Shown: piece by piece, positions 1-64,000 of the stretch
Position numbering within the stretch: position 1 is the stretch's first letter
Layout of the letters: each line of letters opens with the position of its first letter
DNA from: Candidatus Liptonbacteria bacterium
Lineage (GTDB): Bacteria; Patescibacteriota; Minisyncoccia; UBA6257; 2-01-FULL-56-20
Reading direction: 5' to 3'
Length of the DNA stretch: 64,000 nt
Assembly: GCA_016867315.1 (NCBI GenBank)
Contig: VGJV01000001.1
Coordinates: forward strand, 34,863 to 98,862
Made by a program: the position numbers and the translations under genes
Notes under the pieces: generated by a model
The model's database searches: none
The model's input: the letters and a program-made list of their open reading frames with translations, nothing else
What the model was told of the DNA's origin: nothing

Positions 1-166
1 ACAATTCACAAAACCGCCTTTCGCCTGTATTGCGGCGAGGAGCGGCTCTTTAAGATTCCAGGGGGCAGTCATAGTCGCGGACACAAATTCTCACTATGAT
101 AGCAAATTCCCTTAGAGATACAACCCTGCTTCGAGCCCTCGTGCCTGCCTGCAGCAGGCAGTATTT

Positions 167-1240
167 CTAACGGGACAGGGTGTTTTCCTCCTCCGTTTTA
201 GGAATTAACCCCTTATTTATTTCTTTTATGAGGCCCGGGCCCTTATAAATAAAGCCCGTGTAGAGTTCTACGAGGTCAGCCCCCGCGCCCAGCATTTGCC
301 TGGCGTCTTCTGCGGAGAACACTCCCCCAGTGCCGATAATCGCGAACTTCGGCGCGCGGGCCCGGATGTGGCAGATGATCTCGCAGGCTTTCGTAAAAAG
401 AGGCTTGCCGCTCAATCCTCCGGCTTCCGGAGTGTAGCCTTTCAAATTTGGTCGAGTGGTCGAAGTATTCGCCGCGATAATTCCCGCAATGTTATGCGTC
501 CGGCACACTTCGAGAATCGCATCGATGGCCTTCATGTCGAGTTCGGGAGCCACTTTCACTAAAATAGGTTTTTGTTTGGCCTCCGTGGTTTGAAGCTCAT
601 TCGCTTCTCGACGAAGACGCGTAAGGATCTGATCCAAGTGTTTTTCACTCTGAAGCTCGCGAAGGCCTGGCGTATTCGGAGAACTCACATTCACCGCGAT
701 GTAGTCCGCGTAGAGATAGAGGGTACGGAAAGAGTAAGCGTAGTCTTCGGCGGCATCTTCCTGTGGCGTGATTTTGGATTTCCCAATACTTATGCCAAGC
801 GGGATTGGAAGTTTGCGCATTCGCCGCAAGCGCGCGGCCACCACATCCGCGCCTTCGTTGTTGAAGCCCATGCGATTTATGAGCGCTTGATCTTCGGGCA
901 ATCGGAACATTCGTGGACGAGGATTCCCCGGTTGCGCATGGCGTGTAATTGTGCCCAACTCTATAAATCCAAATCCAAGTGCAGCTAACCCTCGAAGCAC
1001 TTGGCCGTTTTTATCAAATCCCGCAGCCAAGCCCACGGGATTCGGAAATTCTACGCCGAATACTTTTCTCTTTAAGCGCGGGTCACGAGTCACATAACGC
1101 CTTTCTATCATGCGGCGAAGGAAGGTGCGCTGCCCCAAAAGACGCAGAGACTTGAGCGCCCACTCATGAGCGATCTCCGGATCACGCGAAGAAAGACGGA
1201 AGAGAAGAGGGCGAAGAATATTTTCGTATAAAGACCCCAT
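167..1240 (-). CDS. pyrD: dihydroorotate dehydrogenase, class 2 (quinone-dependent); start moved to internal MGSLYEN Met
   Basis: N-terminal helix region aligns to E. coli PyrD N-terminus; class-2 motifs NRMGFNNEG, VNVSSPNTPGLR (Ser base), GGLSGKPL, GTGGV. Confidence 0.85.
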   Translation of the reverse strand: MGSLYENILRPLLFRLSSRDPEIAHEWALKSLRLLGQRTFLRRMIERRYVTRDPRLKRKVFGVEFPNPVGLAAGFDKNGQVLRGLAALGFGFIELGTITRHAQPGNPRPRMFRLPEDQALINRMGFNNEGADVVAARLRRMRKLPIPLGISIGKSKITPQEDAAEDYAYSFRTLYLYADYIAVNVSSPNTPGLRELQSEKHLDQILTRLRREANELQTTEAKQKPILVKVAPELDMKAIDAILEVCRTHNIAGIIAANTSTTRPNLKGYTPEAGGLSGKPLFTKACEIICHIRARAPKFAIIGTGGVFSAEDARQMLGAGADLVELYTGFIYKGPGLIKEINKGLIPKTEEENTLSR

Positions 1241-1511
1241 TTCGCTATTACCTTTCGCCCGCGTTGCCTGCGGTTTTCTTCGTACCGCAAGGCGCGACGA
1301 GGAGATTAGTACTTTTAGGTACAGCTCCGAGGAGCAACGCTGCGGCATGAGAAAACCGCTGCAACCCGGAGGGATACGACCAATTTTCTATATCCCTGCG
1401 TCGCTGCAGCCTCATCGTACTCACCAAGTACGCCGTCGGCTTGGCTCCTTGGGTTCTATAAAATTGGCACATATCGCGGGTGAAAATAATAGTGAAATGG
1501 GGTCTGACTCA

Positions 1512-2309
1512 TTACCTATATTGATTGATACCGTCACGCAGTTCGCGAGCAGCTTTTGCAGGATCCTCGGCAAAAATAACGCCTCGAGAGGAGTTCACGA
1601 TCATCCCCTTCTTCGCCTTGTTCACGCCAGCCTGAACCGCCGATTCGAGCTCTCCGCCCTGCGCGCCGATACCTGGCACCAGAAATGTCATCTCTCCTGT
1701 AATCGCGCGAATGGTTTTCATTTCCTCCGGATAGGTGGCGCCTACGACAAGCATGCAGTTCTCATTCGCATTCCACTCGTCGCGCACTTTTTCCGCCACA
1801 ATCTGCCAGACGGGCTTCCCATCTACTTTCAAATCCTGCAGTTCTCCTGCTCCCGGATTAGAGGTACGACATAAAATGATTGCACCCTTGTCCGGCCGCG
1901 CGAGAAAAGGCTCGAGAGCTTCACGACCGAGGTAAGGATGCAAGGTCATTGCGTCGAACCCCAGCCAATCCAATATAGAAGTCACGTATCCCCTGTTTGT
2001 GTTCCCAATATCCGCGCGCTTCGCATCGCAGATCGTAAAAATGTCCGGATGAGAGCCCCGGAGGTAATCCATCGTCATTTTGAGTTCTTTCATGCCCTCT
2101 TCGCCGCGCGCTTCATAAAAAGCGATGTTTGCTTTGAAGGCGGCGGCGAATTCGTGAGTTACGTCAATGATGTACTTGTTAAATGAAAATTGCGGGAACT
2201 GCTCTTTTAAAGATTTTTCCGGCAGCTTTTCGAAATCCGCATCGAGTCCCACGCACGCAAGGGAATTCACTTTGTCGGCCCGGGAATTGTATTTGTCTAC
2301 GATGCTCAT
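1512..2309 (-). CDS. pyrF: orotidine 5'-phosphate decarboxylase (long/type 2 form)
   Basis: N-terminal LACVGLDAD motif; 265 aa length typical of type-2 OMPdecase; 4-nt overlap with pyrE. Confidence 0.8.
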   Translation of the reverse strand: MSIVDKYNSRADKVNSLACVGLDADFEKLPEKSLKEQFPQFSFNKYIIDVTHEFAAAFKANIAFYEARGEEGMKELKMTMDYLRGSHPDIFTICDAKRADIGNTNRGYVTSILDWLGFDAMTLHPYLGREALEPFLARPDKGAIILCRTSNPGAGELQDLKVDGKPVWQIVAEKVRDEWNANENCMLVVGATYPEEMKTIRAITGEMTFLVPGIGAQGGELESAVQAGVNKAKKGMIVNSSRGVIFAEDPAKAARELRDGINQYR

Positions 2310-2950
2310 TTTGCCGCTTGAGAAGTATTTTTCAGGCTCTCTAAAAACTTTTTCCCATGGCCGACTTCGGTATTTATAGGAATCTTTCTCTCACAAAGCG
2401 GGCATTTATCCGGATCATAGGAATAAGCCCGATATTCTCCGAGCGCAGAAAACTTCATTCCCACCGAATTTTCATTCACCAAATCAGGATCTCGGTTCAC
2501 CATCAGGCAAAGATCCACAATTTTTCCTCCCGCTTTTTTCACACTGTCGATCGTTTTCTTCACGGAACCCCCGGTAGTTACCGTGTCTTCAATCACTAAA
2601 ATGTTTTTACCGTTCACTACCTTGTCGTACCCACGCTTTAGCACCTGATCATTATTTTCTGTTTTTTCCGTAAACATGCTCAAAACTTCTTTTCCTTTGA
2701 ACTTCGAGAGGTGGTACGCCGTCCACGTTGAGAGAATGACTCCTCCCACGGCAGGAGCTACTACTGCATCTATAGGAACGTCTTTATATTTTTCCGCGAA
2801 CATTCTTCCCACTTCCGAGACCATTTCCGTATGCGGAAACAAGGCATCTTTCGTGATGTAGGTGTCCATATGCCTTCCCGAAGTGCCCACAAAATGACCC
2901 GTCAAGATCGCGCCCACTTCTTTTAACAGATCCACAATATTATTGGTCAT
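2306..2950 (-). CDS. pyrE: orotate phosphoribosyltransferase
   Basis: PRTase PRPP-binding loop ILVIEDTVTTGGS; 214 aa; operonic 4-nt overlaps on both sides. Confidence 0.85.
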   Translation of the reverse strand: MTNNIVDLLKEVGAILTGHFVGTSGRHMDTYITKDALFPHTEMVSEVGRMFAEKYKDVPIDAVVAPAVGGVILSTWTAYHLSKFKGKEVLSMFTEKTENNDQVLKRGYDKVVNGKNILVIEDTVTTGGSVKKTIDSVKKAGGKIVDLCLMVNRDPDLVNENSVGMKFSALGEYRAYSYDPDKCPLCERKIPINTEVGHGKKFLESLKNTSQAAK

Positions 2951-4008
2951 GCCACTTTATTTTTTATTTCCTGCGCTAAGTAAGGATTCCACATCGCACC
3001 GGTCGCGGCCATCACCGCATCTGCCCCCGCCGCGCGATATTCCTCATAATCCTCCGAGGAAGAAACTCCTCCTACCCCCACTATCGCATATTTCATCCCT
3101 AACTCGCTGCGGAGCGCGTGAAGCCGACGAGTCATCTCAAGACCTGCCCATTTGATTGCGTGCCCACATACGCCGCTGCGCAATCTTCCCTCGGAAGGCA
3201 AGGCCTGCTTGCCTACTTTATTTCGGATCTCCGCAGGAATGGTATTGATCGCCGCAATCGCCTGCACAAGAGGTCCAATCCCTTCCACTAATGCACGCAA
3301 TACAGAGTCCTTTTCGAAGTACGCGATCTTTATAATCAGCGGAGTGTCCCCTATTTCTCTTTTAATGGCTTCTACTGCCGCCTTGGCTCGTCGAGCATCA
3401 TAGCACAAGAGCGCCGAGGAACCTTCATTCGGACAGCTGAAATTCGCTTCGAGCACGGGTGCGCCCGTCTCCTTCGTGAGCCGCGCGGCGTTCGCAAAGT
3501 CCTGCATATACCCTTCCGGAGCGCCTCCCTGGGTCGCCTGAAAACTCCCGACCACCATCTGCCCCGGGCGCGCATATGCTACCGCCTCCGCTAAATCCCT
3601 TTGCCAGAATTCCGGGGCGGCGGAGGGTACCCCAAAAGAATTCGTGATCGAGAGCGGCCCTTCATATTTTTCATCTGCTACGAGCGGCATCTCCGCTTTT
3701 TCGAGCGTGAGATCTCCCTCCACATCCACCCGCAATACGTTCGGCCAGGGGTGCGAGGCGCGCTCCTCCGTGCGCACCGTTTTATACACCGCAATATCAA
3801 ACCCCTTATCAAGCGCCGCCTTTACGAATTTCCCGTTTACGAGAGGACCCGCCGGAATCCCAAAGGGAATGTGCACGGACTTTCCTAAAAATGTTTCTCG
3901 CGGCTCGCTTTTTTCTTCATACACTTTGCCATCCGCAAAGACTCCAAACGGCCCTTCGGAAAAATTTTCTTCATAGGATTTCCGCGGGTCGTAGAAGGGA
4001 GTATGCAT
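2947..4008 (-). CDS. dihydroorotate dehydrogenase-like protein, class-1 family (DHOD/DPD fold) with about 40-aa N-terminal extension; start moved to MHTPFYD
   Basis: Motifs GIPAGP, ANFSCPN, VGVGGV; long ORF start would overlap folA by about 85 nt, internal Met leaves a 6-nt gap. Confidence 0.6.
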   Translation of the reverse strand: MHTPFYDPRKSYEENFSEGPFGVFADGKVYEEKSEPRETFLGKSVHIPFGIPAGPLVNGKFVKAALDKGFDIAVYKTVRTEERASHPWPNVLRVDVEGDLTLEKAEMPLVADEKYEGPLSITNSFGVPSAAPEFWQRDLAEAVAYARPGQMVVGSFQATQGGAPEGYMQDFANAARLTKETGAPVLEANFSCPNEGSSALLCYDARRAKAAVEAIKREIGDTPLIIKIAYFEKDSVLRALVEGIGPLVQAIAAINTIPAEIRNKVGKQALPSEGRLRSGVCGHAIKWAGLEMTRRLHALRSELGMKYAIVGVGGVSSSEDYEEYRAAGADAVMAATGAMWNPYLAQEIKNKVA

Positions 4009-4013
4009 CACAA

Positions 4014-4496
4014 TTATTTTTTCACCCACTCCGTAAAACGGAGTTTGTATGCTGTTTCTTCGCCGGGCTCGACAATTCGCTCTGAAGCCTTTTCCCAACC
4101 GGAGAAATCCTGCAGCGGGAATTTCACATCTCCCGGAAATTCGCCGTCAATAAACGTGAGGTAGAGTTTATCTGCGTGAGGCAACAATTCTTTGAATATC
4201 ACTCCCCCGCCGATCACGAACACTTCTTCGGTTTGCGCAAGCGGGAGAATTTCTTCCGTAGAATGAAATATCTCGCAGCCTTCGGCTCGAAAATTCGCAT
4301 CGCGCGTAATAATTATATTTCGCCGATTCGGGAGCGGGCGGCCGATGGATTCAAACGTTTTTCTGCCCATTACTACTGTTTTTCCCTTCGTCGTCTCGCG
4401 GAAATGCTTCATATCCGCCGGAATGTGCGGCCACGGCAGGGCATTCGTGTGGCCAATCCCGAAGTTTTTATCCATTGCGGCAATCAAAGAGATCAT
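4014..4496 (-). CDS. folA: dihydrofolate reductase
   Basis: MISLIAAMDKNxGIG N-terminus, GRKTFESIG, VFVIGGG motifs. Confidence 0.85.
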   Translation of the reverse strand: MISLIAAMDKNFGIGHTNALPWPHIPADMKHFRETTKGKTVVMGRKTFESIGRPLPNRRNIIITRDANFRAEGCEIFHSTEEILPLAQTEEVFVIGGGVIFKELLPHADKLYLTFIDGEFPGDVKFPLQDFSGWEKASERIVEPGEETAYKLRFTEWVKK

Positions 4497-4533
4497 AGAA
4501 AGTAGCAATTAGAAAATAGAAAGTAGAAGAAAA

Positions 4534-5472
4534 TCAGACGGCGATGGGGGCGGAGATTGGCGGATGAGGATCATAATTCTCCAGTTTGAAATCTTCATAT
4601 TTGAAATCGAAGATGGATTTCACCGCGGGATTGATTTTCATCGTGGGAAGCGGGCGCGGCTCGCGGGAGAGTTGTTCCGAAACCTGGTCCAAATGATTCA
4701 AATAAATGTGAACATCCCCGAAAGTATGCACGAACTCCCCCACCTTCAACCCCGTTACTTGCGCGATCATCATCGTGAGCAAGGAATACGAGGCGATGTT
4801 GAAGGGCACCCCCAAGAACACGTCCGCGCTCCGCTGGTAAAGCTGACACGAGAGCGTGTCGCCCACCACGATAAATTGAAACAAGGTATGACAAGGGGGC
4901 GGCGCGTGATGGTGATTGCGAATGAGTTCCTGAATTTCTCCCACATTCCAGCCGCTCACGATAATACGGCGGGAGGTCGGGTCATTTGTAATCAAATCGA
5001 TCACATTTTGAATCTGGTCCACTTCTTCTCCCGAAGGAGCGGTCCAGCGGCGCCACTGCTTCCCATAAATAGGCCCCAATTCTCCCCACTGTTTCGCGAA
5101 TGCATTATCGGCTTTCACTTGGTCCACAAATTCGGCCAGTTTTTCTTTCCAGACATCAGAATAGCGCGGATATTTTTCCACCAGATTATTTTTCTCAAGA
5201 TATATTTGATACGCCCACTCGTTCCAAATCTTCACATCGTTTTGCGCGAGGAATTGAATGTTCGTATCTCCCCGAAGAAGCCAGAGGAGTTCGTAGATTA
5301 CGGCTTTCAGGTAGAGCTTCTTCGTCGTTACCGCCGGGAAGCCTTTTCTAAGATCAAACCGCATCTGCCTACCGAAGAGAGAAACCGTTCCCGTGCCCGT
5401 GCGGTCTTCCTTGCGCGTTCCGTTTTCTTTGATGTCTTTTAAGAGGTCGAGGTATTGCTTCATGGGAATCAA
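4534..5472 (-). CDS. thyA: thymidylate synthase (ThyA, long form)
   Basis: [19 protein letters not shown] (catalytic Cys), [16 protein letters not shown] motifs; 312 aa like L. casei-type TS. Confidence 0.9.
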
Positions 5473-5530
5473 AATGGACTCTCGTTATATTCACTAGAGA
5501 ATAGCAGAAACCTCTTTGCAAGAAAACAAG

Positions 5531-6157
5531 CTACTCAGTAAAACGGAACGAGGAGAGAATTCCTTCGAGCGCCGCACTGTGCTTTTCTATCGCATTTCTT
5601 TGTCCCGCCACCTCCTCAGGCGTGGCATCATTTTTCCCATTCTGAATGTAGCCGCCATACCCCACGAGATGCCAGTATAGTTCGGACCGTATCACGAAGC
5701 AGGAATCGGCGTGAACCGTACGATACTCCCCTATTTCTCCTCTTGCCCCTCCCATCGCGGCATCCCCTTGCTTTGCCCCATACCACGTGGCTCCATTCAG
5801 ATCCTTAGGAAGCAACCTCTCTCCATATTCTTTTTTCAAACAGGCACCCGAGCCGGACGGAGCATTATCTATGCTTACGGAGAAGGTTGCGGCATCGAGA
5901 TAGGTTTCTTCCGCGCTCAATTCCGCGATTTTGGTAAGCTCATAATTGTAAAAGAATTCCTTTTCCACATTAGTATTCAGCCGATAGTTCGAAGGGTACC
6001 TGAATTCGAATCCGAATTGCGTATTCTTGTACACGTTCCAACCACCTCTCGCCACCTCCTCCGCCGGGATTGAAGGCTGGCCGGAAAGATAGAGTATCGA
6101 GCCGGCTCCCAATATCACAAAGGCGAAAATTATTGATAGCGCTTCTTGCTTTTTCAT
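5531..6157 (-). CDS. hypothetical membrane-anchored/secreted protein (YxNxxYGFExxYP motif family)
   Basis: N-terminal hydrophobic segment; motif GWNVYKNTQFGFEFRYP shared with ORFs 6952-8109 and 8121-9101. Confidence 0.55.
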   Translation of the reverse strand: MKKQEALSIIFAFVILGAGSILYLSGQPSIPAEEVARGGWNVYKNTQFGFEFRYPSNYRLNTNVEKEFFYNYELTKIAELSAEETYLDAATFSVSIDNAPSGSGACLKKEYGERLLPKDLNGATWYGAKQGDAAMGGARGEIGEYRTVHADSCFVIRSELYWHLVGYGGYIQNGKNDATPEEVAGQRNAIEKHSAALEGILSSFRFTE

Positions 6158-6159
6158 AA

Positions 6160-6948
6160 TTATTGAATCGCGGTGAATGGAACAGGAGTAACCGATAGAG
6201 AGCGTAAATGCCTTACTATCATATCAAATACCATTTGAGCATCCTCTGTCCCCCCTTGCGGCCAGAGATTGCGCGCATTAGGTTCGCACTCTTTACTTTG
6301 ATCCATTAAATCCGAAAGTAGCTGGTCGTAGATTTGAAAACGGCCTGTCACGTAAATATGTTTTCCTTCCACCACTCCCGCCATTTCCACCCATATGTTT
6401 GGCCAGTAGCACGGAGATTGAGTACTGCCGGAACTCAATTTGGCAATCCCCGAAAGCACCCCGTCCGCACTCTCCACATACGCCGAATCCGGGTCGGTGA
6501 CGATTTTGGTTTTTCTTAACTCCATGAGCCCCTCAAATTCTGCGCGCGTTATAGACAATTCATACTTAGGAGAATCCAGGGCTTCAGTCACGTTATAGAA
6601 TTCCAGATAATTTTCGGGTTTGTAATCAGCCCCTTTTTCAACAGGGTTTCGCGGATAGGGCACGAATGAGAAAATTGCGAGTGTATCGTTGAAGGTGTCG
6701 AACACTATTTTGTCGGAAGGAGAAATAGTCGTTCTCCATTGAATTGGGGCGCTCAATCCAATCTCCAATTTCGGGCCGCCGTTTACAATAGGATGCGTGA
6801 TATGGATTATCTTTTCGACTTCTTCGGATTTTTGGGCAATTTCTTCTCCCGGGGCATAGGTATTCACAAGAATAATTCCCCCGCCCAGCATTACTACCGT
6901 AGCAAGGAAGACTCCTATAGCAATATTTTTAAAATTAGGTTCGGTCAT
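6160..6948 (-). CDS. hypothetical membrane-anchored protein
   Basis: Single N-terminal TM (IAIGVFLATVVMLGGGIILV); no recognisable domain; tightly packed with neighbours. Confidence 0.5.
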   Translation of the reverse strand: MTEPNFKNIAIGVFLATVVMLGGGIILVNTYAPGEEIAQKSEEVEKIIHITHPIVNGGPKLEIGLSAPIQWRTTISPSDKIVFDTFNDTLAIFSFVPYPRNPVEKGADYKPENYLEFYNVTEALDSPKYELSITRAEFEGLMELRKTKIVTDPDSAYVESADGVLSGIAKLSSGSTQSPCYWPNIWVEMAGVVEGKHIYVTGRFQIYDQLLSDLMDQSKECEPNARNLWPQGGTEDAQMVFDMIVRHLRSLSVTPVPFTAIQ

Positions 6949-6951
6949 GGT

Positions 6952-8109
6952 TTAAAAAAATTTTAGCGTTTGAAGCATTTGGCGCAGCGCTGCGTGCACC
7001 TTATCGTTCTCCTCGCTCAGCGTGGGATTGGTCCAGTCCATCCCCTGAGCAATCGAGTCGAACCGATATACGTACGGGGCGGCGATATGGTAGTAGGCGA
7101 ATCCCAAGGTGCCTTCGAACCGCGTCGTCCGTATCCAATGAAACTCTTTGCCGTTTACCTTTCTTTTTTTGAAATCCGAGAAAGAAGGACGCACGCCGCT
7201 CGGATCGAGATATGTATTCTCTATTATAACTCTTTCCGCTGAGGAATCGTGAGGGATAGGGAATCGGCTCACAATCAGCAGTTCGTCCGGAATATTCGCT
7301 CGAATAGTAAAGTTTTCAAGCGCCACAATCGTCGAGGTGCCGTTATAGCGGCTCCACGGCGCCGAGGGCGAGGCCTTCGTAAAACGAGCGAGGTATTCAA
7401 AAGCAATGCCCAATTCCTGATCTTCATATCTTCTCCTTCCCTCTTCCGTGCCGGTTTTTATTACCCGGAATGTTTGCACTATTTCTTCAAAAGCGCTTCG
7501 GAACGGAGCGGGGTCGTAGGCTTTTATGGTGGGGTTTTTTTCGCGCAGAACACTCAAGCTTTTACTGTGAGCAATAAGCGAGAGTAAAAAGCAGGTACCT
7601 TCCTTCACTGCCGCATACCGCGTAATATCATATAAATTTCCCGCGGCTCCTTCTCCTACCGTAGCCCGGCGGAAGATCATCTCACCCACCGTCACATCTT
7701 CATATTTTGCCTTCCCATTCCCATAATCCTCCACTTCGTTACCGAATATTTTCCAGCACGTGGATTCTTGGGAAACTTTTTTTGCTCCTGCATAGATTGT
7801 CGCAGCCGAAAGGTTTGTGCCTTTATGGTAACGCTCCGGGAAAGTGACCTTGAGCATCACGCTTGAAGGGAGCCCATCCAAATCTTCTGCCGCCAAATTT
7901 TGCGTAGGGCTGTCGTCGAAATCACTCGGGTACTGAATTTCAAATCCATATTGGGCATTTCGGTAGGTATTCAAGGTGGAAGAAGCTACGACTTCCAATT
8001 CCACGAGCGGGCCGCTGTCCTTGGCGCTTCGGAAGATTACAATTCCGATTACCGCTACGAGCAGCACTCCTATCGCTACTCCTATGCTTTTAGGAGAAAA
8101 TCGAAACAT
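6952..8109 (-). CDS. hypothetical secreted protein (YxNxxYGFExxYP motif family)
   Basis: N-terminal TM/signal; motif LNTYRNAQYGFEIQYP near N-terminus. Confidence 0.55.
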   Translation of the reverse strand: MFRFSPKSIGVAIGVLLVAVIGIVIFRSAKDSGPLVELEVVASSTLNTYRNAQYGFEIQYPSDFDDSPTQNLAAEDLDGLPSSVMLKVTFPERYHKGTNLSAATIYAGAKKVSQESTCWKIFGNEVEDYGNGKAKYEDVTVGEMIFRRATVGEGAAGNLYDITRYAAVKEGTCFLLSLIAHSKSLSVLREKNPTIKAYDPAPFRSAFEEIVQTFRVIKTGTEEGRRRYEDQELGIAFEYLARFTKASPSAPWSRYNGTSTIVALENFTIRANIPDELLIVSRFPIPHDSSAERVIIENTYLDPSGVRPSFSDFKKRKVNGKEFHWIRTTRFEGTLGFAYYHIAAPYVYRFDSIAQGMDWTNPTLSEENDKVHAALRQMLQTLKFF

Positions 8110-8120
8110 TTATCCGGCAG

Positions 8121-9101
8121 CTAGAAAAGCCTCAAAGTCTCGAGAATTTTTTTCGCGTCCCCCTCTGCGTTCGCATATCTCACCTCAAGCACCGTGTCTT
8201 TTAAAACAATATAATAATTCCCCCATGTGCCAACATCTCCCGTTCCGCTCCGGATAAATTGAATATTTCCTATTATTCCTTCTTCGAAGACGGAGTAGAG
8301 CCCCAACTTCAATACCCGTTCGTGTTCGGCTTTCAATGCTTCCGCCAAACGCGCGTATGAACCTCCATATTTTTTATAAGAGCTGTCGTCTATTACAAGG
8401 CTTATGGTCTTAGAGCCTTCGATCTCATTGTGGGGCTTCTCGATACACATCAGCGGAACTTCTCCTTCTTTGTATCTTTTATTAGGAAGACATTCTCCCC
8501 AGCCAGACTCATATTTTATTTCAAAGCCGTATTTCTCATTTTTATAGGTGCTCCATCCTTCCACCAACTTGTCGCCCACCAAGGTATAGGAGGTGGATTT
8601 AGGCATCGAAGGACAGCACATTCCGTCATTTGGCCCATGCGCTATCATATCAAGCTTTATCGTGCCGTGTTCGATTTTTAAAGAATTTACTTTTATCCTA
8701 TCCCCCAAGCTTATTTCGGTAAGGTATTTCGCTTCTCCAGCCTCGCTTACAAATACTCCGAGGCTCATGAATACCCCAGTGCCTCCCAAATATTTTGCGA
8801 GGATTACTGCACCATCAGAGACTCCGTCTCCATTCAAATCTCCAAACCCTACGGGCTCCCTTATGCCAAGCGATACCGCCGTATTTGGCTCTCCGTCTCC
8901 TTTACCGACATATTTCATGCCCTCATAACCACCATCCACGAGTTGCACTTTTTCATCCTCCCATGGCACTGCCGCGTTTTTTATTTGGGAGAGTGTTAAG
9001 GGAAATTCCGGCATAATTATTGCCATGTTCTCCCGTCGTTCCATATCTACAATAATAATTCCGCCGATCAGGAAGATAGCCGTGCATAACACGATCATCA
9101 A
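8121..9101 (-). CDS. hypothetical membrane-anchored protein (YxNxxYGFExxYP motif family, motif internal)
   Basis: N-terminal TM; motif GWSTYKNEKYGFEIKYE at about residue 190. Confidence 0.55.
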   Translation of the reverse strand: MMIVLCTAIFLIGGIIIVDMERRENMAIIMPEFPLTLSQIKNAAVPWEDEKVQLVDGGYEGMKYVGKGDGEPNTAVSLGIREPVGFGDLNGDGVSDGAVILAKYLGGTGVFMSLGVFVSEAGEAKYLTEISLGDRIKVNSLKIEHGTIKLDMIAHGPNDGMCCPSMPKSTSYTLVGDKLVEGWSTYKNEKYGFEIKYESGWGECLPNKRYKEGEVPLMCIEKPHNEIEGSKTISLVIDDSSYKKYGGSYARLAEALKAEHERVLKLGLYSVFEEGIIGNIQFIRSGTGDVGTWGNYYIVLKDTVLEVRYANAEGDAKKILETLRLF

Positions 9102-9196
9102 AATTCCATGTGCGAATCGCTCGTTCGATATTATGCTCTAAGTGTATACCAAAACTGCAGCAAGTAGAAAGTAGCATGTAGCGAGTAGTACACATC

Positions 9197-9229
9197 AAAA
9201 ATCCCTCCATTATATATGAAGGGATTTTT
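9197..9229. terminator. hairpin downstream of groEL (AAAAATCCCT...AGGGATTTTT), possible bidirectional intrinsic terminator
   Basis: Perfect 10-bp inverted repeat with 13-nt loop flanked by A/T runs, 27 nt after groEL stop. Confidence 0.45.
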
Positions 9230-9255
9230 GGTTCAGAAAAGCTCCTTACGCAATC

Positions 9256-11038
<1,783 letters not shown>

Positions 11039-11329
11039 TTACTCGATAATCGCGAGGATGTCCTCCTCGTCGCCCACGAGATACTTCTTCCCCTCGATTT
11101 CAATCTCGTCAGGACCATACTTCTTGAAGAGCACTACATCGCCGACCTTCACCGACATAGATACCCGCTCCCCTTTCTCATTCAACTTACCAGGACCCAC
11201 TGCCACTACTTTTCCCCGAATCGGCTTTTCCTTTTCTGCCGTCTCCGGAAGTACTATCCCTGACTTCGTCTTCTTCTCTTCCTCTAACCCTTCGAGAAAC
11301 AAATGATTAGATAATGGTTTGAGATTCAT
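11039..11329 (-). CDS. groS: co-chaperonin GroES (Cpn10)
   Basis: 96 aa; KPLxDRVLV-type N-terminus, GKVVAVGPG mobile-loop region. Confidence 0.9.
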   Translation of the reverse strand: MNLKPLSNHLFLEGLEEEKKTKSGIVLPETAEKEKPIRGKVVAVGPGKLNEKGERVSMSVKVGDVVLFKKYGPDEIEIEGKKYLVGDEEDILAIIE

Positions 11330-11421
11330 TGAACGTATGACCTATGACAAATAACCAATGACCAAGAAGGAACCCGAATCCCTCGTCACAAGCCATCTGT
11401 CATCAGTCATTTGTTAATGAC

Positions 11422-11447
11422 TGGCACTCCCGACTAAAGAGTGCTAA
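11422..11447 (-). promoter_or_regulatory. CIRCE operator (HrcA binding site) upstream of groES
   Basis: TGGCACTC-N9-GAGTGCTAA matches CIRCE consensus TTAGCACTC-N9-GAGTGCTAA (right half perfect, left half 7/9). Confidence 0.6.
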
Positions 11448-11455
11448 CAGGAGGT

Positions 11456-11483
11456 ATTTTAGTCGCACCTGAAGAGGTGTCAA
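11456..11483 (-). promoter_or_regulatory. sigmaA-type promoter for groESL (TTGACA-N16-TAAAAT on minus strand), TSS predicted at CIRCE edge
   Basis: Reverse complement reads TTGACAcctcttcaggtgcgacTAAAAT; -35 lies in a palindrome GTGTCAAcaccTTGACAC just after the NUDIX stop. Confidence 0.45.
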
Positions 11484-11506
11484 CACCTTGACACTCCTCT
11501 TTTCTA

Positions 11507-11941
11507 TTACGTTTCTAATATTTTCAGATATTTCCCCAGAAATACAGGCACTTGCGAGTGGAGCGGAGCGGGAGATTCCGTCAATTTAAACCACGCAAGC
11601 TCGTCGGCCATATCGGGTTCTAAATTCTTTACTTCCGCGGGACTCACAAGCACTTTGTAATCAAACATCATCCAGTGGGTAGGTTTCCCCTCGTGTTCGC
11701 GCCGGACTTCCCGAACTCCCATAAATTCGATTTGTAATGCTTCCGCGCCATATTCCTCTTTCGTTTCTCTACGAACGGTTTCTTCGAGGCTCTCCCCGAA
11801 TTCCACTCCCCCGCCAGGGAAACACCATGTCCCATGCTCGTCGCGACATTTATTGCTTCGTTTGGTCCATAAATAATTCCCTTTGCCGTCGTGACAGGCG
11901 AAGGCGATTCCCACGGCTATATAATCCACGCCCGATCTCAT
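11507..11941 (-). CDS. NUDIX hydrolase
   Basis: Nudix box GGGVEFGESLEETVRRETKEEYG. Confidence 0.8.
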   Translation of the reverse strand: MRSGVDYIAVGIAFACHDGKGNYLWTKRSNKCRDEHGTWCFPGGGVEFGESLEETVRRETKEEYGAEALQIEFMGVREVRREHEGKPTHWMMFDYKVLVSPAEVKNLEPDMADELAWFKLTESPAPLHSQVPVFLGKYLKILET

Positions 11942-11944
11942 TAT

Positions 11945-12862
11945 TTAATTTTTACCAAGCTCTTCGTAGATATTCAAAATTCCTTTCACCGCGTCACCCG
12001 CCGAGATATTATTCTGCTTGTAGAGCACATCCGAGACATCCCCTACCGCCCAGATGCGGGGATGAGAAGTCTTTTGGGTTTTGTGATCCACTACAATCTC
12101 GCCGAATTTATTCAGCTCCACTAAATGTTTCACAAAATCCGAGTTCGGCAACGCGCCAATTTCGATAAATACTCCCTCGAGCGCCAATTCTTTCGTCTCT
12201 CCGCTTTGGCGGTCTTTGTATTTCAGTCCTTTCACCAATTTGTCTCCTAGAATTTCCGAGGTTTGCGCGTTAAAAATCACCGCGAGCTTATCGCTTTTCT
12301 TAATCCGCTCGAATGTCACCGGGTCTCCTTTCACCGAATCGGAATATTCCAAGAGATAAATCTTCGACGCATAGGGCAGCAAATCCCCCACCGCCTCCAG
12401 CCCAGAGTTCCCTCCACCCACCACCGCCACTACTTTGTTTTTAAAAAGCGGCGCATCGCAAGTCGAACAATACGCCACCCCTTTTCCATCCAACTCGTGT
12501 TCACCTGGGACATTTAACTTTTTACGGCGGCTACCTGAAGCAATAAAAAGAAAGCGAGATTCCAGAGTTTTCCCGTTTTTGGTTTTCACGATGAACTTAT
12601 ATCCCTCATCTCCCACAGACTCTACGAGATCGCCGTCAATCACCTCCATATCTTCCTGTGCACGAAGGTGATCCTCAAGCATCTTGCCCAAATCAAAACC
12701 GGAGACGGATTTCGTTCCCACCCAATTTTGAATATCTGTCGAAACCAAGGATTGGCCGCCAAACGTGTCCGTGACGAGCACGGATTTAATTTTCTTTCGA
12801 GCCGCATAAATTCCAGCGGCGACACCGCCGGGTCCTCCCCCGATGATTAGCAAATCATACAT
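11945..12862 (-). CDS. trxB: thioredoxin-disulfide reductase (start placed at ATG MYDLLIIGGGPGG; ORF-track start at 12904 is a GTG)
   Basis: FAD motif GGGPGG, redox-active CSTCD, NADPH GGGNSG, VFAVGDV. Confidence 0.8.
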   Translation of the reverse strand: MYDLLIIGGGPGGVAAGIYAARKKIKSVLVTDTFGGQSLVSTDIQNWVGTKSVSGFDLGKMLEDHLRAQEDMEVIDGDLVESVGDEGYKFIVKTKNGKTLESRFLFIASGSRRKKLNVPGEHELDGKGVAYCSTCDAPLFKNKVVAVVGGGNSGLEAVGDLLPYASKIYLLEYSDSVKGDPVTFERIKKSDKLAVIFNAQTSEILGDKLVKGLKYKDRQSGETKELALEGVFIEIGALPNSDFVKHLVELNKFGEIVVDHKTQKTSHPRIWAVGDVSDVLYKQNNISAGDAVKGILNIYEELGKN

Positions 12863-12930
12863 TGGAATGAATTGGGAATTTTGAAGTGTGAGTGTGTCAT
12901 TCACAATTCCAAATTCACACTTCTCAATTC

Positions 12931-13167
12931 TTACTGTATTTTCAGCGCTTCTGACAAACCCGCGCGATCAAACCCCACAAAAATTTCTCCATCAATGTCG
13001 ATCACGGGCACACCCAGCTGATGCGATTTTTGGACCATTTCTTCCCGAGCCTTCTCATCTTCCGCCACATTCAATTCCTTATACGTCACCCCGTTCTTCT
13101 GGAAAAAATCCTTCGCCATTTTGCAATATACACACGAAGGAGTGGTGTAAATAGTTACGTTGGCCAT
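12931..13167 (-). CDS. glutaredoxin/NrdH-like small thiol oxidoreductase
   Basis: 78 aa; CVYC active site near N-terminus; thioredoxin fold pattern TxxGxPVIDIDG. Confidence 0.75.
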   Translation of the reverse strand: MANVTIYTTPSCVYCKMAKDFFQKNGVTYKELNVAEDEKAREEMVQKSHQLGVPVIDIDGEIFVGFDRAGLSEALKIQ

Positions 13168-13202
13168 GAAAATAATTACTAATCAATAATTATTGATTAT
13201 TT

Positions 13203-13910
13203 TTACTGACCTTTAAGCGCGGCTTCAATCGCCTCCACTACGCGAGTGTCTCCCGGCGCGAGTCCCCGAATTTTCGTTTCATTTACAAAGTTGGTCGGCG
13301 TGGCATCCACTCCTGCAGTACGACCACCATTAGTCTCTTCCTCGACGTGGTCAAGGTATTTCCCCGAATCCAAACAGGAAGTGAATTTTTTCTCATCCAG
13401 CTTTAACTCTTTCGCGAGCCTCAAGAAAAGGTCTTTGTTCAAATTACCATTATGCTCCTTACCATCTGCGATTTCCGCACGATACAAGGCATCATGGTAA
13501 CCCCAAAATTGCCCTTGCTCGCGAGCGCACTCCGCTGCAAGCCCCGCCGCGGCAGATTCCGGGCCTAAAAATTGGAAATTGCGGAAAATAATTTTCACCT
13601 TTCCTGCGCGTACGTATTCATCCCGAATTCCAGGTTCTATATCCGAGAAGAATCGGCCACAGAAGAGACATTGATAATCTCCATACTCGATGAGCGTTAC
13701 CGGAGCTTTTGCATCTCCCAACACCACATCTTCTGGAAGCACTTTTAATATCGCTGCGGCAGCATTTACTTCCCCGCCTTCGGATGGCGCGTTGTTTTTT
13801 GAACCCACCATGTACACAATCGAGCCCGAGATAAGCACACCCGCGATCAAAATACTTACCGGCAAAAGTAAGTCTCGCGAAGGTCCAGAAGAAGGAGGGG
13901 TTTCGGTCAT
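13203..13910 (-). CDS. DsbA-family thiol:disulfide oxidoreductase, membrane-anchored
   Basis: N-terminal TM, CLFC active site, thioredoxin-like fold length. Confidence 0.7.
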   Translation of the reverse strand: MTETPPSSGPSRDLLLPVSILIAGVLISGSIVYMVGSKNNAPSEGGEVNAAAAILKVLPEDVVLGDAKAPVTLIEYGDYQCLFCGRFFSDIEPGIRDEYVRAGKVKIIFRNFQFLGPESAAAGLAAECAREQGQFWGYHDALYRAEIADGKEHNGNLNKDLFLRLAKELKLDEKKFTSCLDSGKYLDHVEEETNGGRTAGVDATPTNFVNETKIRGLAPGDTRVVEAIEAALKGQ

Positions 13911-14017
13911 TGGAGGAATACTACCAAGCGAAAGCGGAAGGGGTCAACCCGGTAGTAGATCCGCGAGTGGGAATTCTCAGAGTGAACTCGCGGATTCACT
14001 ACCGGGTCAATCCTTGC

Positions 14018-14686
14018 TCAAGGACTGTACGCAAAACGGCCCGCGCCTATCAGTGCATGATCTCTTGGGAAGAGCTTTTCGCACATTCGGAAAATGGCGT
14101 AGGTGATGAACGGCGCAGAAAAAACATCAATGGAGTAATGCACGTGTGCGAAAAGAACCGAAAGTCCGAATACTACCGTCGATATAAGGAAAAACCATCT
14201 CCATCCCCGTTCTCGCCAAAATATAAGCGCCAAGAGAAAGGGCAGTCCCGTGTGCCCAGAGAAGAAATAGTTCCCCTGGAAGGTGAAAAGGCTGTAGAGG
14301 CGCGCTCCTACTCCTTCATCCAATGAAATCTGCTCGGGGTAGACGCCGATATGCGTAAGACTCACGAAAAATGATCGGAATATTACGAAGAGGGCAATCG
14401 CTTTGAGCCCAAACAAGAGATATTGCGGCCGAGCAGCTAAAAGAACACTCACCACCACCCAGAAGAGTAATGCTCCCTGCACCACTAAGAAATCGATATC
14501 GAGGGCGGGAAAGTTATCCAAAAATATATCACCTACGAAATTAGAAAGTTCCGCGGAACGGGCGGAGTAGTGGCCAGCCTGAATATGCAACACCAAGCTC
14601 AAACCGAGCAGCAATACCCCTAAATACAAGGAATGCCGCCGGTCCTTGTTCCAAAAACTCTTATGGAGCGAGAAAAGCTTCCTCAT
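14018..14686 (-). CDS. PAP2-superfamily integral membrane protein (phosphatase/sphingomyelin-synthase-like)
   Basis: Multiple TM; SGHTG and HVHYSIDV motifs resembling PAP2 PSGH / SRxxxxxHxxxD. Confidence 0.45.
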   Translation of the reverse strand: MRKLFSLHKSFWNKDRRHSLYLGVLLLGLSLVLHIQAGHYSARSAELSNFVGDIFLDNFPALDIDFLVVQGALLFWVVVSVLLAARPQYLLFGLKAIALFVIFRSFFVSLTHIGVYPEQISLDEGVGARLYSLFTFQGNYFFSGHTGLPFLLALIFWRERGWRWFFLISTVVFGLSVLFAHVHYSIDVFSAPFITYAIFRMCEKLFPRDHALIGAGRFAYSP

Positions 14687-14744
14687 CGCGCCTTTATACT
14701 ATCAAAATATAGTAAAAACGTCTACAATGGATTAGGAAATTCAC

Positions 14745-15359
14745 ATGGAACCAGGCAGTTTTAATGCAACTACAGAATGGGTACTTTCCCACGGGTATTT
14801 CCTGATGTTTATAGGCATGCTCGTGTGGGGGCCTCCCATCACCGCCGCCGGCGCTTTCGGCGCGGCGATCAATTATTTCAATATATGGATCGTATTTTTA
14901 TTGTCCCTCACGAGCAACCTTTTGGGAGACGTTATTTTTTATGCGATCGGATATTGGGGCCGGGAAGAATTTATCCTCAAATATGGCAAATATATCGGGA
15001 TCACCAAACCCCGACTTAAAGTTTCCCAAAAGCTCCTTACTGAAAACATAGGAAAAGCGATGACTATCTCAAAATTGGTGCCGCTCTTGGCGCTGCCGGG
15101 ACTTGTCATGGCGGGCCTCGTAAAGGTTCCGCTTCGGCCTTATGTATGGTGGGCAGTCGTGATCGCACTTCCAAGTACGTTGGTGTATTTGGTATTGGGT
15201 TATTATTTCGGCACCATCTATGACACCCTGGAGCGCTACCTCCATCTCGGCGGAGCTGTCGTAGCGGCACTCATTCTCCTCTTTGTCATCTTTGCACACT
15301 ATACCCGCCGAGTTTCGAAACATATGGAAAAGGAGCACGGGGGGCACGACGAGGATTAA
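14745..15359 (+). CDS. DedA/SNARE-associated family membrane protein
   Basis: About 200 aa polytopic membrane protein with DedA-like layout; divergent from PAP2-like gene. Confidence 0.55.
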   Translation: MEPGSFNATTEWVLSHGYFLMFIGMLVWGPPITAAGAFGAAINYFNIWIVFLLSLTSNLLGDVIFYAIGYWGREEFILKYGKYIGITKPRLKVSQKLLTENIGKAMTISKLVPLLALPGLVMAGLVKVPLRPYVWWAVVIALPSTLVYLVLGYYFGTIYDTLERYLHLGGAVVAALILLFVIFAHYTRRVSKHMEKEHGGHDED

Positions 15360-15360
15360 G

Positions 15361-16593
15361 ATGCGGATCGCTTTTTTTTCTGACAACTTTTATCCGGAAC
15401 TTTCAGGAGTAAGTGATTCGATTCTCACACTCGGGAAAGAACTTGCCCGACGAGGACATGACGTGCTTTTTTCGGTCCCCGCATATTCTTCCGCCGCCTT
15501 CCGGCGAGCAAAAGTGCCTCTTGAAGAACTCGAGTTAGGAGACCATATTTCTATCGAACGCCGGTTTTCTCTCCCCTTCCCCGGGAGTCCCACCGGACAA
15601 GGCAGAATCGCGATTCCTCTTCCTCGACTTACGGCTCAGGTAAAAAGCTTTGCTCCTGAAGTAATCCACACTCAATTCTTTTTTGGCATGGGACTCGCGG
15701 CGCTTTCCGCCTCGAAACGTTTAGGAGTGCCGCTCGTGGGCACCAGCCATACTGCTACTAAAGAGTTTCTCGCGTACGCTCCGATACGAGCAGCCTGGTC
15801 CGACCGGCTCGTCATCAAATATATGAACTGGTTTTACTCCCAATGCGATATAGTTACTGCTCCTTCTGCTTCCGTACTCGAAGAAATGCACGCCGATGGC
15901 TTTGCCAAAGAAGGCCGGGCACTTTCGAATCCCATCGACACTGACTTATTTTCGCCCCAAGCAGACAAGGAGGCGCTCAAACAAAAATTCGGATTCGGAC
16001 CTCACACGCTTTTTCATGCGGGGAGATTTTCTGAAGAGCGCCACATCGATGTTCTTATAGAAGCTTTGGCGGAGGTACGACGTACCGTGCATGATGCGGA
16101 GCTCGCCATCGCCGGGCGCGGTGCCTCAGAAGCCTTTCTCAAACAAAAAGCGGCTAATCTGGGACTCAATGGAGCAGTGAGGTTTTTGGGGCTTCTTGAT
16201 AAACCCACTCTTGCCGCGGCTTACAATGCGAGCGATATATTTCTTATCGCGAGCACCTGTGAAACCCAAAGCCTGGTTCTTATGCAAGCCTTTGCCTGTG
16301 GTCTCCCCGCGATCGGGGTGCGCGCTCGCGCACTGCCCGAATACATCAATTCGCAAAATGGGTTTCTCACGGAACCCGGGGACGCGCACGGGATGGGCGC
16401 TTATGCCGCACGACTTCTGCTCGATGCGACCCTCCGTCGCAAACTTGGAAAAGGAGCGAGGAGCTTCTCAGAGCAATTCAGCACTCCTTCTATTGCTGAC
16501 CAATGGGAGGCAATTTATGCCGAGGCCATTGCGCGCTACCATGCGAACAGCCTAGCGCAAATAGCAAAGGGCAAACAGTTATTACCTTCATGA
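15361..16593 (+). CDS. glycosyltransferase family 4 (start moved to MRIAFFS, GAGGA RBS upstream)
   Basis: GT-B fold; EAxACGLPAIG-like C-terminal motif (QAFACGLPAIGVRA). Confidence 0.8.
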   Translation: MRIAFFSDNFYPELSGVSDSILTLGKELARRGHDVLFSVPAYSSAAFRRAKVPLEELELGDHISIERRFSLPFPGSPTGQGRIAIPLPRLTAQVKSFAPEVIHTQFFFGMGLAALSASKRLGVPLVGTSHTATKEFLAYAPIRAAWSDRLVIKYMNWFYSQCDIVTAPSASVLEEMHADGFAKEGRALSNPIDTDLFSPQADKEALKQKFGFGPHTLFHAGRFSEERHIDVLIEALAEVRRTVHDAELAIAGRGASEAFLKQKAANLGLNGAVRFLGLLDKPTLAAAYNASDIFLIASTCETQSLVLMQAFACGLPAIGVRARALPEYINSQNGFLTEPGDAHGMGAYAARLLLDATLRRKLGKGARSFSEQFSTPSIADQWEAIYAEAIARYHANSLAQIAKGKQLLPS

Positions 16594-16715
16594 ATCCCGT
16601 TAGAGACAACTGGACAATGCTTATGGCAATTCTAATATTTTGGAAAAGAACGCCTATTATTTTAAATAAGTCGTTTTGTTACGGTTCCGCAAGCGGAACC
16701 TGCCTCTAACGGGAT
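16594..16715. repeat. MITE-like element copy A: 15-bp terminal inverted repeats ATCCCGTTAGAGACA / TGCCTCTAACGGGAT plus internal perfect palindrome GGTTCCGC-AA-GCGGAACC
   Basis: Fills the whole GT4-GT2 spacer; same TIRs and palindrome recur in opposite orientation at 51263-51381. Confidence 0.55.
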
Positions 16716-17427
16716 GAATATAAGCTTTATTGTGCCTGCATATAATGAAGAGAAATACATCGGGCCCTGTCTCGAGAGCATCTTTGCGCATACGGGAGAA
16801 GAAGTGCAAGAAATTCTCGTGATCAATAATGCTTCGACCGATCGCACCGCAGAAGTCGCCGGCAAATTCCCAAAGGTACGCGTCGTGCATGAACCTAAGA
16901 AGGGACTTACTTTTGCGCGCGAACGCGGGCTTCGGGAAGCTCAGGGAGAGTTTCTTGCCTACATTGATGCGGACACTCGTCTCCACGCAGGATGGCTTCC
17001 TATCGTAAAGGAAGAATTTTCCAAACGGAACGATCTCGTATGCCTCAGCGGGCCTTTCTCCTATTACGATCTCACGCCTTCTCAAAAATTCGCAGCCGAG
17101 ATGGGATGGAAAATCTTTGCTCCTCTTACTTATGCGATCGTAGGATATATGGTGCTCGGAGCCAATTTTATCGTGCGAAAAGACGCCCTTCTTCAAGCCG
17201 GGACATTCAATACTTCCGTCGCCTTCTATGGGGAAGATACGGATATCGCCCGCCGATTGAGCAAAGTAGGAACCGTGCTTTTCCGCATGAACTTCTTTAT
17301 CTTGGGGTCAGGACGCCGACTGCTTGCCGAAGGCTTGTTAAAAACATATGCCACCTATGCTGCTAACTTCATTTCGGAAGTCGCGTGGCACAAGCCCGTA
17401 ACAAAGCGTTATAAAGATATCCGATGA
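16714..17427 (+). CDS. glycosyltransferase family 2
   Basis: SFIVPAYNEE, DADT (DXD) motifs. Confidence 0.8.
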   Translation: MNISFIVPAYNEEKYIGPCLESIFAHTGEEVQEILVINNASTDRTAEVAGKFPKVRVVHEPKKGLTFARERGLREAQGEFLAYIDADTRLHAGWLPIVKEEFSKRNDLVCLSGPFSYYDLTPSQKFAAEMGWKIFAPLTYAIVGYMVLGANFIVRKDALLQAGTFNTSVAFYGEDTDIARRLSKVGTVLFRMNFFILGSGRRLLAEGLLKTYATYAANFISEVAWHKPVTKRYKDIR

Positions 17428-17975
17428 CTCCTCCAAAAAAAGCAGCACTTGCTACGACCATCTTTTCTCTCGCGGGAGTGGCTTCTATTCTCGCGACCGT
17501 AACCCATTGGGGAGCTTCGTCCCCCCTCATCATTTTTTATGCCTTGCTTATGGTCCACACGTTTTTTTCCGTACGCTGCTTTTCCGCTTTCACTCCCGAA
17601 GACAACAAAGCCCAAAATTTCATCGATGTAGTACTCGCGCTCGTATATTTCGGATTGGCTTTTACTCTTTCCACGCCTTCTTATTTTACCGTCGCTACAG
17701 GCCTTCTTTTCAGTATTTCCATACTCAAGTATTCGCATCTCATGGGGCTCACGAGAAATCCCGCTGCACTTATTCTCCTTTATAGAAAGATTCGAGCCCA
17801 AGCTTTGGGCACTACACTGGTACTTTTTGTGCTGCTTGGAATCCTCGCCGGATATTCTTCCCAAGCAATACTCGCCGGAGTCATCGCGTTCTGTCTTTTG
17901 AGTATCAATTATTTATTTCTTAATCCGCTTTACCCATACCACGGTAAAATTGACGCTTCGGGCAAACATTCGTAG
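17424..17975 (+). CDS. hypothetical polytopic membrane protein
   Basis: 4-5 predicted TM helices; ATGA overlap with upstream GT2; no recognisable domain. Confidence 0.5.
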   Translation: MTPPKKAALATTIFSLAGVASILATVTHWGASSPLIIFYALLMVHTFFSVRCFSAFTPEDNKAQNFIDVVLALVYFGLAFTLSTPSYFTVATGLLFSISILKYSHLMGLTRNPAALILLYRKIRAQALGTTLVLFVLLGILAGYSSQAILAGVIAFCLLSINYLFLNPLYPYHGKIDASGKHS

Positions 17976-17984
17976 GATTTCCCT

Positions 17985-19301
17985 ATGTTCCTTCTCCTCA
18001 TAGGAGACATCGCGACGCTCTATATAAGTCTCGTGGCCACGCTTCTTATTCGTCACGGGGCGGCTTTCGGGCCGGAACTCTACGACCGGCATTTGGCACC
18101 GTTTTCCATAATTTTTGCTCTTTGGATACTGGTCTTCTATACCGCGGGACTTTATGACATCCGGCGGCTACGCAACAGCCTGGAATTTTTCAAAACGTTA
18201 TCGCTCGCCCTCGCGACGAACGCTCTTCTTACGGTTACTCTTTTCTATCTCGTGCCTTTCTTTGGGATCGCTCCCAAAACGAATCTTTTTATCTTCCTTG
18301 GCATCTTTACGGTGCTCGAAGTGACGTGGCGCCGATTTTGGAATTTGTATGCAGCGAAGGGAGAAGCGCCAAATAAAGTGGTACTTATCGGAGAAGGACA
18401 AAGTGCTCGAGAAATCGAAGAGATTATTTCTCACAATCCCCAACTCGGCTACTCTCTCGTTAAACATTTGCCTCCCACTCTTCCCACGGGGGTAACCCCG
18501 GGATTCCTCCGAGAGTCGCTCGCTGCCTCGGGGGGAAATTTGGTGGTAATAGATAGAAAACTTAAAAGCATTCCGACGCTGAATCGAGAGCTCTATGCCC
18601 TGCTCCGCACCGGCGTAGAAGTTAAAGATATTCCTTCTTTTTACGAATCGCTTTTTAAAAAAGTCCCTCTTCAAGAAATCGAGGAAGGTTGGATTCTAGA
18701 GAATATTGCCGATCAAACCCGGTTTTATGATCCTTTGAAGCGGGGTTTCGAATTTTGTGCGGCCCTGTTTCTTTTCATAGCCCTTCTGCCGCTCGAAATT
18801 CTCTTAGGACTTTTGGTGATTCTTACTTCTCGCGGGCCCGCTATTTATAAACAAGTACGCGTAGGGAAATATGGGGAGGAATTCACCCTTTATAAATTCC
18901 GCACCATGCGGCGGGATGCAGAACGACATGGGCCTCAGTGGTCGGGGCCGCAGGATGCTCGCGTAACCTTGGTTGGCAAGATTCTCCGCCACACACATCT
19001 CGATGAACTGCCTCAACTTTGGAACATACTTCGCGGCGACCTTTCTTTTGTAGGGCCCCGGCCGGAACGACCGGAATTTGTACGAGACCTCAAAGAAAAG
19101 GTTGCGTATTACGAAATCCGGCTCCTCGTGAAACCAGGAGTGACCGGGTGGGCACAAATCAATTATCGAAGCGATATCACCACGGAGGACGTAGCGGAGA
19201 AAATTAAATACGATATCTACTACGTGAAGAACCGGTCGCCTATTTTGGATATCGCGATTGTATTTCGCACATTAAAGACCTTATTTGTGACGCCGAAATG
19301 A
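17985..19301 (+). CDS. undecaprenyl-phosphate sugar phosphotransferase (WbaP/bacterial sugar transferase family)
   Basis: N-terminal TM block; C-terminal FRTMRRDAE...DELPQLWNILRGDLSFVGPRPERPEF signature. Confidence 0.85.
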   Translation: MFLLLIGDIATLYISLVATLLIRHGAAFGPELYDRHLAPFSIIFALWILVFYTAGLYDIRRLRNSLEFFKTLSLALATNALLTVTLFYLVPFFGIAPKTNLFIFLGIFTVLEVTWRRFWNLYAAKGEAPNKVVLIGEGQSAREIEEIISHNPQLGYSLVKHLPPTLPTGVTPGFLRESLAASGGNLVVIDRKLKSIPTLNRELYALLRTGVEVKDIPSFYESLFKKVPLQEIEEGWILENIADQTRFYDPLKRGFEFCAALFLFIALLPLEILLGLLVILTSRGPAIYKQVRVGKYGEEFTLYKFRTMRRDAERHGPQWSGPQDARVTLVGKILRHTHLDELPQLWNILRGDLSFVGPRPERPEFVRDLKEKVAYYEIRLLVKPGVTGWAQINYRSDITTEDVAEKIKYDIYYVKNRSPILDIAIVFRTLKTLFVTPK

Positions 19302-19332
19302 GACAGAAAATAGAAAGTAGAAAATAGAATTT

Positions 19333-20244
19333 ATGAAAATTATTGTTACTGGGGGAGCTGGATTCATCGGCTCACATGTCGTGGACACTTATATTCGGGC
19401 GGGGCATAGGGTTTCGATCATCGACAATCTCTCTACGGGTTCACGGCGAAATATAAACCCCCGAGCGAAGTTTTATAAAGCAGATATTCGTGATCCACAG
19501 TCGATCGAGAAGATCTTGAAGAACGTGAAGCCTGACGTGGTGAATCATCATGCCGCACTTGCAAGCGTAATCGCTTCGATCAAAAATCCGAATGCCACGT
19601 TTGAGGTCAATGTGCTTGGGACCGTGAATCTTTTGCGCGCGTTCGGCACTATTAAAAATGCCGAAAAGTTTATTTTTATTTCTACGGGAGGGGCAATGTA
19701 CACCACCACGAAGCTCCCGGCTTCAGAAAAGATTCCCCCCTCCCCTCTTTCTCCTTATGGACTCTCCAAACTCCTAGGCGAGGAAACCGTGAAATTTTAT
19801 GCGCACACATTAGGATTTAATTTCTCTATCTTCCGATATGCGAATGTTTATGGCCCAAGACAGAACCCTCATGGAGAAGCGGGAGTGGTGGCTATATTTA
19901 AAGAGCAGATGAAACGGGGTGAGCGGCCTACTATTTTCGGCGATGGCACGAAAGCGCGGGATTATGTGTATGTGGAAGACTTGGCAAAAGCAAGCGTTGC
20001 GGCGCTCACGAAAGGTAATGGCGGATTATTCAATTTCGGCTTGGGAAAACTCGTAACAGACAAGCAAGTATTCGACACGGTGGCCGAAGCCGTAGGCTTC
20101 CGTAAAACTCCGCGATTCGCTCCCGTGAGGCCCGGAGAAGTGCAGAAAATTTCGCTTGATGCAGGACTCGCGCGGCGGGTGCTGGGATGGAAGCCAACCA
20201 CCTCCTTCGAAGAAGGAGTGAGGCAAGTAGCAAGTAGCAAGTAG
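19333..20244 (+). CDS. NAD-dependent epimerase/dehydratase (UDP-hexose 4-epimerase-like, SDR extended)
   Basis: TGGAGFIGSH Rossmann motif, YxxxK (YGLSK). Confidence 0.8.
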   Translation: MKIIVTGGAGFIGSHVVDTYIRAGHRVSIIDNLSTGSRRNINPRAKFYKADIRDPQSIEKILKNVKPDVVNHHAALASVIASIKNPNATFEVNVLGTVNLLRAFGTIKNAEKFIFISTGGAMYTTTKLPASEKIPPSPLSPYGLSKLLGEETVKFYAHTLGFNFSIFRYANVYGPRQNPHGEAGVVAIFKEQMKRGERPTIFGDGTKARDYVYVEDLAKASVAALTKGNGGLFNFGLGKLVTDKQVFDTVAEAVGFRKTPRFAPVRPGEVQKISLDAGLARRVLGWKPTTSFEEGVRQVASSK

Positions 20245-20258
20245 CAAGTAGCAGAATG

Positions 20259-20729
20259 CTACTTATTATCCTCCCTTTTTATAGCTTCGAGGTAGTTCTT
20301 TAAAAGCCAAGAGCTGGATTGCACTTTCCCACCATCGCCGATATTAAAGACCATCTTGCAGTGAATTTCCTCGCATACGGGCACCTCGGGAATATTCGAG
20401 TGCGTGCGGTCTCCACCATTTGCAAAAATATCAGGCCGGAGTTCGCGAAGTTCCTGACACACGCTCATATCTTCCGGATTTTCAGGATGTTTCGTGAGCA
20501 TCACGGCATCTACCACACGCAGAGCTTCGATCACTTCTTTGCGCTCGGCCTCCGGCATAAATATATGCCGCTTCTTTTTTCGGAGCCAGTTGTCGTTATT
20601 CAGAATTACCACAAGTTTATCTCCCAACTTTTTTGCCTCCTCGAATAAACGCACGTGTCCTACGTGTATTGGATCAAACCCGCCGCTTACCGCCACTACG
20701 ATAGGTTTTTTGCTTTCTTTATTAGCCAT
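20259..20729 (-). CDS. cytidylyltransferase-fold nucleotidyltransferase (HldC/RfaE domain II or TagD-like)
   Basis: SGGFDPIHVGH (HxGH) motif, 156 aa. Confidence 0.7.
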   Translation of the reverse strand: MANKESKKPIVVAVSGGFDPIHVGHVRLFEEAKKLGDKLVVILNNDNWLRKKKRHIFMPEAERKEVIEALRVVDAVMLTKHPENPEDMSVCQELRELRPDIFANGGDRTHSNIPEVPVCEEIHCKMVFNIGDGGKVQSSSWLLKNYLEAIKREDNK

Positions 20730-20759
20730 AGTCCCTGATTATGGGGTAATATACACCAC

Positions 20760-22232
20760 ATGTTTGGACGGGTAAAATCCTTTCTTTTTAAGAATACTTC
20801 CACGCGACAGACCGTGGCGAAGAACACCTTCTGGCTTGGATTTTCCAATTTTGCCGGGAGGTTGATTCGCGCAGTCATTATCGTGTATGCAGCGCGCGTA
20901 TTGGGAGCCGATGGCTGGGGAATCTTTTCTTATGGCGTGACACTCGCAGCATTTCTTACTCCCTTTACGGATGTGGGGCTCAGCCAAGTGCTTATACGCG
21001 AAACAGCAAAAAATACTGACCCTGACCACCGCGCTCGCATCCTCTCCACCACGCTTTTTTTAAAATTCCTACTTCTCGCTGCCGCAATTGTCATAGTTCT
21101 TCTTATCGCCCCTCCTCTCACTACCCTCGAAGAAGCCAAACCTCTTCTTCCTTTGATTGCATTCCTCCTCGCCTTCGATACGCTTCGGGAATTCGGCTTT
21201 GCGATTATCCGCGCCATTGAGCGGATGGAATGGGAAGCAGGTCTTTTTATATTGACCAATATCGCGATCGTGGCGTGTGGATTTGTCTTCCTCGCCCTCT
21301 CTCCTACTCCGCTTTCCTTTACCTATGCCTATACCATTGGAACCGCAGTAGGGGCATTCGCTACATTTTTTGCCCTTCGTAAGCATTTTCCCCCTCGCTT
21401 TCTTTCGCGCTTCACTCCTTCACTTGTAAAACCTATTTTTGCGGCTGCGTGGCCACTTTCGATTGCCGCGCTCCTTGGACTTCTCATGCTGAATACCGAT
21501 ATCCTTATCATCGGCTGGCTCGGCTCGGCCACAGATGTGGGTTACTACTCTGCGGGATATAGGATCGTGCAGCTTCTCTACCTCCTCCCCGCGATTCTCG
21601 CGATCAGCCTTTTCCCTACTCTTTCACGACTGGCGAACAAAGATCAGGCGCTTATGCGCACCACTATAGAAAAAGCGCTCACGGTCGTATTTCTGGCCTC
21701 GCTCCCGCTTGCCGTAGGAGGAATTCTCCTCGGCCCTCAGCTCATTTCGCTTCTCTTCGGAGAAAGTTTTTTGCCTGCCACGGACTCTTTCCGCATTCTC
21801 CTTGCCACGCTCCTTATCGATTTTCCTGTCGTGATTCTTTCGAATGCCCTCTTTGCGTTTAATCTCCCTCGGAAGCTTACGGTGTACGCGGCGCTCGGAG
21901 GATTTTTGAATGTCCTGTTGGATTTCCTGCTCATTCCGCCTTTCGGCATTGTAGGATCCGCATGGGCCACCCTCTTCGCACAATTCGTGAGCACTGCGTA
22001 TCTCTGGGGAGCCCTCAGAACCAAAACGCCTTTCCGAGTATTCCCTCATTTGAAAATTGCGCTGACTGCCACTGTCTGCATGGCAATCGGGACGGTTTTT
22101 CTTAACGCCATTGGGGTGCATGTTCTCGGTACCATTGCCATCAGCGCCCTTATCTATGGCCTCGTGTTGTATTTCCTTAAAGAACCGACGCTTAAAGAAG
22201 TGCGGCAGGCAGTACTTCACTCTACTACCTAG
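20760..22232 (+). CDS. polysaccharide flippase (Wzx/MOP superfamily)
   Basis: 490 aa, about 12-14 TM helices, polysaccharide-biosynthesis-protein N-terminal pattern. Confidence 0.7.
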   Translation: MFGRVKSFLFKNTSTRQTVAKNTFWLGFSNFAGRLIRAVIIVYAARVLGADGWGIFSYGVTLAAFLTPFTDVGLSQVLIRETAKNTDPDHRARILSTTLFLKFLLLAAAIVIVLLIAPPLTTLEEAKPLLPLIAFLLAFDTLREFGFAIIRAIERMEWEAGLFILTNIAIVACGFVFLALSPTPLSFTYAYTIGTAVGAFATFFALRKHFPPRFLSRFTPSLVKPIFAAAWPLSIAALLGLLMLNTDILIIGWLGSATDVGYYSAGYRIVQLLYLLPAILAISLFPTLSRLANKDQALMRTTIEKALTVVFLASLPLAVGGILLGPQLISLLFGESFLPATDSFRILLATLLIDFPVVILSNALFAFNLPRKLTVYAALGGFLNVLLDFLLIPPFGIVGSAWATLFAQFVSTAYLWGALRTKTPFRVFPHLKIALTATVCMAIGTVFLNAIGVHVLGTIAISALIYGLVLYFLKEPTLKEVRQAVLHSTT

Positions 22233-23046
22233 AAAACAAGGCTTTTTTGAGCCGCGAGAGCGGCGTGTTTAAAAATTTTTTGAGAGTGGTGGGAAGATGC
22301 GCATATATTGAGTAGAGGATCGCGAACGCGGTGCCTTTGAGATAGCCGGGATACTTTTCTTTATAGCGATACACGATCCGAAACGCGGCACGGGCGGATT
22401 CTTTCTGCTTCGCAAAGGAAGCACCCTTCTCCCACATGGTGTACGCCGTGAAATACTCCGGGAAGTTATAGAGCTTCCCCCGGAGGCCTAGCTTCAGCCA
22501 AAAATCCCAGTCCGCAAATTGGCGCAAGGAGGTATCGTAATTTCCTACCTGTGTCGCAACGCTCCGGCGAAACACGGTCGTCGAGTTTGCCATCGGGTTG
22601 GCATAAAGCGCCCTGCTTCGAATCGCCTCATCTGCTTCCGGCTTCAGGGTTTTAAATAATTCTTTTCCTTCCGGATTCATCGCCACAATTCCTCCGCCGC
22701 AGCCCACGTAGTCGCGATGCGCATCGAGGAACGCAAGCTGTTTCCCTAGTTTTTTTGAATCTATCCACCAGTCGTCATCGTCCAAGATTGCGACATATTC
22801 CCCCGTCGCTTTTGCCAAACCGAAATTCGAAGCGTTCGCAATCGAACCTTTGGTTTCACGATGGAAATATTTGATGCGCGAGTCGGTCGAGAATCTTTTT
22901 ACCGCTTCGGCCGTCTCGTTGCCCGCGCTGTCGTCCACAATAATAAGTTCCCAGTCCGTTACCGTCTGCGCGAGGAGTGACTCGATGGATTTCGTGAAAA
23001 TATCCCCTCTCTCGCACGTCACGAGGAGGCCTGAAACTTTTGGCAT
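22225..23046 (-). CDS. glycosyltransferase family 2
   Basis: IIVDDSAGNET, ILDDDD (DXD) motifs. Confidence 0.75.
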   Translation of the reverse strand: MPKVSGLLVTCERGDIFTKSIESLLAQTVTDWELIIVDDSAGNETAEAVKRFSTDSRIKYFHRETKGSIANASNFGLAKATGEYVAILDDDDWWIDSKKLGKQLAFLDAHRDYVGCGGGIVAMNPEGKELFKTLKPEADEAIRSRALYANPMANSTTVFRRSVATQVGNYDTSLRQFADWDFWLKLGLRGKLYNFPEYFTAYTMWEKGASFAKQKESARAAFRIVYRYKEKYPGYLKGTAFAILYSIYAHLPTTLKKFLNTPLSRLKKALFSR

Positions 23047-23075
23047 GCACTAAGCGTAGCAGAAATAAATTACCT

Positions 23076-23105
23076 TTGACAAATTGGGTTATTTTTGATT
23101 AATAT
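23076..23105 (+). promoter_or_regulatory. sigma70-like promoter TTGACA-N17-TTAATA upstream of IMPase-like gene
   Basis: Consensus -35, 17-bp spacer, AT-rich -10, about 30 nt before the ATG. Confidence 0.4.
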
Positions 23106-23135
23106 GGCACCAATCATTCCCCAACTTAATAATGA

Positions 23136-24167
23136 ATGACTACTGAACTACTAACTAACCGAAGGAGCAACATTAAAGCTATATCGAAGATACTGGAAGA
23201 AACAGGACATCAGCGGCGGCAGTTTTTGAGACATTTAAATCTGCGACACTTCCCCGACGAGCACTACCCTCTGATCAATGGGGTGGTCTCCGCGGGATTC
23301 GCGGCCGAGCCTTTTGCGGGGCTCGACACAGAAAAACAGGATGAGCGCGAAAGCCACCGAGCTGTTTCTGGCGAAGGCGACGCCATTGCCCAACAAGTGC
23401 TCCTCACTGAACTTTCGGCAGCGTATCCCGATGCCGAATTTCTCCTTGAGGAAGATACATCACCGCATGCGAAATGCTTACCTAAGCAAAATCCTGAGGG
23501 GATTCTCCAGGGTAGAAAGATCGTGGGCGATCCAATCGACAGTTCCACGCGCTTCGGCGGGGACATGAGCCAATGGTGCACTGCGGCGGGCATGCTTCAG
23601 GATGGTCACGTCGTGGGCGGGGCAATCTTTGCTCCCACGATGAATGGCGGCCTCCTGGTCACGAGCCACAAGGGCAAAGGAGTTGTTGTCGTTGAGAAAG
23701 GCGGGCAAAAAGTGTTGACGGATACGACCCCTATTCTTCCTCGAGAGGTGAAAAAGAGTGTCGTACTCCTCGGCGTGGACACCCTGCAGTATCCGGCAAT
23801 CTGCAACTTCATCCCTAAAGTCACAACTGCAGTGCGCGGGGTCTATACGAGTGGGTCCGGAATTCTGGGTCTTGCTTTGGTCGCCGCAGGACGAGCTCAA
23901 GCGATCTTCCAGACTCCGCAAAGGATCTGGGACATCATCCCGGGGATTTGCGCTCTGCGCGAAGCTGGACGCACGGTGCTCTTCTATCGTCGGGACCCAC
24001 AAACCGGATTGCCTACTGAAGTTGGGTTGGACTTCCAAGCATTCTGCTATGATCGCCCGAATCGATTGGGTATCATCGCAGGCGATATTATGCTCGTAGG
24101 TTATCTTGCTCAATTGCTTCAGGAAGCCGGGCCGCTACTCAAGGCAGACGAGAGTCTCAAAGATTAA
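23136..24167 (+). CDS. inositol monophosphatase/CysQ family phosphatase
   Basis: Metal site EEDxS (LLEEDTSPH), DPIDSS, WDIIPG motifs. Confidence 0.7.
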   Translation: MTTELLTNRRSNIKAISKILEETGHQRRQFLRHLNLRHFPDEHYPLINGVVSAGFAAEPFAGLDTEKQDERESHRAVSGEGDAIAQQVLLTELSAAYPDAEFLLEEDTSPHAKCLPKQNPEGILQGRKIVGDPIDSSTRFGGDMSQWCTAAGMLQDGHVVGGAIFAPTMNGGLLVTSHKGKGVVVVEKGGQKVLTDTTPILPREVKKSVVLLGVDTLQYPAICNFIPKVTTAVRGVYTSGSGILGLALVAAGRAQAIFQTPQRIWDIIPGICALREAGRTVLFYRRDPQTGLPTEVGLDFQAFCYDRPNRLGIIAGDIMLVGYLAQLLQEAGPLLKADESLKD

Positions 24168-24230
24168 TACCGAATTCCTAACTTAACCGATACAACGTGT
24201 CCGAGTGTCGTTTATTTTAAACAAAGAATC

Positions 24231-24260
24231 GAACCGACTTACCCTCGGTTCTTTTCTTTT
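24231..24260. terminator. bidirectional intrinsic terminator between convergent IMPase-like and hddC-like genes
   Basis: GAACCGA-cttaccc-TCGGTTC followed by TTTTCTTTTT. Confidence 0.5.
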
Positions 24261-25003
24261 TAAGCCTTCTCTTCCACTTGAAGCTTCTTTATGTTCTCCT
24301 CTACTTCTTTCCACTTCTCGAGCGTATCAATTCCCTTCGAGTAGTCGCCACATTCGTAGCTGTAGAATTTGAGGTTTTTTGCCACGATGTCCGGCAGAAG
24401 TTTTTTGCCGAGGTCATATTTAGTATTTTCCGGCACGTATTTTAAAATTTCTTTCCGCATAATAAATACGCCGCGCATGCGGTAGGCGTTCGGGTAGACT
24501 GCGCTGTGCGGCTTTGTGTGAATCGCGACGTACTTCCCGTCCGCATCGAGTTCGGCTACGTCCGCATCGGCGTAATTCTGGGTTTTTTTCATACGCTGCA
24601 TGCCTAGCGCATCCGCGGGTTTCTTCGCCCAGCTCTCCACCATCTTCGTGTAGTCTACAAGTGAGAAGGTGTCGCCGTAGATAAAAAAGAACTCGTCATT
24701 TAATTGACGCTCAAATGCCTTGATCCCTCCGGCGGAGCCGAGTGGTTCCTTCTCCACAAAATAATTAATTTTCACTCCCCACTTCGAGCCGTCACCGAAA
24801 TAACTCGTGGTTACATCAGGGAGATATTGGAGCGTGAAAAAAAATTCTTTGACGCCGTGTTTTTTGAACTGCTCCACGTGCCACTCGAGCATCGGTTTTC
24901 CCAGAATGGGGATCATCACTTTGGGAATCGTGTCGGTGGTAGGGCGCAACCGAGTCCCCATGCCCCCCGCGGCTATAACCGCCTGTGTAATTCGATTTTG
25001 CAT
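24260..25003 (-). CDS. sugar-1-phosphate nucleotidylyltransferase (HddC-like; start moved to MQNRITQAV)
   Basis: AAGGMGTRLRP (GxGTRxxP) motif; located with gmhA/gmhB/hddA. Confidence 0.75.
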   Translation of the reverse strand: MQNRITQAVIAAGGMGTRLRPTTDTIPKVMIPILGKPMLEWHVEQFKKHGVKEFFFTLQYLPDVTTSYFGDGSKWGVKINYFVEKEPLGSAGGIKAFERQLNDEFFFIYGDTFSLVDYTKMVESWAKKPADALGMQRMKKTQNYADADVAELDADGKYVAIHTKPHSAVYPNAYRMRGVFIMRKEILKYVPENTKYDLGKKLLPDIVAKNLKFYSYECGDYSKGIDTLEKWKEVEENIKKLQVEEKA

Positions 25004-25124
25004 GCAATAAGCGTACAGCATTTTGACTTTATAAGGAAATATTGTAAAACATGCCCAGCTCAATGAAACCACGATGCATATTGGAATTGTTGGGCATTAA
25101 CCTACTAACCCAAGGAAATTAGCT

Positions 25125-26138
25125 ATGAAAGAGGTTCCGTTAATTACGGACGGAGTGCAGCTTGAGGAATGGTTCCATGCGGATCCCAATGTCGTCGCTC
25201 GCACCATCCGGGCGGATGTCTATGACCAAAGTCTTATCATTCGACGATGGCCAGGCAATGTTCCCACAGTGGCGAGTCTTAAAGAGACCTTGCCTAAAAC
25301 TATCAACCGATGGTGGCAGATTGGCCGAGAAGATGATGCGGCAGTGTGTCCGATCAAAACCAAGCCCCAAACCGTGCTTCGCAACATGTTTGTTTACCAT
25401 GCTTATCACACGCAGACGCAACCAGTGAATAAGGAGCAGCAGGTTCTGACCGAAGCCAAGGTGGGTGGTATTGAAATTCAGCTTTATCCCAGCTTCTTCG
25501 CTCATGAAGGCCAGAATCACTTCCTCATTCTTCCTAAAGAATGTTGGTCTCGCGCCACCACTCAAATGGCGGGCGGCCCGGAGACTCTCGCGGGTATTAT
25601 CAAGCTCGCTCGGGAAACGATGCGCGAGAAGTGAAACGGGGATGGGGAGTTCAGTCTGCAGGTGGGCATCCATGCCGCGCAGAACCTGGTGCACGCGCAT
25701 TTTCACGTGTACCGCAATTTGGGCGGACTGGCGGACTTTGGACCAGCACGGATCGATCTCTACAAGTCTATTGTGAGTCCCTCCCTCCACATCTCTGAGC
25801 GCAATGATCTCATTCTCGCGGCAGGAGGGCTGAGAACTGGTCAAGTGCTATTTCTCCCCACAGACACACGCAACCGACCCGAATTCGATGATGCGTTCGC
25901 TCGTGAGCTTTATGGAGTGACTGATGTTTACACCCGAAAACTCATGAGCGTGCAGAACAATCCGGTGGACTTTGCCTTCGAAATTTCGGTGCGTCATGGG
26001 CGGGTAGCATTCGGTGGGGCATATCCGGTTGTCGGCCCACTCGGGACGATGGAGTTTTTCGCACCGCTCATGCCGGAAGCGAAATACTTCAATATTGGTT
26101 GGCCGGAGGAAGAAACTCTGAAACTCTGGTCCAATTAA
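25125..26138 (+). pseudogene. HIT-superfamily (GalT/Apa2-like two-domain) gene interrupted by an in-frame TGA at 25632-25634
   Basis: ORFs 25125-25634 and 25662-26138 are in one frame; HIT motif VHAHFHVY lies 18 codons after the TGA, preceded by the GIHAAQ(N) pattern typical of HIT proteins. Confidence 0.5.
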
Positions 26139-26179
26139 ACCAACAATTCAAAATTTTAAGAGAAAGGATTAAAAACTAC

Positions 26180-26211
26180 GGGGACTGTTCGCCATTTGGC
26201 AGACAGTCCCC
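26180..26211. terminator. bidirectional intrinsic terminator between convergent HIT-like and gmhB genes
   Basis: GGGGACTGT-N14-ACAGTCCCC, A-run before and T-rich after. Confidence 0.5.
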
Positions 26212-26231
26212 TTAGTCATTTTTGCGATTCA

Positions 26232-26783
26232 CTACTTCGTGAACTCGAGAATTTTCGCGGCGGCGGCTTGCATGTCGGAAACAGCGTAATCAGGTTTCGC
26301 ATTCGGGAAAAACTTTTCATCTTCTTTCCCCCCTTCCCCTCCTTCAATCAGGATGGTCTTCATCCCTCCGCGCTTGCCGGTTTCTACATCGCGAAGCGAA
26401 TCTCCCACCATCCAGCTTTGCGAAAGGTCGATGCCAAATTTTACCGCAGCTTCTTGCACCATTCCCTGATCGGGCTTCCGACACGTACAGTGCTGAGGCT
26501 CCCTGAAACGGTGCGGACAGATAAAGGCTGCGTTAATTGTTGCGCCTTCAGCGGCGAATTTTTCCATAAGTACGCGATTAATTTCGTCGCCTTGCTCCCG
26601 GGTGATCTTGCCTTTCTCGATGATTGGCTGATTGGTCAATATGACGCAGAGAAATCCTGCGTCGTTCAGCTTCTTTACTCCTTCTATTGCGCCCGGCAGA
26701 ATCTTCAGTTGCTCGGGACTCGTGAGTTCCAGTACATATTCGATAAGAGTTCCATCTCGGTCCAGAAAAACTGCTTTTTTCAT
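26232..26783 (-). CDS. gmhB: D-glycero-D-manno-heptose 1,7-bisphosphate phosphatase (HAD-IIIA)
   Basis: FLDRDGTL, Zn-binding CPHRFREPQHCTCRKP, MVGDS motifs. Confidence 0.85.
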   Translation of the reverse strand: MKKAVFLDRDGTLIEYVLELTSPEQLKILPGAIEGVKKLNDAGFLCVILTNQPIIEKGKITREQGDEINRVLMEKFAAEGATINAAFICPHRFREPQHCTCRKPDQGMVQEAAVKFGIDLSQSWMVGDSLRDVETGKRGGMKTILIEGGEGGKEDEKFFPNAKPDYAVSDMQAAAAKILEFTK

Positions 26784-26871
26784 TAAAAAATTTCTAATAT
26801 CTAATTACTAATTCCTAACTAAATCCCAATTTCCAGAAATGCCCCTTAGAAATTAGGAATTAGAAATTTCT
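26784..26871. repeat. AT-rich intercistronic repeat element, copy Y (gmhA-gmhB spacer); related to 10924-11038
   Basis: Inverted repeat TAATTCCTAA/TTAGGAATTA plus shared blocks with copy X; both copies lie between co-directional minus-strand genes in the same orientation. Confidence 0.5.
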
Positions 26872-27480
26872 CTAGGCTTTCTGCACGCTCTCCCACTTGC
26901 CATCAATCTGCTTGAAATTGGGGTGACTTACGATCAAGTGCCAGACCACCGCTTGGAAACTTTCCGTGTGCGGAGTTACCGTTTCGGGATTCACTACCGG
27001 GACCACCACGCAGGCATCAGAAACAGTTTTCGTGTATCCCCCGTCGCGGCCTACTACTCCCATTATTTTTGCTCCTTTGGACTTTGCATATTTCAACGCT
27101 TCCACAATGTTCACGCTCACTTTCTTTTCGGCATTCCCTCCTCCCACCGAAAACACCATCACTCCATCTTTTTGAGAAAGCTTGCTGCCTTCGAGCCACT
27201 TCGCGAACACCGAATCCCAGCCGTCGTCGTTTACGCGGGCGGAAAATTCCGCCACGTTGTCTACGGGAGTGTAGGACTCGATACCCGCGATTTTTCGAAA
27301 ATCATTTACCGCGTGGCTCGCATGCCCCGCTCCCCCTCCTACGCCCAAAATAAAAAGTCGGCCGTGATTCGCACGGATGTCTTTCAAAATATCGATCATA
27401 CTTCCAATCGCGGAGTGATCAATACCATCAATGATTTGTTTCGCTTCCGCGAAATAGGCTTCGATGTAGGGCTTATGCAT
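26872..27480 (-). CDS. gmhA: sedoheptulose-7-phosphate isomerase (SIS domain)
   Basis: SIS motifs LGVGGGAGHASH, VFSVGGG; 202 aa. Confidence 0.85.
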   Translation of the reverse strand: MHKPYIEAYFAEAKQIIDGIDHSAIGSMIDILKDIRANHGRLFILGVGGGAGHASHAVNDFRKIAGIESYTPVDNVAEFSARVNDDGWDSVFAKWLEGSKLSQKDGVMVFSVGGGNAEKKVSVNIVEALKYAKSKGAKIMGVVGRDGGYTKTVSDACVVVPVVNPETVTPHTESFQAVVWHLIVSHPNFKQIDGKWESVQKA

Positions 27481-27575
27481 ATAAATAATTGCAACTTATG
27501 ACTTGACCGATGACAAGAGAATACAAGAAAATCGTATTTCCGTCAATCGCTCGTCTAACTTCTAATGGTTAATAG

Positions 27576-28406
27576 TTAGACTTTCCGGCGCAAGGTATAC
27601 CGGTCGGTTTTCATAAGCTCTGCTATTTCTTTCGGACTCCACTTTTCATATTCATCCCAGACTGCGCTCAGAAATTTACCCGAGAGACCATTCGAAGCCT
27701 CGGAAGCGAGAAACACGCACATTGCGGCAGCTTTCTCTGGAGGGATACCCCCTTCGGTTTTTTGCTTTAATAATTTCTCGTAACGCTCCTTTCCCACTTT
27801 TTCTTCTCCCGCTTCTAGGGCTTCATCCAAGAACTTGGTATTTACCGCCCCAGGCGCAAAGCAATTTATTTCAATTCCAAATTCTTTCAGTTCCGCCGCC
27901 ATGGTTTCCGTGAGGCGCACGATTGCACCTTTCGAAGCATGGTATGCGCTAAAACGCGGCAAAGGACCATCCCCTCCTCCGGAGAAATTAATTATCTTCC
28001 CGAATTTTTGAGCTTTCATGTGGGGAATTACCTCCTGCATCATACGGAAGGTGCCGAAGACGTTGATTTCGAAGGTATCTTTCCATTTCTCAAAATCCAC
28101 CTCTTCCGAAGGCCCAATGGGGCCATAAATCCCGGCTGCATTCACCAGTACGTCTATTTTTCCGAAGGCCCGCAAGGTCGTTTCGACCAGCGTCTTTACA
28201 TCGCCTTCTCGGGAAACATCCGAGGGACAGCCTTCCACATCGGGAAATTTTTTCCGAAGCTCCTCACACGCATCCCGGATTTCCAGGCGGTTGCGGGCGG
28301 CTATCATTACCTTCGCTCCTTCTTTCAAATATGCTTCTGTAATCGCCAAGCCTATGCCGCGACTGCCGCCGGTCACGAGTGCTACCTTATTTTCCAGCTT
28401 GGGCAT
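27576..28406 (-). CDS. short-chain dehydrogenase/reductase (classical SDR)
   Basis: TGGSRGIG, NAAG, YxxxK (YHASK) motifs. Confidence 0.8.
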   Translation of the reverse strand: MPKLENKVALVTGGSRGIGLAITEAYLKEGAKVMIAARNRLEIRDACEELRKKFPDVEGCPSDVSREGDVKTLVETTLRAFGKIDVLVNAAGIYGPIGPSEEVDFEKWKDTFEINVFGTFRMMQEVIPHMKAQKFGKIINFSGGGDGPLPRFSAYHASKGAIVRLTETMAAELKEFGIEINCFAPGAVNTKFLDEALEAGEEKVGKERYEKLLKQKTEGGIPPEKAAAMCVFLASEASNGLSGKFLSAVWDEYEKWSPKEIAELMKTDRYTLRRKV

Positions 28407-29388
28407 AGACTTTTTCTACAATCTTTAAAACTTCCAATACATCTTCGCCTTTAGATTGGAGTTCCATCTCCCCCCCGATCACCGCGGCGAATTCTTCGAG
28501 CTCCCGCACAAACGAATCCTCCTTTTTTTCCTCCGGAAAAGGTGTCACGGTTTCCACTGGGAACTTGCCGGAGCGCGGATCCACTTTCCCTACCGTAAGC
28601 TTTTCGGGACCGCGATAGCGCTTATCCAAGCCGTCTACCGAAAGGTATCCTTTGTCGCCAAAAATCTCGAAGGAATGCACCCATTCCCAGTTTGTCCAGC
28701 TCACATGAATTTGCGCTACGCGTTTGTCCGCAGTGCGAAGCAGGAGAAATCCGTTATCTTCCACTTCTCCTCCCCAAAAGAGATTCTCTGCAAATCCCAG
28801 GGCATCGACAAAATCGCCCATAAACCACCGAGCCATGTCGATCATATGCATTCCTTGATCGATGAGTTCTCCGCCGCCGCTTATTTTCTTATCGAAGCGC
28901 CACTCTTTTTCATAACCGGCGCGGCCGCCGAAACCATATCTCGCGCGGACGCAGATCACTTTGCCAATTTCGCCTTTGTCTACGAGCTTCTTCGCTTCCA
29001 TGTATGCCGGGTGATACCGATGATTGAAACCGATCATATATATCCTTTTCGCGCTGGCCGCGAGTCTCAAATTCTCGGCCACTTCGGCACTCGAGATGCC
29101 CGTAGGCTTTTCGCAAAGCACATGCTTTCCGGCTTCAAGCGCAGATTTCGAAATGGGAGCTAAAAAGGCGTGTGGAGTGGCTATCACGACCGCTTCGAAA
29201 TCACCCTTCTCCAAGGCTTCTTTTATGTCGCCGTAGATCGCAGCCCCAGGGAATCCATCAGCAATGGTTTTCGCTTTGGCTGCATCTATATCTACTACCG
29301 CTTTCACCTCGAATTCTTTGGCTTGCTTCAAAGCATCCGCCCAAATTTTGCCGATACCTCCGGCTCCCACTAATGCGAGTTTTATCAT
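28387..29388 (-). CDS. Gfo/Idh/MocA-family NAD(P)-dependent sugar oxidoreductase
   Basis: N-terminal Rossmann LALVGAGGIG, EKP motif (LCEKP), C-terminal alpha/beta domain. Confidence 0.8.
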   Translation of the reverse strand: MIKLALVGAGGIGKIWADALKQAKEFEVKAVVDIDAAKAKTIADGFPGAAIYGDIKEALEKGDFEAVVIATPHAFLAPISKSALEAGKHVLCEKPTGISSAEVAENLRLAASAKRIYMIGFNHRYHPAYMEAKKLVDKGEIGKVICVRARYGFGGRAGYEKEWRFDKKISGGGELIDQGMHMIDMARWFMGDFVDALGFAENLFWGGEVEDNGFLLLRTADKRVAQIHVSWTNWEWVHSFEIFGDKGYLSVDGLDKRYRGPEKLTVGKVDPRSGKFPVETVTPFPEEKKEDSFVRELEEFAAVIGGEMELQSKGEDVLEVLKIVEKVYAQAGK

Positions 29389-30683
29389 CGTCCGATACTT
29401 ATATAGGTTATTCCCGCCCCTTTTATTTCTTTTTCCTTATCACACAAAATATTTTGCGCGTCGAAGAGCGCGGGCTGTTTCATGACTGACTGGAGTTTCG
29501 CAAAATCCAAGGTTTTAAAGTCTTTCGAGGGGGTTATAATAAGCACCGCATCCGCACCCTCGGCGGCCTCGTAGGCATCTTTAAAGAACGGGGAAGGGGT
29601 TACTGCTTTTACCTCTTCCGGATTTGCAAGCGGATCATAGAGTCGGAACGAGGCGCCAGCTTCCCGAAGCATTTTTTCCACTTCAAGCGCCTGCGAGCGC
29701 CGAAGCGTGGGAGTCCCGGCTTTGTACGTAACTCCCAAGAGCGCAATTGTTTTTCCCCTCACGTTTCCTCCCCACATTTCTTCTAACCTAGTTTTTACTA
29801 ATTCATTTCTTACACGATTCTTTTGGAGCACTCCTTGAATCACCGGCAAAGGAAGTTTTTCCCGTTCACCAGCATGTATTAGTGCTTTAAGGTCTCGTGC
29901 GAGCGTACCTCCGGAGAATCCAAGCCCTGCAAAGAGGTATGCCTTGGGTCCCACCCGAGGGTCGGACTTCAAGGCCCTGATCACATCTTCAATATCGCCG
30001 CCCATTTTCCCCGATACATCCGCGAGATCATTCGTGAAACTAATGCACGTCGCCAAAAACGCATTCAGGGCATGTTTCGCCATTTCGGCCGAAGGTACGG
30101 ACATCGATACTATTTCCACTTTGAGCGGAGCGAAAATCTCCGTTGCGCGCGCCAAGGCTTCCGAGGTATCCCCTCCCAGTACCACCCGACCGGGTTCGAG
30201 GAAACATTTTACCGCATCTCCTAGCCTCAGATTCTCCGGAGAATATACATATTCGAAGTGCAGTTCCGGACGAGCGGCGCGAATCAACTCACAAAGTTTT
30301 TTAGAGGTGCCTACGGGCAATTGGCTCGAAACTCCTACGAGCACATTGTCTCGAAGGAAAGGCGCGGCTTTCTCTACCGCTTCTACCACCACGGAGATAT
30401 CCACTTCATCTTGATCGTCTACCGGCGTGTCGAAAGTAATCCAAATTGCGTTGCAATCTTTCAAGGCCAGCCAGTCGGAAGAATATGCGAGCGTGCCTGC
30501 GGTGCGGTGCTTCTCGATAAGTTCCGTGAGGCGAGGCTCTGCAAGAGGAGGAATATTTTTATTAAAATTCGCGATGACTGCCTCGTCATCGCTTACACCC
30601 ACCACCGAATGCCCTGCTTCCGCAAAACCTGCCGAATACACTTCGCCCAAATGCCACAACCCTATCACCCCTATTTTCACCAT
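29385..30683 (-). CDS. nucleotide-sugar 6-dehydrogenase family protein (UGDH-like) lacking the catalytic cysteine; start moved to MVKIGVIG
   Basis: SDPRVGPKAYLFAGLGFSGGTLARD aligns to the UGDH GFGGSC(F/L)PKD active-site region with Cys->Thr, Lys->Arg; N-terminal glycine motif reads GVIGLWHLG. Confidence 0.65.
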   Translation of the reverse strand: MVKIGVIGLWHLGEVYSAGFAEAGHSVVGVSDDEAVIANFNKNIPPLAEPRLTELIEKHRTAGTLAYSSDWLALKDCNAIWITFDTPVDDQDEVDISVVVEAVEKAAPFLRDNVLVGVSSQLPVGTSKKLCELIRAARPELHFEYVYSPENLRLGDAVKCFLEPGRVVLGGDTSEALARATEIFAPLKVEIVSMSVPSAEMAKHALNAFLATCISFTNDLADVSGKMGGDIEDVIRALKSDPRVGPKAYLFAGLGFSGGTLARDLKALIHAGEREKLPLPVIQGVLQKNRVRNELVKTRLEEMWGGNVRGKTIALLGVTYKAGTPTLRRSQALEVEKMLREAGASFRLYDPLANPEEVKAVTPSPFFKDAYEAAEGADAVLIITPSKDFKTLDFAKLQSVMKQPALFDAQNILCDKEKEIKGAGITYISIGR

Positions 30684-30690
30684 AAGATAT

Positions 30691-31419
30691 TTAAGCTTCG
30701 TATAACTTGTAACCGACTTTCTCACCGTCCTCGTAGAACATCTTTACCGTTTCCTGCGAAAGTGTGTACAGATCATAATCCAACTTTTCTAATTTTTTCA
30801 AAATATCCGGAGTTACCGTTACGATGTGGCAACCCATTTTTTCAGCCTGGAGAATATTCAGAAGCTCCCGTGTGCTCGCCCAAAGAAGTTCCGCGACGGA
30901 ATTCGATGCTAGGATTTTTTTTGCCTCTTCCATATACGGCAACGGATCTCTTCCGGTATCCGCGATCCGGCCAGCAAACACCGAGACTATAGAGGGCACC
31001 TTCGGAGAAAGCACCGCGGCCACTTCTTTTACCTGCTCTACCGTAAGAATTGCGGTTACATTTACTTTCACTCCTTTCTCCACGAGTTTTTTAATCAACG
31101 GCGCAGAGGATTCTTTCTTGGTGTTCATCACTGGAATTTTCACGTAGACATTGTTCGCCCAGGAATTGATGAGCATAGCCTGCCGCTCCATCTCCACAAA
31201 ATCGTCGGAGAACACCTCAAAAGAAATGGATTTCCCGGTAATCGAGGCGAGTACGTCTTTCGCAAAAGCGGCGTAATCGGTTACTCCTGCTTTCCGCATG
31301 AGCGTGGGATTCGTGGTGAGCCCCTGGATATACGGCTTTGACGCAAGCTCCACCATACTTGCCTTCTCGGCGCCATCCGCAAAAATTTTTATGCGTAACT
31401 CTTCAATTTTCCTACTCAT
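30691..31419 (-). CDS. tal: transaldolase / fructose-6-phosphate aldolase family (short form)
   Basis: TTNPTL motif, Schiff-base lysine region VYVKIP; about 240 aa. Confidence 0.8.
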   Translation of the reverse strand: MSRKIEELRIKIFADGAEKASMVELASKPYIQGLTTNPTLMRKAGVTDYAAFAKDVLASITGKSISFEVFSDDFVEMERQAMLINSWANNVYVKIPVMNTKKESSAPLIKKLVEKGVKVNVTAILTVEQVKEVAAVLSPKVPSIVSVFAGRIADTGRDPLPYMEEAKKILASNSVAELLWASTRELLNILQAEKMGCHIVTVTPDILKKLEKLDYDLYTLSQETVKMFYEDGEKVGYKLYEA

Positions 31420-31427
31420 ATTTTAGT

Positions 31428-32414
31428 TTAGAGATCTACCAGCACCTTAGAGCCCTCAAAGTCGAACCGATAACTCATTTCTCGCAAACCAAATTGCTTC
31501 ATCGCTGCCCGAAATTCCCTGTGCTTCTCCGGTACATAGAAAGTGAAAAATCCTCCCCCTCCCGCACCAGAGATTTTCCCCCCCAGCGCTCCCGCAGCTT
31601 TCCCCGCGTCGTATATTTTATCGAATTCCGGATTTGAAACTTTGCTTGACGTGCGCTTTTTGTGCTGCCAGTGTGCATCAAAGAGCTTCCCCACTTCGTC
31701 TACATCGTCCGACTCCATAGCTTCCAGTATTTGCTGGCCAATTTCTTTTATATAATGCATGCTCTCAATCACATCCTTCGCTTCTTCCTTCATCCCCTTC
31801 GATTGCTCGGCAAGCACTACATCCGCACTGCGCTTCACTCCCGTGAAAAACATAAGCATGTTTCGATTCAATGTATCCGCGGTAATTCGCGAAACATTCG
31901 CCTTGCGCACTTTCACGCTGCCGTCTTTCGCAATATCTAATACTGTAAGTCCTCCGAATGCCGCCATATAGGGGTCCTGCTTTCCTATCGGCCGGCCCAT
32001 TACCTTATTCTCAATCGTAAAATCTTCTTCTGCGAGCGTTTCCTGAGGAACATACTCCCGCTTCAATGTGTGTAAGGCGTGGAGTACCGCCACCGCAAAA
32101 CAACTCGAGGAGCCAAGTCCCGTCCCCGCGGAGACATCCGCCACCGTCGAAATTTCGATCTGCTTTTCGATACCTATAAGTCGCAAAATTTCCCGGAAGA
32201 GGCCATGTTTCACTTCGTTTATGCTTGCGACGTATTCCGCCTCGCTGTATTTCAGCCGAATCAGATCATCTTCCATCGGGCGGTTTACGCTCGCGAACAT
32301 ATATTTGTCGATTCCCGCGGAGAAAATAAACCCGCCGTGTTTCTCATAGTATGACGGCAAGTCCGTTCCTCCTCCTCCTAAGGTTACCCGAAATGGGGTG
32401 CGTGTAATGATCAT
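31428..32414 (-). CDS. hddA: GHMP kinase, D-glycero-alpha-D-manno-heptose 7-phosphate kinase-like
   Basis: GHMP motif SAGTGLGSSS, N-terminal TPFRVTLGGGGTD. Confidence 0.7.
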   Translation of the reverse strand: MIITRTPFRVTLGGGGTDLPSYYEKHGGFIFSAGIDKYMFASVNRPMEDDLIRLKYSEAEYVASINEVKHGLFREILRLIGIEKQIEISTVADVSAGTGLGSSSCFAVAVLHALHTLKREYVPQETLAEEDFTIENKVMGRPIGKQDPYMAAFGGLTVLDIAKDGSVKVRKANVSRITADTLNRNMLMFFTGVKRSADVVLAEQSKGMKEEAKDVIESMHYIKEIGQQILEAMESDDVDEVGKLFDAHWQHKKRTSSKVSNPEFDKIYDAGKAAGALGGKISGAGGGGFFTFYVPEKHREFRAAMKQFGLREMSYRFDFEGSKVLVDL

Positions 32415-32420
32415 GTTGGT

Positions 32421-33347
32421 TTATTTAATATTACCTTTTTTGAATTCTGCCTTCATCCAATCCACCTGCGCTCGAAGCCCTTCTTCGAGGGATGTCTTCG
32501 GCGCCCATCCTAATTTTTTCGCCTCACTCCAGTCGGCGAGCGTGGCCACTGGAGGGTCCTCTGCTCCGCGAGGTTTCATTATTGGGTCTGGAGTTACACC
32601 CATAACTTTTACGATCGTGTCATACACTTCTTTTATAGAAGTGGATTCCCCACTTCCGAGGCGGAACATTTTGTTTTTCACTCGATCGTCCGAAAGGCAT
32701 AACATATGAAAATCATTTATATCATCCACATATACAAAATCTCTTTTGTTTTCGTCGTCTCCTTCAAAAATTACCGGTTGCTTCCCTTTCAAGAACGCAA
32801 TAATGAGCTTACTCATTACGGGCGGAGATTTCCGGCGATAATCTTGGCGCGGGCCATACAAATTGAAATAGCGGAGGCTCACAACGTCCATCTCAAAAGC
32901 CGCCCGGTATCCTTCCGCAATCCGAGCATCCGTGAGTTTGGAAATGGCATAAAACCCTTTGAGGCGCTCATCGCCCTCTTCCACTGCCGAAGATTCGGCA
33001 TACATCGTGCGGGGCACATTCGCCAGTCGCGCCGCTTCAAATACGTTTGCAGTACCCGTGACATTTATATCCATCGTCTCTACCGGATCCGCTTGGCAGT
33101 CGGGCAGGCAATTCTTTGCCGCGAGGTGAAACACCCGATCAATCCCCTTGAAAAGCGGATATATATCTTTCGAACGAATATCGGCTTTATGGAATTCCAC
33201 TCCGCCGGGCACCTGATCTTTGCGGCCGCACTCAAGATTGTCGATCCCTACTACGCGATGCTCTGCGGCAACCAAACGATCCGCCAGGTTACTCCCAATA
33301 AACCCTGCCACGCCGGTTATTAACACATTTAATTTCCCTTCGCGCAT
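32421..33347 (-). CDS. NAD-dependent nucleotide-sugar epimerase/dehydratase (SDR extended)
   Basis: ITGVAGFIGSNL, YAISK (YxxxK). Confidence 0.8.
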   Translation of the reverse strand: MREGKLNVLITGVAGFIGSNLADRLVAAEHRVVGIDNLECGRKDQVPGGVEFHKADIRSKDIYPLFKGIDRVFHLAAKNCLPDCQADPVETMDINVTGTANVFEAARLANVPRTMYAESSAVEEGDERLKGFYAISKLTDARIAEGYRAAFEMDVVSLRYFNLYGPRQDYRRKSPPVMSKLIIAFLKGKQPVIFEGDDENKRDFVYVDDINDFHMLCLSDDRVKNKMFRLGSGESTSIKEVYDTIVKVMGVTPDPIMKPRGAEDPPVATLADWSEAKKLGWAPKTSLEEGLRAQVDWMKAEFKKGNIK

Positions 33348-33365
33348 TCCGTTATCCTACTCTCC

Positions 33366-34325
33366 TCACCCCCTGCTGTCTACCGGAATGAAAAGGTTCT
33401 TTTTCTTAAGATTCCACGCCTTTTCCACTACAAATCTAGCGAGCTTAGAGGGAATTAGACTCCCTATTCCGCACCAGAAACTTCCTCGGCTCCCTGGGAG
33501 CGCTTTGCGGAGCATGGCACACCCCTCGGTTTTTCTTCCCATCGCTAAGTAAGCAATCGCTAAGCGTAGCCGCCGCTTTGCGAGAATACGTTCCATTCTG
33601 TATTTCTGCTTTTCTTCGGCAGACATATGTGCATGCAGGTTCTCAAAAATCTTCACCGCGGATTCCTGGATAGGTACTTGGTTTTTGAAATTCGTATTGT
33701 TGTCCCAGCGAAGCCTATAGCGCACAAGATCTTTCGGTAAAAACCCGATCTTATGTCCCGCGTGGGCCATGCGAAGGAAATAATCCCAGTCCTCCACCAT
33801 GCCCAGGGATTCATCATATCCACCTAATTCGCTAAACACCGATTTCCGAAACATGAGCGTCGTGTTCGTGATGAACATTCTCTTCAAGAGCTCCTCAAAA
33901 ATATCTCCCGAGTAAAACGTGTATTTATGGCGATACAACTTCTCCGGACGGCCGTCGAAGAAGTATCTCAAATCACAATAGACTGCGGCATATTCGGGGT
34001 TTTGATCCAAGAAGGCGGCTTCTTCAGCCACTTTTTCTGAGAGGTATACGTCGTCCGAATCAAGGAACGTCCAATACTCTCCCTTGGCCTCCTTAAAGAG
34101 CCTGTTTCTTCCCTCTTTGATCCCAAGGCGGACCCCTGGGAATATCGCCCGAATCCGCGCGTCCCGATGAGACTCTATTATTTCTTTGGTTTTATCCTTC
34201 GAACCACCATCTACAATCACCACTTCAAAATTAGGGTATGTTTGCGCAAGCGCCGAGCGCAGTGCTTCCTCAATGTAACGCTCGGAATTGAAGGTGGTTA
34301 TAAGAATGGAAACTAGGGGTCTCAT
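33366..34325 (-). CDS. glycosyltransferase family 2
   Basis: VSILITTFNSE, VVIVDGGSKD, FLDSDD motifs. Confidence 0.8.
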   Translation of the reverse strand: MRPLVSILITTFNSERYIEEALRSALAQTYPNFEVVIVDGGSKDKTKEIIESHRDARIRAIFPGVRLGIKEGRNRLFKEAKGEYWTFLDSDDVYLSEKVAEEAAFLDQNPEYAAVYCDLRYFFDGRPEKLYRHKYTFYSGDIFEELLKRMFITNTTLMFRKSVFSELGGYDESLGMVEDWDYFLRMAHAGHKIGFLPKDLVRYRLRWDNNTNFKNQVPIQESAVKIFENLHAHMSAEEKQKYRMERILAKRRLRLAIAYLAMGRKTEGCAMLRKALPGSRGSFWCGIGSLIPSKLARFVVEKAWNLKKKNLFIPVDSRG

Positions 34326-34359
34326 AGGAGTCCCGTAAGGGATGCTTTCACCTTACCTT

Positions 34360-35328
34360 TTAGGCACTTCGGAACACAAGAGCGCGGCGGGCGAGCCTTA
34401 TTTGGCGCAACAGCCTGCTTATAAGCCGCGCAGGAAGCAGCTCGAAAGGCGTCCAGGCCAGTACCGCGAGCAACTTCCCTTGGGGGCTTCCTCCAAACGC
34501 CTCCAGAAAATGAGCGCGGGCTTCCTTTTTTCGTCCTGCAAGCAAGTTCGCAAGCGCCACCTTGATGCGGAAACTCCAGAGTAAATATGAAATTCCATAA
34601 CGTTTTTGCTCTTCTTTCGAAATTTTTTCTTTGAGAAGTTCGAGGCCGCGAAGCGCCATGAGCTTCGCGAGAGGTTCATACGATATTCCCCTCGCACACT
34701 CCGCGCCGCATAGGCGAATTTTCACTAGCGGCATATTCAAAAATTCGATCTGCGCTCCCCCATAACTCGTCCGCAGCCAAAACTCCATATCCTCCGCCAA
34801 TGACAGCGCCTCATTAAATCCTCCCGCGCGCACTAGAAATTCTTTTCGAGCGAGGACTGTGGAAGGAGCGACAAAGAAATTACGCAAAAGGTTTGGAAAT
34901 ACTTCTTTACCGGAATAATACTTGTACTGGAGCCTGAAAAGCTCTTTCGGTTTATCTTCCGCGAAGTGGTAAGGAGCGCAATAGGACACATCCGCAGCGC
35001 TTTCTTCAAAATATTTCACTTGCTCCGATAGTTTTTCAGGGAGGAAAATATCCGTAGCTTCGAGGAATGCAACATATTTACCTTTCGCAGCCGCAATTCC
35101 TTTATTCCATGCGACGGCCCTACCCGCAGAGGAGGTGATGTAATGAATTTGTTTCGTTCGCAAGTAAGGAGTAAGGATTTCTTTCGCGTGCCCGCCTGCT
35201 TCTTCCTCTATTACGATTATTTCTTTATTCGGATAGGTCTGCAGAAGTGCAGAATCCACGGCCTCTCTGATAAATCCTCCCTGAGTCGAAGATGGAATAA
35301 GAATGGACACCAATTCTTTCATGCCCAC
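34360..35328 (-). CDS. glycosyltransferase family 2-like
   Basis: VSILIPSS, QTYPNKEIIVIEE, degenerate DXD (EATD). Confidence 0.65.
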   Translation of the reverse strand: MGMKELVSILIPSSTQGGFIREAVDSALLQTYPNKEIIVIEEEAGGHAKEILTPYLRTKQIHYITSSAGRAVAWNKGIAAAKGKYVAFLEATDIFLPEKLSEQVKYFEESAADVSYCAPYHFAEDKPKELFRLQYKYYSGKEVFPNLLRNFFVAPSTVLARKEFLVRAGGFNEALSLAEDMEFWLRTSYGGAQIEFLNMPLVKIRLCGAECARGISYEPLAKLMALRGLELLKEKISKEEQKRYGISYLLWSFRIKVALANLLAGRKKEARAHFLEAFGGSPQGKLLAVLAWTPFELLPARLISRLLRQIRLARRALVFRSA

Positions 35329-35363
35329 ATCTTACCATCCTCCCCCTTCAGGTGCGAGAATCG

Positions 35364-36413
35364 TTATCCCAACCCAATTTTTTTAAATATTTCTCTGAAG
35401 CGGGCTTCGTAGGTGTGCTCTTGTAAGGTGCGCGCATATCCAGCCTCCCTTATTCGCATTCTTTCTTCTGAATGTCCCAGGAAATACTTTATTTTTTCGA
35501 TGCATTCAGGGGGAGTTTTGAAAAAAACCATCTCCTTATCAGGTTCATAATACTTTTCTATGCCTTCTACGTAGCTCGAGAGCGTGAAGGCGCGTGAGCC
35601 GGCGAGCTCAAAGGGCCTGGCGTGAATGTGAGGAATTTTAAAATGCATCCAGCTCTTAAAATTGTCTCTGAAGTGAAAATCTGGAACCACTTCATTCAAA
35701 GATTTTTTCAGGAAAAGACGGGCGAGTACTTTTGGATGCGTGAGCGCCGGCCGATCCGCAATATTCAAATTTATCTTGCTGTGTGCAAATATTCGGAGAA
35801 GTTCCTCATGAGACACGCGTCCTCCGGGCCAGCCCACTCCAAATGCTCTCACCTCTATTCCCACCTCCGCGAGGATTTTAAACAATCTCGCGCGGGGAGG
35901 TTTATATTGCCCCACAAAACTTACGTCTATATCTTGGGGTAGATTTTCTATAGGATAAAAATCTCGCGTGTTACAGGCCCATTGAGAATGGAATACGTTT
36001 TCTAAACCGCTAGATTTATACCAACCTACCGCCTGCAACGAAGTGGTTACCGCGAGGGATAGCACCGGGGCATAGTGGCGAGAGTAGTTCCAAAAACGCC
36101 AATAATCATCCGCGAACCAGCCTACTATAGGAATATGGAGCTCATCTCTTACCCGGCGGAGCGTCTCGGGTAGGAGCTCATCAGTATGCATAAAGAGGAA
36201 TACGAGTGCGGGCTTTTCTTGCTGTACCGCTTTAAAAAAAGCAGCTTGAAAATGCTCTCGTCCCATCTCCAATATAGGGTCGAAAGGAAATTCGACCACT
36301 TCTATTCCCTCCATCCCTTGGAGCGCCCGGAAGAAGCTTTGATATTCAAAACTCATCCCCCGCCTTTTAGGATCGTATCTCTCTTTTTGCACTCCTCCAT
36401 ATAACACCTTCAT
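35364..36413 (-). CDS. glycosyltransferase, CgeB/DUF3880-like (GT-B C-terminal half)
   Basis: C-terminal ARPFELAGSRAFTLS pattern typical of GT4/CgeB-like transferases. Confidence 0.45.
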   Translation of the reverse strand: MKVLYGGVQKERYDPKRRGMSFEYQSFFRALQGMEGIEVVEFPFDPILEMGREHFQAAFFKAVQQEKPALVFLFMHTDELLPETLRRVRDELHIPIVGWFADDYWRFWNYSRHYAPVLSLAVTTSLQAVGWYKSSGLENVFHSQWACNTRDFYPIENLPQDIDVSFVGQYKPPRARLFKILAEVGIEVRAFGVGWPGGRVSHEELLRIFAHSKINLNIADRPALTHPKVLARLFLKKSLNEVVPDFHFRDNFKSWMHFKIPHIHARPFELAGSRAFTLSSYVEGIEKYYEPDKEMVFFKTPPECIEKIKYFLGHSEERMRIREAGYARTLQEHTYEARFREIFKKIGLG

Positions 36414-37492
36414 GTGTTTTTGAAATATTCGTTAAAAAGGCCGATCATATCCGCCGCAAACTGTTCTTGCGTAAAACGTGCAAATGCTTCGGAGGCCATA
36501 AAGGTATTAATGTTCCGAATATACCCATTGTAGGTTTCTTCGTCCATGGAACTCAAGAATCGCTCCAAGTCTTCCCAATTTTGAAACTTCCGAAAATCAA
36601 TAAAACAGCTTGAAGGGATGTAGTCCGTTATATCAGGAGCCCCCCAATACACGGGGATACAGCCCGCCGCCATGGAGTCAATAATTTTTTCAGTAACCCA
36701 CCCTCCGAAGATGCAGTTCTCGAAGCAGATTGAGAACTTATATTGCTGGAGTACCGGATACTTATCATCAATTGCTCCCCTCCACGCAATACCCACTGCC
36801 CGCCTCCACTCCCTTCCTCGGCGCCCCCACGAGAACCTGATCGGCATATCCCAGCCCACCCCGTAGAGATCGAAGCCTTCTCTTTTCGCAAAATGACGGA
36901 TCGCATCCAAACGATCAATGTAGAGTTCTCGATTTTCAAACGTGGGAAGGGGGTGAATCGCGTGTGCGATCGTTACATATGCTCTTCTCAGAGGATGCAC
37001 GCGCGCATTGCCGCTTATCATAGTGAGGAATTTTCTTTTTGAAAATCCGCCTGGAACTTCCGTGCCTTTCGCATACGGCTGAGGAGAGATAAAACTTCTA
37101 AATTTGGTTCGCGGAGAGGCGAAGGACTCCGCTCCCTTCGGCATCAATGTGTAATCGTAAGGAGCCGTAAGTTTTGCCAAATTCCAATAAAACCTGCAGG
37201 CATATAAAGGATGCTCGAATCCCATCAGAATTGCCGGATGAGCGCCAGCCGCAATTACCTGATCCGCACTGCTTCCCAACGTGGCATTCCGCCACAGAAT
37301 TGACCCAGGAAATTCAGTCGGCTGTGCAAGATAACGATCGGCGGTTATGAGGTCAATACCCTCCTTTTTGCACTCTTCGTAAAGATGGCACATCGCCCAA
37401 CCATGCCGATTGTTTCCAATGTTTTTCCTGTCAAAAAGTTTATTTTCCCGCCCGAGCGGCCCCGCCACATCGAGCACCACGACTTTCCTCAT
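36410..37492 (-). CDS. GT10-family alpha-1,3-fucosyltransferase-like glycosyltransferase
   Basis: YKFSICFENCIFGGWVTEKIIDSMAAGCIPVYWG matches the FucT signature YKFxLxFENSxxxxYxTEK; 4-nt overlaps with both neighbours. Confidence 0.6.
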   Translation of the reverse strand: MRKVVVLDVAGPLGRENKLFDRKNIGNNRHGWAMCHLYEECKKEGIDLITADRYLAQPTEFPGSILWRNATLGSSADQVIAAGAHPAILMGFEHPLYACRFYWNLAKLTAPYDYTLMPKGAESFASPRTKFRSFISPQPYAKGTEVPGGFSKRKFLTMISGNARVHPLRRAYVTIAHAIHPLPTFENRELYIDRLDAIRHFAKREGFDLYGVGWDMPIRFSWGRRGREWRRAVGIAWRGAIDDKYPVLQQYKFSICFENCIFGGWVTEKIIDSMAAGCIPVYWGAPDITDYIPSSCFIDFRKFQNWEDLERFLSSMDEETYNGYIRNINTFMASEAFARFTQEQFAADMIGLFNEYFKNT

Positions 37493-38493
37493 ACCAACGT
37501 ATGATTCACGATCTTCTTCGTCATGATCGGCTCCCCTTTCGGATTTCGAAAGATCACGGGACCTCCCGTGTGCAGCAGCTCCTCCCGCAATTTCATCACT
37601 CGATGCAGGTAGGTTTGATAACCTTCATGCATTTCTTTCCACGCGCGCTCCGTAGAATTCCCGGGATGCTGGCGCGCGAAGACCGCGTAAGAGGGAATAA
37701 AATACGGAAGATACCCCTCAGCACTAAATCTGTAAAAAAATTCCGGGAAATAGCCTATCACGCGACTCCCCTTTTTATATCGGGGCATGCATCGCAGGAA
37801 TACGTCCCTGTGCACAATAAGACTTTGATCGAGGAATGTAAGACCGGTATCCAACCAGTAGAGCAACCAATTTTCTTTTTGCGGAGGGGCCTTGGCTAGA
37901 TTTCTCTCTTTAAACAAGCGCCATTTGAGTTTCGCATGCCGGGAGAAAATGTTATCCAAAATGATTTTCCGCCTCCGCGCGCCTCCAAAAATAAAATCTT
38001 TTATAAGCTGCAGCGCTTTCTTCATAAGACTTCCCGTCATTGTGCCCTGCACCTTCCCTCCTATAAATTGACCATAGTAAAGATCATAGGCGCCAGGAAG
38101 GAGCGTGCCGTCTTCGGCTTTGGATTGGCCCAACCCCCACACGAGCGACACGTTGGGATCTTCCTCAAACACCTTCATGGCTTTTTCGAACCACTGCGGA
38201 TCGAGGAAACCGTCTTGGCCCATGATGTTACAAAGATATTCTCCCCGCATGAGATCAAACATTTTATCGAAGGCGTGCCAACTACATTCATCCGGTTCGG
38301 AATAGACGCGAATTCGAGAATCCCGGGCCGCATATCCTCGAAGAATCTCAAGCGTTCGATCTTTGGATTGGCCGTCCATGAAGATGAGCTCCCAATCCTG
38401 GTACGACTGCGCGAGTACCGACTCTATGGTCTCTGCAACATATTTCTCCACGTTTAATACGGGAGCGAGAATGGAAAGACGCGGGGAGTTCAT
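37489..38493 (-). CDS. glycosyltransferase family 2
   Basis: LSILAPVLNVEKYV, ELIFMDGQSKD motifs. Confidence 0.75.
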   Translation of the reverse strand: MNSPRLSILAPVLNVEKYVAETIESVLAQSYQDWELIFMDGQSKDRTLEILRGYAARDSRIRVYSEPDECSWHAFDKMFDLMRGEYLCNIMGQDGFLDPQWFEKAMKVFEEDPNVSLVWGLGQSKAEDGTLLPGAYDLYYGQFIGGKVQGTMTGSLMKKALQLIKDFIFGGARRRKIILDNIFSRHAKLKWRLFKERNLAKAPPQKENWLLYWLDTGLTFLDQSLIVHRDVFLRCMPRYKKGSRVIGYFPEFFYRFSAEGYLPYFIPSYAVFARQHPGNSTERAWKEMHEGYQTYLHRVMKLREELLHTGGPVIFRNPKGEPIMTKKIVNHTLV

Positions 38494-38496
38494 GGA

Positions 38497-39270
38497 TTAT
38501 TTTCGTTCCGCATATATTACGCTCGTACGCGCATCAAAATCAGTGGAATATCCCGCTTCATTTAAAAAACTTAAGAATTCTTCTATGCTCATTTTCCCAT
38601 GATGCCATTCAAGCGTGATGGTTTTGATCCTAGAGAAAATCTCTCGCGGAGCGTTCATAAGCAACGGAACTTCCGTTCCTTCGCAGTCTATTTTCAAATA
38701 CTCACACTCAAGAATATTGTTGGCCCTAAAGACATCTTCCAACGTAATACATTCCACTTGAAGAGATTTAGCTCCGTGCCCTTCGAGATCAGGAAGCAGG
38801 GTTCCACCTCCTCTATTTCTGTCGTCCCAATATAAGGAAGCGCTTCCCCGATGGTCGCTTACTGCCAATTTCCAGGGTTTTACCCTTTCCTCTAATCCAT
38901 TTTGTCGCACATTTTCTTCGAGCACCGCGAAGTTTGCCGGAAGCGGCTCATACGCATAGACGCGCACCGAAGGTGATACTTTCGCTACTTTTACCGAGAA
39001 CACTCCGATGTTCGCTCCGATGTCGATTACCACTCCCCCGTTTTGCAGTCGAGAGAGAAATCGATCATATACTTTCGTGTTCCAAATTTCGTTTACCGCG
39101 CGGGGATCGGTGGTATTCGTATTTACCGCATACCGAATCCCGTTCCAAAACCGAAGCACAATTTTTTTATCTCGCAGCCATCCAAACCGCTCAAAAAAAT
39201 ATACCCAGGCATTTTGATAGGTACAGAGGGCGAACCAAGCCTCATGGGCTAATCGCAGTATTTTCTCCAT
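38497..39270 (-). CDS. FkbM-family SAM-dependent methyltransferase (start moved to MEKILRL)
   Basis: VIDIGANIG SAM motif; FkbM-like C-terminal region; long ORF N-terminus has non-coding character. Confidence 0.7.
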   Translation of the reverse strand: MEKILRLAHEAWFALCTYQNAWVYFFERFGWLRDKKIVLRFWNGIRYAVNTNTTDPRAVNEIWNTKVYDRFLSRLQNGGVVIDIGANIGVFSVKVAKVSPSVRVYAYEPLPANFAVLEENVRQNGLEERVKPWKLAVSDHRGSASLYWDDRNRGGGTLLPDLEGHGAKSLQVECITLEDVFRANNILECEYLKIDCEGTEVPLLMNAPREIFSRIKTITLEWHHGKMSIEEFLSFLNEAGYSTDFDARTSVIYAERK

Positions 39271-39319
39271 AATGTTCTTTGAAAATCTAACGTATTCCGT
39301 GCTATTCTTCAACCGTTCT

Positions 39320-40189
39320 ATGCAGAAAAATGAAGTATGCGCAGTTATAGTCACCTGGAACTCAGCGGGAGTTGTCGAGCGCAGCCTTCCTGCAATTGCT
39401 CCCCAAGTAGCCGAGGTATTTGTAGTGGATAACGGCTCTGCGCCGGAACATTTTGCCTCCCTTCTCGAAGCGGTCAAAAATTATTCCAACGTGCATATTT
39501 CGAGAAATGAGGAGAATCGAGGAATTGCCGTGGCGTTGAATCGCGGCGCCGAGGAGGCAATAACGAAAGGTTACCAATGGATCGTGACCTTAGACGACAA
39601 CGGGAAAGCCGCGCCGGATATGGTGGAAAAACTTTTTACCGCGTATGAGGCACTCACCCCCGAAGACCAGTTTGGCATCGCGATTGTGGCACCGAACATA
39701 TCCAATCTCAAAGGCCCCACCTATCCATCGGGGTCCGCTTTTTTGGTGCCTACCACTCCTACCACCGGCCAACTCGTTAAATCCGAGGCGTGGCAGAAAA
39801 TAAAAGGTTATAAAGAGGACCTTTTTATAGCCTGCGCCGATCACGAATTTTGTTTTCGGATGCTTGCGCATGGATACCGCACCCTCCTCGTCCCTACCGC
39901 CCTACTCTTTGCTACTGCGGGACCTAAACCTGCAATACGCCAGTTGCTTTGGAAAAAATTTGTAGTCCCTCACTACACGCCGGACCGTTACTACTATATG
40001 TATAGGAACAGTGTGTATCTTTATCTCACTTATTGGCGCTATGTTCCGAAATGGATTTTTAAAAATATCGTTTCTAATATTTTGAGTTTTATCAAAATCC
40101 TGCTCTACGAAGAAAAACGCCTTCAAAAGATTTGGATGATCGCGCGCGGGAACTGGGACGGCCTCCGAGGGCGGCTTGGGAGGCTTTAG
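39320..40189 (+). CDS. glycosyltransferase family 2 (start moved to MQKNEV)
   Basis: CAVIVTWNS, VFVVDNGS, TLDDNG motifs; divergent from FkbM gene across a 49-bp AT-rich spacer. Confidence 0.75.
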   Translation: MQKNEVCAVIVTWNSAGVVERSLPAIAPQVAEVFVVDNGSAPEHFASLLEAVKNYSNVHISRNEENRGIAVALNRGAEEAITKGYQWIVTLDDNGKAAPDMVEKLFTAYEALTPEDQFGIAIVAPNISNLKGPTYPSGSAFLVPTTPTTGQLVKSEAWQKIKGYKEDLFIACADHEFCFRMLAHGYRTLLVPTALLFATAGPKPAIRQLLWKKFVVPHYTPDRYYYMYRNSVYLYLTYWRYVPKWIFKNIVSNILSFIKILLYEEKRLQKIWMIARGNWDGLRGRLGRL

Positions 40190-40237
40190 GAGGTTGCCAA
40201 CGTAAAAGCGCGACTCACCATCGCGCCTCGCCCATTT

Positions 40238-41113
40238 TTATAACTCCCTTACCATCTCTTCGAAGGAAGGGATACCCAGTTTTTTATTCATATCATGAAT
40301 CGTGCTCAATGTCCGATTTAATTTTCCCTCGGATTCAGGTACCAGCTCACAATCTACTTTAAATTTTGTCTTGAAGGCTTGGAGCATCTCGTATTTTGAA
40401 ACTTTCGTCGAAAAAATGTGGTAGAGGCCGGTTTCGGGAAAGGCTTCCGGGGCGGAGATCACTTTATCGCACACTTTTGCGAACTCTTTGGTGGTGAGCC
40501 CGTTCCAGAAGTGATTCGCGAATCCTTTTATCGTTCTGCCTTTTTGTGCCAAGAACCACTCGAGAAGCCCCGTGAAGCCCTCGAGTTCGCGGCCGATGAT
40601 TGAGGTGCGGAGCGTGAGGCACCGCGTAGGTTCTCCCAGACTCTTCGAAAGACCATAAAGGTCCACTGGAGATTTTGGTGCGTGTTCGTCATATGGGAAT
40701 CCTTCCATGCCGTTGTAGACACAGTCAGTCGTAACATGGATGAGCTTCGGCCCCAAACGCTCCGCGAGCATGTGCGGCAAGGCGCCGTTTACAAAGAGCG
40801 TAAGAGCCGGGTTTTCTTTAGAGAAAGGAATTGTTACTCCCACTGCGTTCACCACATAATCCACTTGAGCGAAGGGTAAAAGAAGGCGGTCAATTCCTTC
40901 TTCTCCTTTTTTGTTCAAAAAATCCTCGAAGAGCGGAGTCGCATCGAACTTTGCCGCCACGTGTTCCTTTGTGCCGCCATATGCTTTCTCGAGCAACTCA
41001 ATTTTCGAAACATCTCGGACTCCGAGGATGAGACTGTATTTATTTTTGAGCTCCATATAAAGAGCGCTCCCGAGCATGCCGGTCGCCCCCAAGATTGCAA
41101 CGGATTTTTTCAT
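40238..41113 (-). CDS. nucleotide-sugar 4-reductase (RmlD-like SDR)
   Basis: ILGATGMLGS Rossmann, YGLSK (YxxxK), about 290 aa RmlD-like architecture. Confidence 0.6.
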   Translation of the reverse strand: MKKSVAILGATGMLGSALYMELKNKYSLILGVRDVSKIELLEKAYGGTKEHVAAKFDATPLFEDFLNKKGEEGIDRLLLPFAQVDYVVNAVGVTIPFSKENPALTLFVNGALPHMLAERLGPKLIHVTTDCVYNGMEGFPYDEHAPKSPVDLYGLSKSLGEPTRCLTLRTSIIGRELEGFTGLLEWFLAQKGRTIKGFANHFWNGLTTKEFAKVCDKVISAPEAFPETGLYHIFSTKVSKYEMLQAFKTKFKVDCELVPESEGKLNRTLSTIHDMNKKLGIPSFEEMVREL

Positions 41114-41119
41114 GCGAGC

Positions 41120-41572
41120 TTATCTGGATTGTACGGTCCACACATCCCCCCACCCAAAAGGATCGAAACGCTTGTCGTCTGCCCGAGATTCGTTGGTCGT
41201 TGCATTCGAAGCGCAGATCAAAACCGTGTTCGGCTCGAGGGATACCCAGCCATTCGCAAAACCGGGAGGAATCACAATTACCTGATTTTTGCGTTCGGAA
41301 CTTATAAACGTAAATTTTTCTTCCGGGTTTTTAGGATTGACCGCCACGAATTTTGCAGCTCCCGCCACAATCCCGAAGATTTTCCACTCTTTTTCGTGAT
41401 AGTGAAACCCTCGCACCACATTCGCCGCATGATTGTATACATAATATACCCGCTTAATTCCTCCCATCGCTTTGAAAAGTTCCGGATTTTTCTCGGCATC
41501 CAAAAAAGGCGAGAATACGCCCCGATCATCGGCAAATACAGCTCCTTCGAAGGCCTGAGGTTTCTTTTCCAT
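41120..41572 (-). CDS. cupin-fold nucleotide-sugar isomerase/epimerase (FdtA/WxcM/RmlC-like)
   Basis: 150 aa; RGFHYHEK His pair as in sugar 3,4-ketoisomerases. Confidence 0.55.
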   Translation of the reverse strand: MEKKPQAFEGAVFADDRGVFSPFLDAEKNPELFKAMGGIKRVYYVYNHAANVVRGFHYHEKEWKIFGIVAGAAKFVAVNPKNPEEKFTFISSERKNQVIVIPPGFANGWVSLEPNTVLICASNATTNESRADDKRFDPFGWGDVWTVQSR

Positions 41573-42522
41573 TAGAACGAGTACTGCGAGAGATGTTTCG
41601 CGTTCGAGTACGCGCTGTGACCGATGTTTTTCATTCTTTTCTCTTTTACCAGCGTCACAAACTCCCGCACTCCATATTCTACATCCCGATCGGTGGGAAG
41701 CGTGAGTACTCCGTCTTTCAAAGCCTTCGCGAAACTCACTCGATAGTTTCTTTTGTCTTCCCGGAACTGTCCCGCGTACTGCAAATCACAACCCGTGATG
41801 GCCTGTACCTTTTTGGCAATTTCCTCCACACTGAAATTCTGCGTGGCTACGTTATAGACTCCCTTCAAGGGCGAGTCGAGGGTGGAGACGATCACTTTTG
41901 CAATATCGCGCACGTGAATATTCGGCCGCCACTGACTGCCTCCGAATACCATAATTTTCCCTTTCGCTGCGGCGTTTGTCGCAAAGGTGTTAATCATCAA
42001 ATCCGTCCGAGGCCGGCTGAATGTATCCGAGATTCCGAACGCGGTTCCCAAGCGCAAGATCACCGCGTTTTTCTTCAAAAGATATTTTTCCGCATCCACC
42101 TTAGTTACGCCATAGAGCGATACCGGGGCAGTGTCATGCTCCTCTGTTGCTTCTTCTTCGCGATGGCCGTAGACCGAACAGGTGGAGGTGAATATAATCC
42201 GACCGTCGAAATTTTCAGAGAGCCACTTGGGCGCAAGCTCATTGATCTCGACCGCGGCTTCGGGGTGAATCGAACAGGCTCCATCCCCCACAATCGCGGC
42301 GAGCCAAATCACGTGCGAATATTCGGGGAGAATTTTTTTTAAAAGTTCTTTATCCCGCACATCGCCGTACACAAAATCCACGGGCTTCAAATACCGTTCT
42401 TCGTATACCAAACTGTCGAACACCGTGAAGGGAATTTTTTTCTCGAGAAGTTCGTCGGTAACGGCACCGCCCACATAGCCTGCGCCACCCACTACGAGCA
42501 CCCGTTTTATATTCGAATTCAT
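41572..42522 (-). CDS. NAD-dependent epimerase/dehydratase (SDR extended; start moved to MNSNIKR)
   Basis: VVGGAGYVGG, YGVTK (YxxxK). Confidence 0.75.
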   Translation of the reverse strand: MNSNIKRVLVVGGAGYVGGAVTDELLEKKIPFTVFDSLVYEERYLKPVDFVYGDVRDKELLKKILPEYSHVIWLAAIVGDGACSIHPEAAVEINELAPKWLSENFDGRIIFTSTCSVYGHREEEATEEHDTAPVSLYGVTKVDAEKYLLKKNAVILRLGTAFGISDTFSRPRTDLMINTFATNAAAKGKIMVFGGSQWRPNIHVRDIAKVIVSTLDSPLKGVYNVATQNFSVEEIAKKVQAITGCDLQYAGQFREDKRNYRVSFAKALKDGVLTLPTDRDVEYGVREFVTLVKEKRMKNIGHSAYSNAKHLSQYSF

Positions 42523-42560
42523 AGGAATTTGTACGCGTAATAATAACAATAAAGTCTCTA

Positions 42561-43625
42561 CTACGTCAACGACTTGGCCCACTCAATTGTGCGCTCCAGG
42601 CCCTCGTCAAAAGAAGTGAGGGGGAACTTTCCCATTTCCTTTTGGATTTTCGAGAGGTCGAGTTTCACGACTTGCGGTTCCCTGCCAATGTGCCGCAGTG
42701 TGGACTTTTTCTTGGGTACCACTACGGAGGCACCACATTCTTTTCCAATTTTTTTCGCAAGTTCCCGAATGCTCAAACTGTCTTTTCCTCCTACGTTATA
42801 CACCATTTCCTTCCCGTGAAATCCCGCGTAGAGAATCATTGCGATCACGTCCGCGATGTAGCCGTAGGTTTTGACTGCCCGGCCCTCATCGAGGAGCGCG
42901 ATCTGTTTTCCTTCGAGCGCTTTTCGGATAAAGTCGCTCATCACGCGCGTGTCTGTCCGAGAAAGTCCTGGTCCGTAGACATGCGAGATGCGCACGATTT
43001 TGGCCGTAATCCCGAAATGGCTGGCATAGAACGCGGAGAGCGATTCTCCTAACCGCTTGGATTCTCCATAGATCGCGCGCGGGGTGTGGAGCGGCGGATT
43101 GCCGTTGTAGGTTTCTTTTACCGGAAGCTCCGCCGCAGGAATATCTCCATATACTTCCGCAGAGCTAAAAAAAATAAACCGGCCTCGGCTTTTCCGCGCA
43201 TGCTCAAGCAGACTTTGTGTCGCCGCTACATTCACCGCCACAGTGGAGCTGGGATTCTCCAAAAATTTAGCTGGCTGGCCGTACCCAGCGCCATGAAAAA
43301 TCACATCCCATCGGCCTTCTAGAGCAAACGGACGAGATAAATCTTTTTTTATGAAACGGATTTCTTTTTGGAGGAGAAGCTCTTTTAATACCGGCCCTGG
43401 GATTCCTCTGCCAATTCCCACAATCTCACAGGATACGTTTTGGGCCCGCTTTGCAGCTACCAGCGCTTGCACCACATACTGCCCCAGAAAACCAGAGGCT
43501 CCCGTTATCAAAATTTTTTTGCCTTTGAGATCACTCCCCTTTATCCATGGGAGGATCGCCTTACAGTCCTCTTCTATTATGGAAATTCCGCTATTCGCTG
43601 GACTCAATTTTCTTTTTTTTCGCAT
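42561..43625 (-). CDS. NAD-dependent epimerase/dehydratase (UDP-glucuronate decarboxylase-like; start at internal ATG, overlaps upstream gene about 35 nt)
   Basis: ITGASGFLG, YGESK (YxxxK). Confidence 0.7.
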   Translation of the reverse strand: MRKKRKLSPANSGISIIEEDCKAILPWIKGSDLKGKKILITGASGFLGQYVVQALVAAKRAQNVSCEIVGIGRGIPGPVLKELLLQKEIRFIKKDLSRPFALEGRWDVIFHGAGYGQPAKFLENPSSTVAVNVAATQSLLEHARKSRGRFIFFSSAEVYGDIPAAELPVKETYNGNPPLHTPRAIYGESKRLGESLSAFYASHFGITAKIVRISHVYGPGLSRTDTRVMSDFIRKALEGKQIALLDEGRAVKTYGYIADVIAMILYAGFHGKEMVYNVGGKDSLSIRELAKKIGKECGASVVVPKKKSTLRHIGREPQVVKLDLSKIQKEMGKFPLTSFDEGLERTIEWAKSLT

Positions 43626-45432
43626 GGGTTCCCGGCATCGCTGGATTTTCCCAGCCTTCGACCGGCTCGATAAACATATTCTTGCGGAATTCTTCCCGAG
43701 GAAGATAGGGGTACATATCCTCGATTGGAGTTTTCCATCCGAAGATGCGGGGTTCGTACTGGAACCATTCTCCGCAGTCCACATCACAGACCACCGATTC
43801 CTTACTCGCGAGGACTTTTTGGATTTTGGCTTTTATTTCTTTATTCGTTTTCACGGTTTCCGTACGTACTTTGTAGGCTTTGGCAATTGCCATAAAATCC
43901 GGCACTACATACCCGGATTGAGGCTCGGAAGCTTCGAATCTTCCATCCACATTCGTTTCTTGGAACGCTTTTATGATCCCATATGAATGGTTATTGATAA
44001 TGAACGTTTTCACATTTATTCCATAGGTGCGGAGCGTCTGTAATTCCTGAAGGTTCATGTTGAAGCCTCCATCTCCGATGATGCACACCACTTGCCGCTT
44101 CGGAGCCGCGAACCACGAACCCATAGCCCCCGCGAAAGAAAAACCCATGGGAGAGTTCCCATTATTCGTGAGGTAACGCTGTCCGTTTTGCGTCTCGAAC
44201 GCGTGATTACTCGTCACAATGTTGCCTCCGCAATCAGTTACGAATATGCCGTTACTTTTCATGAGTTCGGAAAGCGTACGAATGAAGACGTAGGGATTGA
44301 CGTGTTTTTTCTGCGTGTAAAATTCAGGCCTCACCGGATCATACTTTTCTTTCCACTCCATCACCTGTTTGGTCCACTTGGAGAAATCGGGAAGTTTTAC
44401 CCCTTTAAGCTTCATCTCGAGTCTTTCCAAAAATAATTTGGCGTCGCAGTAGATGCTTTCATCAAAAGGCACTTGCTGCCATTTTTTCTTCGTAAGGGCT
44501 TCATCCGCATCTACGAGGTATTTTTTCGCTCCTCGCGCAAAAGTCTTCACATTCCCCCCGGTAATGCGGCCGGAGATCCGGCTCGCGAGAGAAAGAAGCA
44601 GGTCCGAGTTTTGCAAACCGAAGTTTCGGCCTCGCCCCCCGTACGTACCAATCCTGCCGCCATAATACTCGTAGTCAGAAGGCACGAGGTCCAGCGCATT
44701 CCAGGTCGGAAACATGGGAATTTTGAGCTTCCTTCCTACTTTCTGCAGCAACTCCACTGCTCCCGCCCAAAAAATTCCGCCTCCCACGAGCATTACCGGC
44801 CTCTTCGCTTTGCGAAGGTCGCGGAGAAAGGCGTCGATGGTGGCATCCACCTGCGTCAGAGAGTAGGAAGGTCGAGCACTCTTTGCATCGAACCCTTGGA
44901 GGGCGGCGGGATCGATTTCCATCTTTTGCACATTCTGAGGAATGTCTAAAAGCACCGGGCCGGGCCTCCCCTCCTCGGCCATGAATAACGCTTTCTCCAA
45001 CTCATATTTGATGGTGGAGGGGTCCTTCACAAGGGCGGCGTATTTCGTAATAGGTTTTACGATGGAGACAATGTCAGTTTCTTGAAATCCCACCTGCCGG
45101 AGCGCCGGATCAGGACGTAAAAAATCCGAATTTACCTGGCCTGTTATAAAAAGTCCCGGCACTGAATCATAGAAGAAGTTGCCTATGGGGGTTACTAAGT
45201 TCATCCCTCCCGGACCGCTTGTCGCAATTGCTACCCCTGGAAGTTTTTTGATTTTAGCATAGCCCTCTGCAGCAAAGCCCGCGGCTTGCTCATGCATCAT
45301 CACTATATATTTGGTGCGTTTGGCGCGGGTAAACGCGTCAATAATATAGGCATTCGCAGCTCCGGAAACCACGAACATCCGATCAATCCCCCGATCGGCC
45401 AAGTATTGGATTAGAAAATCCGCGAGTTTCAT
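43591..45432 (-). CDS. thiamine-diphosphate-dependent enzyme, acetolactate-synthase-like three-domain architecture
   Basis: ThDP motif GDGGF-N27-NNHSYG, TSGPGGMN N-terminal Pyr-domain motif, 613 aa. Confidence 0.8.
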   Translation of the reverse strand: MKLADFLIQYLADRGIDRMFVVSGAANAYIIDAFTRAKRTKYIVMMHEQAAGFAAEGYAKIKKLPGVAIATSGPGGMNLVTPIGNFFYDSVPGLFITGQVNSDFLRPDPALRQVGFQETDIVSIVKPITKYAALVKDPSTIKYELEKALFMAEEGRPGPVLLDIPQNVQKMEIDPAALQGFDAKSARPSYSLTQVDATIDAFLRDLRKAKRPVMLVGGGIFWAGAVELLQKVGRKLKIPMFPTWNALDLVPSDYEYYGGRIGTYGGRGRNFGLQNSDLLLSLASRISGRITGGNVKTFARGAKKYLVDADEALTKKKWQQVPFDESIYCDAKLFLERLEMKLKGVKLPDFSKWTKQVMEWKEKYDPVRPEFYTQKKHVNPYVFIRTLSELMKSNGIFVTDCGGNIVTSNHAFETQNGQRYLTNNGNSPMGFSFAGAMGSWFAAPKRQVVCIIGDGGFNMNLQELQTLRTYGINVKTFIINNHSYGIIKAFQETNVDGRFEASEPQSGYVVPDFMAIAKAYKVRTETVKTNKEIKAKIQKVLASKESVVCDVDCGEWFQYEPRIFGWKTPIEDMYPYLPREEFRKNMFIEPVEGWENPAMPGTHAKKKKIESSE

Positions 45433-45478
45433 GGCCTCATTGTGGCAGACAAACCTCGAAAACTCAACTTTAAAGGGC

Positions 45479-46639
45479 TTAGTGACTCCCCAGTTCCTTT
45501 ACCGCTTTTTGAATTCTCCGACAGCCTTCACGAAGCTTCACGGCAGCATTTATGGCGTAACAAAGACGCACGTAGTTTTTCCCTGCTTCTCCAAATCCCG
45601 AGCCGGGGCAGACCACCACTCCCGTCGTTCGCAGAAGATGCGCGCTAAACTCATCGCCCGTCATTCCCGTGCGGGATACGTCGATCATGAGATAAAACGC
45701 CCCCTGAGGCTTTGCGAAGTCGAGCTCCGGAATCTTTTTAAGTTCCTCACAGACAATCTCCCGAAGTTTCGTGTATTCCTCCAGATAGACTTTGCTAAAT
45801 TTTTTTCTGCCCTCAAGGGCCGTTACACACGCATCCTGAAGGAACGGCGGCACACACGAAACGATTGTCTGGGAGAGAAGTCCTATTTTTTGAATCACCG
45901 CCTCGGGACCTACCCCATATCCCACTCGCCAGCCAGTCATTGCGAAAGGCTTCGAAAAACCGCTCGTCACAATCACCCGCTCGCGACATTTATCCAAGGT
46001 GCCCACAGAAAAATGCTTTCCCTCGTATACGAAAGGCGCATAAATTTCATCGCTAATAAGAAAACAGTTATGGCGCTTCGCTATGTTGTAAATCGCCACT
46101 AGGTCTTCTTTGGAATATACCGCACCCGTGGGATTCGACGGAGAATTTACTACAATCACCCGTGTTTTTTTAGTAAGCTTTTTTTCTATTTCCCCAGGGG
46201 AGAACCGGAAATTATTTTTATGCGTTACGGGCACGTAGACTCCCCTCAAATTCAGTGTGGCGATTGCTGCGCGATAGGTTACAAACGCCGGATCGGTAAG
46301 AATCACTTCTTCCCCGGGATTCGCGAGCACTGCAAGCAGATAATAGATCAGTGGGTTCGCCCCGGTGGTTACCACCACTTGCCCCAGCGCCGGCTCGAAT
46401 CCATAGTCCTCTCTAAAAACCTTTAGAACGGTCGTGCGTAAGTTATGCTCTCCGAAAGAATCGCCATAATGCGTCCGCCCCTTTTTCAGCGAAGCCACTG
46501 CGGCAGCTTTTACTTCCGAAGGCATTTCGAGGTGCGTATCTCCAATTTCAAAATGAATAATATCTTTTCCTTCCCGCTCGAGCGCTTTCGCTTCCCCCAA
46601 GAGCTTAAACATGGACTGACCCACGATGCGCTCCGCCAT
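45479..46639 (-). CDS. PLP-dependent aminotransferase, class I/II (AspAT fold); start at MAERIV
   Basis: SGFSKPFAMTGWRVGY PLP-lysine motif, NPTG motif. Confidence 0.8.
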   Translation of the reverse strand: MAERIVGQSMFKLLGEAKALEREGKDIIHFEIGDTHLEMPSEVKAAAVASLKKGRTHYGDSFGEHNLRTTVLKVFREDYGFEPALGQVVVTTGANPLIYYLLAVLANPGEEVILTDPAFVTYRAAIATLNLRGVYVPVTHKNNFRFSPGEIEKKLTKKTRVIVVNSPSNPTGAVYSKEDLVAIYNIAKRHNCFLISDEIYAPFVYEGKHFSVGTLDKCRERVIVTSGFSKPFAMTGWRVGYGVGPEAVIQKIGLLSQTIVSCVPPFLQDACVTALEGRKKFSKVYLEEYTKLREIVCEELKKIPELDFAKPQGAFYLMIDVSRTGMTGDEFSAHLLRTTGVVVCPGSGFGEAGKNYVRLCYAINAAVKLREGCRRIQKAVKELGSH

Positions 46640-46658
46640 CGTCGAAAGTGGAGGTGTA

Positions 46659-47852
46659 TTATTTCGTCGCATGGAGCAAAGATACGGATATTTCCGTGAA
46701 GAACTCCGCGACGAGCTCCTGGAGTTTTTGCAATCGATCTTCTCCCACGAACTGATTGTTTCCAATATAGAATCCGTGCTCATGCACAAACTCCGCATTC
46801 GGAAACTGCGAAGGATGCGCAAATTTTTTCAGGAACGGCTGCCGCATAAGATTTCCGCTAATCACGGGACGCGATTCGATCCCCGCTTTCCGAATCTTCG
46901 CCTGAAACGCTTCCTTATGCTCTTTTTTATGAAAGAGAAAAGGAAGTGAAAACGAAGAGGTGCCTTCGCGGAACGTGGAGAAATGCAAAAACTCTTTGTA
47001 GGGGGCGAGAATTTCAAGAAACTTCCGGTGATTCTCATTGCGGATTCGGATGTAGCGATCCAGGTGCTTCAATTGCTCGATTCCCAACACCGCATGCAGT
47101 TCCGTGTTTCGAACGTTATATCCTTCCGTCAAAAACAGGAACTGAAAATCGATATCCGGATGTTTTTCTTTATGCGCAGAGTGATACGACTCCGGCAATT
47201 CCCGGGCTAATCCATGCGACCGCTTCAAAACACAAAGTCTGTAGATATCCTCATCGTCCGTGCAAATCATTCCTCCCTCGACAGTTGTCATGTGATGCCC
47301 CCAATAGAAGCTGAAAGAGCCGCAAGAAGAAAGGCTCCCTACCTTTACTCCATCCACCGTGGCTCCATGTGCCTCGCAACAATCCTCCATGAGTTTTATG
47401 TCACGCGCTTCCGCAAGTTTACGGAGACGCTTCATATCTGCGGGGACTCCCAAAAGGTGGGTTATAAATATTGCCCGAGTCTTAGGGGTAATCACCCGTT
47501 CTATTTTTTCATAGTCGAAGGAGAGGTCGGTCAAATTCACGTCCACAAAAACGGGCGTAAGGCCGCATTGAAGCACGGGGGTGATATTCGTGATCCAGGT
47601 TACCGCGGGCACAATGATTTCATCTTTATCGTCCCATCCGTATTTTTCTTTCATCGCGCTCATCATAAGAAGATTCGCGGAGCTGCCGGAGTTCACGAAC
47701 ACGCTATATTTCGAGCCCTGCCAGGCAGACCATGCGCGCTCGAATTCCCGCACTTTTTCAAACTGCGTAAAGCGGGCGGTGGAACGAATAAAGTTCACGA
47801 GTACCTCGATATCTCCTCCTTCTAAAATATTTTCTTGTAGTTTCCAAAACAT
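46659..47852 (-). CDS. DegT/DnrJ/EryC1-family PMP-dependent nucleotide-sugar 3-dehydratase (ColD/E1 type; active-site Lys replaced by His)
   Basis: GSFSFYWGHHMTTVEGG aligns to the aminotransferase SFH..K..GEGG motif with K->H as in ColD/E1; 397 aa. Confidence 0.7.
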   Translation of the reverse strand: MFWKLQENILEGGDIEVLVNFIRSTARFTQFEKVREFERAWSAWQGSKYSVFVNSGSSANLLMMSAMKEKYGWDDKDEIIVPAVTWITNITPVLQCGLTPVFVDVNLTDLSFDYEKIERVITPKTRAIFITHLLGVPADMKRLRKLAEARDIKLMEDCCEAHGATVDGVKVGSLSSCGSFSFYWGHHMTTVEGGMICTDDEDIYRLCVLKRSHGLARELPESYHSAHKEKHPDIDFQFLFLTEGYNVRNTELHAVLGIEQLKHLDRYIRIRNENHRKFLEILAPYKEFLHFSTFREGTSSFSLPFLFHKKEHKEAFQAKIRKAGIESRPVISGNLMRQPFLKKFAHPSQFPNAEFVHEHGFYIGNNQFVGEDRLQKLQELVAEFFTEISVSLLHATK

Positions 47853-47864
47853 AAAAGTGTATAG

Positions 47865-48824
47865 CTATTTAATTCTTTCTCCCGTCACCCCATCGTAGTG
47901 CGCGGCGTACCACTCATACGCATCCTTCACTCCTTCTTCGAGTTCGATTGCGTGCTTCCATCCTAAGCTGCGCATGCGAGACATATCCATTAACTTTCGC
48001 CCCACCCCATCCGGCTTCGTAGTATCCCAGGTGAGGCGTCCTTCATAACCACTTACCTTACCAATAAGTTCGGCGAGGGCCTTAATGGAAATTTCGACGC
48101 CCGTGCCCAGATTAAAAAGATCTTCCTGCGTATCTGTGTTCATAAGAAACAGGCAGCCGGCGGCGATATCATCTACATGAATAAATTCCCGGTATGGACT
48201 TCCTGTTCCCCACAGCACTACCTCTTTTTTCCCTTGCGTCTTCGCTTCGAAAAATTTTCTAATAAATGCCGGGAGTACATGAGAGTTTTTGAGATCGTAA
48301 TGGTCATTAGGGCCGTAGGCGTTTGACGGCATCACCGAAATGAAATTGGTGCCATATTGCTTGTTGTATGACTGACAGGTCAACACTCCTGCGAGCTTCG
48401 CCACCGCGTAGGGCTTGTTCGTCGGCTCAAGCACCCCTGTTAAGAGATACTCTTCTTTCATGGGCTGCGGGCAATCTTTAGGGTAGGTGCAGGAGCTGCT
48501 CAAAAAAAGCAGTTTTTTCACTGTATGCTCGTAAGATGCATGAATGATATTGTTTTGGATCGCCAGATTCTCATAAATGAAGTCTGCGGGGAAAGTACTG
48601 TTTGCATAAATCCCCCCTACTTTTGCCGCTGCATCAAATACATATTCCGGTTTTTCTTTTTTAAAAAATTCCCCGACTGCTACGGTATTCGTGAGATCCA
48701 GTTCCTCATGGGAGCGCGCCACAATATTCGTATATCCTTCTTTTTGAAGCAGGCGCATGATCGCGGAGCCCACCAAGCCACGGTGTCCCGCCACATAAAT
48801 TTTTGCGCCTTTTCCCATTGCCAT
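47865..48824 (-). CDS. fcl: GDP-L-fucose synthase family (GDP-4-keto-6-deoxymannose 3,5-epimerase/4-reductase; Fcl or ColC-type)
   Basis: [28 protein letters not shown] motifs. Confidence 0.85.
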
Positions 48825-48854
48825 AGTGGCAATGGTACACCGAAGTAATGGGGA

Positions 48855-49331
48855 TTAAAAGCCTGCGGCGCGAAGGGCTTCTTGAATATATTTGAGGAAA
48901 TTTTTCTCAATTTTAGAAGCCCAGCGGAAATCAGAGCTCTGCGCATCGAGCGCCACGGCGGACTCCTTTTTGACTTCCACTAAACACGTGACTATCGGAG
49001 TATGAGTATTGGTTCCGCGGAAATATCCTCTTGGGGATATAAATTCATAAAAGCCGAGAGGTTCTATAAACTTCCCCGCGAGATTGGTTTCTTCCCTAAG
49101 CTTCCGCACCGCAGTTTGGGCAACTGTTTCATTTTTTAATACTCTCCCGCCGGGAAACCACCAGCTTCCCCGTAGTGGTGGTAGTTTGCGCCTCACCAAC
49201 AGAAATTCCCTTTTCCAATTAACCGCCACTACATCGACGCAAAATATCGGGAGTGTTTTATAAATCTTTCGGTAGAGGGCCGCAGGAATTTTCTCGGAAA
49301 CTATTTTCATAGTGCTTGTATTGTACTCCAA
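48855..49331 (-). CDS. NUDIX hydrolase (GDP-mannose mannosyl hydrolase-like)
   Basis: Nudix box GGRVLKNETVAQTAVRKLREETN; position between fcl and gmd as in gmd-fcl-gmm clusters. Confidence 0.65.
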   Translation of the reverse strand: MEYNTSTMKIVSEKIPAALYRKIYKTLPIFCVDVVAVNWKREFLLVRRKLPPLRGSWWFPGGRVLKNETVAQTAVRKLREETNLAGKFIEPLGFYEFISPRGYFRGTNTHTPIVTCLVEVKKESAVALDAQSSDFRWASKIEKNFLKYIQEALRAAGF

Positions 49332-49429
49332 AACGCAAAGAAGGCATTCCGGACTCTTGGATTTCCAAGAATCGAAATGCCTTCTTATTATTTTTATTTT
49401 CTTTCGTTCCTTTCGGTTGATTGTTGGCG

Positions 49430-50172
49430 TTATTTCATGAGTCCCAACTGGCGGGCGTACTTAAATGTCCCTTGCGTGAGTTCGTCGAGCTGACGCACCC
49501 TTTTAAGGATCATTTCCGGAGTACCTTCGGCTTGGGTCTGAGCCATAGGATGCCCATACGGTACGGGAACATCCATGACTCTGAGTCCCGCCGCGATACA
49601 AGCAATGACCGGGAAGTGAGTGGGATCCCAGGTATCGGGAGCTCCCAGCGCTTCCGGATTGTAGTCCAGGAAATACGGCAGCGCTCTTGGTCCAATCACC
49701 CGCGGGCCGAAGAACATGTCGAGCCACACTCCCGTAGCAAGTCGATAGGCTTCGTTTCCTGCTTGTTCTGTTAAGGTTTGGACTTCGGGTAGGTGACGAA
49801 TCCCTGCGGCATGCGCGAGGGAACGACAAGGTCTGCCTCGCCCGCGAGCACAGGAGCCGCTGCGGTTTCCACGCAGGTTACAAAGCCCACTTTCTCGGGC
49901 TCAAAAAAGACCACCGGATCGTTTTTTGCAAGCTCTCCAGCAACCTTCATTGCCTGCCGTCGACCTGGTCCCAGTTTTCCGGGCGGGTGAGAAATCTCTT
50001 CCACCACCTGCACATGCTGTAGCTTTTCGAATTTCTCCCGATACCACCCCGGAGAACCTCCATCAACCACTACCATTCGATATCCCAATACACTTGCCCG
50101 TTGCACCATCTCATACGCGAGTTGGGAGCGAATATTATTTTTAGGATCGGGGTAGAAAGTGGTGGTAGCCAA
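49430..50172 (-). pseudogene. frameshifted, GC-rich glycosyltransferase-like gene remnant (two ORFs 49771-50172 and 49430-49729 in different frames)
   Basis: The downstream ORF frame stays open far upstream of its GTG and overlaps the upstream ORF tail; VVVDGGSPG motif; local GC clearly above neighbours. Confidence 0.35.
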
Positions 50173-50265
50173 TTTGCTTTCCTTTCTCTCTCAAGAGCGT
50201 CGCTCTTGAGCGCCCAAACTATACCATATTCATATGGTAAATGCAAGGCTCTCTTAGATTTTTCT

Positions 50266-51264
50266 TTAGAGAGTAGCTCCTACCGCTTTACAGTCTGCTT
50301 CCACCATAATGCGTACGAGTTCCGGAAACTTTGTTGTTGCTTCCCACTTAAGTTTTTCTTTGGCCTTCTTCGTATCTGCAATAAGATCATCTACTTCCGT
50401 GGGACGGAGATAGCGAGGATCAAACTCCACGTACTTTTTCCAGTCTCCTAAGCCTGCTACCTTAAACGCTTCGGCTACAAATTCTTCTACGGAGTGAGAC
50501 TCCCCTGTCCCGATTACATAGTCTTCGGGCTTTTCCTGCTGGAGCATTTGCCACATCGCTTCGCAATATTCTGGCGCATATCCCCAATCTCGTTTCGCCT
50601 CGAGATTTCCCAAATAAAGTTTTTTCTCGAGGCCGGCTTTGATGCGCGCTACGCCGCGAGAAATTTTCCTCGTCACAAACGTTTCGCCTCGGCGGGGCGA
50701 TTCATGATTGAAGAGAATTCCATTCACTGCAAAAAGCCCATACGCCTCCCGATAATTCCGAGTCATGTGATAGGCGAACACCTTCGCGGCCGCATAAGGA
50801 CTCCGAGGATAAAAAGGGGTATTTTCGCTTTGAGGAGGAGGGGTGGCTCCAAACATTTCCGAGCTCGATGCCTGATAAAACCTCACTTTCTTTTTGGTCT
50901 CTTTCTCGTAATCCTTGATGGCTTCGAGTATCCGAAGCGCACCGAGGCCCACAATCTCCGCGGTATACTCCGGAATATCGAAGGATACGCGCACGTGCGA
51001 TTGTGCGCCCAAGTTATAAAATTCATCGGGAGCTACTTCATACAAGAGCTTCCGAACCGTGTTCGCATCCGACAAGTCTCCATAATGCAAAATAAAATTT
51101 TTATGCTCCACGTGCGGATCTTGATAAATATGATCTATCCGCGAGGTATTGAAGGTCGAAGCGCGCCGAATTACCCCGTGTACTTCATACCCTTTCTTTA
51201 ATAAAATTTCGGCCAAGTAACTTCCATCCTGACCCGTGACACCGGTAAGCAATGCTTTTTTCAT
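50266..51264 (-). CDS. gmd: GDP-mannose 4,6-dehydratase
   Basis: [19 protein letters not shown]-terminus, [22 protein letters not shown] motifs. Confidence 0.9.
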
Positions 51265-51381
51265 CCCGTTAGAGACAGGTTCCGCCCGCGGAACCGTAGT
51301 AATAAGGGTTTACTGTAAAAAAACATATTTTTACAAAACATTGTAATGACATGAAATTTGATCTGGTGTCTCTCACGGGAT
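51263..51381. repeat. MITE-like element copy B (inverted relative to copy A): ATCCCGTTAGAGACA + GGTTCCGC-CC-GCGGAACC ... TGTCTCTCACGGGAT
   Basis: Same 15-bp TIR (one mismatch in right TIR) and same 8-bp-arm palindrome as 16594-16715; abuts the gmd start codon. Confidence 0.55.
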
Positions 51382-51392
51382 TCATTACCTCT

Positions 51393-52043
51393 CTACTTCT
51401 TTTTTGTACTCGTCGCAGTCGAGGAAGTTATTACTCCTGCCTCAATGGCTTTTAAGAGCTCTGCTACTCGATTGTCGCTGGGCCATTGCGCATAAATTTG
51501 ATCGGCAAGAAGTTTGGATCGCTCCGCATCTCGCCTGATGAGGTACACGTCTAAAAGCCCATAGAGAAATTGCGGGCGGCGCGGACCCAATTCCAAACCT
51601 TTTAAGAAATACTTCTCTGCTGCGTCCAAGTGTCCCGCTTTCTTCGTATGATTAAAGAGAATCCGCCGCAGCGTGCTTAATATGTACAAATCCTGTTCGA
51701 AGCTCATTCCTTTCTCACGAGCTACGATGGGATTAAAATATTCTTCGACGAAATATACGAGCTCTTCTTCTATTTCTGCGGAGCTGCTTCCCTGACTGAT
51801 GAAACTCGCCACCTCAGAAGCCATATTCCGCACTAATTCTTCCTGTCCGATCGGAGAAGGAATATCAAGCGGCACACGGAATAAATCTTTAAATTCTTCC
51901 AAAGATCGTGCTCCGTTCATTCCCCGCACTGTTCGGATGAACGAGTGAGACTTTTCATAAGGCAAGTAGCTCCCGTAATACGCTATAAACGCAAGAAAAA
52001 GAACAGCGATTATCGATATTACTTTTTTGATAGTACTGCTCAT
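51393..52043 (-). CDS. hypothetical membrane-anchored protein (start placed at MSSTIKK)
   Basis: N-terminal TM helix, no recognisable domain; lies between gmd and Wzy_C-like gene. Confidence 0.45.
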   Translation of the reverse strand: MSSTIKKVISIIAVLFLAFIAYYGSYLPYEKSHSFIRTVRGMNGARSLEEFKDLFRVPLDIPSPIGQEELVRNMASEVASFISQGSSSAEIEEELVYFVEEYFNPIVAREKGMSFEQDLYILSTLRRILFNHTKKAGHLDAAEKYFLKGLELGPRRPQFLYGLLDVYLIRRDAERSKLLADQIYAQWPSDNRVAELLKAIEAGVITSSTATSTKKK

Positions 52044-52044
52044 A

Positions 52045-53433
52045 TTAGTGGGCGTGGGTATGGTTTTCTTCTTTTTTATGATGCATCCACCAAGCCGCAA
52101 AAGCTAAGAACAAGAAAAGGTTTATATAGATGGGCAACACATCAAAGAGCACTAAGCCCTGCACGAGATACCCGACGGGCAATGCAAAAAGGAGTCCCTG
52201 CATTATTGTGGATTCATCCCCATGTCTCACTCGACGGAAAAAGCCTACGAAAAACGTCACAAATATACCTAAGAACGTGAGAACTCCCAAGAGGCCCGTC
52301 TCTGCGAGATAATCGAAGAACAGGCTGTGCGCCCGATCAAACCATGTTTCTGTGGCTTTCCCCGGAGCGAAATGCCGAGGATCGAAATGTTTATCGAATA
52401 CCGCGGGGAAGTTTTCTGGCCCCCAACCAAGAAGAGGTCGTTCTTTGAATCCTTCCCAGGCAGATCCCCAAGTCCATACCCGAGTGGCAAAGCTTTCTAC
52501 GGAACTCACATCATAAAGCCTTCCGGCAAAAGGAATTCTCTTTACCGCATCGGAGTCGTGAAAAAAGAACATCCCCGCATTAAAGAGGAGGATAATGAGC
52601 AACACGATGAGGGAAAAGCGTTTTAACTTTCTCTCTCCTCTTAACGCAGCGTAAAGGAAGAATGTTATGACGGCAGCTCCGAGCCCCAAGAAAGCTCCTC
52701 TGGTTTGCGTAAGTATAAGAAAGACGAAAAAGAAAACTCCTAAGCCGATCCACCATCGGCGCTTTTGGCTTTTTATTGCTAGATAGAAGCAATAAAACAT
52801 GGTGAACATGAGATAGGGCGCCACGTATGCAGGATTACCCAGAGAGCCCTGGAACCTTACTACCGGCGAGAATAGACGACCCAAAAAGGAATCCGCCACA
52901 GGCTGACCCCCAGGACCCGCGTAGGCACTTACCAATCCAAACGGGTTCGTATAGACGCCGTTCGACTGTACTAGTACCGCAGAGCCAATCCCATAAAAAA
53001 CCACAACGAGGGCGGCAGCGATTGCAATTTTGAACACCCGCTCCCAATCTTCCCGCTTCGAAGCAAATAAAGTGAGGAGCATGAATAACCCGTAGTAGTG
53101 GAGCATCTGAAACCCTCCCTCCCCTCTTTCATAGTTAGACCAGAAAGCCCCATGCGGATTGTCTGCAAAAATGGAGGCGAGCAAAAAAGCCGCTACAAAG
53201 AAAGAAACTGCCACTACCAGAGGTCTATTCCAGGCCTCCTTAAATCTCCTCTTTGCTTCTCCGACTGGGGCTTCAAACGCCCACCAGAGGAATGCAAAGG
53301 CTATTCCTAATTCAATAGCGACACGAAACCAGTATGTTTTACCTCCAATAAAAGGGAAAAGCGCCCCCATCAGTACCACAATCACGCAGAAGAGTGAGGC
53401 GTAGGTAAAAAATTTAGAGAGCTTAAGAAGCAT
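52045..53433 (-). CDS. O-antigen ligase / O-antigen polymerase family (Wzy_C domain) membrane protein
   Basis: About 10-12 TM; TQTRGAFLGL and periplasmic-loop RxxxW...AHSLFFDYLAETG pattern typical of WaaL/Wzy_C. Confidence 0.6.
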   Translation of the reverse strand: MLLKLSKFFTYASLFCVIVVLMGALFPFIGGKTYWFRVAIELGIAFAFLWWAFEAPVGEAKRRFKEAWNRPLVVAVSFFVAAFLLASIFADNPHGAFWSNYERGEGGFQMLHYYGLFMLLTLFASKREDWERVFKIAIAAALVVVFYGIGSAVLVQSNGVYTNPFGLVSAYAGPGGQPVADSFLGRLFSPVVRFQGSLGNPAYVAPYLMFTMFYCFYLAIKSQKRRWWIGLGVFFFVFLILTQTRGAFLGLGAAVITFFLYAALRGERKLKRFSLIVLLIILLFNAGMFFFHDSDAVKRIPFAGRLYDVSSVESFATRVWTWGSAWEGFKERPLLGWGPENFPAVFDKHFDPRHFAPGKATETWFDRAHSLFFDYLAETGLLGVLTFLGIFVTFFVGFFRRVRHGDESTIMQGLLFALPVGYLVQGLVLFDVLPIYINLFLFLAFAAWWMHHKKEENHTHAH

Positions 53434-53437
53434 TTCT

Positions 53438-54961
53438 TTATCGAGCGTATTCTACTGCCCGCATTTCTCGAATCACGTTCACTTTAATTTCTCCTGGGTA
53501 TTTTAACTCCGATTGAATTTTATTCGCAATTCCTCGAGCGAGCTCCAAGGCCCGGAAGTCGTCTACCTTTTCGGGAATCACGAACACTCGAAGTTCCCGC
53601 CCCGCAGAAATCGCGTAGGCACTTTTCACGCCTGGGAACTGCATCGCGATCCGCTCCAAGTCTCCTAAGCGCTTGATGTATGCCTCGATCGTGCCTCGGC
53701 GCGCTCCTGGGCGAGCAGCGGAGAGTACATCTGCGGCGGTCACAATGTAGGCCTCAGGGATCGCATATGGATAATCTTCATGATGCGACTGCATGGCTTG
53801 AATCACGCGTTCGTCGATGCTGTATTTTCGCAGAACCTTAATTCCCAAATCCACATGCGTACCTTCGATCTCATGGTCCAGGGCTTTTCCAATGTCATGG
53901 AGTAATGCTCCCCGCTTCGCGATCTCCACATTTAATCCCAATTCTCCCGCCATCATAGTCGAAAGGTGCGCCATTTCGACAGAGTGCGTGAGTACGTTCT
54001 GACCATAACTCGTGCGGAAGTGGAGTCTTCCCAAGAGCTGCACGATTTCCTTCGGTAAATCGAATACGCCTACCTCCTCGGCAGCTTGTCCTCCAATTTC
54101 CTGCATCCGCTTCGCGAGTTCTTGCCGCGCTTCTTCTACTTTCTCTTCAATCTTCGCGGGCTGAATGCGACCGTCCTTAATAAGTTTTTGGAGCGCTAAC
54201 CTGGCCACCTCGCGGCGATACGGGTCGAAGGAAGAAATCACGATCGTATCCGGAGTTTCATCAATCACAAACTCCACCCCGGTCGCGCGTTCGAGGGCGC
54301 GAATGTTTCGACCCTCTCGGCCGATGATTTTTCCTTTGATGTCTTCATCACCCAGCGGAAACGCGCTCGTCGTGAGTTCGGAGACATGCGAACGACTCAT
54401 TCGCTGCAGGGCCACCGTGACGATATCCGTCGCGCGCTTCTCTACCTCTTCCCGATTTTCTTTTTCTACCTTCTGCACCAGTTGTACCAAGTCCGCTTTG
54501 CGTTCCTCGGTTACTTTCCGGAAAAGTTCTTCTTTCGCTTCCGCGGCAGAGAGGCCCGAAGCCTTTTCCAGGCGCACCTCGGCTTCCTTTCTTAATGTTT
54601 CGAGATTAGCCTCTTCTTTCTTCAGATGATCCGCTTTGGATTTTAAGGCCGCCTCATCGTTCCCGAGGGAAGCCAGCTTTTTATCCAAGAGCTCCTCCCG
54701 ACGAATAAGCCTTTGCTCCAAATTCACCACCTCCTGCTTCCGCTCTTTTTCTTCCTTCCTCGCTTCAGAGAGGACGTCCGCCGCTTTGTGTTCGGCTTCA
54801 AGTACTACCTTTTTCGCTTTTTCCTCGGCGGCGCCGAGGATTTCTTTAGTTTTTTCCTCCGCTTTCGCTGCCTGCTGGGTCGCAAAGGCAAGACGCACTA
54901 CATACCCAATGCACGCTCCAACGACAAGCACCCCGACGAGGGGTATCCACGATCCTTCCAT
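53438..54961 (-). CDS. rny: ribonuclease Y
   Basis: N-terminal TM, coiled-coil K/E-rich region, KH domain GKIIGREGRNIRALE, HD domain LLHDIGK. Confidence 0.9.
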   Translation of the reverse strand: MEGSWIPLVGVLVVGACIGYVVRLAFATQQAAKAEEKTKEILGAAEEKAKKVVLEAEHKAADVLSEARKEEKERKQEVVNLEQRLIRREELLDKKLASLGNDEAALKSKADHLKKEEANLETLRKEAEVRLEKASGLSAAEAKEELFRKVTEERKADLVQLVQKVEKENREEVEKRATDIVTVALQRMSRSHVSELTTSAFPLGDEDIKGKIIGREGRNIRALERATGVEFVIDETPDTIVISSFDPYRREVARLALQKLIKDGRIQPAKIEEKVEEARQELAKRMQEIGGQAAEEVGVFDLPKEIVQLLGRLHFRTSYGQNVLTHSVEMAHLSTMMAGELGLNVEIAKRGALLHDIGKALDHEIEGTHVDLGIKVLRKYSIDERVIQAMQSHHEDYPYAIPEAYIVTAADVLSAARPGARRGTIEAYIKRLGDLERIAMQFPGVKSAYAISAGRELRVFVIPEKVDDFRALELARGIANKIQSELKYPGEIKVNVIREMRAVEYAR

Positions 54962-55090
54962 GGTAATAATTTAGTAAATTCTTCATGATTGACTCTTTAG
55001 GAACGAAATACATGATTGGTTCTATTATCACTTAAATAAGGATTTTCGTCAACGAAGAAACTGTGTGCGGTACAATACAAGAATAGACGC

Positions 55091-56620
55091 ATGACGAAGA
55101 CTATTGTGCTCGCAATTTTGGACGGCTGGGGTATCGGCCGGAATGACGAATCGAATCCAATTTATGTGGCGCAGCCGCCCACCCTCACTGCGCTCACCCG
55201 GGAGTTTCCGATCACAAGCCTTCAAGCGTCGGGGATTGCGGTAGGACTTCCCTGGGGAGAAGTCGGGAACAGCGAAGTGGGGCACCTTACGCTCGGAGCA
55301 GGGAAAACGCTCTATCAATATTTCCCCAAGATCACCCTTGCTATCCAAGGAGGAATGTTTTTCGAGAATGAAGCGCTTCGAAGCGCATGTGCGCATGTGC
55401 GCAAAAATAATTCTACACTCCATCTCGCTGGCTTACTTTCGAACGCCAACGTGCATGCCTCGATGGAGCACATACAAGCTCTGCTCGCGCTGGCCGAGCG
55501 GGAAAAAATACCAAAGGTGAAATTGCATATCTGGACGGATGGGAAGGACGGCCCTCCTAAGACGGCCGCGAAGCTACTCGCCGAACTGCCCAAAGAAAAA
55601 ATCGCCTCTATGTGCGGCCGCTACTATGCGATGGACCGAAACCAAAACTGGCAGCTCACGAAGGCAACATACGACTTAATGACGGGTGGGGTAGGAATGC
55701 CCGCCGCGGATCCCCTCTCGGCACTCGAGGCCACCTATCAAAAAGGGCTCACGGAAGAATATCTCCCGCTCCTTCGCATCCAGCCCGAAGGCAAACTTCA
55801 GGACAACGACGCCTTAATCTTCTGGAATTTCCGGGAAGACTCCATGCGCCAACTCGGCGAAGCGTTCCTTAAGCCCGGCTTCAATGCGTTCCCCCGCGCC
55901 TCTCTTCAAAATCTTTATATCGTTACTATGACTCCGTATGCGAAATCCATCCCGGCACCGGCGGCGTTTCTACCGGATATCGTGCAAGAACCTCTTGGAA
56001 AAGTGCTTTCCGATCAGGGGAAAAATCAGCTGCGCGTCGCCGAAACGTATAAATACGCGCACGTTACGTATTTTTTCAACGGCTATATCGAACAACCTTT
56101 TAAAAATGAATACCGGGTGCTCGTCCCTTCCCTTTCGACGGCGAAGCCCGAGGAACATCCCGAGATGCGTGCCTCGGCCATCACCGATCGCGTCATCGAA
56201 GCGCTTTCTAATAACTCTTTCGACTTTATTCTCGTGAATTATGCGAATCCAGATACTATGGCGCATACTGCGCATTATGAAGCCTCGATTGCGGCCGTGC
56301 GCGTGATCGACCAGGAGATCGCGAGAATCGTGAAAGCTCTCCAGAGCGATCAAGTACTTATCCTCACTGGCGACCATGGCAATGTGGAACAGGTTTTGAA
56401 TCCCACTACGGGCATGCTCGAATCACAGCACGATCCGAATCCGGTGCCTTTTCACCTCGTGGGAAGCGCTTTCCGAGGCCGAGCATTTGCGAATGCAAAT
56501 AGACTGGCTACGGAGACCATGGGCACGCTCGCGGATGTAGCGCCCACGATCTTGGAACTTTTCGAAATTCCTAAACCGCCCGAAATGAATGGGACGGGTC
56601 TCCTCGAAGGACTGGTCTAA
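55091..56620 (+). CDS. gpmI: 2,3-bisphosphoglycerate-independent phosphoglycerate mutase
   Basis: ILDGWG, GNSEVGHLTLGAG, TGDHGN motifs; 509 aa. Confidence 0.9.
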   Translation: MTKTIVLAILDGWGIGRNDESNPIYVAQPPTLTALTREFPITSLQASGIAVGLPWGEVGNSEVGHLTLGAGKTLYQYFPKITLAIQGGMFFENEALRSACAHVRKNNSTLHLAGLLSNANVHASMEHIQALLALAEREKIPKVKLHIWTDGKDGPPKTAAKLLAELPKEKIASMCGRYYAMDRNQNWQLTKATYDLMTGGVGMPAADPLSALEATYQKGLTEEYLPLLRIQPEGKLQDNDALIFWNFREDSMRQLGEAFLKPGFNAFPRASLQNLYIVTMTPYAKSIPAPAAFLPDIVQEPLGKVLSDQGKNQLRVAETYKYAHVTYFFNGYIEQPFKNEYRVLVPSLSTAKPEEHPEMRASAITDRVIEALSNNSFDFILVNYANPDTMAHTAHYEASIAAVRVIDQEIARIVKALQSDQVLILTGDHGNVEQVLNPTTGMLESQHDPNPVPFHLVGSAFRGRAFANANRLATETMGTLADVAPTILELFEIPKPPEMNGTGLLEGLV

Positions 56621-56621
56621 C

Positions 56622-57593
56622 TTATGGGCGGGAGGGAGTATTATTCTCCGAACGATTCACTGCGGTTTCGATTTGTTGCCTAACGGATTGGGCCTCATTC
56701 GTCAAAGTTTCTATTCGGTCGGAAAGTACTTCCAGAGGAGAGGCATTATTGGGAGTGAGATCTACAAGATGAAGTGCATAGCGGTAATATCCCTCCCCCA
56801 CCCGCGGCGTAACATCGATCGAGCGATAGGGGCCATCCACCAGGAAAGAGGTGCGGCAATTACCATCTACATTTCTTCCCGCTACTGAAATAGTGGAACA
56901 TGGAACGGGAGTGCTTACTATAGTGTTTGACTCCCTATCGATGGTCAATTTTTCGATGGCGGCTTCCACGACTGCCAGGTGGGGTTTATTTGAAGCGCCA
57001 TTATATAGGAGCCTACTCCGTGAGCGTTCGGTAATAGAGAAATCTTCTATGTAGCCGGGTTTAAAAATTCCCTTAAATGTTCCTATGATGGTGTCTCTGG
57101 GAATATCCGGAGGGGCTTTAATTGCTGTTTCGTTGCCGGCCGGACCGGACGAGTAATAACATGACTCTTTATTTTTTCCGCCTGTTTCCGGACCGCTGCC
57201 GCTCATCATTGCAATGTGGTATGTCTCAGTGGTGATGCATTTGAGATTGTTATGGCGGGGTGATGCAATATTTATTCTTTCTTTGATAAAATCCTCATCA
57301 CCTGATTTCCCAGCAAAAGAGCGTGCCCGGAGGGAATTATGAGGCTTCAGTGTCCAAAGCGATTGAATTGAGTAGTTTTGAGTAAGCGTGAGACAACTCG
57401 TGTCGTTGGTGGGACGCGTTTCTTTTCCGGTAGTCGCGCAACTATAACTACCCGTCTGAGTTTTCGAATAAAAAACCTGATCAATTACTGCTTCTGGTAA
57501 TCCATTCTCGGAGTCGGCGCGCACCGGAGCTGCCCCAGCTGCTGCAATAACGGCGGAGGCGATAGTGACCCCTAAATACCCCATCCATTTCAT
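56622..57593 (-). CDS. hypothetical secreted cysteine-rich protein
   Basis: Signal peptide MKWMGYLGVTIASAVIAAAGAAPVRA; 8 Cys in mature part; no known domain. Confidence 0.5.
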   Translation of the reverse strand: MKWMGYLGVTIASAVIAAAGAAPVRADSENGLPEAVIDQVFYSKTQTGSYSCATTGKETRPTNDTSCLTLTQNYSIQSLWTLKPHNSLRARSFAGKSGDEDFIKERINIASPRHNNLKCITTETYHIAMMSGSGPETGGKNKESCYYSSGPAGNETAIKAPPDIPRDTIIGTFKGIFKPGYIEDFSITERSRSRLLYNGASNKPHLAVVEAAIEKLTIDRESNTIVSTPVPCSTISVAGRNVDGNCRTSFLVDGPYRSIDVTPRVGEGYYRYALHLVDLTPNNASPLEVLSDRIETLTNEAQSVRQQIETAVNRSENNTPSRP

Positions 57594-57665
57594 ATCTCGA
57601 ATTATATCAAACTGGAATCTTCGAGTTGAAGAATTCGAGCTAGTTCTTTATTCTTACTATATTCC

Positions 57666-58031
57666 ATGCGCTGGATCGCTCACTTACTCGTGCTCGCAAT
57701 CGTAAATTTTTTCGCGCTATTCGTAGCCGCGAGTTATATTTCGGGCTTCACGGTAAACGGGGGTGTCCGGGAAGTGCTCCTTATAGCCCTCTTGCTGACT
57801 CTCCTTAACGTACTTTTGAAGCCGGTTCTCACTCTCCTTTTCGGCCCGGTGATCGTACTCACCTTGGGAATCGGACTTATTCTCGTCAATGCACTCGTGC
57901 TCTTTATTCTTGACACACTCTCTAAAAACCTTACGATTGATTCCGTCTTAGCCCTACTCTATGGGACACTTCTCATAGGGATTATTAATTGGATCGCGCA
58001 TTTGGGACTCAAACCTCGCCCAGAAGTGTAA
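57666..58031 (+). CDS. small membrane protein, DUF360/phage-holin-4-like
   Basis: Repeated LxKPxLxLLxxPxxxLTLGxxxxxVNAxxL pattern across 4 TM. Confidence 0.5.
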   Translation: MRWIAHLLVLAIVNFFALFVAASYISGFTVNGGVREVLLIALLLTLLNVLLKPVLTLLFGPVIVLTLGIGLILVNALVLFILDTLSKNLTIDSVLALLYGTLLIGIINWIAHLGLKPRPEV

Positions 58032-58043
58032 TACATCACTTAT

Positions 58044-58259
58044 ATGAAAATTATTTCGCTCATACAGGTTCTTATTTCCTTAGCTATTATTGGCCTTATT
58101 CTTCTTCAAGAACGCTCGGGAGGAATGTCCGGCCTCATGGGCGGCGGGGAGGGGTCGGTCTACCAAACCCGGCGAGGGTTAGAGAAGGGGGCTTTTTACG
58201 CCACTATTGTCCTCTGTGTGCTTTTCGTCGGCCTCGCAGTATATCAGCTTCTTCGGTAA
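58044..58259 (+). CDS. secG: preprotein translocase subunit SecG
   Basis: 71 aa; ILLQ...G.GG..G......RRG..K.....T pattern of SecG. Confidence 0.75.
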   Translation: MKIISLIQVLISLAIIGLILLQERSGGMSGLMGGGEGSVYQTRRGLEKGAFYATIVLCVLFVGLAVYQLLR

Positions 58260-58280
58260 GGGTCGCGCACATTCGAAGGA

Positions 58281-59981
58281 ATGGCGGGATTTATTAAAAA
58301 AATAATTGGGTCGTTCTTCCCTCAAGAGCGGGCCCTTTTTTTTATGGCAATAGCCTGCTTTGGAATCAGCGCCGTAGCGCTTGCGGCTTTGAAATTGGAG
58401 CGGGCCACGACCGCAATCCCCACGCATGGCGGAGAATATGTGGAGGGGGTCGTGGGACAACCCGCCTATGCGAATCCGGTACTCGCTTTGACTGAAATTG
58501 ACAGGAGTCTCGTCCGACTCATATTTTCAAACGTACCTGCGCTCGCAGAGAAATTGGAGGCGGGAGATCGGCAACGCAGCTGGAACATACGTCTTCGAGA
58601 AAATCTCACGTGGCATGATGGGGCGAAACTCACCAGTGATGACGTCATCTTTACCATCCAAAAGATTCAAGACCCCGAGTCTCGCTCTCCCCTCGCTCTA
58701 TCGTGGCAAGGAATTACCGTGCGACGGGTGAGTGAGCTGGAGTTTATTATCCAGCTCCCCAGCCCCTATATCTTCTTTACCGAAAATTTAAATAATCTTT
58801 TTGTGCTTCCCAAGCATCTCTTTGCTGATATTCCGACCTCGAATTGGCGACTCTCTGCCTATAACCTTAAGCCTATCGGGAGCGGACCCTATCAGTTCGA
58901 TTCTTACCATCAGCAACCAGATGGATTTATTGATCGTTACGCCCTACGAGCGATAAGAACTCCCTCGAGCTTGCCTCCCGGACGGGCAGATACCCCCCAT
59001 GTCGCGGCGTTCACTATGGAATTTTTCCGGAATATGGACGAGGCTTTTAAAGCGTTCAATGCAGGGAAAATCGATGGCTTGGGCGGAGTGGATATGACTC
59101 TTTTAAACGCCATTCAGCGACCTTATACACTCCACGCGTTTACCACTCCCAGTTATTACGCAGTTTTCTTAAACGGGACTCATAATAACGCTCTTAAAGA
59201 GCCTGTCGTCCGGAGCGTACTTTCTCGTGCTGTAGATCGTGAGATGTTAGTCTCTCGCGCGCTCGAAGGATATGGATTGCCTCAAGCAGGCCCACTTTTA
59301 GAATCTTCCCCCCAAGCGACAAGTACTGAGGTGAGCACTTCTACTCCTCGCGCAAGTTCAAGCAGCCTCTCGAATGAAGCACAACTCATTCAAGAACTCG
59401 AAGCTGCCGGCTGGAAGATGACTACTTCGAGCGAAGCTCGCGTGAGGTTTGAAGGGAACGCGAGTACTACCCTTAAAGCCACACTCCTTGTTCCGCAAGT
59501 GCCTTTCCTTATTACTACCGCCGAAATGCTTCGAGACTCCTGGCAGCGATTGGGAGTGGCGGTGACTCTCCGACCCACTACCCCCGAAGAGATTCTCGCC
59601 TCCGCAATTCGCAATCGTGATTATGAAATGCTTCTTTTTGGAAATGTGCTGAATCCTGCCGAAGATCTTTTTCCTTTCTGGCATTCTTCCCAACGGTTCT
59701 ACCCGGGATTGAATATTGGCCTCTATAACAATAAAAAGGCGGATGCGCTTACGGAAGAAATCCGAGGAGAAAGCAACGAGGAGAATCGTGAGAACAAATT
59801 AGCCGCCCTAGCAACTCTCATCACCGCCGATGTGCCTGCAATTTTCCTCTACTCCCCCGAATATCTTTTTGTGACTGCGAAGAATGTAGGTGGAGTGCAA
59901 CCGCGGCGCATTGCGAACCCACCGGAGCGCTTTTTGAACGCTGCAGCATGGTATGTAAAGACAGCCAGAGTGCTTAAATAG
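58281..59981 (+). CDS. ABC-transporter substrate-binding protein family 5-like (OppA/DppA fold), membrane-anchored
   Basis: N-terminal TM, about 560 aa, SBP_bac_5-like segments (WHDGxxLTSDDVIFT). Confidence 0.55.
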   Translation: MAGFIKKIIGSFFPQERALFFMAIACFGISAVALAALKLERATTAIPTHGGEYVEGVVGQPAYANPVLALTEIDRSLVRLIFSNVPALAEKLEAGDRQRSWNIRLRENLTWHDGAKLTSDDVIFTIQKIQDPESRSPLALSWQGITVRRVSELEFIIQLPSPYIFFTENLNNLFVLPKHLFADIPTSNWRLSAYNLKPIGSGPYQFDSYHQQPDGFIDRYALRAIRTPSSLPPGRADTPHVAAFTMEFFRNMDEAFKAFNAGKIDGLGGVDMTLLNAIQRPYTLHAFTTPSYYAVFLNGTHNNALKEPVVRSVLSRAVDREMLVSRALEGYGLPQAGPLLESSPQATSTEVSTSTPRASSSSLSNEAQLIQELEAAGWKMTTSSEARVRFEGNASTTLKATLLVPQVPFLITTAEMLRDSWQRLGVAVTLRPTTPEEILASAIRNRDYEMLLFGNVLNPAEDLFPFWHSSQRFYPGLNIGLYNNKKADALTEEIRGESNEENRENKLAALATLITADVPAIFLYSPEYLFVTAKNVGGVQPRRIANPPERFLNAAAWYVKTARVLK

Positions 59982-60015
59982 CGCGTAGCGAGTAGCGTGT
60001 AGCAAGGAGCTACAT

Positions 60016-60044
60016 TTGACAGAAAGGAAATCACGGAGTATAAT
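60016..60044 (+). promoter_or_regulatory. perfect consensus sigma70 promoter TTGACA-N17-TATAAT
   Basis: TTGACAgaaaggaaatcacggagTATAAT read directly; 98 nt upstream of tRNA-Leu. Confidence 0.6.
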
Positions 60045-60095
60045 GAAGGCATATTTCGTAATTCCTCCTTCTTTCTTTTGTTCTGATTATTTTCC

Positions 60096-60122
60096 TGCGG
60101 ATGTGTCCGCACGTTTTTCTTT
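60096..60122 (+). terminator. intrinsic terminator-like hairpin TGCGGA-tgtg-TCCGCA followed by CGTTTTTCTTT, located between the promoter and tRNA-Leu
   Basis: GC-rich 6-bp stem, 4-nt loop, 9-nt T-rich tail. Confidence 0.5.
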
Positions 60123-60141
60123 GCGATAGTGTTATTTACAA

Positions 60142-60222
60142 GGGCAGGTGGTGGAATGGCAGACACGTACGGTTCAGGGCCGTATGCCGTAAGGCATGAG
60201 GGTTCAAGTCCCTCCCTGCCCA
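60142..60222 (+). tRNA. tRNA-Leu (anticodon CAG), type II with long variable arm
   Basis: Acceptor GGGCAGG/CCTGCCC, D-stem GTG/CAC, anticodon stem TACGG/CCGTA with loop TTCAGGG, variable hairpin TGCC-GTAA-GGCA, T-arm GAGGG-TTCAAGT-CCCTC, discriminator A; CCA not encoded. Confidence 0.85.
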
Positions 60223-60249
60223 CATTTCTTTAATTCATTATTCGATAGC

Positions 60250-60585
60250 ATGGCGACATACGAAGATTTTCAAAAAATAGACATTCGGGTTGGGAAGATT
60301 ATTAAGGTCGAAGATTTTCCTGAAGCTAAGAAACCCGCATATAAACTCACTATAGATTTTGGGCCCGAAGTCGGGACCAAAGTCTCGAGCGCCCAGCTCG
60401 TGAAACACTACACTAAAGAAGCACTTCTCGGGAAACAGGTGATGGGAGTGGTAAATTTTCCTCCACGGAAGATAGGGCCCTTTTCATCTGAAGTGCTCAC
60501 GCTCGGAGTTCCAGATAGTGAGGGGCTCTGCGTACTCCTTGTTCCCGACAAACCAGATGCCATTATTGGCGGACGGTTATATTAA
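60250..60585 (+). CDS. csaA: tRNA-binding protein (CsaA/Trbp111 EMAP-fold); ORF-track start at 60196 lies inside the tRNA, true start MATYEDF
   Basis: IDIRVGKIIKVEDFPEAKKPAYKLTIDFG pattern of CsaA/MetG C-terminal domain; 111 aa. Confidence 0.75.
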   Translation: MATYEDFQKIDIRVGKIIKVEDFPEAKKPAYKLTIDFGPEVGTKVSSAQLVKHYTKEALLGKQVMGVVNFPPRKIGPFSSEVLTLGVPDSEGLCVLLVPDKPDAIIGGRLY

Positions 60586-60609
60586 TCAGCAATCATTAAT
60601 CACTCATAT

Positions 60610-62472
60610 ATGACAGAAAAAAATACAGAAACCATGACAGAGAAACATACCCCTGCACATCGCGGACGGCCTTCGCGTATCTCTCGGCCCACGAGCGGAC
60701 GCACCTCGCGCCCGGCGTTGGCCACTCGTTCCCGCATTCATCACGCTCCTTCCCGAGGAGAGGCGAAACGCACACCTCACCCTAAATCAGTAACACCCGA
60801 CAACGGAGAAATTGTGCCGCTTCGGTTTGTGCCATTAGGAGGGTTGGGAGAGATCGGGCGGAATATGATGTTTTTCGAATACAAAAACGAAATTGTGGTA
60901 ATTGACGCCGGCCTTCAATTCCCCGAGGAAGCGACCCCAGGGGTGGACTATATTATTCCTAACACTACCTACCTTGAGGAGCGGCGCGGGAACGTGCAGG
61001 CCTTGATCATCACCCACGCCCACTACGATCATATCGGCGCGCTTCCCTATGTACTCGACCGCATCGGGAATCCCCCGGTCTACACCACTCCCCTTTCCCG
61101 CGGCATTATCGAGAAACGCCAAGACGATTTCCCGAACAAACCCAAGCCCGCCATGATCAACGTTAAAGCGGGAGATGTCGTGCAGCTTTCGAATTATTTC
61201 AAAGCGCATTTCTTCTCCGTGGATCACACGATCCCTGAATCTGTAGGGGTAGTTTTGGAAACTCCCGCGGGGAAAGTGACTAACCTCGGGGACTTCAAAA
61301 TCGAATACGACGAGCACGGCAACGCGTATCGTCTGGACGAGCTCGAACGGGTGGGCAAGATGGGCATTACCGCTTTTATGACCGACAGCACCGGGGCGGA
61401 CGTGCTCGAGCGCGCGCCTTCCGAACGGATTGTCGAGAAAAACCTCGAAGAGCTCTTCAAGAAAGCGGAAGGGCGTATTATTGTCGCGATGTTTGCTTCC
61501 GTGCTTACCCGCATCGGAGAAGTCATCAAAATTGCGGATACACTGGGCCGGCGCGTGGCGCTCTCGGGCTATTCTATGAAATCGAACGTGGCTATCGCGC
61601 AGAACCTCGGGTTGATTAAAGCCAAGGATGGAGTGCTCATTCCCCTCGAAGAGATCCACAAGTACCGCGACGACAAGCTCCTGATCCTTTCGACCGGCGC
61701 GCAAGGCGAATCGAACGCCTCGCTCATGAAAATCATCAACGGCGAACATCGGCAGGTAAAAATCAAACCCGGAGATACCGTAATGCTCTCTTCTTCCGTC
61801 ATCCCGGGAAACGAACGGAGCGTGCAGACTATTAAAGACGATTTAGCGCGGCAAGGGGCCATCATCTACCACTCGGATATTGTGGACATCCACTCTTCGG
61901 GGCACGCCACAAAGGGAGATCTGCAGCTCGCCATGAAGCTTATCAATCCGAAATTTCTCGTACCGGTGCACGGATATTATTACAAGCGATTTGTGAACGC
62001 GCAGAACGCCGTGGAAGTAGGTATCCCCCGCCAGAACGTCTTCCTTATGGACAACGGGCAGGTGGCGGAAATCACTTCGGATAGTTTTCGGATCACGCAG
62101 GAAACCGTACCCGCCACGTATGTCATGGTGGATGGATTGGGGGTGGGCGACGTCGAGGAAGTGGTGCTTCGCGACCGCCGCGCGCTTGCTCAGGAAGGCA
62201 TGGTGGTGGTAATTCTCACCATCGAGCGCGATAAAGCCCGCCTCGTAAAGAGTCCGGATATAATCTCCCGCGGGTTCATCTATCTCAAAGAAAGCCAAGG
62301 GCTCCTCGAAGAAATGCGGAAACGTATACGGTCTCTCATGAGTCGGCTCCCCACCCACCAGCCTCTCGAAGTGGACTATCTCAAAACTCTCGTGCGGGAT
62401 CAGCTCGGGCAATTCCTCTACAACAAGATCCGCCGCCGCCCCATGATTCTCCCGGTGGTTATCGAAATATAG
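60610..62472 (+). CDS. rnj: ribonuclease J (metallo-beta-lactamase/beta-CASP) with Arg/Ser/Pro-rich N-terminal extension
   Basis: ITHAHYDHIG (HxHxDH), beta-CASP and C-terminal domain; about 555-aa core plus about 75-aa low-complexity N-terminus. Confidence 0.9.
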   Translation: MTEKNTETMTEKHTPAHRGRPSRISRPTSGRTSRPALATRSRIHHAPSRGEAKRTPHPKSVTPDNGEIVPLRFVPLGGLGEIGRNMMFFEYKNEIVVIDAGLQFPEEATPGVDYIIPNTTYLEERRGNVQALIITHAHYDHIGALPYVLDRIGNPPVYTTPLSRGIIEKRQDDFPNKPKPAMINVKAGDVVQLSNYFKAHFFSVDHTIPESVGVVLETPAGKVTNLGDFKIEYDEHGNAYRLDELERVGKMGITAFMTDSTGADVLERAPSERIVEKNLEELFKKAEGRIIVAMFASVLTRIGEVIKIADTLGRRVALSGYSMKSNVAIAQNLGLIKAKDGVLIPLEEIHKYRDDKLLILSTGAQGESNASLMKIINGEHRQVKIKPGDTVMLSSSVIPGNERSVQTIKDDLARQGAIIYHSDIVDIHSSGHATKGDLQLAMKLINPKFLVPVHGYYYKRFVNAQNAVEVGIPRQNVFLMDNGQVAEITSDSFRITQETVPATYVMVDGLGVGDVEEVVLRDRRALAQEGMVVVILTIERDKARLVKSPDIISRGFIYLKESQGLLEEMRKRIRSLMSRLPTHQPLEVDYLKTLVRDQLGQFLYNKIRRRPMILPVVIEI

Positions 62473-62480
62473 AGATATAC

Positions 62481-62527
62481 CTTCCCGCGCCTCTGGTTGC
62501 GTGTAAGGGAAGTTTCCTTTTTATTTA
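62481..62527. terminator. hairpin plus T-run after rnj (possible bidirectional terminator)
   Basis: CTTCCC...GGGAAG stem followed by TTTCCTTTTTATTT. Confidence 0.35.
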
Positions 62528-63445
62528 ACGTCGCGCACGTTTTACGTCTTCAATTTGACCCTGTATCACTGCTAACCTCTGTCGCAAATCCCGTACTCGA
62601 GTGCGTAGGTCCTCTGCAACATTTTTTGGTACTTGTTTTCCCGTTGGCGACCACACGATATCTACCACATCGACCGAGTAGATATATCTTCCGGGCACAC
62701 TCGGAGTCACATCATATGTCCCGGGGGAGAGACTCAAAGAAATCTCGCAATTGGCATCGAGCGGAGAGCCTCTTAGGAGAATTACGGAGCACGGTATCGG
62801 CTTATCTATAAATTGTACTCCGATAGCGGTTAACACTGTCCCTAAGTGCCACTCCACTGCATTTGCTCGAAGCCGCACATTATACTTTTTATTTGACTCT
62901 CCAGTCACCGTAAGTTCTGTTCTCGCATCCGCAGTGTGCTTTACCGTTTCCATAACTCCCTTGTCTTCGTTGTGCCAGCCTGAATTTGTATGAGTGCCTT
63001 TCATACGATCGGGACCTCCGGCCATTTGACTGGGATCAAGCCACTGAATCTCCGTGGGGACGTTATAACTTTTTGAAGGTTCAGCTTTAGGTCCATATTG
63101 AGTATGTACGAGATTCCCTTTATTGGTTTTCGAGTTAATAAATCCGGTCCACGAAAAACCAGTCACGCCGTAGTCATCGGCCTACTCTGCCCAATATTGC
63201 ATGTAAAAAGAGGCTTTCATTACATCACCTGAAATCACGGTGGTAGCAGTGTCAAAATGATCAGTGCTATAAGGACTACATTTTGACTCGTCCGCGCACG
63301 AAAAAGTATTTATCTCTTCATGAGATTGATAGACATCTTTAATCACCGCCGAGGGCGTAGTTTCGGCGTGAACCGGGGCGACGGTTACTGCGCCGATTGC
63401 CACAATCGCCGCGACCCATAAAACTTCTCGCTTCATTACAACCAT
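62525..63445 (-). pseudogene. secreted-protein gene interrupted by in-frame TAG (63182-63184): signal-peptide ORF 63182-63445 and GTG-initiated ORF 62525-63166 share one frame
   Basis: Only 5 codons (ADDYG) separate the TAG from the downstream ORF; upstream part has signal peptide, downstream part has none. Confidence 0.4.
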
Positions 63446-63496
63446 CTTATCATATTGGAGAAATCCAGCGTTTTTCGTTATTCTTTAGATATTCAA

Positions 63497-64000
63497 ATGC
63501 GGAAACCAATTCTCCTCTCCGGCATCCAGCCTACAGGAAAGCTCCATATTGGGAATTATGTGGGGGCTCTAAGCAATTTTGTGAAACTTCAAAACTCCGG
63601 GAAGTACGAATGTATTTTTTTCATTGTTGATCTTCATTCTCTCACCCAAGAATTCGAGCCTAAAGAAAAGCGAAAGCACATTCTTGATCTTGTTGCAGAC
63701 TATCTTGCCGCAGGCATTGAGCCGAAGCAATCGATTGTGGCGCTCCAATCCCAGATTCCAGCCCATAGCGAACTTACTTGGATTTTGAGCACCATTACTC
63801 CTATAGGAGAACTGGAGCGGATGACGCAATTCAAAGACAAGTCAGCTCGCCAGGAAGAAAATATTAATGTCGGGCTTTTCACCTATCCCATTCTCATGGC
63901 GGCGGATATTATTCTTTACGATGCCGCCTTTGTTCCCGTGGGCGAAGATCAATTGCAACATTTAGAGCTTACCCGAACGCTCGTGCGCAAATTCAATTCG
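63497..64000 (+). CDS. trpS: tryptophanyl-tRNA synthetase (5' partial, runs off window)
   Basis: GIQPTGKLHIGNY (HIGH motif), class-I TrpRS N-terminal pattern. Confidence 0.85.
   Translation, partial: MRKPILLSGIQPTGKLHIGNYVGALSNFVKLQNSGKYECIFFIVDLHSLTQEFEPKEKRKHILDLVADYLAAGIEPKQSIVALQSQIPAHSELTWILSTITPIGELERMTQFKDKSARQEENINVGLFTYPILMAADIILYDAAFVPVGEDQLQHLELTRTLVRKFNS

Follow-up and report, generated by a model that had tools for sequence, protein, structure and literature searches.

A 397-aa open reading frame of the DegT family in a Candidatus Liptonbacteria bacterium (a candidate phylum) has a His where aminotransferases of this family have the PLP-binding Lys, which raises the question of what kind of sugar 3-dehydratase it encodes and which deoxysugar the surrounding genes make. 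The stretch of DNA analysed here (64,000 nucleotides, referred to as the window) had been read before from its letters alone. This first-pass annotation described the protein as a ColD/E1-type 3-dehydratase and the genes directly upstream as completing the gene set for GDP-L-colitose; the genes immediately downstream, encoding a class-I aminotransferase, a YerE-like enzyme and SDRs, were left out. The 397-aa open reading frame was found exactly where it had been placed, and its coordinates are collected with those of the other features in Table 1.

Table 1. Features of the window discussed in the text (positions counted from the first letter of the window).
Feature	Position	Strand	Remarks
ColD-like PMP-dependent sugar 3-dehydratase	46659..47852	-	397 aa, ATG start, FYWGHH clade
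Motif GSFSFYWGHHMTTVEGG	47271..47321	-	Stretch holding the catalytic His
Catalytic His186 codon	47295..47297	-	First His of the HH pair
Gmd, GDP-mannose 4,6-dehydratase	50266..51264	-	TIGR01472 518 bits (cutoff 415)
NUDIX hydrolase, weakly Gmm-like	48855..49331	-	44 bits, below cutoff
Fcl-like GDP-sugar epimerase/reductase, near-Fcl	47865..48824	-	NF047922 462 bits (cutoff 500)
Class I/II (AspAT-like) aminotransferase	45479..46639	-	386 aa
YerE-like ThDP-dependent carboligase	43591..45432	-	613 aa, intact GDG-X24-NN ThDP motif
SDR_A, extended SDR	42561..43625	-	354 aa, overlaps the end of the YerE-like gene
SDR_B	41572..42522	-	Best solved match 6vo6
RmlC-like cupin	41120..41572	-	150 aa, may epimerise a 4-keto nucleotide sugar at C3/C5
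RmlD-like reductase	40238..41113	-	291 aa, candidate C-4 reductase
GT10 (fucosyltransferase-family) glycosyltransferase	36410..37492	-	May transfer an L-fucose-like sugar from its GDP-linked form

The protein belongs to the DegT/DnrJ/EryC1/StrS family according to the PF01041 assignment on its record and to its matches with 55 PDB family members at E < 1e-5. ColD was the best match in the PDB sequence search (E 6e-71, full length), followed by E1 (E 2e-41), and was also the best fold match of an AF2 model (pLDDT 87.7; TM 0.86–0.88, with 0.8–0.88 for the structures of the family). GDP-perosamine synthases are among the nearest non-dehydratase relatives. The His said to replace the PLP Lys is His186, which alignment to PDB chains with phmmer places in the column of ColD His188; it also aligns with E1 His220. 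The ColD mutant chains 3b8x (H188N), 2r0t (Lys at this position) and 3gr9 (H188K/S187N) differ exactly at this column. Among 95 family members aligned with MAFFT, the column holds a His in 81/81 dehydratase-type proteins and a Lys in 11 DegT paralogs of the same loci (FYANKI, FYPGKN, FHPRKV and others). The first-pass annotation had named an offset His, or a Lys elsewhere in the motif, as grounds for giving up its proposal; the column is aligned and the motif contains no other Lys. The Lys-to-His replacement in the S-F-x-x-x-[K/H] motif places the protein in the nucleotide-sugar 3-dehydratase class, and the genomic context, with gmd upstream, backs the prediction that it deoxygenates C-3 of an NDP-4-keto-6-deoxyhexose.

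The motif of the window protein, FYWGHH, is invariant in 24 relatives of 60–69% identity from many phyla, and the mean column identity is 68%, which argues that the protein is under purifying selection. The residues R217, N246, and R328 are invariant as well, and align with ColD Arg219, Asn248, and Arg331, which we take to be contacts to GDP and sugar, the numbering being in agreement with the PDB chains.

The description as ColD/E1-type could be narrowed: the His-for-Lys replacement, the lack of an Fe-S motif and the ColD mechanism stood, and the E1 type did not. Where E1 has the stretch C-x-C-x3-C-x3-C, which presumably includes the Fe-S ligands Cys251, Cys253, and Cys261, the alignment has R, L, Y, and H in the cysteine columns for the window protein, as in ColD, with the same Arg in the Cys251 column of both, and the four-cysteine [2Fe-2S] motif is missing. 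This motif has been described as a distinguishing feature of E1 and SpnQ (PMC8987622). The length also matches ColD as had been noted (397 aa, compared with 390 aa for ColD and 437 aa for E1), and the statement that no E3-type reductase is encoded nearby agrees with a crude E3 test, in which a plant-type 2Fe-2S regular expression matched 0 ORFs of the window. The sequence thus supports a His-for-Lys, Fe-S-free sugar 3-dehydratase of the ColD mechanism and not of the E1 type. That the protein is nevertheless an E1-type CDP-4-keto-6-deoxyglucose 3-dehydrase, needing an Fe-S cluster and an E3 encoded elsewhere, is suggested by the name that JGI pipelines give to many of its relatives, by its best NCBIfam match, which is RfbH, and by the use of E1 in the characterised YerE-type clusters. 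The RfbH score is 222.8 bits for NF011936, far under the equivalog cutoff of 423, identity to E1 is 28%, the window has neither a CDP-glucose dehydratase signature nor an ORF with a 2Fe-2S motif, and a true E1-type protein in another locus (L072) was clearly told apart, all of which makes this very improbable; E1 identity was rejected on the missing cysteines, the sub-cutoff score and the low identity. Hardly credible at all is an ordinary sugar aminotransferase with a misaligned His, or a non-functional relic. The generic aminotransferase name used by NCBI fits the former, but three independent alignments put the His in the Lys column and the motif is invariant among the relatives with no alternative Lys. 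An aminotransferase and a misaligned His were also rejected on account of the Lys-type paralogs, which carry their Lys in the same column.

Characterised relatives of ColD share 55–67% identity and an F[FY]SHH motif with Ser187, and this was taken as the criterion for a canonical ColD. The window protein is 36.4% identical to ColD from E. coli (31.8% between ColD and E1), and has Gly185 where ColD has Ser187, preceded by an invariant Trp. In a neighbour-joining tree without bootstrap, with loci taken from the best 80 hits of one scan, it fell within a Gly-His/FYWGHH group, while 14 proteins with 55–66% identity to ColD formed the ColD clade. Judged by its sequence, the window enzyme is therefore a member of a distinct FYWGHH clade and not a ColD ortholog. 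Outside enterobacteria and Vibrio the clade is by no means rare: it has members in many uncultivated phyla, and occurs among others in CPR bacteria, DPANN archaea, Verrucomicrobiota, Acidobacteriota, Nitrospinota and Pelagibacteraceae. In public databases the window protein appears as "DegT/DnrJ/EryC1/StrS aminotransferase family protein" (NCBI), and many of its relatives as "CDP-6-deoxy-D-xylo-4-hexulose-3-dehydrase" (JGI). Neither "aminotransferase" nor "CDP-...-3-dehydrase" fits the FYWGHH proteins; the names are an annotation trap, and the present result corrects them.

The genes upstream bear on the nature of the substrate. The Gmd of the window is nearest to plant MUR1 (E 2.5e-137) and to E. 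coli Gmd (E 7e-123), and is presumed to supply the 4-keto-6-deoxy substrate, which makes a GDP-linked sugar plausible. Among the 28 related clade loci, gmd was found within 10 kb in only seven. No scanned SDR of the window reaches the model cutoff for CDP-glucose 4,6-dehydratase. A GDP context is further favoured by the adjoining Fcl-like and Gmm-like NUDIX genes, by fucosyltransferase-family (GT10/GT11) genes in the neighbourhood, by the fusion of the dehydratase to an Fcl-like domain in L022 and by the relatedness to GDP-perosamine synthases. The same-strand trio described by the first-pass annotation held for gmd and for the Fcl-family gene; the NUDIX gene resembles Gmm only weakly, and has counterparts in 7/28 related loci, frequently right behind the dehydratase. 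The Fcl-like protein has E. coli Fcl as its closest match (E 2e-108) but does not reach the 500 bits of the Fcl equivalog NF047922, and all seven Fcl-like partners tested from the clade score just under this cutoff (394–488 bits). True ColD orthologs (FFSHH) have gmd and a ColC-type gene as neighbours. The ColC-type partners of canonical ColD score 294–309 bits on the Fcl model, and are 31–39% identical to the Fcl-like protein of the window, in which no ColC-type gene adjoining the dehydratase was found; the neighbour is the near-Fcl gene. The gene set can therefore not be called complete for GDP-L-colitose. The Fcl-like gene is a candidate for a GDP-L-fucose synthase and/or a stand-in colitose synthase, and its product could perform the ColC reaction. 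It abuts the dehydratase gene in 10/28 clade loci and in the window, abuts gmd only once, and is fused to the dehydratase as a domain in an archaeon (L022), and colitose is thus still possible. Fucosyltransferase-family genes also occur in related loci, where GT10 and GT11 genes flank the dehydratase gene of L031 and a GT11 gene lies on contig P0014.

Downstream, the order in the window is ColD-like dehydratase, class-I aminotransferase, YerE-like enzyme and SDR. Homologs of the aminotransferase adjoin a YerE-like gene in L007 and L009. The best PDB matches of the YerE-like enzyme are JanthE (8rph, E 2e-95) and 5ahk (E 4.5e-83), which we take to be PpYerE, followed by AHAS chains at about 1e-72. 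The SDR_A type was found in 22/28 clade loci; in related loci it is conserved, with the ThDP gene on one side and the dehydratase gene on the other. SDR_A itself is 46–51% identical to the SDRs of L004 and L005. Among solved structures it matches UDP-xylose synthase best. A YerF ortholog was looked for by means of the JanthE cluster, in which a 313-aa SDR had no match among the window SDRs and a 351-aa SDR was 24% identical to SDR_A. SDR_A is a candidate for the side-chain (YerF-like) or C-4 ketoreductase. The solved match of SDR_B is presumably Cj1427, a GDP-heptose C4-dehydrogenase, and genes of this type were found in 8/28 clade loci; SDR_B is possibly a second entry to a 4-keto GDP-sugar or a piece of a separate heptose-tailoring module.

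An association with ThDP enzymes is seen throughout the clade. A ThDP enzyme is encoded within 10 kb of the dehydratase in 24/28 FYWGHH loci, or 25/29 with the window, mostly 1–3 kb away and on the same strand, compared with 1/15 canonical ColD loci (Fisher p = 3.5e-7 for 25/29 versus 1/15), and this one locus also holds a FYWGHH copy. The count includes split transketolase-type enzymes and minimal E1-type enzymes, with the split ones confirmed by Pfam, and with YerE-like and one split-E1 reference alone it is 12/28. No ThDP enzyme was found in four clade loci (L006, L014, L020, and L026, the last only 2.3 kb long). Part of this may already stand in the work of Krug et al. from 2024, reportedly an in-silico survey of YerE-like clusters. 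The enzymes belong to three ThDP superfamilies, YerE-like, (split) transketolase-type and (split) E1-type, which match the three ThDP classes reported to branch sugars (PMC12247030). As the clade almost always stands beside a ThDP-dependent carbon-carbon ligase, the pathway that it serves probably leads to a branched-chain deoxysugar and not to colitose alone. In the window, the YerE-like carboligase is encoded together with the 3-dehydratase, two genes downstream, and Gmd with a ColD-type enzyme takes the place of the CDP-glucose/E1/E3 acceptor route. Companions that may make keto acids are the class-I aminotransferase (window, L007, and L009) and a PanB-like protein (L005 and L049), while the CPR locus L004 has a DmpG/DmpF aldolase pair which is 50–55% identical to the pair of the JanthE cluster. 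Both aldolase and transamination routes to keto-acid donors have been described (PMC9306805).

The enzyme class, the catalytic His, the missing Fe-S motif, the separation of the clade and the gene association were observed directly, and a pathway can be proposed around them for which we infer the nucleotide, the pairing of acceptor and donor, and the roles of aminotransferase and SDRs. By analogy to ColD, the 4-keto group of the sugar would condense with PMP to a Schiff base, His186 would abstract the C4' proton with expulsion of the 3-OH, and hydrolysis of the enamine would give the 4-keto-3,6-dideoxy sugar and ammonia. PMP would then be regenerated from L-glutamate with no need for an Fe-S cluster or E3. 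Renewal of PMP from L-glutamate with release of ammonia would be compatible with glutamate/2-oxoglutarate cycling by the adjacent class-I aminotransferase, which may convert an amino acid to the alpha-keto-acid donor while turning the 2-oxoglutarate of the dehydratase back to glutamate. The most likely substrate is GDP-4-keto-6-deoxy-D-mannose from the Gmd encoded upstream, and the GDP-4-keto-3,6-dideoxy-D-mannose formed would serve as the ketone acceptor, to which the YerE-like enzyme may add the acyl unit of an alpha-keto acid at C-4. SDR_A might then reduce the new side-chain ketone to give, as a precursor for a cell-surface glycan, a GDP-linked 4-C-(1-hydroxyalkyl)-3,6-dideoxyhexose of the same type as yersiniose and erwiniose. 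The Fcl-like enzyme may draw part of the intermediate to GDP-L-colitose, a possible second fate, or might just make GDP-L-fucose. We lean slightly towards this model, in which a ColD-like, E3-independent dehydratase supplies GDP-4-keto-3,6-dideoxymannose as the acceptor for acyl branching at C-4.

Two other sugars were weighed against this model. Among the observations that speak against branching, the adjacency of Fcl-like and dehydratase genes and their fusion point to a coupling like that of ColD to ColC, in which C-4 would be reduced and nothing left to branch; the scarcity of gmd near the clade loci, the four loci lacking a ThDP enzyme and the unrecognised YerF ortholog also count against the branching model. 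In the colitose model of the first-pass annotation, the protein would be ColD and the operon would make GDP-L-colitose by way of Gmd, removal of the 3-OH, and C-5 epimerisation and C-4 reduction by the Fcl-family enzyme, with the ThDP enzyme and remaining genes serving a different sugar. The gmd, Fcl-like and ColD-like genes do share one strand, L014 is an Fcl-like/dehydratase pair with no detectable ThDP enzyme, and fucosyltransferase-family genes are close by, colitose being 3-deoxy-L-fucose. But the enzyme is not a ColD ortholog, its partner is far from the score range of the ColC type (462 versus 294–309 bits), and the clade-wide ThDP association and the interposed aminotransferase, YerE-like and SDR genes are left unexplained, so we consider colitose as the purpose of the operon rather unlikely.

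The substrate might also be a heptose, since the window encodes a GDP-heptose route and a tailoring trio like that of C. jejuni. GDP-D-glycero-D-manno-heptose would be converted to a GDP-4-keto-heptose by the Gmd-like 4,6-dehydratase or the Cj1427-like SDR_B, the 3-dehydratase would act on this product, and epimerisation by the cupin and reduction by the RmlD-like enzyme would give a GDP-3,6-dideoxy- or 3-deoxy-heptose. Genes for a transaldolase, a nucleotidyltransferase and GmhA-like, HddA-like and GmhB-like proteins are all present in the window, SDR_B has 6vo6 as its best PDB match, and the cupin and RmlD-like genes close the operon. Both GDP-6-deoxy-4-keto-heptose and GDP-4-keto-heptose are substrates of a ColD-type C3-dehydratase in C. 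jejuni, after which a cupin C5-epimerase and then a C4-reductase take over (PMC10440746, PMC10680097). The C. jejuni dehydratases are, however, 62–67% identical to ColD from E. coli and Yersinia and thus of the canonical clade, the window Gmd scores above the gmd equivalog cutoff and has genuine Gmd enzymes as its nearest relatives, the heptose genes lie 8–22 kb away, and in L005 a GT9 appears to use heptose in an ADP-linked form. This route, which again leaves the ThDP association unexplained, is therefore improbable.

Several known systems share part of this layout. Like ColD (WbdK from E. coli O55; 2GMS, 3B8X, 2R0T, and 3GR9), the window protein has the DegT fold, a His for the PLP Lys, no Fe-S motif and the conserved Arg217, Asn246, and Arg328, and its genomic context suggests a GDP-sugar substrate; unlike ColD, it has Gly185 for Ser187 after an invariant Trp at only 36% identity, a near-Fcl partner and ThDP neighbours. 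It shares the His with E1 (AscC/DdhC/RfbH from Yersinia pseudotuberculosis; 3BCX and 3BB8), which depends on a [2Fe-2S] cluster, an E3 reductase and a CDP-sugar, and, like the E1 of the yersiniose, erwiniose and JanthE clusters, it is proposed to supply the 4-keto-3,6-dideoxy acceptor for a YerE-type enzyme. As in the YerE/YerF, ErwE/ErwF and JanthE clusters, a 4,6-dehydratase, a 3-dehydratase, a ThDP carboligase, an SDR and an enzyme for the keto-acid donor are found together. The JanthE cluster has this same layout but with a DegT dehydratase of the E1 type (70.6% identical to Yersinia E1). Whereas the yersiniose A, erwiniose and JanthE clusters start from CDP-glucose and use E1, the window apparently starts from GDP-mannose and uses a dehydratase of the ColD type that needs no E3, a class-I aminotransferase would provide the donor, and a YerF ortholog is not recognisable. 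Related FYWGHH loci differ further from the YerE clusters in that transketolase-type or E1-type ThDP enzymes are swapped in. The C3-dehydratase of C. jejuni HS:5/HS:11 (GDP-3,6-dideoxyheptose) is a ColD-type, glutamate-dependent dehydratase of a GDP-linked sugar, as is proposed for the window protein, and the cupin, SDR and GDP-heptose gene types recur in the window, but the C. jejuni enzymes belong with the canonical ColD orthologs and their described pathway has no ThDP enzyme. SpnQ (dTDP-4-keto-2,6-dideoxyglucose 3-dehydratase of the spinosyn forosamine pathway) is likewise a His-type DegT 3-dehydratase, and its Fe-S motif, reductase dependence and dTDP-sugar (reviewed in PMC8987622) were none of them seen for the window protein.

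The C-branched deoxysugars yersiniose, erwiniose and caryophyllose are regarded as rare and as limited to a few Gram-negative and mycobacterial envelopes, and to our knowledge all characterised routes to such sugars begin with CDP-glucose and depend on the Fe-S enzyme E1 together with the reductase E3. If the FYWGHH clade feeds ThDP ligases, these sugars would be far more widespread and would extend to CPR bacteria and DPANN archaea, two groups about whose surface glycans next to nothing appears to be known. The ketone acceptor would then also be reached in nature by a simpler, reductase-free way. There is a demand for ketone-accepting carboligases as biocatalysts in the synthesis of chiral tertiary alcohols, and the FYWGHH motif with an adjacent ThDP enzyme could serve as a signature for mining new ones. 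Tentatively, and with some doubt, we suggest that the FYWGHH proteins are a large, previously unrecognised clade which co-evolved with three ThDP superfamilies and provides an E3-independent, probably GDP-linked route to C-4 acyl-branched 3,6-dideoxy sugars, widespread in uncultivated lineages including the small-genome CPR and DPANN, and that dehydratase and aminotransferase of the window form a closed glutamate/2-oxoglutarate cycle yielding one donor per acceptor.

A promoter and terminator scan of the operon gave no more sites than shuffled sequences, and Rfam had no match in the whole window. The one tRNA of the window lies far from the locus. The operon genes are tightly packed, and the same gene order is seen on contigs from three independent samples, so that the locus is not an assembly artefact.

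The open reading frame of the dehydratase has an ATG start, encodes 397 aa and contains the stretch GSFSFYWGHHMTTVEGG. A Candidatus Liptonbacteria MAG (Patescibacteria/Parcubacteria) has an identical protein on record, with no more specific name than "DegT/DnrJ/EryC1/StrS aminotransferase family protein", and the local gene order is repeated on contigs from three independent samples. When all PDB chains were searched with phmmer, the top match was E. coli O55 ColD (E 6e-71, residues 20-380 vs 22-388), followed by E1 (E 2e-41), whose AHH lies opposite the query GHH. The ColD chains 3b8x (H188N), 2r0t (Lys there) and 3gr9 (H188K/S187N) differ from the wild-type sequence at precisely the position that aligns with the first His of the query motif, residue 186; the mutations in 3b8x and 3gr9 are borne out by the PDB entry titles. 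When 95 family members from 82 loci were aligned with MAFFT, the catalytic-Lys column held His in 81/81 dehydratase-type proteins and Lys in 11 DegT paralogs of the same loci (FYANKI, FYPGKN, FHPRKV). The PDB-chain search, the E1 alignment and the MAFFT alignment thus all agree with the first-pass annotation, which had reported this ORF and a His at the PLP-lysine position. A plain aminotransferase is effectively excluded, since the paralogs keep Lys where this protein has His186. The segment F182-Y-W-G-H-H187 is invariant in 24 relatives (60-69% identical to the window protein), and the AlphaFold model (pLDDT 87.7) has ColD as its best fold match (TM 0.86-0.88), with GDP-perosamine synthase and E1 behind.

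E1 and SpnQ have a four-cysteine [2Fe-2S] motif and require a reductase, whereas ColD works without a cluster and regenerates PMP with glutamate (PMC8987622). The E1 stretch DCYCAPGCDNTC lies opposite a Cys-less stretch of the window protein, with R, L, Y and H in the relevant columns; opposite E1 Cys251 are Arg217 and, in ColD, also Arg. The RfbH model gives 223 bits (cutoff 423), and a plant-type 2Fe-2S motif was found in none of the window ORFs of at least 100 aa, in line with the earlier remark that no E3-type reductase is nearby. Taken together, the absent cysteines, the sub-cutoff score and the absence of a 2Fe-2S ORF place the protein, as judged from its sequence, in the ColD-like mechanism class, and E1-type identity is effectively excluded. 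The two types are easily told apart, as the survey also yielded a genuine E1-type protein (L072; 68% identical to E1, cysteines present).

The protein is nevertheless not ColD itself, as had been implied, but a member of a separate clade. It is 36.4% identical to E. coli ColD over 368 residues and 28.3% to E1 (ColD vs E1, 31.8%). For the family survey, one representative genome per species was scanned with an alignment of relatives, and 80 loci were kept. These include a canonical ColD clade (xFFSHH; 14 proteins 55-66% identical to E. coli ColD), further Ser-His lineages and a Gly-His group containing the FYWGHH clade of the window protein (28 loci, 51-69% identical to it). The latter is hosted by CPR phyla, Woesearchaeota, Verrucomicrobiota, Acidobacteriota, Nitrospinota, Myxococcota, Desulfobacterota-type MAGs, Bacteroidota, Omnitrophota and Pelagibacteraceae. 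The tree is neighbour-joining without support values and its branching order is therefore provisional; motif classes and identity bands are independent of it. A Vicinamibacterales MAG (L011) has both types in one locus, a TFFSHH copy (48% identical to E. coli ColD; counted with canonical ColD in the census) and an FYWGHH copy (62% to the window protein), and they are therefore not functionally redundant. In L029 the ColD-like ORF is extended upstream by ~285 aa with no Pfam match, which may be an artefact of stop-to-stop ORF extraction or a real N-terminal domain.

As to gene context, the upstream gmd reported in the first-pass annotation is solid, but the aminotransferase, ThDP and SDR genes directly downstream had been overlooked. 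This downstream operon has intergenic gaps of -35 to +46 nt. The best solved relatives of its ThDP enzyme are 8rph (E 2e-95) and 5ahk (E 4.5e-83), the latter presumably PpYerE; both are closer than acetolactate synthase, which was rejected as closest solved relative. The 8rph alignment displays the CDG motif diagnostic for JanthE, a characterised YerE-like ketone-accepting carboligase, and in the window enzyme the canonical GDG-X24-NN motif is preserved. Entry 8rph is named as JanthE in PMC12188165, and PpYerE and JanthE are the YerE-like enzymes with solved structures (review PMC12247030). In YerE-type reactions an alpha-keto acid donates an acyl unit, which is joined to C-4 of CDP-4-keto-3,6-dideoxyglucose, the E1/E3 product; the biosynthesis of yersiniose, erwiniose and similar sugars depends on this step (PMC9306805, PMC12247030).

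Positions of features in the window and in loci (L) of the genome scan, with the loci of each ThDP class
Feature	Location	Position	Strand	Remark
ColD-like dehydratase	window	46659..47852	(-)	
Stretch with His motif	window	47271..47321	(-)	within dehydratase ORF
His186 codon	window	47295..47297	(-)	
Class-I aminotransferase	window	45479-46639		directly downstream of dehydratase
ThDP enzyme	window	43591-45432		613 aa
SDR_A, extended SDR	window	42561-43625		overlaps end of ThDP gene
SDR_B, 150-aa RmlC/FdtA-like cupin, RmlD-like reductase	window	40238-42522	(-)	same downstream run
GT10/GT11	window	36410-37492	(-)	CPR bacterium; GT10
GT10/GT11	L031	9042-9950, 11154-12125		Pelagibacteraceae genome
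GT10/GT11	P0014 contig			another CPR contig; GT11
HddA-like GHMP kinase	window	31428-32414	(-)	below equivalog cutoff
Transaldolase	window	30691-31419	(-)	above its equivalog cutoff
GmhA-like SIS protein	window	26872-27480	(-)	below equivalog cutoff
GmhB-like	window	26232-26783	(-)	below equivalog cutoff
Nucleotidyltransferase	window	24260-25072	(-)	below equivalog cutoff
Two small ORFs	window	49430-50172	(-)	133 aa, 99 aa
Wzy_C protein region	window	52045-53433, 53438-54961	(-)	
Dehydratase/Fcl-like fusion	L022	9986-12124		712 aa
Two ColD-family copies	L011	4095, 9881		
Extended ColD-like ORF	L029	773-2737		
Two ThDP types	L023	6235-9977		
B12-binding radical-SAM	L009	2442-4058, 7340-8776		
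YerE-like ThDP	window, L005, L007, L009, L012, L025, L031			
Split transketolase-type ThDP	L010, L013, L017, L018, L021, L022, L023, L029, L030			
Split E1-type ThDP, incl. minimal versions	L004, L008, L011, L015, L016, L019, L023, L024, L027, L028			

The association with ThDP enzymes extends through the clade. With a widened reference set and candidates confirmed with Pfam, a ThDP enzyme was found within 10 kb of the dehydratase in 24/28 FYWGHH-clade loci and the window, vs 1/15 canonical ColD loci (Fisher p = 3.5e-7), and that one locus also has an FYWGHH copy. The ThDP gene mostly precedes the dehydratase by 1-3 kb on the same strand, and 22 of the 28 clade loci have an SDR of the SDR_A type, usually between the two. 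The ThDP enzymes come from different superfamilies, YerE-like, split transketolase-type and split E1-type, and the same three classes are listed for sugar-branching enzymes in a 2025 review (PMC12247030). Enzymes forming alpha-keto acids also accompany the module: a class-I aminotransferase (window, L007, L009), a DmpG/DmpF-type aldolase-dehydrogenase pair (L004) or a PanB-like enzyme (L005, L049). Aldolase and transamination routes to branching donors have both been described (Steitz et al., PMC9306805). In a Patescibacteria MAG (L023), split transketolase-type and split E1-type enzymes are both directly upstream of the ColD-like gene. A Nitrospinota MAG (L009) has two B12-binding radical-SAM genes embedded in its aminotransferase/YerE-like/SDR/ColD-like module, a hint that the branched sugar may undergo additional C-methylation or a rearrangement.

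A CHARACTERISED cluster was taken for comparison, with the JanthE gene located in Janthinobacterium sp. HH01. Its order is nucleotidyltransferase, 4,6-dehydratase, DegT protein (441 aa), JanthE, SDR, DmpF, DmpG, SDR. Its DmpF/DmpG pair shares 50-55% identity with that of the CPR locus L004, and the cluster thus has the layout of FYWGHH-clade loci. The dehydratase slot differs, being filled by E1 of the CDP route (70.6% identical to Yersinia E1, SFYPAHH) where the window clade has a ColD-type enzyme accompanied by gmd, Fcl-like, Gmm-like NUDIX and GT10/GT11 genes.

From the observed enzyme classes and gene association we infer a pathway in which Gmd would convert GDP-mannose to GDP-4-keto-6-deoxymannose. 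Following ColD chemistry, the ColD-like enzyme would remove the 3-OH with PMP and His186, PMP being regenerated from glutamate. The C-4 ketone would accept the acyl-anion equivalent that the YerE-like enzyme forms by decarboxylating an alpha-keto acid; SDR_A would reduce the side-chain carbonyl, and a cluster glycosyltransferase would install the finished sugar. From an amino acid and the 2-oxoglutarate that the dehydratase sets free, the aminotransferase could form the donor keto acid and glutamate, which would match the two enzymes stoichiometrically. The enzyme chemistry and branching logic are known; what appears to be new is a distinct dehydratase clade dedicated to ThDP-branching clusters, in lineages without described sugars of this kind, and its route would be E3-free and probably GDP-linked. 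A 2024 in-silico survey reportedly found more than 200 YerE-like clusters, and part of the FYWGHH-clade clusters may already be among them.

Alternatively, colitose may be the sole product, the Fcl-like enzyme then taking the part of ColC. The "complete" GDP-L-colitose set claimed earlier stands for gmd (TIGR01472 518 bits, cutoff 415; best PDB matches plant and E. coli Gmd), but the adjoining epimerase-reductase is not ColC-type. It scores 462 bits on the NCBI Fcl model, and seven FYWGHH-clade partners score 394-488, all near yet under the 500-bit cutoff; partners of canonical ColD reach 294-309 bits and share 31-39% identity with the window epimerase-reductase. Among solved structures, the latter is closest to E. 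coli Fcl (E 2e-108). The Fcl-like gene is at most 300 nt from the dehydratase in 10/28 clade loci and the window, and adjoins gmd only once. In a Candidatus Woesearchaeota MAG (L022) the two are fused in a single ORF, the ColD-like domain being 55% identical to the window protein and the C-terminal Fcl-like domain 50% to its counterpart (419 bits on the Fcl model). The fusion amounts to a Rosetta-stone link joining both enzymes, here in an archaeon. Adjacency and fusion therefore mean that a colitose-type fate may apply, but colitose alone leaves the ThDP association unexplained.

The dehydratase may also act on a 4-keto-heptose in a deoxyheptose pathway like that of C. jejuni. Genes for a transaldolase, a nucleotidyltransferase and GmhA-, HddA- and GmhB-like proteins are present in the window as a probable GDP-D-glycero-D-manno-heptose route in the same glycan cluster, and SDR_B, next to the cupin and reductase, has 6vo6 (which we take to be Cj1427) as best solved match. 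ColD-type dehydratases of C. jejuni accept 4-keto-heptoses (PMC10440746, PMC10680097). These are, however, canonical ColD orthologs, and the window Gmd resembles true Gmd. The SDR_B, cupin and RmlD-like set is reminiscent of the C. jejuni GDP-heptose tailoring trio (C4-dehydrogenase, epimerase, C4-reductase) and may form a heptose-tailoring module of its own, apart from the dehydratase and ThDP genes.

GT10/GT11 fucosyltransferase-family genes recur beside FYWGHH-clade dehydratases, which suggests transfer of a sugar similar to GDP-L-fucose. RNase Y and the sugar operon are separated by the gene of a Wzy_C (O-antigen ligase-like) membrane protein. Two other CPR contigs (P0014 and L005) share the succession RNase Y, Wzy_C, small ORF, gmd, even though LPS is, to our knowledge, not expected in CPR bacteria. 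Two small ORFs between gmd and the NUDIX gene have no Pfam match, and gene callers also place two small genes at this point in three further contigs from the organism. They may represent one gene that has been split or has degenerated, or else small uncharacterised proteins.

Follow-up and report, generated by a model that had tools for sequence, protein, structure and literature searches.

Bacterial MITEs such as the Correia/NEMIS elements of Neisseria and the ERIC/IRU, RUP and RPE families are 100-150 bp long, have inverted ends and fold into long stems; they occur in multiple copies within transcription units, are flanked by short repeats and encode no transposase of their own. The element described here resembles them in all these respects and, just as Rickettsia palindromic elements (RPE) are tolerated inside reading frames, one listed copy of the present family sits inside one. 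Unlike those MITEs, however, this family targets start codons with a fixed polarity and has a repeat that regenerates ATG, its longer partner carries a gene for a GIY-YIG nuclease and none for a DDE transposase, and it spans many CPR classes as well as other phyla with nearly identical ends.

Free-standing GIY-YIG homing genes, such as the seg genes of phage T4 and ORFs of fungal mitochondria, are comparable to the full-length element in being small, selfish, nuclease-only genes that are wedged beside host genes, often with an overlap at the start or stop of the latter. A homing gene, however, has a single cognate site and reaches the empty allele through repair, whereas the elements occupy many unrelated loci in one genome; the loci of the family have just 5-6 nt in common, and the reading as a free-standing homing endonuclease gene was rejected on that ground. 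Homing genes also have none of the inverted ends, flanking repeats and gene-less miniatures of the elements, and I-TevI-like enzymes have DNA-binding domains that the 86-aa element nuclease does not possess. The element nuclease shows a profile match to the stand-alone GIY-YIG proteins of UPF0213/COG2827 (the bacterial Slx1-like group), which are seen as repair factors passed on vertically (PMC1564403). Unlike UPF0213 proteins, the element nucleases have a conserved basic tail (...GMGKRYLKNRLKRFLSLTG), the last codons of which are the inverted repeat of the first. IS200/IS605 elements and REP/RAYT (REPIN) systems, like the present family, rely on conserved DNA hairpins rather than on the hairpin sequence, insert beside a short, specific target with constant polarity and give abundant gene-less derivatives. 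They depend, however, on HUH (Y1) transposases and subterminal hairpins and have no terminal inverted or flanking repeat; no HUH (Y1) transposase gene was found near family elements among 1,048 ORFs of 118 listed loci.

The DNA analysed here (the window) is a stretch of 64,000 nt from a Candidatus Liptonbacteria bacterium (contig VGJV01000001.1, positions 34,863 to 98,862). We consider that its segment 51263-51381 is probably an ORF-deleted, MITE-like member of a family of tiny GIY-YIG nuclease elements that insert at start codons.

Results

Two short elements abutting start codons in the window

Copy B (51263-51381, minus strand), supported by sequence, shuffles and a profile search, is a 119-bp non-autonomous element running 5' to 3' towards gmd (50266-51264, minus strand), a host gene encoding a GDP-mannose 4,6-dehydratase of 332 aa. 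Upstream of it lies another host gene (51393-52043, minus strand), encoding a TPR protein of 216 aa. The sibling, copy A (16594-16715, plus strand; 122 bp), precedes a GT2 glycosyltransferase gene (16714-17427, plus strand). The first-pass annotation had placed a left terminal inverted repeat, ATCCCGTTAGAGACA, at 51263-51277, its AT falling inside the CAT at 51262-51264 that is the gmd start ATG in reverse complement, a palindrome, GGTTCCGCCCGCGGAACC, directly after it at 51278-51295, and a right repeat, TGTCTCTCACGGGAT, at 51367-51381, whose reverse complement differs from the left end by one mismatch; all three assignments were reproduced. Read on the minus strand, the gene-distal end (51367-51381) is ATCCCGTGAGAGACA and the gene-proximal end (51263-51277) is TGTCTCTAACGGGAT, the two matching at 14 of 15 positions, and a hairpin of 7 bp with a 4-nt loop (51278-51295, minus strand) adjoins the gene-proximal end. 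The hairpin of copy A is found at 16683-16700 (plus strand), and in both copies it is the hairpin-bearing end that adjoins the start codon. The 15-mer, allowing at most two mismatches, occurs at four window sites (16594, 16701, 51263 and 51367), where shuffles give an expectation of 0.10 and none of 100 shuffles reached four; the palindrome GGTTCCGCNNGCGGAACC occurs twice against 0.04 expected. No further copies were found in the window by the profile search, and tblastn with the element nuclease gave no match in it. The window copies contain no GIY-YIG domain, and the window element is thus a derivative of the nuclease-encoding elements rather than one of them.

When both are oriented by their downstream genes, copies A and B are identical at 90 of 122 positions. 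The proposed pattern of conserved ends and palindrome around a diverged interior was confirmed, with identities of 14/15 in the outer end and 33/36 across TAC, hairpin and inner end versus 43/71 in the interior. Copy B had also been described as inverted with respect to copy A; this holds in window coordinates but not relative to the genes, as A precedes a plus-strand gene and B a minus-strand one.

ATGAA is present on both sides of copy A (16590-16594 and 16714-16718, plus strand) and of copy B (51381-51385 upstream and 51260-51264 downstream, minus strand). The gmd start codon (51264-51262) and the first two bases of codon 2 derive from the downstream repeat, and the final AT of the gene-proximal end provides the first two bases of that ATG. 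The upstream ATGAA, presumably the original gmd start codon, now begins a relic ORF of 38 codons (51269-51385, minus strand; coordinates read from the sequence), the TAA stop of which (51271-51269) lies 4 nt before the gmd ATG; the relic ORF of copy A spans 16590-16709 (plus strand). Expression of gmd would be kept if ribosomes finish the relic ORF 4 nt before the ATG and then re-initiate. No promoter-like site was found, nor, at 51150-51500 on either strand, a terminator-like site of the intrinsic kind, with a T run behind a GC-rich hairpin; a terminator or promoter cassette was accordingly rejected. Integron attC sites carry RYYYAAC...GTTRRRY cores with AAC/GTT innermost and form arrays after cassettes. 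Copy B has GTTAGAG at its 5' and CTCTAAC at its 3' side with GTT/AAC on the outer side, and an attC identity was dismissed for this wrong topology and for the lack of arrays.

A dispersed family of short copies

A search for further copies had been suggested in the first-pass annotation, and many were indeed found elsewhere, showing that the element is not locus-specific. The pattern scan specified only the two ends, fixing most of their bases, and returned more than 118 stretches, mostly from Patescibacteria/CPR lineages and also reaching other phyla, against about 2 expected by chance (own arithmetic); since the pattern fixed most end bases, the invariance of the ends in short copies arises partly by construction. 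Stray single ends were at chance level. The copies are dispersed and precede genes. A stem was not demanded by the pattern, and one of at least 5 bp adjoins the right end in 113 of 126 listed copies, with compensatory changes at six of seven pairs, 98.6% of cells paired and a covariation score that was reached by none of 500 shuffles.

Information in the flanks is confined to 6 nt on the left and 5 nt on the right of the element, giving a near-palindromic target consensus RTNNAY; at least five of six flank positions agree in 85/126 listed copies, and most copies have ATGAA as direct repeat on their two sides, with imperfections in about one short copy in three. ATG directly follows the element in 99 of 126 listed copies and a host ORF begins at the element boundary in 92, bearing out the insertion-site preference that had been proposed from the two window copies. 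Selection for an element-borne 5' leader, the alternative named there, is conceivable. The accompanying suggestion that insertion at the start codon makes use of the terminal AT was right as to the start codon, whereas the repeat that restores it is ATGAA and hence more than AT. The hairpin end adjoins the host start codon in 86 of 120 listed copies and the other orientation was seen in 4; the orientation of the element is fixed relative to the host gene and not random. Outside the CPR, copies are flanked by GTTGAC-like repeats and lie away from start codons. A Shine-Dalgarno (SD) core upstream of the left ATG was detected in just 3 of 60 listed copies, compared with 13% of ordinary genes in the carrier loci and an 11% background, which led us to discard a 'split ribosome-binding site' function.

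The hairpins bear on an unlikely alternative, which would be compatible with a mobile origin, that copy B acts as a cis-acting RNA whose 15-bp terminal stem hides the gmd start codon and sets or controls the translation of surface-polysaccharide genes. The sense RNA of the element folds with z = -4.1 and holds the AU of the start codon inside a stem, compensatory change maintains the stems, and both window copies precede polysaccharide genes. The antisense strand, however, folds equally well (z = -4.3 to -5.6), and G-T and A-C mismatches are equally frequent (9 versus 7), so that neither strand is preferred. The family's host genes are housekeeping genes with no relation to one another (e.g. 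ssb, ruvC, ybeY and dnaN), and related Liptonbacteria are without the element. Nor is there a match to Rfam 15 in the window at the gathering score, with chance-level hits to CRISPR-repeat and snoRNA families alone at E up to 10, and a known structured RNA family was therefore excluded.

Full-length elements encoding a GIY-YIG nuclease

The same ends also enclose, in elements of ~276 bp, a gene whose product is a PF01541 GIY-YIG protein (E = 1e-17). This full-length form measures about 272-282 bp and contains one gene, for a GIY-YIG nuclease of 86-95 aa that belongs to the stand-alone UPF0213/Slx1-like type. Profile matches were obtained to PDB entries 1zg2 (BH0048) and 1ywl (EF2693) with E = 1.5e-11 and 1e-4, respectively, the Tyr-Tyr-Gly, Arg, His and Glu positions are kept, and the match of the 86-aa nuclease to TIGR01453 is weak and sub-threshold. 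Relatives of the nuclease were absent from cultured phage and plasmid collections and from IMG/VR.

The inverted ends (13-15 bp) are at the same time the first and last codons of the nuclease gene, the left one encoding NPVRD and the right one LSLTG; the proteins begin with MNPVRD or MFY and finish with LSLTG. The distal end of copy B matches the (N)PVRD codons, and its proximal end the LSLTG codons, of these full-length relatives. Left and right ends of full-length elements co-vary through changes that alter the encoded residues, and for an inner stem with a span of 171 nt covariation is seen at synonymous sites, the bases being complementary in 51/55 and 54/55 cases. In 59 of 74 full-length copies the nuclease ORF has its stop at +4 of the flank, where it overlaps the host ATG as ATGA. 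All five bases of the flanking repeat agree in 33/74 copies, and the upstream ATG starts the nuclease ORF in about a third of them, the remainder having an internal ATG 15-25 nt into the element.

A conventional (e.g. DDE) transposase encoded elsewhere could in principle have moved an ordinary MITE, of which the GIY-YIG gene would be a passenger or an unrelated tenant. We regard this as distinctly unlikely, even though inverted ends combined with a short direct repeat at the near-palindromic target are typical of DDE transposition and no GIY-YIG transposase is known. Clustering of the 1,048 neighbouring ORFs in the 118 listed loci disclosed no recurrent transposase, integrase or recombinase family near the CCCGTTAGAGRCA-ended elements, which also led to rejection of a conventional autonomous IS. 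Moreover, in 76 of the 84 nuclease-encoding loci the bounding ends are also the two ends of the coding sequence, elements fall into two strictly separate size classes (110-129 bp or 270-289 bp) and none is as long as an IS, and a symmetric target would not yield an 86:4 bias in orientation without strong selection.

The short form as a putative deletion derivative

With a long element available that has the same ends, stem halves and spacing as the short copies, the two forms can be compared directly. Measured from the left end, TTAC|GG comes after 67-74 nt in the short copies and after 68-78 nt in the long ones. The short form thus appears to be the long form minus a loop of ~153 nt that is enclosed by the internal stem, and the 7-10 bp hairpin beside the gene-proximal end would be what loss of the loop left behind. 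The palindrome of copy B, by the same comparison, would be left over from the inner stem within the nuclease gene, corresponding to the codons for R-K-R and K-R-F-L. A nhmmer comparison of short-copy interiors with the 5' third of the nuclease gene gave no matches, so the link between the two forms is drawn from ends, stem halves and spacing.

It is very improbable that the ORFs of 38-39 aa in both window copies (MNPVRD...GTCL) constitute a real gene for a small protein. Both copies are open from the upstream ATG to the inner-end TAA and differ in length by 3 nt, and 54 of 124 listed copies contain an ATG-started ORF of at least 25 codons that ends at this TAA. The lengths of short copies are, however, not constant modulo 3, the open frame varies between copies, 60 of 126 listed copies have no stop-free frame, and the conserved terminal residues are simply the inverted ends. 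Stop-free frames amount to 0.60 per copy in sense, 0.41 in antisense and 0.36 in shuffles, a modest enrichment.

Mobility and empty sites

Two copies on one contig (L070 and L097), some 118 kb from each other and with unrelated surroundings, have interiors of 100% identity, copy pairs in two other genomes are 98.9% and 97.8% identical, and tandem copies with one repeat in common were observed. Two exact nuclease proteins were each confined to a single locus across many samples, and recent movement of full-length copies is therefore not seen.

Other Liptonbacteria also have the TPR gene as syntenic partner of gmd; in three of their assemblies the TPR-gmd spacer is 1-51 nt long and holds no element, and the GT4-GT2 junctions syntenic to copy A are -1 or +1 nt, likewise with the element absent. 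Flanking-gene proteins of these empty-site genomes are 50-63% identical to those of the window, and the exact pre-insertion sequence is for this reason inferred. An exact-protein look-up of the GT2 protein returned no record, and the family loci fetched yielded a single, weak case of an empty site (L158 versus L185). The first-pass annotation had held that homologous loci with the same sequence in close relatives, and no copies elsewhere, would speak for a regulatory region; the opposite was seen, with empty syntenic sites and many copies elsewhere. The MITE-like reading is further upheld by terminal inverted repeats, small size without a transposase or other enzyme gene, the flanking ATGAA repeat, copies at unrelated sites and a longer relative. 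The repeat may result from staggered cutting or from exchange at a common core.

In the invertons of Bacteroides capsule loci, inverted repeats surround promoters. That the element is a regulatory region confined to its locus, or a phase switch in the form of an invertible promoter of polysaccharide genes, as the inverted repeats around ~90 bp before the glycosyltransferase gene and gmd might suggest, is already contradicted and deserves virtually no credence, given copies before many unrelated genes in many phyla, the fixed orientation (86 versus 4), which two other metagenome assemblies repeat as in the window, the absence of a promoter-like site and of any recurrent recombinase nearby, and the missing element at syntenic loci.

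Discussion

Taken as an ORF-deleted derivative of a nuclease element, copy B fits the following model. In CPR genomes, the element would occupy the ATGAA of a host start codon with the polarity of the host gene, leaving a 5-bp direct repeat on either side. The upstream ATG would be the host's own initiation site, taken over by the ORF of the element, and the downstream ATG would begin the host gene right after the element stop; full-length copies use for this stop the TGA within ATGA, many short ones a TAA lying 4 nt ahead of the host ATG. The nuclease may act on the folded or cruciform ends and mobilise both forms, the short one in trans. We know of no experiment or precedent in which a GIY-YIG nuclease transposes DNA.

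Prokaryotic transposition has so far been assigned to DDE, DEDD, HUH, serine and tyrosine enzymes and to Cas1. We tentatively put forward, as a possibility rather than an expectation, that the family represents an unrecognised class of prokaryotic transposable element, a 'start-codon parasite', whose sole enzyme is the 86-aa GIY-YIG (Slx1-like, structure-specific) nuclease. In that case the nuclease would act on a DNA structure made by the inverted ends and the internal stem, which would double as codons for the termini of the protein, and ribosomes would be handed back to the host gene via the ATGA overlap. If this is correct, such a parasite would be near-harmless even before essential genes in 1-Mb genomes, and could spawn gene-less miniatures like both window copies. 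The family is apparently undescribed: literature searches, run also with the sequences of the ends and the terminal peptides, retrieved no description from a library containing few of the subscription journals.

An element relying on a GIY-YIG nuclease only would be another transposition class. Its insertion logic is unusual in that the start codon is duplicated, the polarity is that of the host gene, the stop overlaps or abuts the host start and the ends double as codons; this would explain how insertion before ssb, ruvC, dnaN or gmd is tolerated in highly reduced genomes. Hundreds of CPR genes annotated as 'excinuclease ABC subunit C' or 'GIY-YIG nuclease' are probably mobile-element genes, and the 120-bp copies make intergenic regions longer and displace apparent gene starts in CPR annotation. 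The highly conserved 13-bp ends may furthermore provide a simple marker of horizontal exchange between CPR and other groundwater phyla.

Two copies of the element in the Liptonbacteria window

The element preceding gmd (50266-51264, - strand), copy B (51263-51381), bears the features that the first-pass annotation had described, base for base: a gene-proximal end ATCCCGTTAGAGACA (51263-51277), whose final two bases supply the A and T of the gmd start ATG, an adjoining hairpin palindrome GGTTCCGCCCGCGGAACC (51278-51295) and a gene-distal end TGTCTCTCACGGGAT (51367-51381). The 15-mer end occurs four times in the window with at most two mismatches (0.10 expected) and the palindrome twice (0.04 expected). 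Searching the 64 kb with a family-built profile gave no further copies beyond copy B and its sibling in front of a GT2 gene, copy A (16594-16715). The two copies are identical at 90 of 122 positions overall, and at 61% of those in the interior. Copy B had been called inverted relative to copy A, which is correct in window coordinates but not relative to the downstream genes, toward which both read outer end, variable interior, TAC, hairpin, inner end and ATG. The source is a Candidatus Liptonbacteria MAG, within the CPR/Patescibacteria. Both copies lie in surface-polysaccharide clusters whose core gene order is conserved among Liptonbacteria, copy B (surroundings 47865-54961) among Wzy_C-like, TPR, gmd, NUDIX, epimerase and aminotransferase genes, and copy A (15283-17975) among GT4 and GT2 genes.

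A family of short elements at start codons

A scan of one genome per species, using a pattern that fixed only 11 bases per end, returned more than 118 matching stretches, compared with about two expected by chance in an arithmetic estimate; the element is not locus-specific. CPR lineages among the matches listed are Yanofsky-, Harrison-, Jorgensen-, Lipton-, Nomura- and Saccharibacteria, Paceibacteria and Microgenomates, and few of the matches listed fall outside the CPR, in Elusimicrobiota, Omnitrophota and Planctomycetota MAGs. In 113 of 126 parsed copies one end is directly adjoined by a stem of 5 bp or more, a feature absent from the search pattern. The stem varies in sequence among copies, with both sides changed at six of seven pairs and 98.6% of cells paired, and the covariation score was reached by none of 500 shuffles. 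G-T and A-C mismatches are about equally frequent (nine versus seven), so neither strand is favoured. Neither an Rfam match nor a promoter-like or terminator-like site was found in the element. One Saccharibacteria/Yanofskybacteria subfamily (loci L004, L011, L012, L023, L028, L049, L055, L065, L081, L093, L102 and L110) carries the end motif a third time, internally (TCTTAACGGGA, after GCGGTGGCC; columns ~85-95 of alignment A1), which might represent an additional binding site or be left over from nesting. CPR-type copies with ATGAAT or ATGGT flanks were also seen on short contigs labelled Micrarchaeota (L068), Woesearchaeota (L111) and Gammaproteobacteria (L058); their presence in DPANN and Gammaproteobacteria bins would reflect either mis-binning or transfer between co-occurring ultra-small organisms.

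With the hairpin placed on the 3' side, ATG directly follows the element in 99 of 126 copies, which bears out the insertion-site preference suggested in the first-pass annotation, and a host ORF of at least 60 codons begins at that ATG in 92 of 126. Of the 120 copies with enough flank, 86 have a gene starting exactly at the hairpin-proximal end and four have one at the opposite end. Informative flanking positions comprise only the left six bases (A-T-G/T-A-A-T/C) and the right five (A/G-T-G-A-A), and no information was detected further out on either side. The two flanks agree at five or more of six positions in 85 of the 126 copies and vary together (ATGGAT with ATGGAT, ATGAG with ATGAG, GTTGAC with GTTGAC), and therefore behave as a target repeat rather than as part of the element; in tandem copies one repeat is common to both neighbours. 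In the CPR a 5-bp repeat fits better than a 6-bp one, since T or C always comes after the left repeat and the sixth base on the right is free. The upstream host ORF stops at the TGA of the left ATGA in 13 cases, as at copy A, and at a TAG within the left end in 16. Host genes are unrelated housekeeping genes (among them ssb, ruvC, ybeY, dnaN, hisS, ftsA and ribosomal protein genes), and no recurrent transposase or integrase was found among the genes at these loci.

Different element subfamilies occupy the ssb start in several genomes (L092, L093, L097, L100 and L119), as well as the start of a gene beginning MKLTFHG/MKLTFYG (L025, L027, L032, L033 and L110), which suggests that the same host genes may be hit repeatedly, at starts reading ATGAAT or ATGAAR. 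Copies outside the CPR, in a Planctomycetota MAG (DAOWBV01; L019, L024, L031, L044, L082 and L088), Omnitrophota (L034, L060 and L090) and Elusimicrobia (L010 and L062), have an outermost C...G pair and GTTGAC, GTTTAC or GTTCAC repeats, are often in tandem and do not sit at ATG starts; the start-codon habit seems to be specific to the CPR variant.

Evidence of movement

A locus-specific regulatory region, with relatives carrying an identical sequence at that site and no copies elsewhere, had been named as the alternative to a mobile element, and the opposite was found. Three further Liptonbacteria assemblies share the order RNase Y - Wzy_C - TPR - gmd, and in these the TPR-gmd spacer lacks the element and measures 16, 24-51 or 1 nt, compared with 128 nt in the window. 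At the copy A site, two relatives have their GT4 and GT2 genes meeting at -1 or +1 nt; their GT4 proteins are 50% identical to that of the window. In-silico excision of the element together with one repeat gives TAGAGAGGTAATGAAAAAAGC at the copy B site and an ATGA stop/start overlap at the copy A site; both restored junctions are ordinary compact junctions. Copies inside single genomes have interiors 100%, 98.9% and 97.8% identical within unrelated flanks, and two of them, L070 and L097, lie ~118 kb apart on one contig.

A long form encoding a GIY-YIG nuclease

In a few loci the same ends stand ~276 bp apart and enclose an ORF with a GIY-YIG domain (PF01541, E = 1e-17), which groups by profile with the stand-alone UPF0213 proteins 1zg2 and 1ywl. 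Such proteins (~85-110 aa) form at least 1,632 clusters at 90% identity, mostly from the CPR, and are labelled in databases as 'GIY-YIG nuclease family protein' or 'excinuclease ABC subunit C'. They begin MFY... or MNPVRD... and nearly all finish with ...KRFLSLTG. In 76 of 84 encoding loci the two ends enclose the gene at a distance of 272-282 bp from each other, the PVRD codons being the left end and the LSLTG codons the right end. In 59 of 74 loci the nuclease ORF runs past the element to a TGA or TAA at flank positions 2-4; in 43 of 74 this stop belongs to an ATGA that also starts a host gene, and the nuclease ORF begins at the left repeat copy, which is the former host start codon, in 24 of 74. 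The left and right ends covary (ACA/TGT, ATA/TAT, AAA/TTT, CCA/TGG, GCA/TGC, TTA/TAA, CACG/CGTG), with altered encoded residues (left, D/E/G/A; right, S/P/A/T), so it is the end symmetry that is conserved and not the peptide.

A 2006 superfamily survey regarded the stand-alone GIY-YIG group as vertically inherited repair proteins (PMC1564403), and one paper counts a GIY-YIG protein among the genes that Patescibacteria have passed on to others (PMC12455944). Cultured phage collections, plasmid collections and IMG/VR contain no member of the nuclease family, which may be why it went unnoticed. L158 holds two full-length nuclease elements (1504-1833 and 2271-2627) within 1.1 kb, one of them at a host gene's 3' end, with the host ORF now stopping in the left-end TAG. 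The homologous locus L185 (~980) is without it, giving the single occupied/empty pair seen within the set of fetched loci. A Saccharibacteria MAG contig (CAZPDF010000007.1; L074:1-1700) carries a dense patch of degenerate copies, in which a full-length nuclease gene (~833-1232) is interrupted by another element copy, inserted in frame as 37 stop-free codons (...DAYAR-PVRS...TSNG-AREKY...), and the whole reads as a single ORF.

The short form as a probable deletion of the long form

Within the long form, the R-K-R codons of a D-L-R-K-R-F motif (cGG AAR CGY) pair with the C-terminal K-R-F-L codons (AAR CGY TTC C), 171 nt downstream, to give an inner stem. Its two synonymous third positions are complementary in 51 and 54 of 55 distinct sequences, and occasional residue changes (F to L together with K to R) lengthen the pairing. 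TTACGG and the stem of short copies occupy the same place, 67-74 nt from the left end (110 of 113 short copies) compared with 68-78 nt for the long form, and the stem directly adjoins the right end in both. End-pair sizes are strictly bimodal, with 136 at 110-129 bp, 92 at 270-289 bp and almost none between. Common ends, stem position, spacing and bimodal sizes together argue that the short form is the long form minus the loop enclosed by the inner stem. The short-copy stem is freed from coding constraint, its sequence drifting with pairing retained. A caveat is that, by nhmmer, short-copy interiors gave no similarity to the 5' third of the nuclease gene, and only one short-copy subfamily keeps a recognisable ATG followed by I/F-F/Y. 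Long and short copies occur together in at least three assemblies, and in tandem in L111.

Relation to known elements and proposed mechanism

The window element has the descriptive properties of a MITE; it does not qualify as an attC site, an inverton, a terminator or a member of an Rfam family. The MITE-like interpretation of the first-pass annotation is supported by the ends, repeat, family, empty sites and longer form, and extended, and the window element is probably a gene-less member of this family. The long form is unlike the known families of insertion sequences, none of which is known to use a GIY-YIG enzyme. It also differs from free-standing homing endonuclease genes: these occupy one cognate site and are without inverted ends, flanking repeat or miniatures. 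In function, the nearest parallels are Correia/RPE-type MITEs, which are tolerated within transcription units, and IS200/IS605-REP systems, which depend on hairpins and insert in a polar, target-specific way. No published description was found in the literature searched, including by the sequences themselves. We tentatively raise the possibility, somewhat short of an even chance, that the family is a new class of transposon based on a GIY-YIG nuclease.

Slx1 is a structure-specific nuclease. Given structure-specific relatives, compensatory change in both stems and no other associated gene, we infer that the nuclease may be the mobilising enzyme and would recognise structure rather than sequence, namely the terminal stem or cruciform and the inner stem. 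Either staggered cleavage or exchange at a common 5-bp core could have produced the ATGAA repeat. Host gene expression probably survives via a translational relay. The 38-codon ORF of copy B opens at the upstream ATG (51385) and closes with a TAA that ends 4 nt short of the gmd start codon; in copy A the relay would begin at the ATGA overlap with the GT4 gene. ATG-started ORFs of at least 25 codons end within 4 nt of the host ATG in 73 of 124 short copies examined, in none of which is the relic ORF open in the host gene's own frame; stop-free frames are enriched over antisense and shuffled controls, an effect that is real but modest. Across all fetched loci, Shine-Dalgarno cores lie upstream of 13% of long ORFs versus 11% of random positions, and Shine-Dalgarno pairing seems to play little part in translation initiation in these genomes. 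On the sequence evidence, it is plausible that these elements are moved by their nuclease and tolerated at host start codons through a translational relay.

Follow-up and report, generated by a model that had tools for sequence, protein, structure and literature searches.

What is made from a consensus promoter that stands just ahead of a tRNA-Leu gene and is followed by a CCUCCUU motif and a hairpin with a U-run? The locus lies in a 64,000-nucleotide stretch of DNA, here called the window, from a Liptonbacteria-like member of the Parcubacteria (Patescibacteria, candidate phyla radiation), a tiny groundwater bacterium. A preliminary description of this DNA had offered two answers: a terminated 70-nt small RNA that masks Shine-Dalgarno (SD) sites, or an attenuator that controls read-through into the tRNA and the genes behind it. 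Our analysis indicates that the segment 60016-60141 is best explained as a sigma-70-type promoter and the ~90-nt 5' leader of a tRNA-Leu(CAG)-csaA-rnj operon. The upstream neighbour, at 58281-59981, is a family-5 solute-binding protein (SBP) gene, and elsewhere the window carries genes for enzymes of pyrimidine synthesis, a GroEL gene and a large cluster for polysaccharide synthesis. The features of the locus are as follows.

60016 to 60021, plus strand: -35 hexamer TTGACA of a promoter that matches at 12/12 positions; TTGAC is invariant among aligned relatives.
60039 to 60044, plus strand: -10 hexamer TATAAT of the same 12/12 promoter; TA...T is kept in orthologous loci.
60051, plus strand: predicted transcription start, an A, 7 nt past the -10 hexamer, placed from the usual sigma-70 spacing.
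60060 to 60070, plus strand: promoter-proximal pyrimidine box AATT-CCTCC-TT; CTCC is invariant in 36 loci.
60071 to 60095, plus strand: T-rich, unstructured and non-conserved part of the leader, from folding and alignment.
60096 to 60122, plus strand: hairpin (60096-60101 pairs with 60106-60111), then CG, then TTTTTCTTT; a weak intrinsic-terminator-like site.
60123 to 60141, plus strand: final 19 nt of the 5' leader ahead of the predicted RNase P site, partly conserved with L044 (L numbers denote related loci).
60142 to 60223, plus strand: tRNA-Leu(CAG) without an encoded CCA, 52 bits to Rfam tRNA.
60250 to 60585, plus strand: csaA-like gene for a tRNA-binding-domain protein (Pfam tRNA_bind, 3e-14), 26 nt past the tRNA.
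60610 to 62472, plus strand: rnj, encoding RNase J (Pfam RNase_J_b_CASP, RNase_J_C and Lactamase_B), 24 nt past csaA.

The promoter had been described correctly at 60016-60044. TTGACA, a 17-nt spacer and TATAAT match the sigma-70 consensus at all 12 positions, and this is the only such match in the 64-kb window with both strands scanned, against a chance expectation of ~0.02 by our own estimate. The promoter thus exceeds chance, and it is conserved at orthologous loci, where the -35 and -10 hexamers come into register once leaders are lined up by their CCTCC. The equivalent of the predicted start at 60051 is A or AC in these relatives.

The same promoter appears to serve everything downstream. 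A promoter scan detected no promoter-like site between the hairpin and tRNA-Leu(CAG), and none in the gaps between the tRNA, csaA and rnj. The earlier view that the tRNA lacks a promoter of its own is borne out, and 60016-60044 is the sole promoter available to it. Because the two downstream gaps measure only 26 and 24 nt and hold no promoter-like site, we infer that transcription continues into csaA and rnj and that the genes are co-transcribed. The proposed read-through into csaA and rnj must, judging from these gaps, take place, and rnj is probably the final gene of the operon. The CsaA-like protein is named in the sources as a Candidatus Liptonbacteria tRNA-binding protein.

This arrangement is widespread. 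An RNase J search yielded 80 orthologous loci in Patescibacteria/Parcubacteria, and tRNA-Leu(CAG) stands just upstream of rnj in 73 of these related loci; most tRNA genes at the rnj loci lack an encoded CCA. Such a precursor would have its tRNA cut out by RNase P and RNase Z. Across the class, the gene for the main 5'-end-dependent RNase follows a tRNA in its transcription unit, and processing by these two enzymes would set the 5' end of the rnj mRNA, which makes feedback by RNase J testable.

We then come to the hairpin. The hairpin and U-run at 60096-60122 are indeed present ahead of tRNA-Leu. The stem (60096-60111) has 6 bp, four of them G-C, closed by a UGUG loop, with a predicted energy of -8.3 kcal/mol, and a CG spacer of 2 nt separates it from the U-tract UUUUUCUUU, which puts it at the weak end for an intrinsic terminator. 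Its z-score is -2.0, with 10 of 200 shuffles folding equally well. The frequency of terminator-like sites in shuffled sequence implies ~0.05 such sites per 90 nt, and the hairpin taken alone is borderline. The region as a whole contains 12 terminator-like sites, compared with 7.0 +/- 2.8 in shuffles.

Comparison with relatives separates the parts of the leader that are kept from those that are not. Conservation, which the preliminary description had named as a check on the leader, holds for the promoter and the box and fails for the hairpin/terminator, which is confined to one lineage. A contig of the same species from another sample (L081) carries the identical sequence, including the hairpin. 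In alignments with the closest Liptonbacteria relatives, the hairpin and T-run are absent from L001, L003/L082, L086 and L088, all of which keep the promoter and box (RNase J 82% identical in L001; CsaA 86% identical in L003/L082, 85% in L086 and 83% in L088). When the same terminator criteria were applied to 25 leaders, those of at least 40 nt, a site was found in one or two (the window, and a weak one in L002) and was lacking in the remaining 23-24. Outside the promoter and box the leader, which is 50% T in the window, does not align even among Liptonbacteria. In L044 the T-run and the stretch before the tRNA can be partly aligned (TTTCTTTGCGATAGTGTTATTTACAA in the window vs TTTCTTGCGGATAAAGTGATTTACCAA in L044). 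Because L044 partly shares the T-run and the last 19 nt and has no hairpin, the hairpin looks like a recent insertion or duplication.

These results bear directly on the reading of the hairpin and U-run at 60096-60122 as a conditional terminator through which a metered share of transcripts reaches tRNA-Leu, csaA and rnj. As in known attenuators, a promoter, a hairpin and a U-run precede the first gene in the window; the hairpin with its T-run stands between the sole promoter and the tRNA, and it is more stable than its shuffles. However, the stem is short, its spacer leaves a gap ahead of the U-run, and the site is missing from the closest relatives. Both the minimum free energy (MFE) and centroid structures of 60051-60122 contain the hairpin only, with no alternative antiterminator pairing. 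Unlike known attenuators, the leader also has no leader peptide and no ligand- or tRNA-sensing fold, and it gave no match to Rfam riboswitch, T-box or leader families. Moreover, efficient termination would deprive the cell of tRNA-Leu(CAG). We consider attenuation improbable, and this part of the preliminary description is not supported.

The small-RNA proposal meets further difficulties on the side of its targets. It would involve a trans-acting C/U-rich RNA, either a ~72-nt transcript (60051-60122) or a leader fragment released by RNase P, that acts on G-rich or SD regions of mRNAs, or on an RNA that it sponges, by analogy with RoxS/RsaE of Gram-positives and the tRNA-spacer sponge 3'ETS-leuZ. 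What it has in common with these is an unpaired stretch rich in C and U, carried by a short RNA with a physical link to a tRNA-Leu precursor. The promoter in the window is also very strong, the CCUCC is unpaired and a hairpin stands at the 3' end. In contrast to these systems, only a 6-7-nt box is conserved here, with no small-RNA body; the motif is anchored to the promoter and not to structure; and the host lacks SD enrichment. SD-like tetramers occur upstream of 10 of 60 window genes, compared with ~8 expected by chance (our own estimate). Furthermore, a TAnnnT hexamer ends 5-9 nt before the ATG in 11 of 43 ATG genes, several of which have a good -35, so leaderless mRNAs look frequent in the host genome, which shows, from its sequence, no sign of relying on SD. 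With no SD enrichment and few such sites available, a small RNA that masks them is implausible.

Nor is the unit of promoter and terminator conserved as such an RNA would suggest: the promoter is kept, the terminator is not, and everything except the box diverges freely. Rfam likewise offered no family for the leader at gathering thresholds, and only the tRNA appeared at E <= 0.1 over the whole window. A 401-nt scan gave a weak match to AniS (RF02274; 28.7 bits, E 0.0046), and this could be counted in favour of a small RNA. However, the score lies below the gathering threshold of 50, the match rests on the terminator and the U-rich stretch, and it is gone from the whole-window scan; we treat it as chance. 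Taken with the SD counts, the terminated 70-nt SD-masking RNA fares worst among the readings considered, and we regard it as very improbable.

What remains is the pyrimidine box. The CCUCCUU motif noted earlier is present in the predicted transcript, and it proves to be the conserved part of the leader. CCTCCTT occupies 60064-60070 and the core CTCCTT 60065-60070, at ~+15 to +20 of the transcript. As a bare hexamer CTCCTT occurs 69 times in the window, and on its own it is not above chance; what relatives keep strongly is its placement with respect to the promoter. For an unbiased count of positions, the best promoter scoring 10/12 or better was chosen no more than 400 nt from the tRNA, and all occurrences of CTCC over the following 60 nt were noted. 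Among 41 related loci with a good promoter, CTCC starts 17-21 nt past the -10 hexamer in 26, and any other offset from the -10 is represented by at most one locus.

An alignment of 36 loci defines the box further. One mismatch anywhere in CCTCC was permitted, and all 17 mismatches fell on the first C, which leaves CTCC invariant in 36/36. Directly before CTCC stand 19 C, 8 T, 8 A and a single G; the following three bases are T in 30, 26 and 21 loci, respectively. The bases 5' of the box tend to TAATT or TAAGT, and the flanks are depleted of G and rich in A/U, with a U-rich 3' flank. The resulting consensus, (TAAtt)-nCUCC-UU(U) as judged from the alignment, is held 17-20 nt past the -10 hexamer of the promoter that drives rnj, across genomes whose RNase J proteins share no more than 51-85% identity. 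How far the box stands from the tRNA, by comparison, varies from ~5 to 300 nt, with 5-10 nt in many loci. In the window transcript the box is predicted to be unpaired. Predicted accessibility of the box is 0.61, somewhat higher than the ~0.47 averaged over the transcript, and it has no conserved partner.

The likeness to the 3' end of 16S rRNA that had been pointed out for this motif holds in part. The anti-SD tail (CACCUCCUUU) and the leader have CCUCCUU(U) in common, and the CUCCUU core matches; the upstream positions do not follow CACCUCC, being U/U/C here and C/A/C in the tail. With no SD enrichment in the host, anti-SD mimicry would have no obvious target. CCUCC should not be taken as an anti-SD device in lineages that give little indication of SD use.

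The distribution of the box suggests that it goes with the promoter of the rnj operon, whether tRNA-Leu, a different tRNA or no tRNA follows. Two loci, L043 and L072, have no tRNA, and there TATAAT or TATACT is followed after 17 nt by CTCCTTT in the rnj 5' UTR. In L027, tRNA-Arg and tRNA-Lys replace tRNA-Leu, and a second promoter, TTGATT-17-TATAAT, is followed after 16 nt by CTCCTTT directly before rnj. The box is also present in L186, with tRNA-Leu(CAA). Upstream of other tRNA genes in the same loci, the box is absent from five of six; the sixth, the tRNA-Arg of L027, has two upstream copies of CCTCC, but their distances from a weak -10-like hexamer (~12 and 24 nt) are off the usual spacing, which makes it a doubtful instance. 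The other good promoters in the window also lack the box. Where a PGI/SIS-like gene stands upstream of the tRNA, only 6-9 nt separate a -10-like hexamer from the start of the tRNA, with no leader and no box; in these loci with a different upstream gene, the tRNA appears, from the sequence, to be transcribed without a leader.

Every locus was collected through rnj, and specificity for the rnj operon was tested against ~800 kb of neighbouring sequence. We also scanned metagenomes for the promoter plus box with the pattern TTGACN{17,19}TATNNTN{11,14}KTAATTYCTCCT, which gave at least 120 matches. Among the matches listed, 117 were non-rnj, and most of these belong to two recurring sequence families, the larger of which consists of an SD and ATG on the opposite strand of a conserved gene; the only true orthologous loci among the matches listed were L168, L186 and L193. 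Two further combinations of a promoter with CCTCC were set aside as chance: that of L049 lies inside a coding region, and that at 13947 of the window (minus strand) precedes a leaderless gene with the CCTCC in its coding sequence.

Several other readings of the leader and box were examined and rejected. A 28-codon open reading frame (ORF) at 60043-60129 starts inside the -10 hexamer and so falls outside the transcript. An ATG at 60052 on the minus strand, 11 nt past an AAGGAGG, opens a frame that overlaps the promoter and the SBP gene in antisense; this frame is not conserved, with an ATG and an immediate stop in L003 and no ATG in L001. A leader peptide with Leu codons, UUC CUC CUU CUU, has UAA directly before it and no start codon. 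Pairing of the box with the tRNA D-arm/T-stem, taken from the MFE structure, has a z-score of -1.6 and no covariation across loci, and the box persists at loci without a tRNA. Pairing with an SD in the 3' trailer finds no GGAGG downstream. A rut-like, Rho-loading leader is not supported: C>G skew is seen in some leaders and is not general.

How, then, might the box act? Once the tRNA has been cut out, the box and the rnj mRNA would no longer be joined. A leader element ahead of the tRNA could then have no effect in cis on how stable the rnj mRNA is, and it more probably acts co-transcriptionally or on DNA; on the same grounds we consider it most likely that the box acts during transcription. 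Our leading, still tentative, reading from this analysis is that the box is a co-transcriptional recognition site of the boxA kind. Transcription would start near 60051, pass the leader, make the only promoter-supplied tRNA-Leu(CAG) and continue into csaA and rnj. The box would serve as a single-stranded site by which an elongation or antitermination factor recognizes the nascent leader, and this factor would let RNA polymerase proceed through the untranslated leader, with its weak hairpin and U-run (60096-60122), and through the tRNA as far as rnj. That hairpin and its U-run would be recent, leaky and lineage-specific, and a ~72-nt RNA ending at 60122 would be at most a by-product. The best specific candidate would be a boxA-like site for NusB/S10, an assignment that we hold to be doubtful.

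boxA functions without a need for fixed spacing from the promoter, and the full Aquifex boxA reads GGCUCCUUGGCA. The NusB-NusE (S10) complex recognizes an 8-nt boxA whose positions 3-8 are CUC(C/U)UU; in Aquifex the recognition positions are G2, C5, C6, U8 and G9, and G2 is reported to be critical, transversions there not being tolerated in E. coli or lambda (PMC3177189). The gamma-proteobacterial consensus is GYTCTTTAANA (PMC5725501). Outside rRNA operons, boxA is known from 5' UTRs and from the region preceding untranslated CRISPR arrays (PMC5725501, PMC7665894), and it shields untranslated RNA from Rho (PMC7665894).

The box at the rnj promoter resembles these sites in several respects. Short, single-stranded and rich in pyrimidines, it lies on the sense strand shortly past a promoter and before a long untranslated RNA, and its CUCCUU agrees with positions 3-8 (CUCYUU) of the boxA core. 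In L019, L023, L064 and L066 the sequence CTCCTTTAAGA matches 9 of the 11 positions of the gamma-proteobacterial consensus GYTCTTTAANA. However, the window's own box matches the 6-nt core only, and at the position of the critical G2 only 1 of the 36 loci has a G, the others having C (19), U (8) or A (8). The setting differs as well, with a fixed distance from the -10 at a tRNA/rnj operon, compared with the rRNA leaders, suhB 5' UTR and CRISPR leaders of known boxA sites. A Pfam scan of 55 window proteins turned up neither a NusB nor a Rho domain, and no rRNA signature was found in the window or in L001-L090. Some loci have leaders of 27 nt, for which a need for antitermination is not obvious.

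The tight spacing of the box is not explained by boxA and is a better fit to a DNA-level or initiation-complex element. The box together with the TAATT upstream of it would then either bind a repressor or activator as an operator or be touched by the initiation complex as a downstream promoter element, and would set the rate of initiation or escape at a very strong promoter. The distance from the -10 is strictly kept (17-20 nt) while everything downstream varies in length, and at ~+9 to +20 the box lies inside the footprint that RNA polymerase is known to make on downstream DNA. On the other hand, four invariant and ~3 semi-conserved positions, pyrimidines on one strand with no dyad or repeat, would be unusual for a transcription-factor site; the G-depleted flanks and the tendency to be unpaired suit recognition of a single strand; and the locus has no conserved linked regulator gene. 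A DNA-level element is, in our estimate, unlikely.

The association with rnj raises instead the prospect of feedback or a decoy, in which the CUCC box is recognized by RNase J or a partner, or mimics the 16S 3' tail (CCUCCUUU), and tunes what becomes of the primary transcript from the RNase J operon. The box accompanies the rnj promoter regardless of what stands between it and the gene, lying in the 5' leader of a transcript that encodes an RNase, ~13 nt from the predicted 5' end, a position of known relevance to a 5'-end-dependent enzyme. In at least nine loci CCUCCUUU is identical to the 8-mer of the 16S tail. Autoregulation through the own leader is common among RNases: RNase E acts in this way. 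RNase III does so too (PMC4838370), and the same is reported for RNase Y (PMC10303841). As in the autoregulatory leaders of rne, rnc, pnp and rny, a conserved element sits at the extreme 5' end of the transcript for a major 5'-end-dependent RNase.

Unlike those leaders, the present one has no structure, and in most loci a tRNA separates the box from rnj, so that RNase P and RNase Z would uncouple the two. The positions upstream of the core deviate from the 16S CACCUCC, and the sample is biased, all loci having been found through rnj. RNase J is not known to have a specificity for CUCC. This RNase-J-linked feedback or decoy is also unlikely. We thus place a boxA-like site first, followed in descending order by a DNA-level element, RNase-J-linked feedback or a 16S-tail decoy, an attenuator and a small RNA.

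In the literature on Patescibacteria promoters and SD use, RNase J leaders, and NusB and Rho of the candidate phyla radiation (CPR), we found no description of the box. It is conceivable, though we lean against it, that the box is a previously undescribed Parcubacteria-wide cis-regulatory element, ~13 nt from the transcription start of the rnj operon and read by a factor. With equal reserve, such a factor could tie the output of tRNA-Leu and RNase J to the condition of the machinery for transcription or ribosome assembly; a divergent NusB/S10 complex, a 16S-tail-binding protein or RNase J itself might fill this role. If true, this would be a dedicated use of an anti-SD-like sequence outside translation initiation. 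If the box is merely a sequence preference linked to the promoter, the locus would have an ordinary tRNA-operon leader.

Gene regulation in the candidate phyla radiation is a field with almost no experimental knowledge, and an invariant box of 4-7 nt at a textbook promoter provides a handle for in vitro transcription, NusB/S10 binding and RNase J assays. The box RNA segments are 5'-UAAUUCCUCCUUC-3' and 5'-AUAUUUCGUAAUUCCUCCUUCUUU-3'. Variant pyrimidine boxes also occur among the related loci, with TTTCTTAT in L007, L073 and L075, and CTCTC in L059 and L061.

The order tRNA-Leu(CAG), an optional small gene and rnj, the RNase J gene, is kept in 73 of the 80 Parcubacteria genomes gathered via rnj (L001-L080; window 60142-62472). 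The optional gene is csaA, a HIT-family gene or an ORF of 123 aa. In the closest Liptonbacteria relatives (L082, L086, L088 and L001), the 123-aa ORF, which has no Pfam match at these four loci, lies between tRNA-Leu and csaA. The window lacks this ORF, and csaA starts 26 nt past the tRNA.

This arrangement could allow RNase J to act on its own message. Where the tRNA genes lack an encoded CCA, a cut by RNase Z would leave the rnj mRNA with a monophosphate at its 5' end. Ends of this type are substrates of RNase J itself, and a feedback loop on the rnj mRNA is thus possible.

The regions upstream of tRNA-Leu differ among the relatives. At six loci (L026, L029, L033, L012, L016 and L018) a PGI/SIS-like gene precedes the tRNA, and the best promoter-like site has its -35 hexamer within the end of the upstream coding region and its -10 hexamer just 6-9 nt from the mature tRNA 5' end. 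The tRNA-Leu transcripts at these loci may be leaderless, with no need for RNase P cleavage. The long leaders of three further loci, L053 (about 3320-3400), L047 and L060, contain pieces such as GCTGGGGTGGCGAAATTGGCAGAC (in L053) that look like tRNA-Leu in its 5' part, and these are probably decayed tandem copies of tRNA-Leu.

With respect to RNA families, a search of the whole window against Rfam at gathering thresholds gave no match, not even the tRNA at 60142-60222. In both the 401-nt scan and the E-value scan, this tRNA reached 52 bits (gathering score, 29); it had been dropped by the fast filters of the gathering-mode search. Because these filters lost a 52-bit tRNA, the negatives of the gathering-mode search are not conclusive.

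We also surveyed translation starts in the window, with the following genes as examples.

Example genes from the survey of Shine-Dalgarno (SD) sequences and leaderless starts
13203-13910, minus strand, window gene
17985-19301, plus strand, window gene
56622-57593, minus strand, window gene

No enrichment of SD sequences was found among the window genes (10/60, about chance). A -10-like hexamer ends 5-9 nt ahead of the ATG in 11 of the 43 ATG genes, some of which also carry TTGAC 17-18 nt upstream, so that leaderless mRNAs look common in this genome.

Among the better remaining plus-strand promoters in the window is TTGACA-18-TAATAT (10/12), ahead of an inositol-monophosphatase-family gene (23076-24167, plus strand) that adjoins the polysaccharide cluster. 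The family includes E. coli SuhB, a subunit of the Nus complex. The conserved pyrimidine (CTCC) box was not found in the leader of this gene. On the minus strand, at about 11420-11483, TTGACA-16-TAAAAT is followed by TTAGCACTC-N9-GAGTGCCAG. This inverted repeat resembles CIRCE and lies upstream of the chaperonin gene 9256-10923, which suggests that groESL is under HrcA control.

The metagenome search for the promoter, spacing and box also matched one widespread soil/wetland sequence family (L092, L097 and at least about 70 other metagenome loci). Here, the match arises from an SD sequence and ATG on the opposite strand (AGGAGAAATTACCATG), and the family is unrelated to the promoter-box finding. 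Some 60 nt from it there is another sequence of this kind, GGAGATTACCATG; since it sits on the other strand from AGGAGAAATTACCATG, the two gene starts are divergent.
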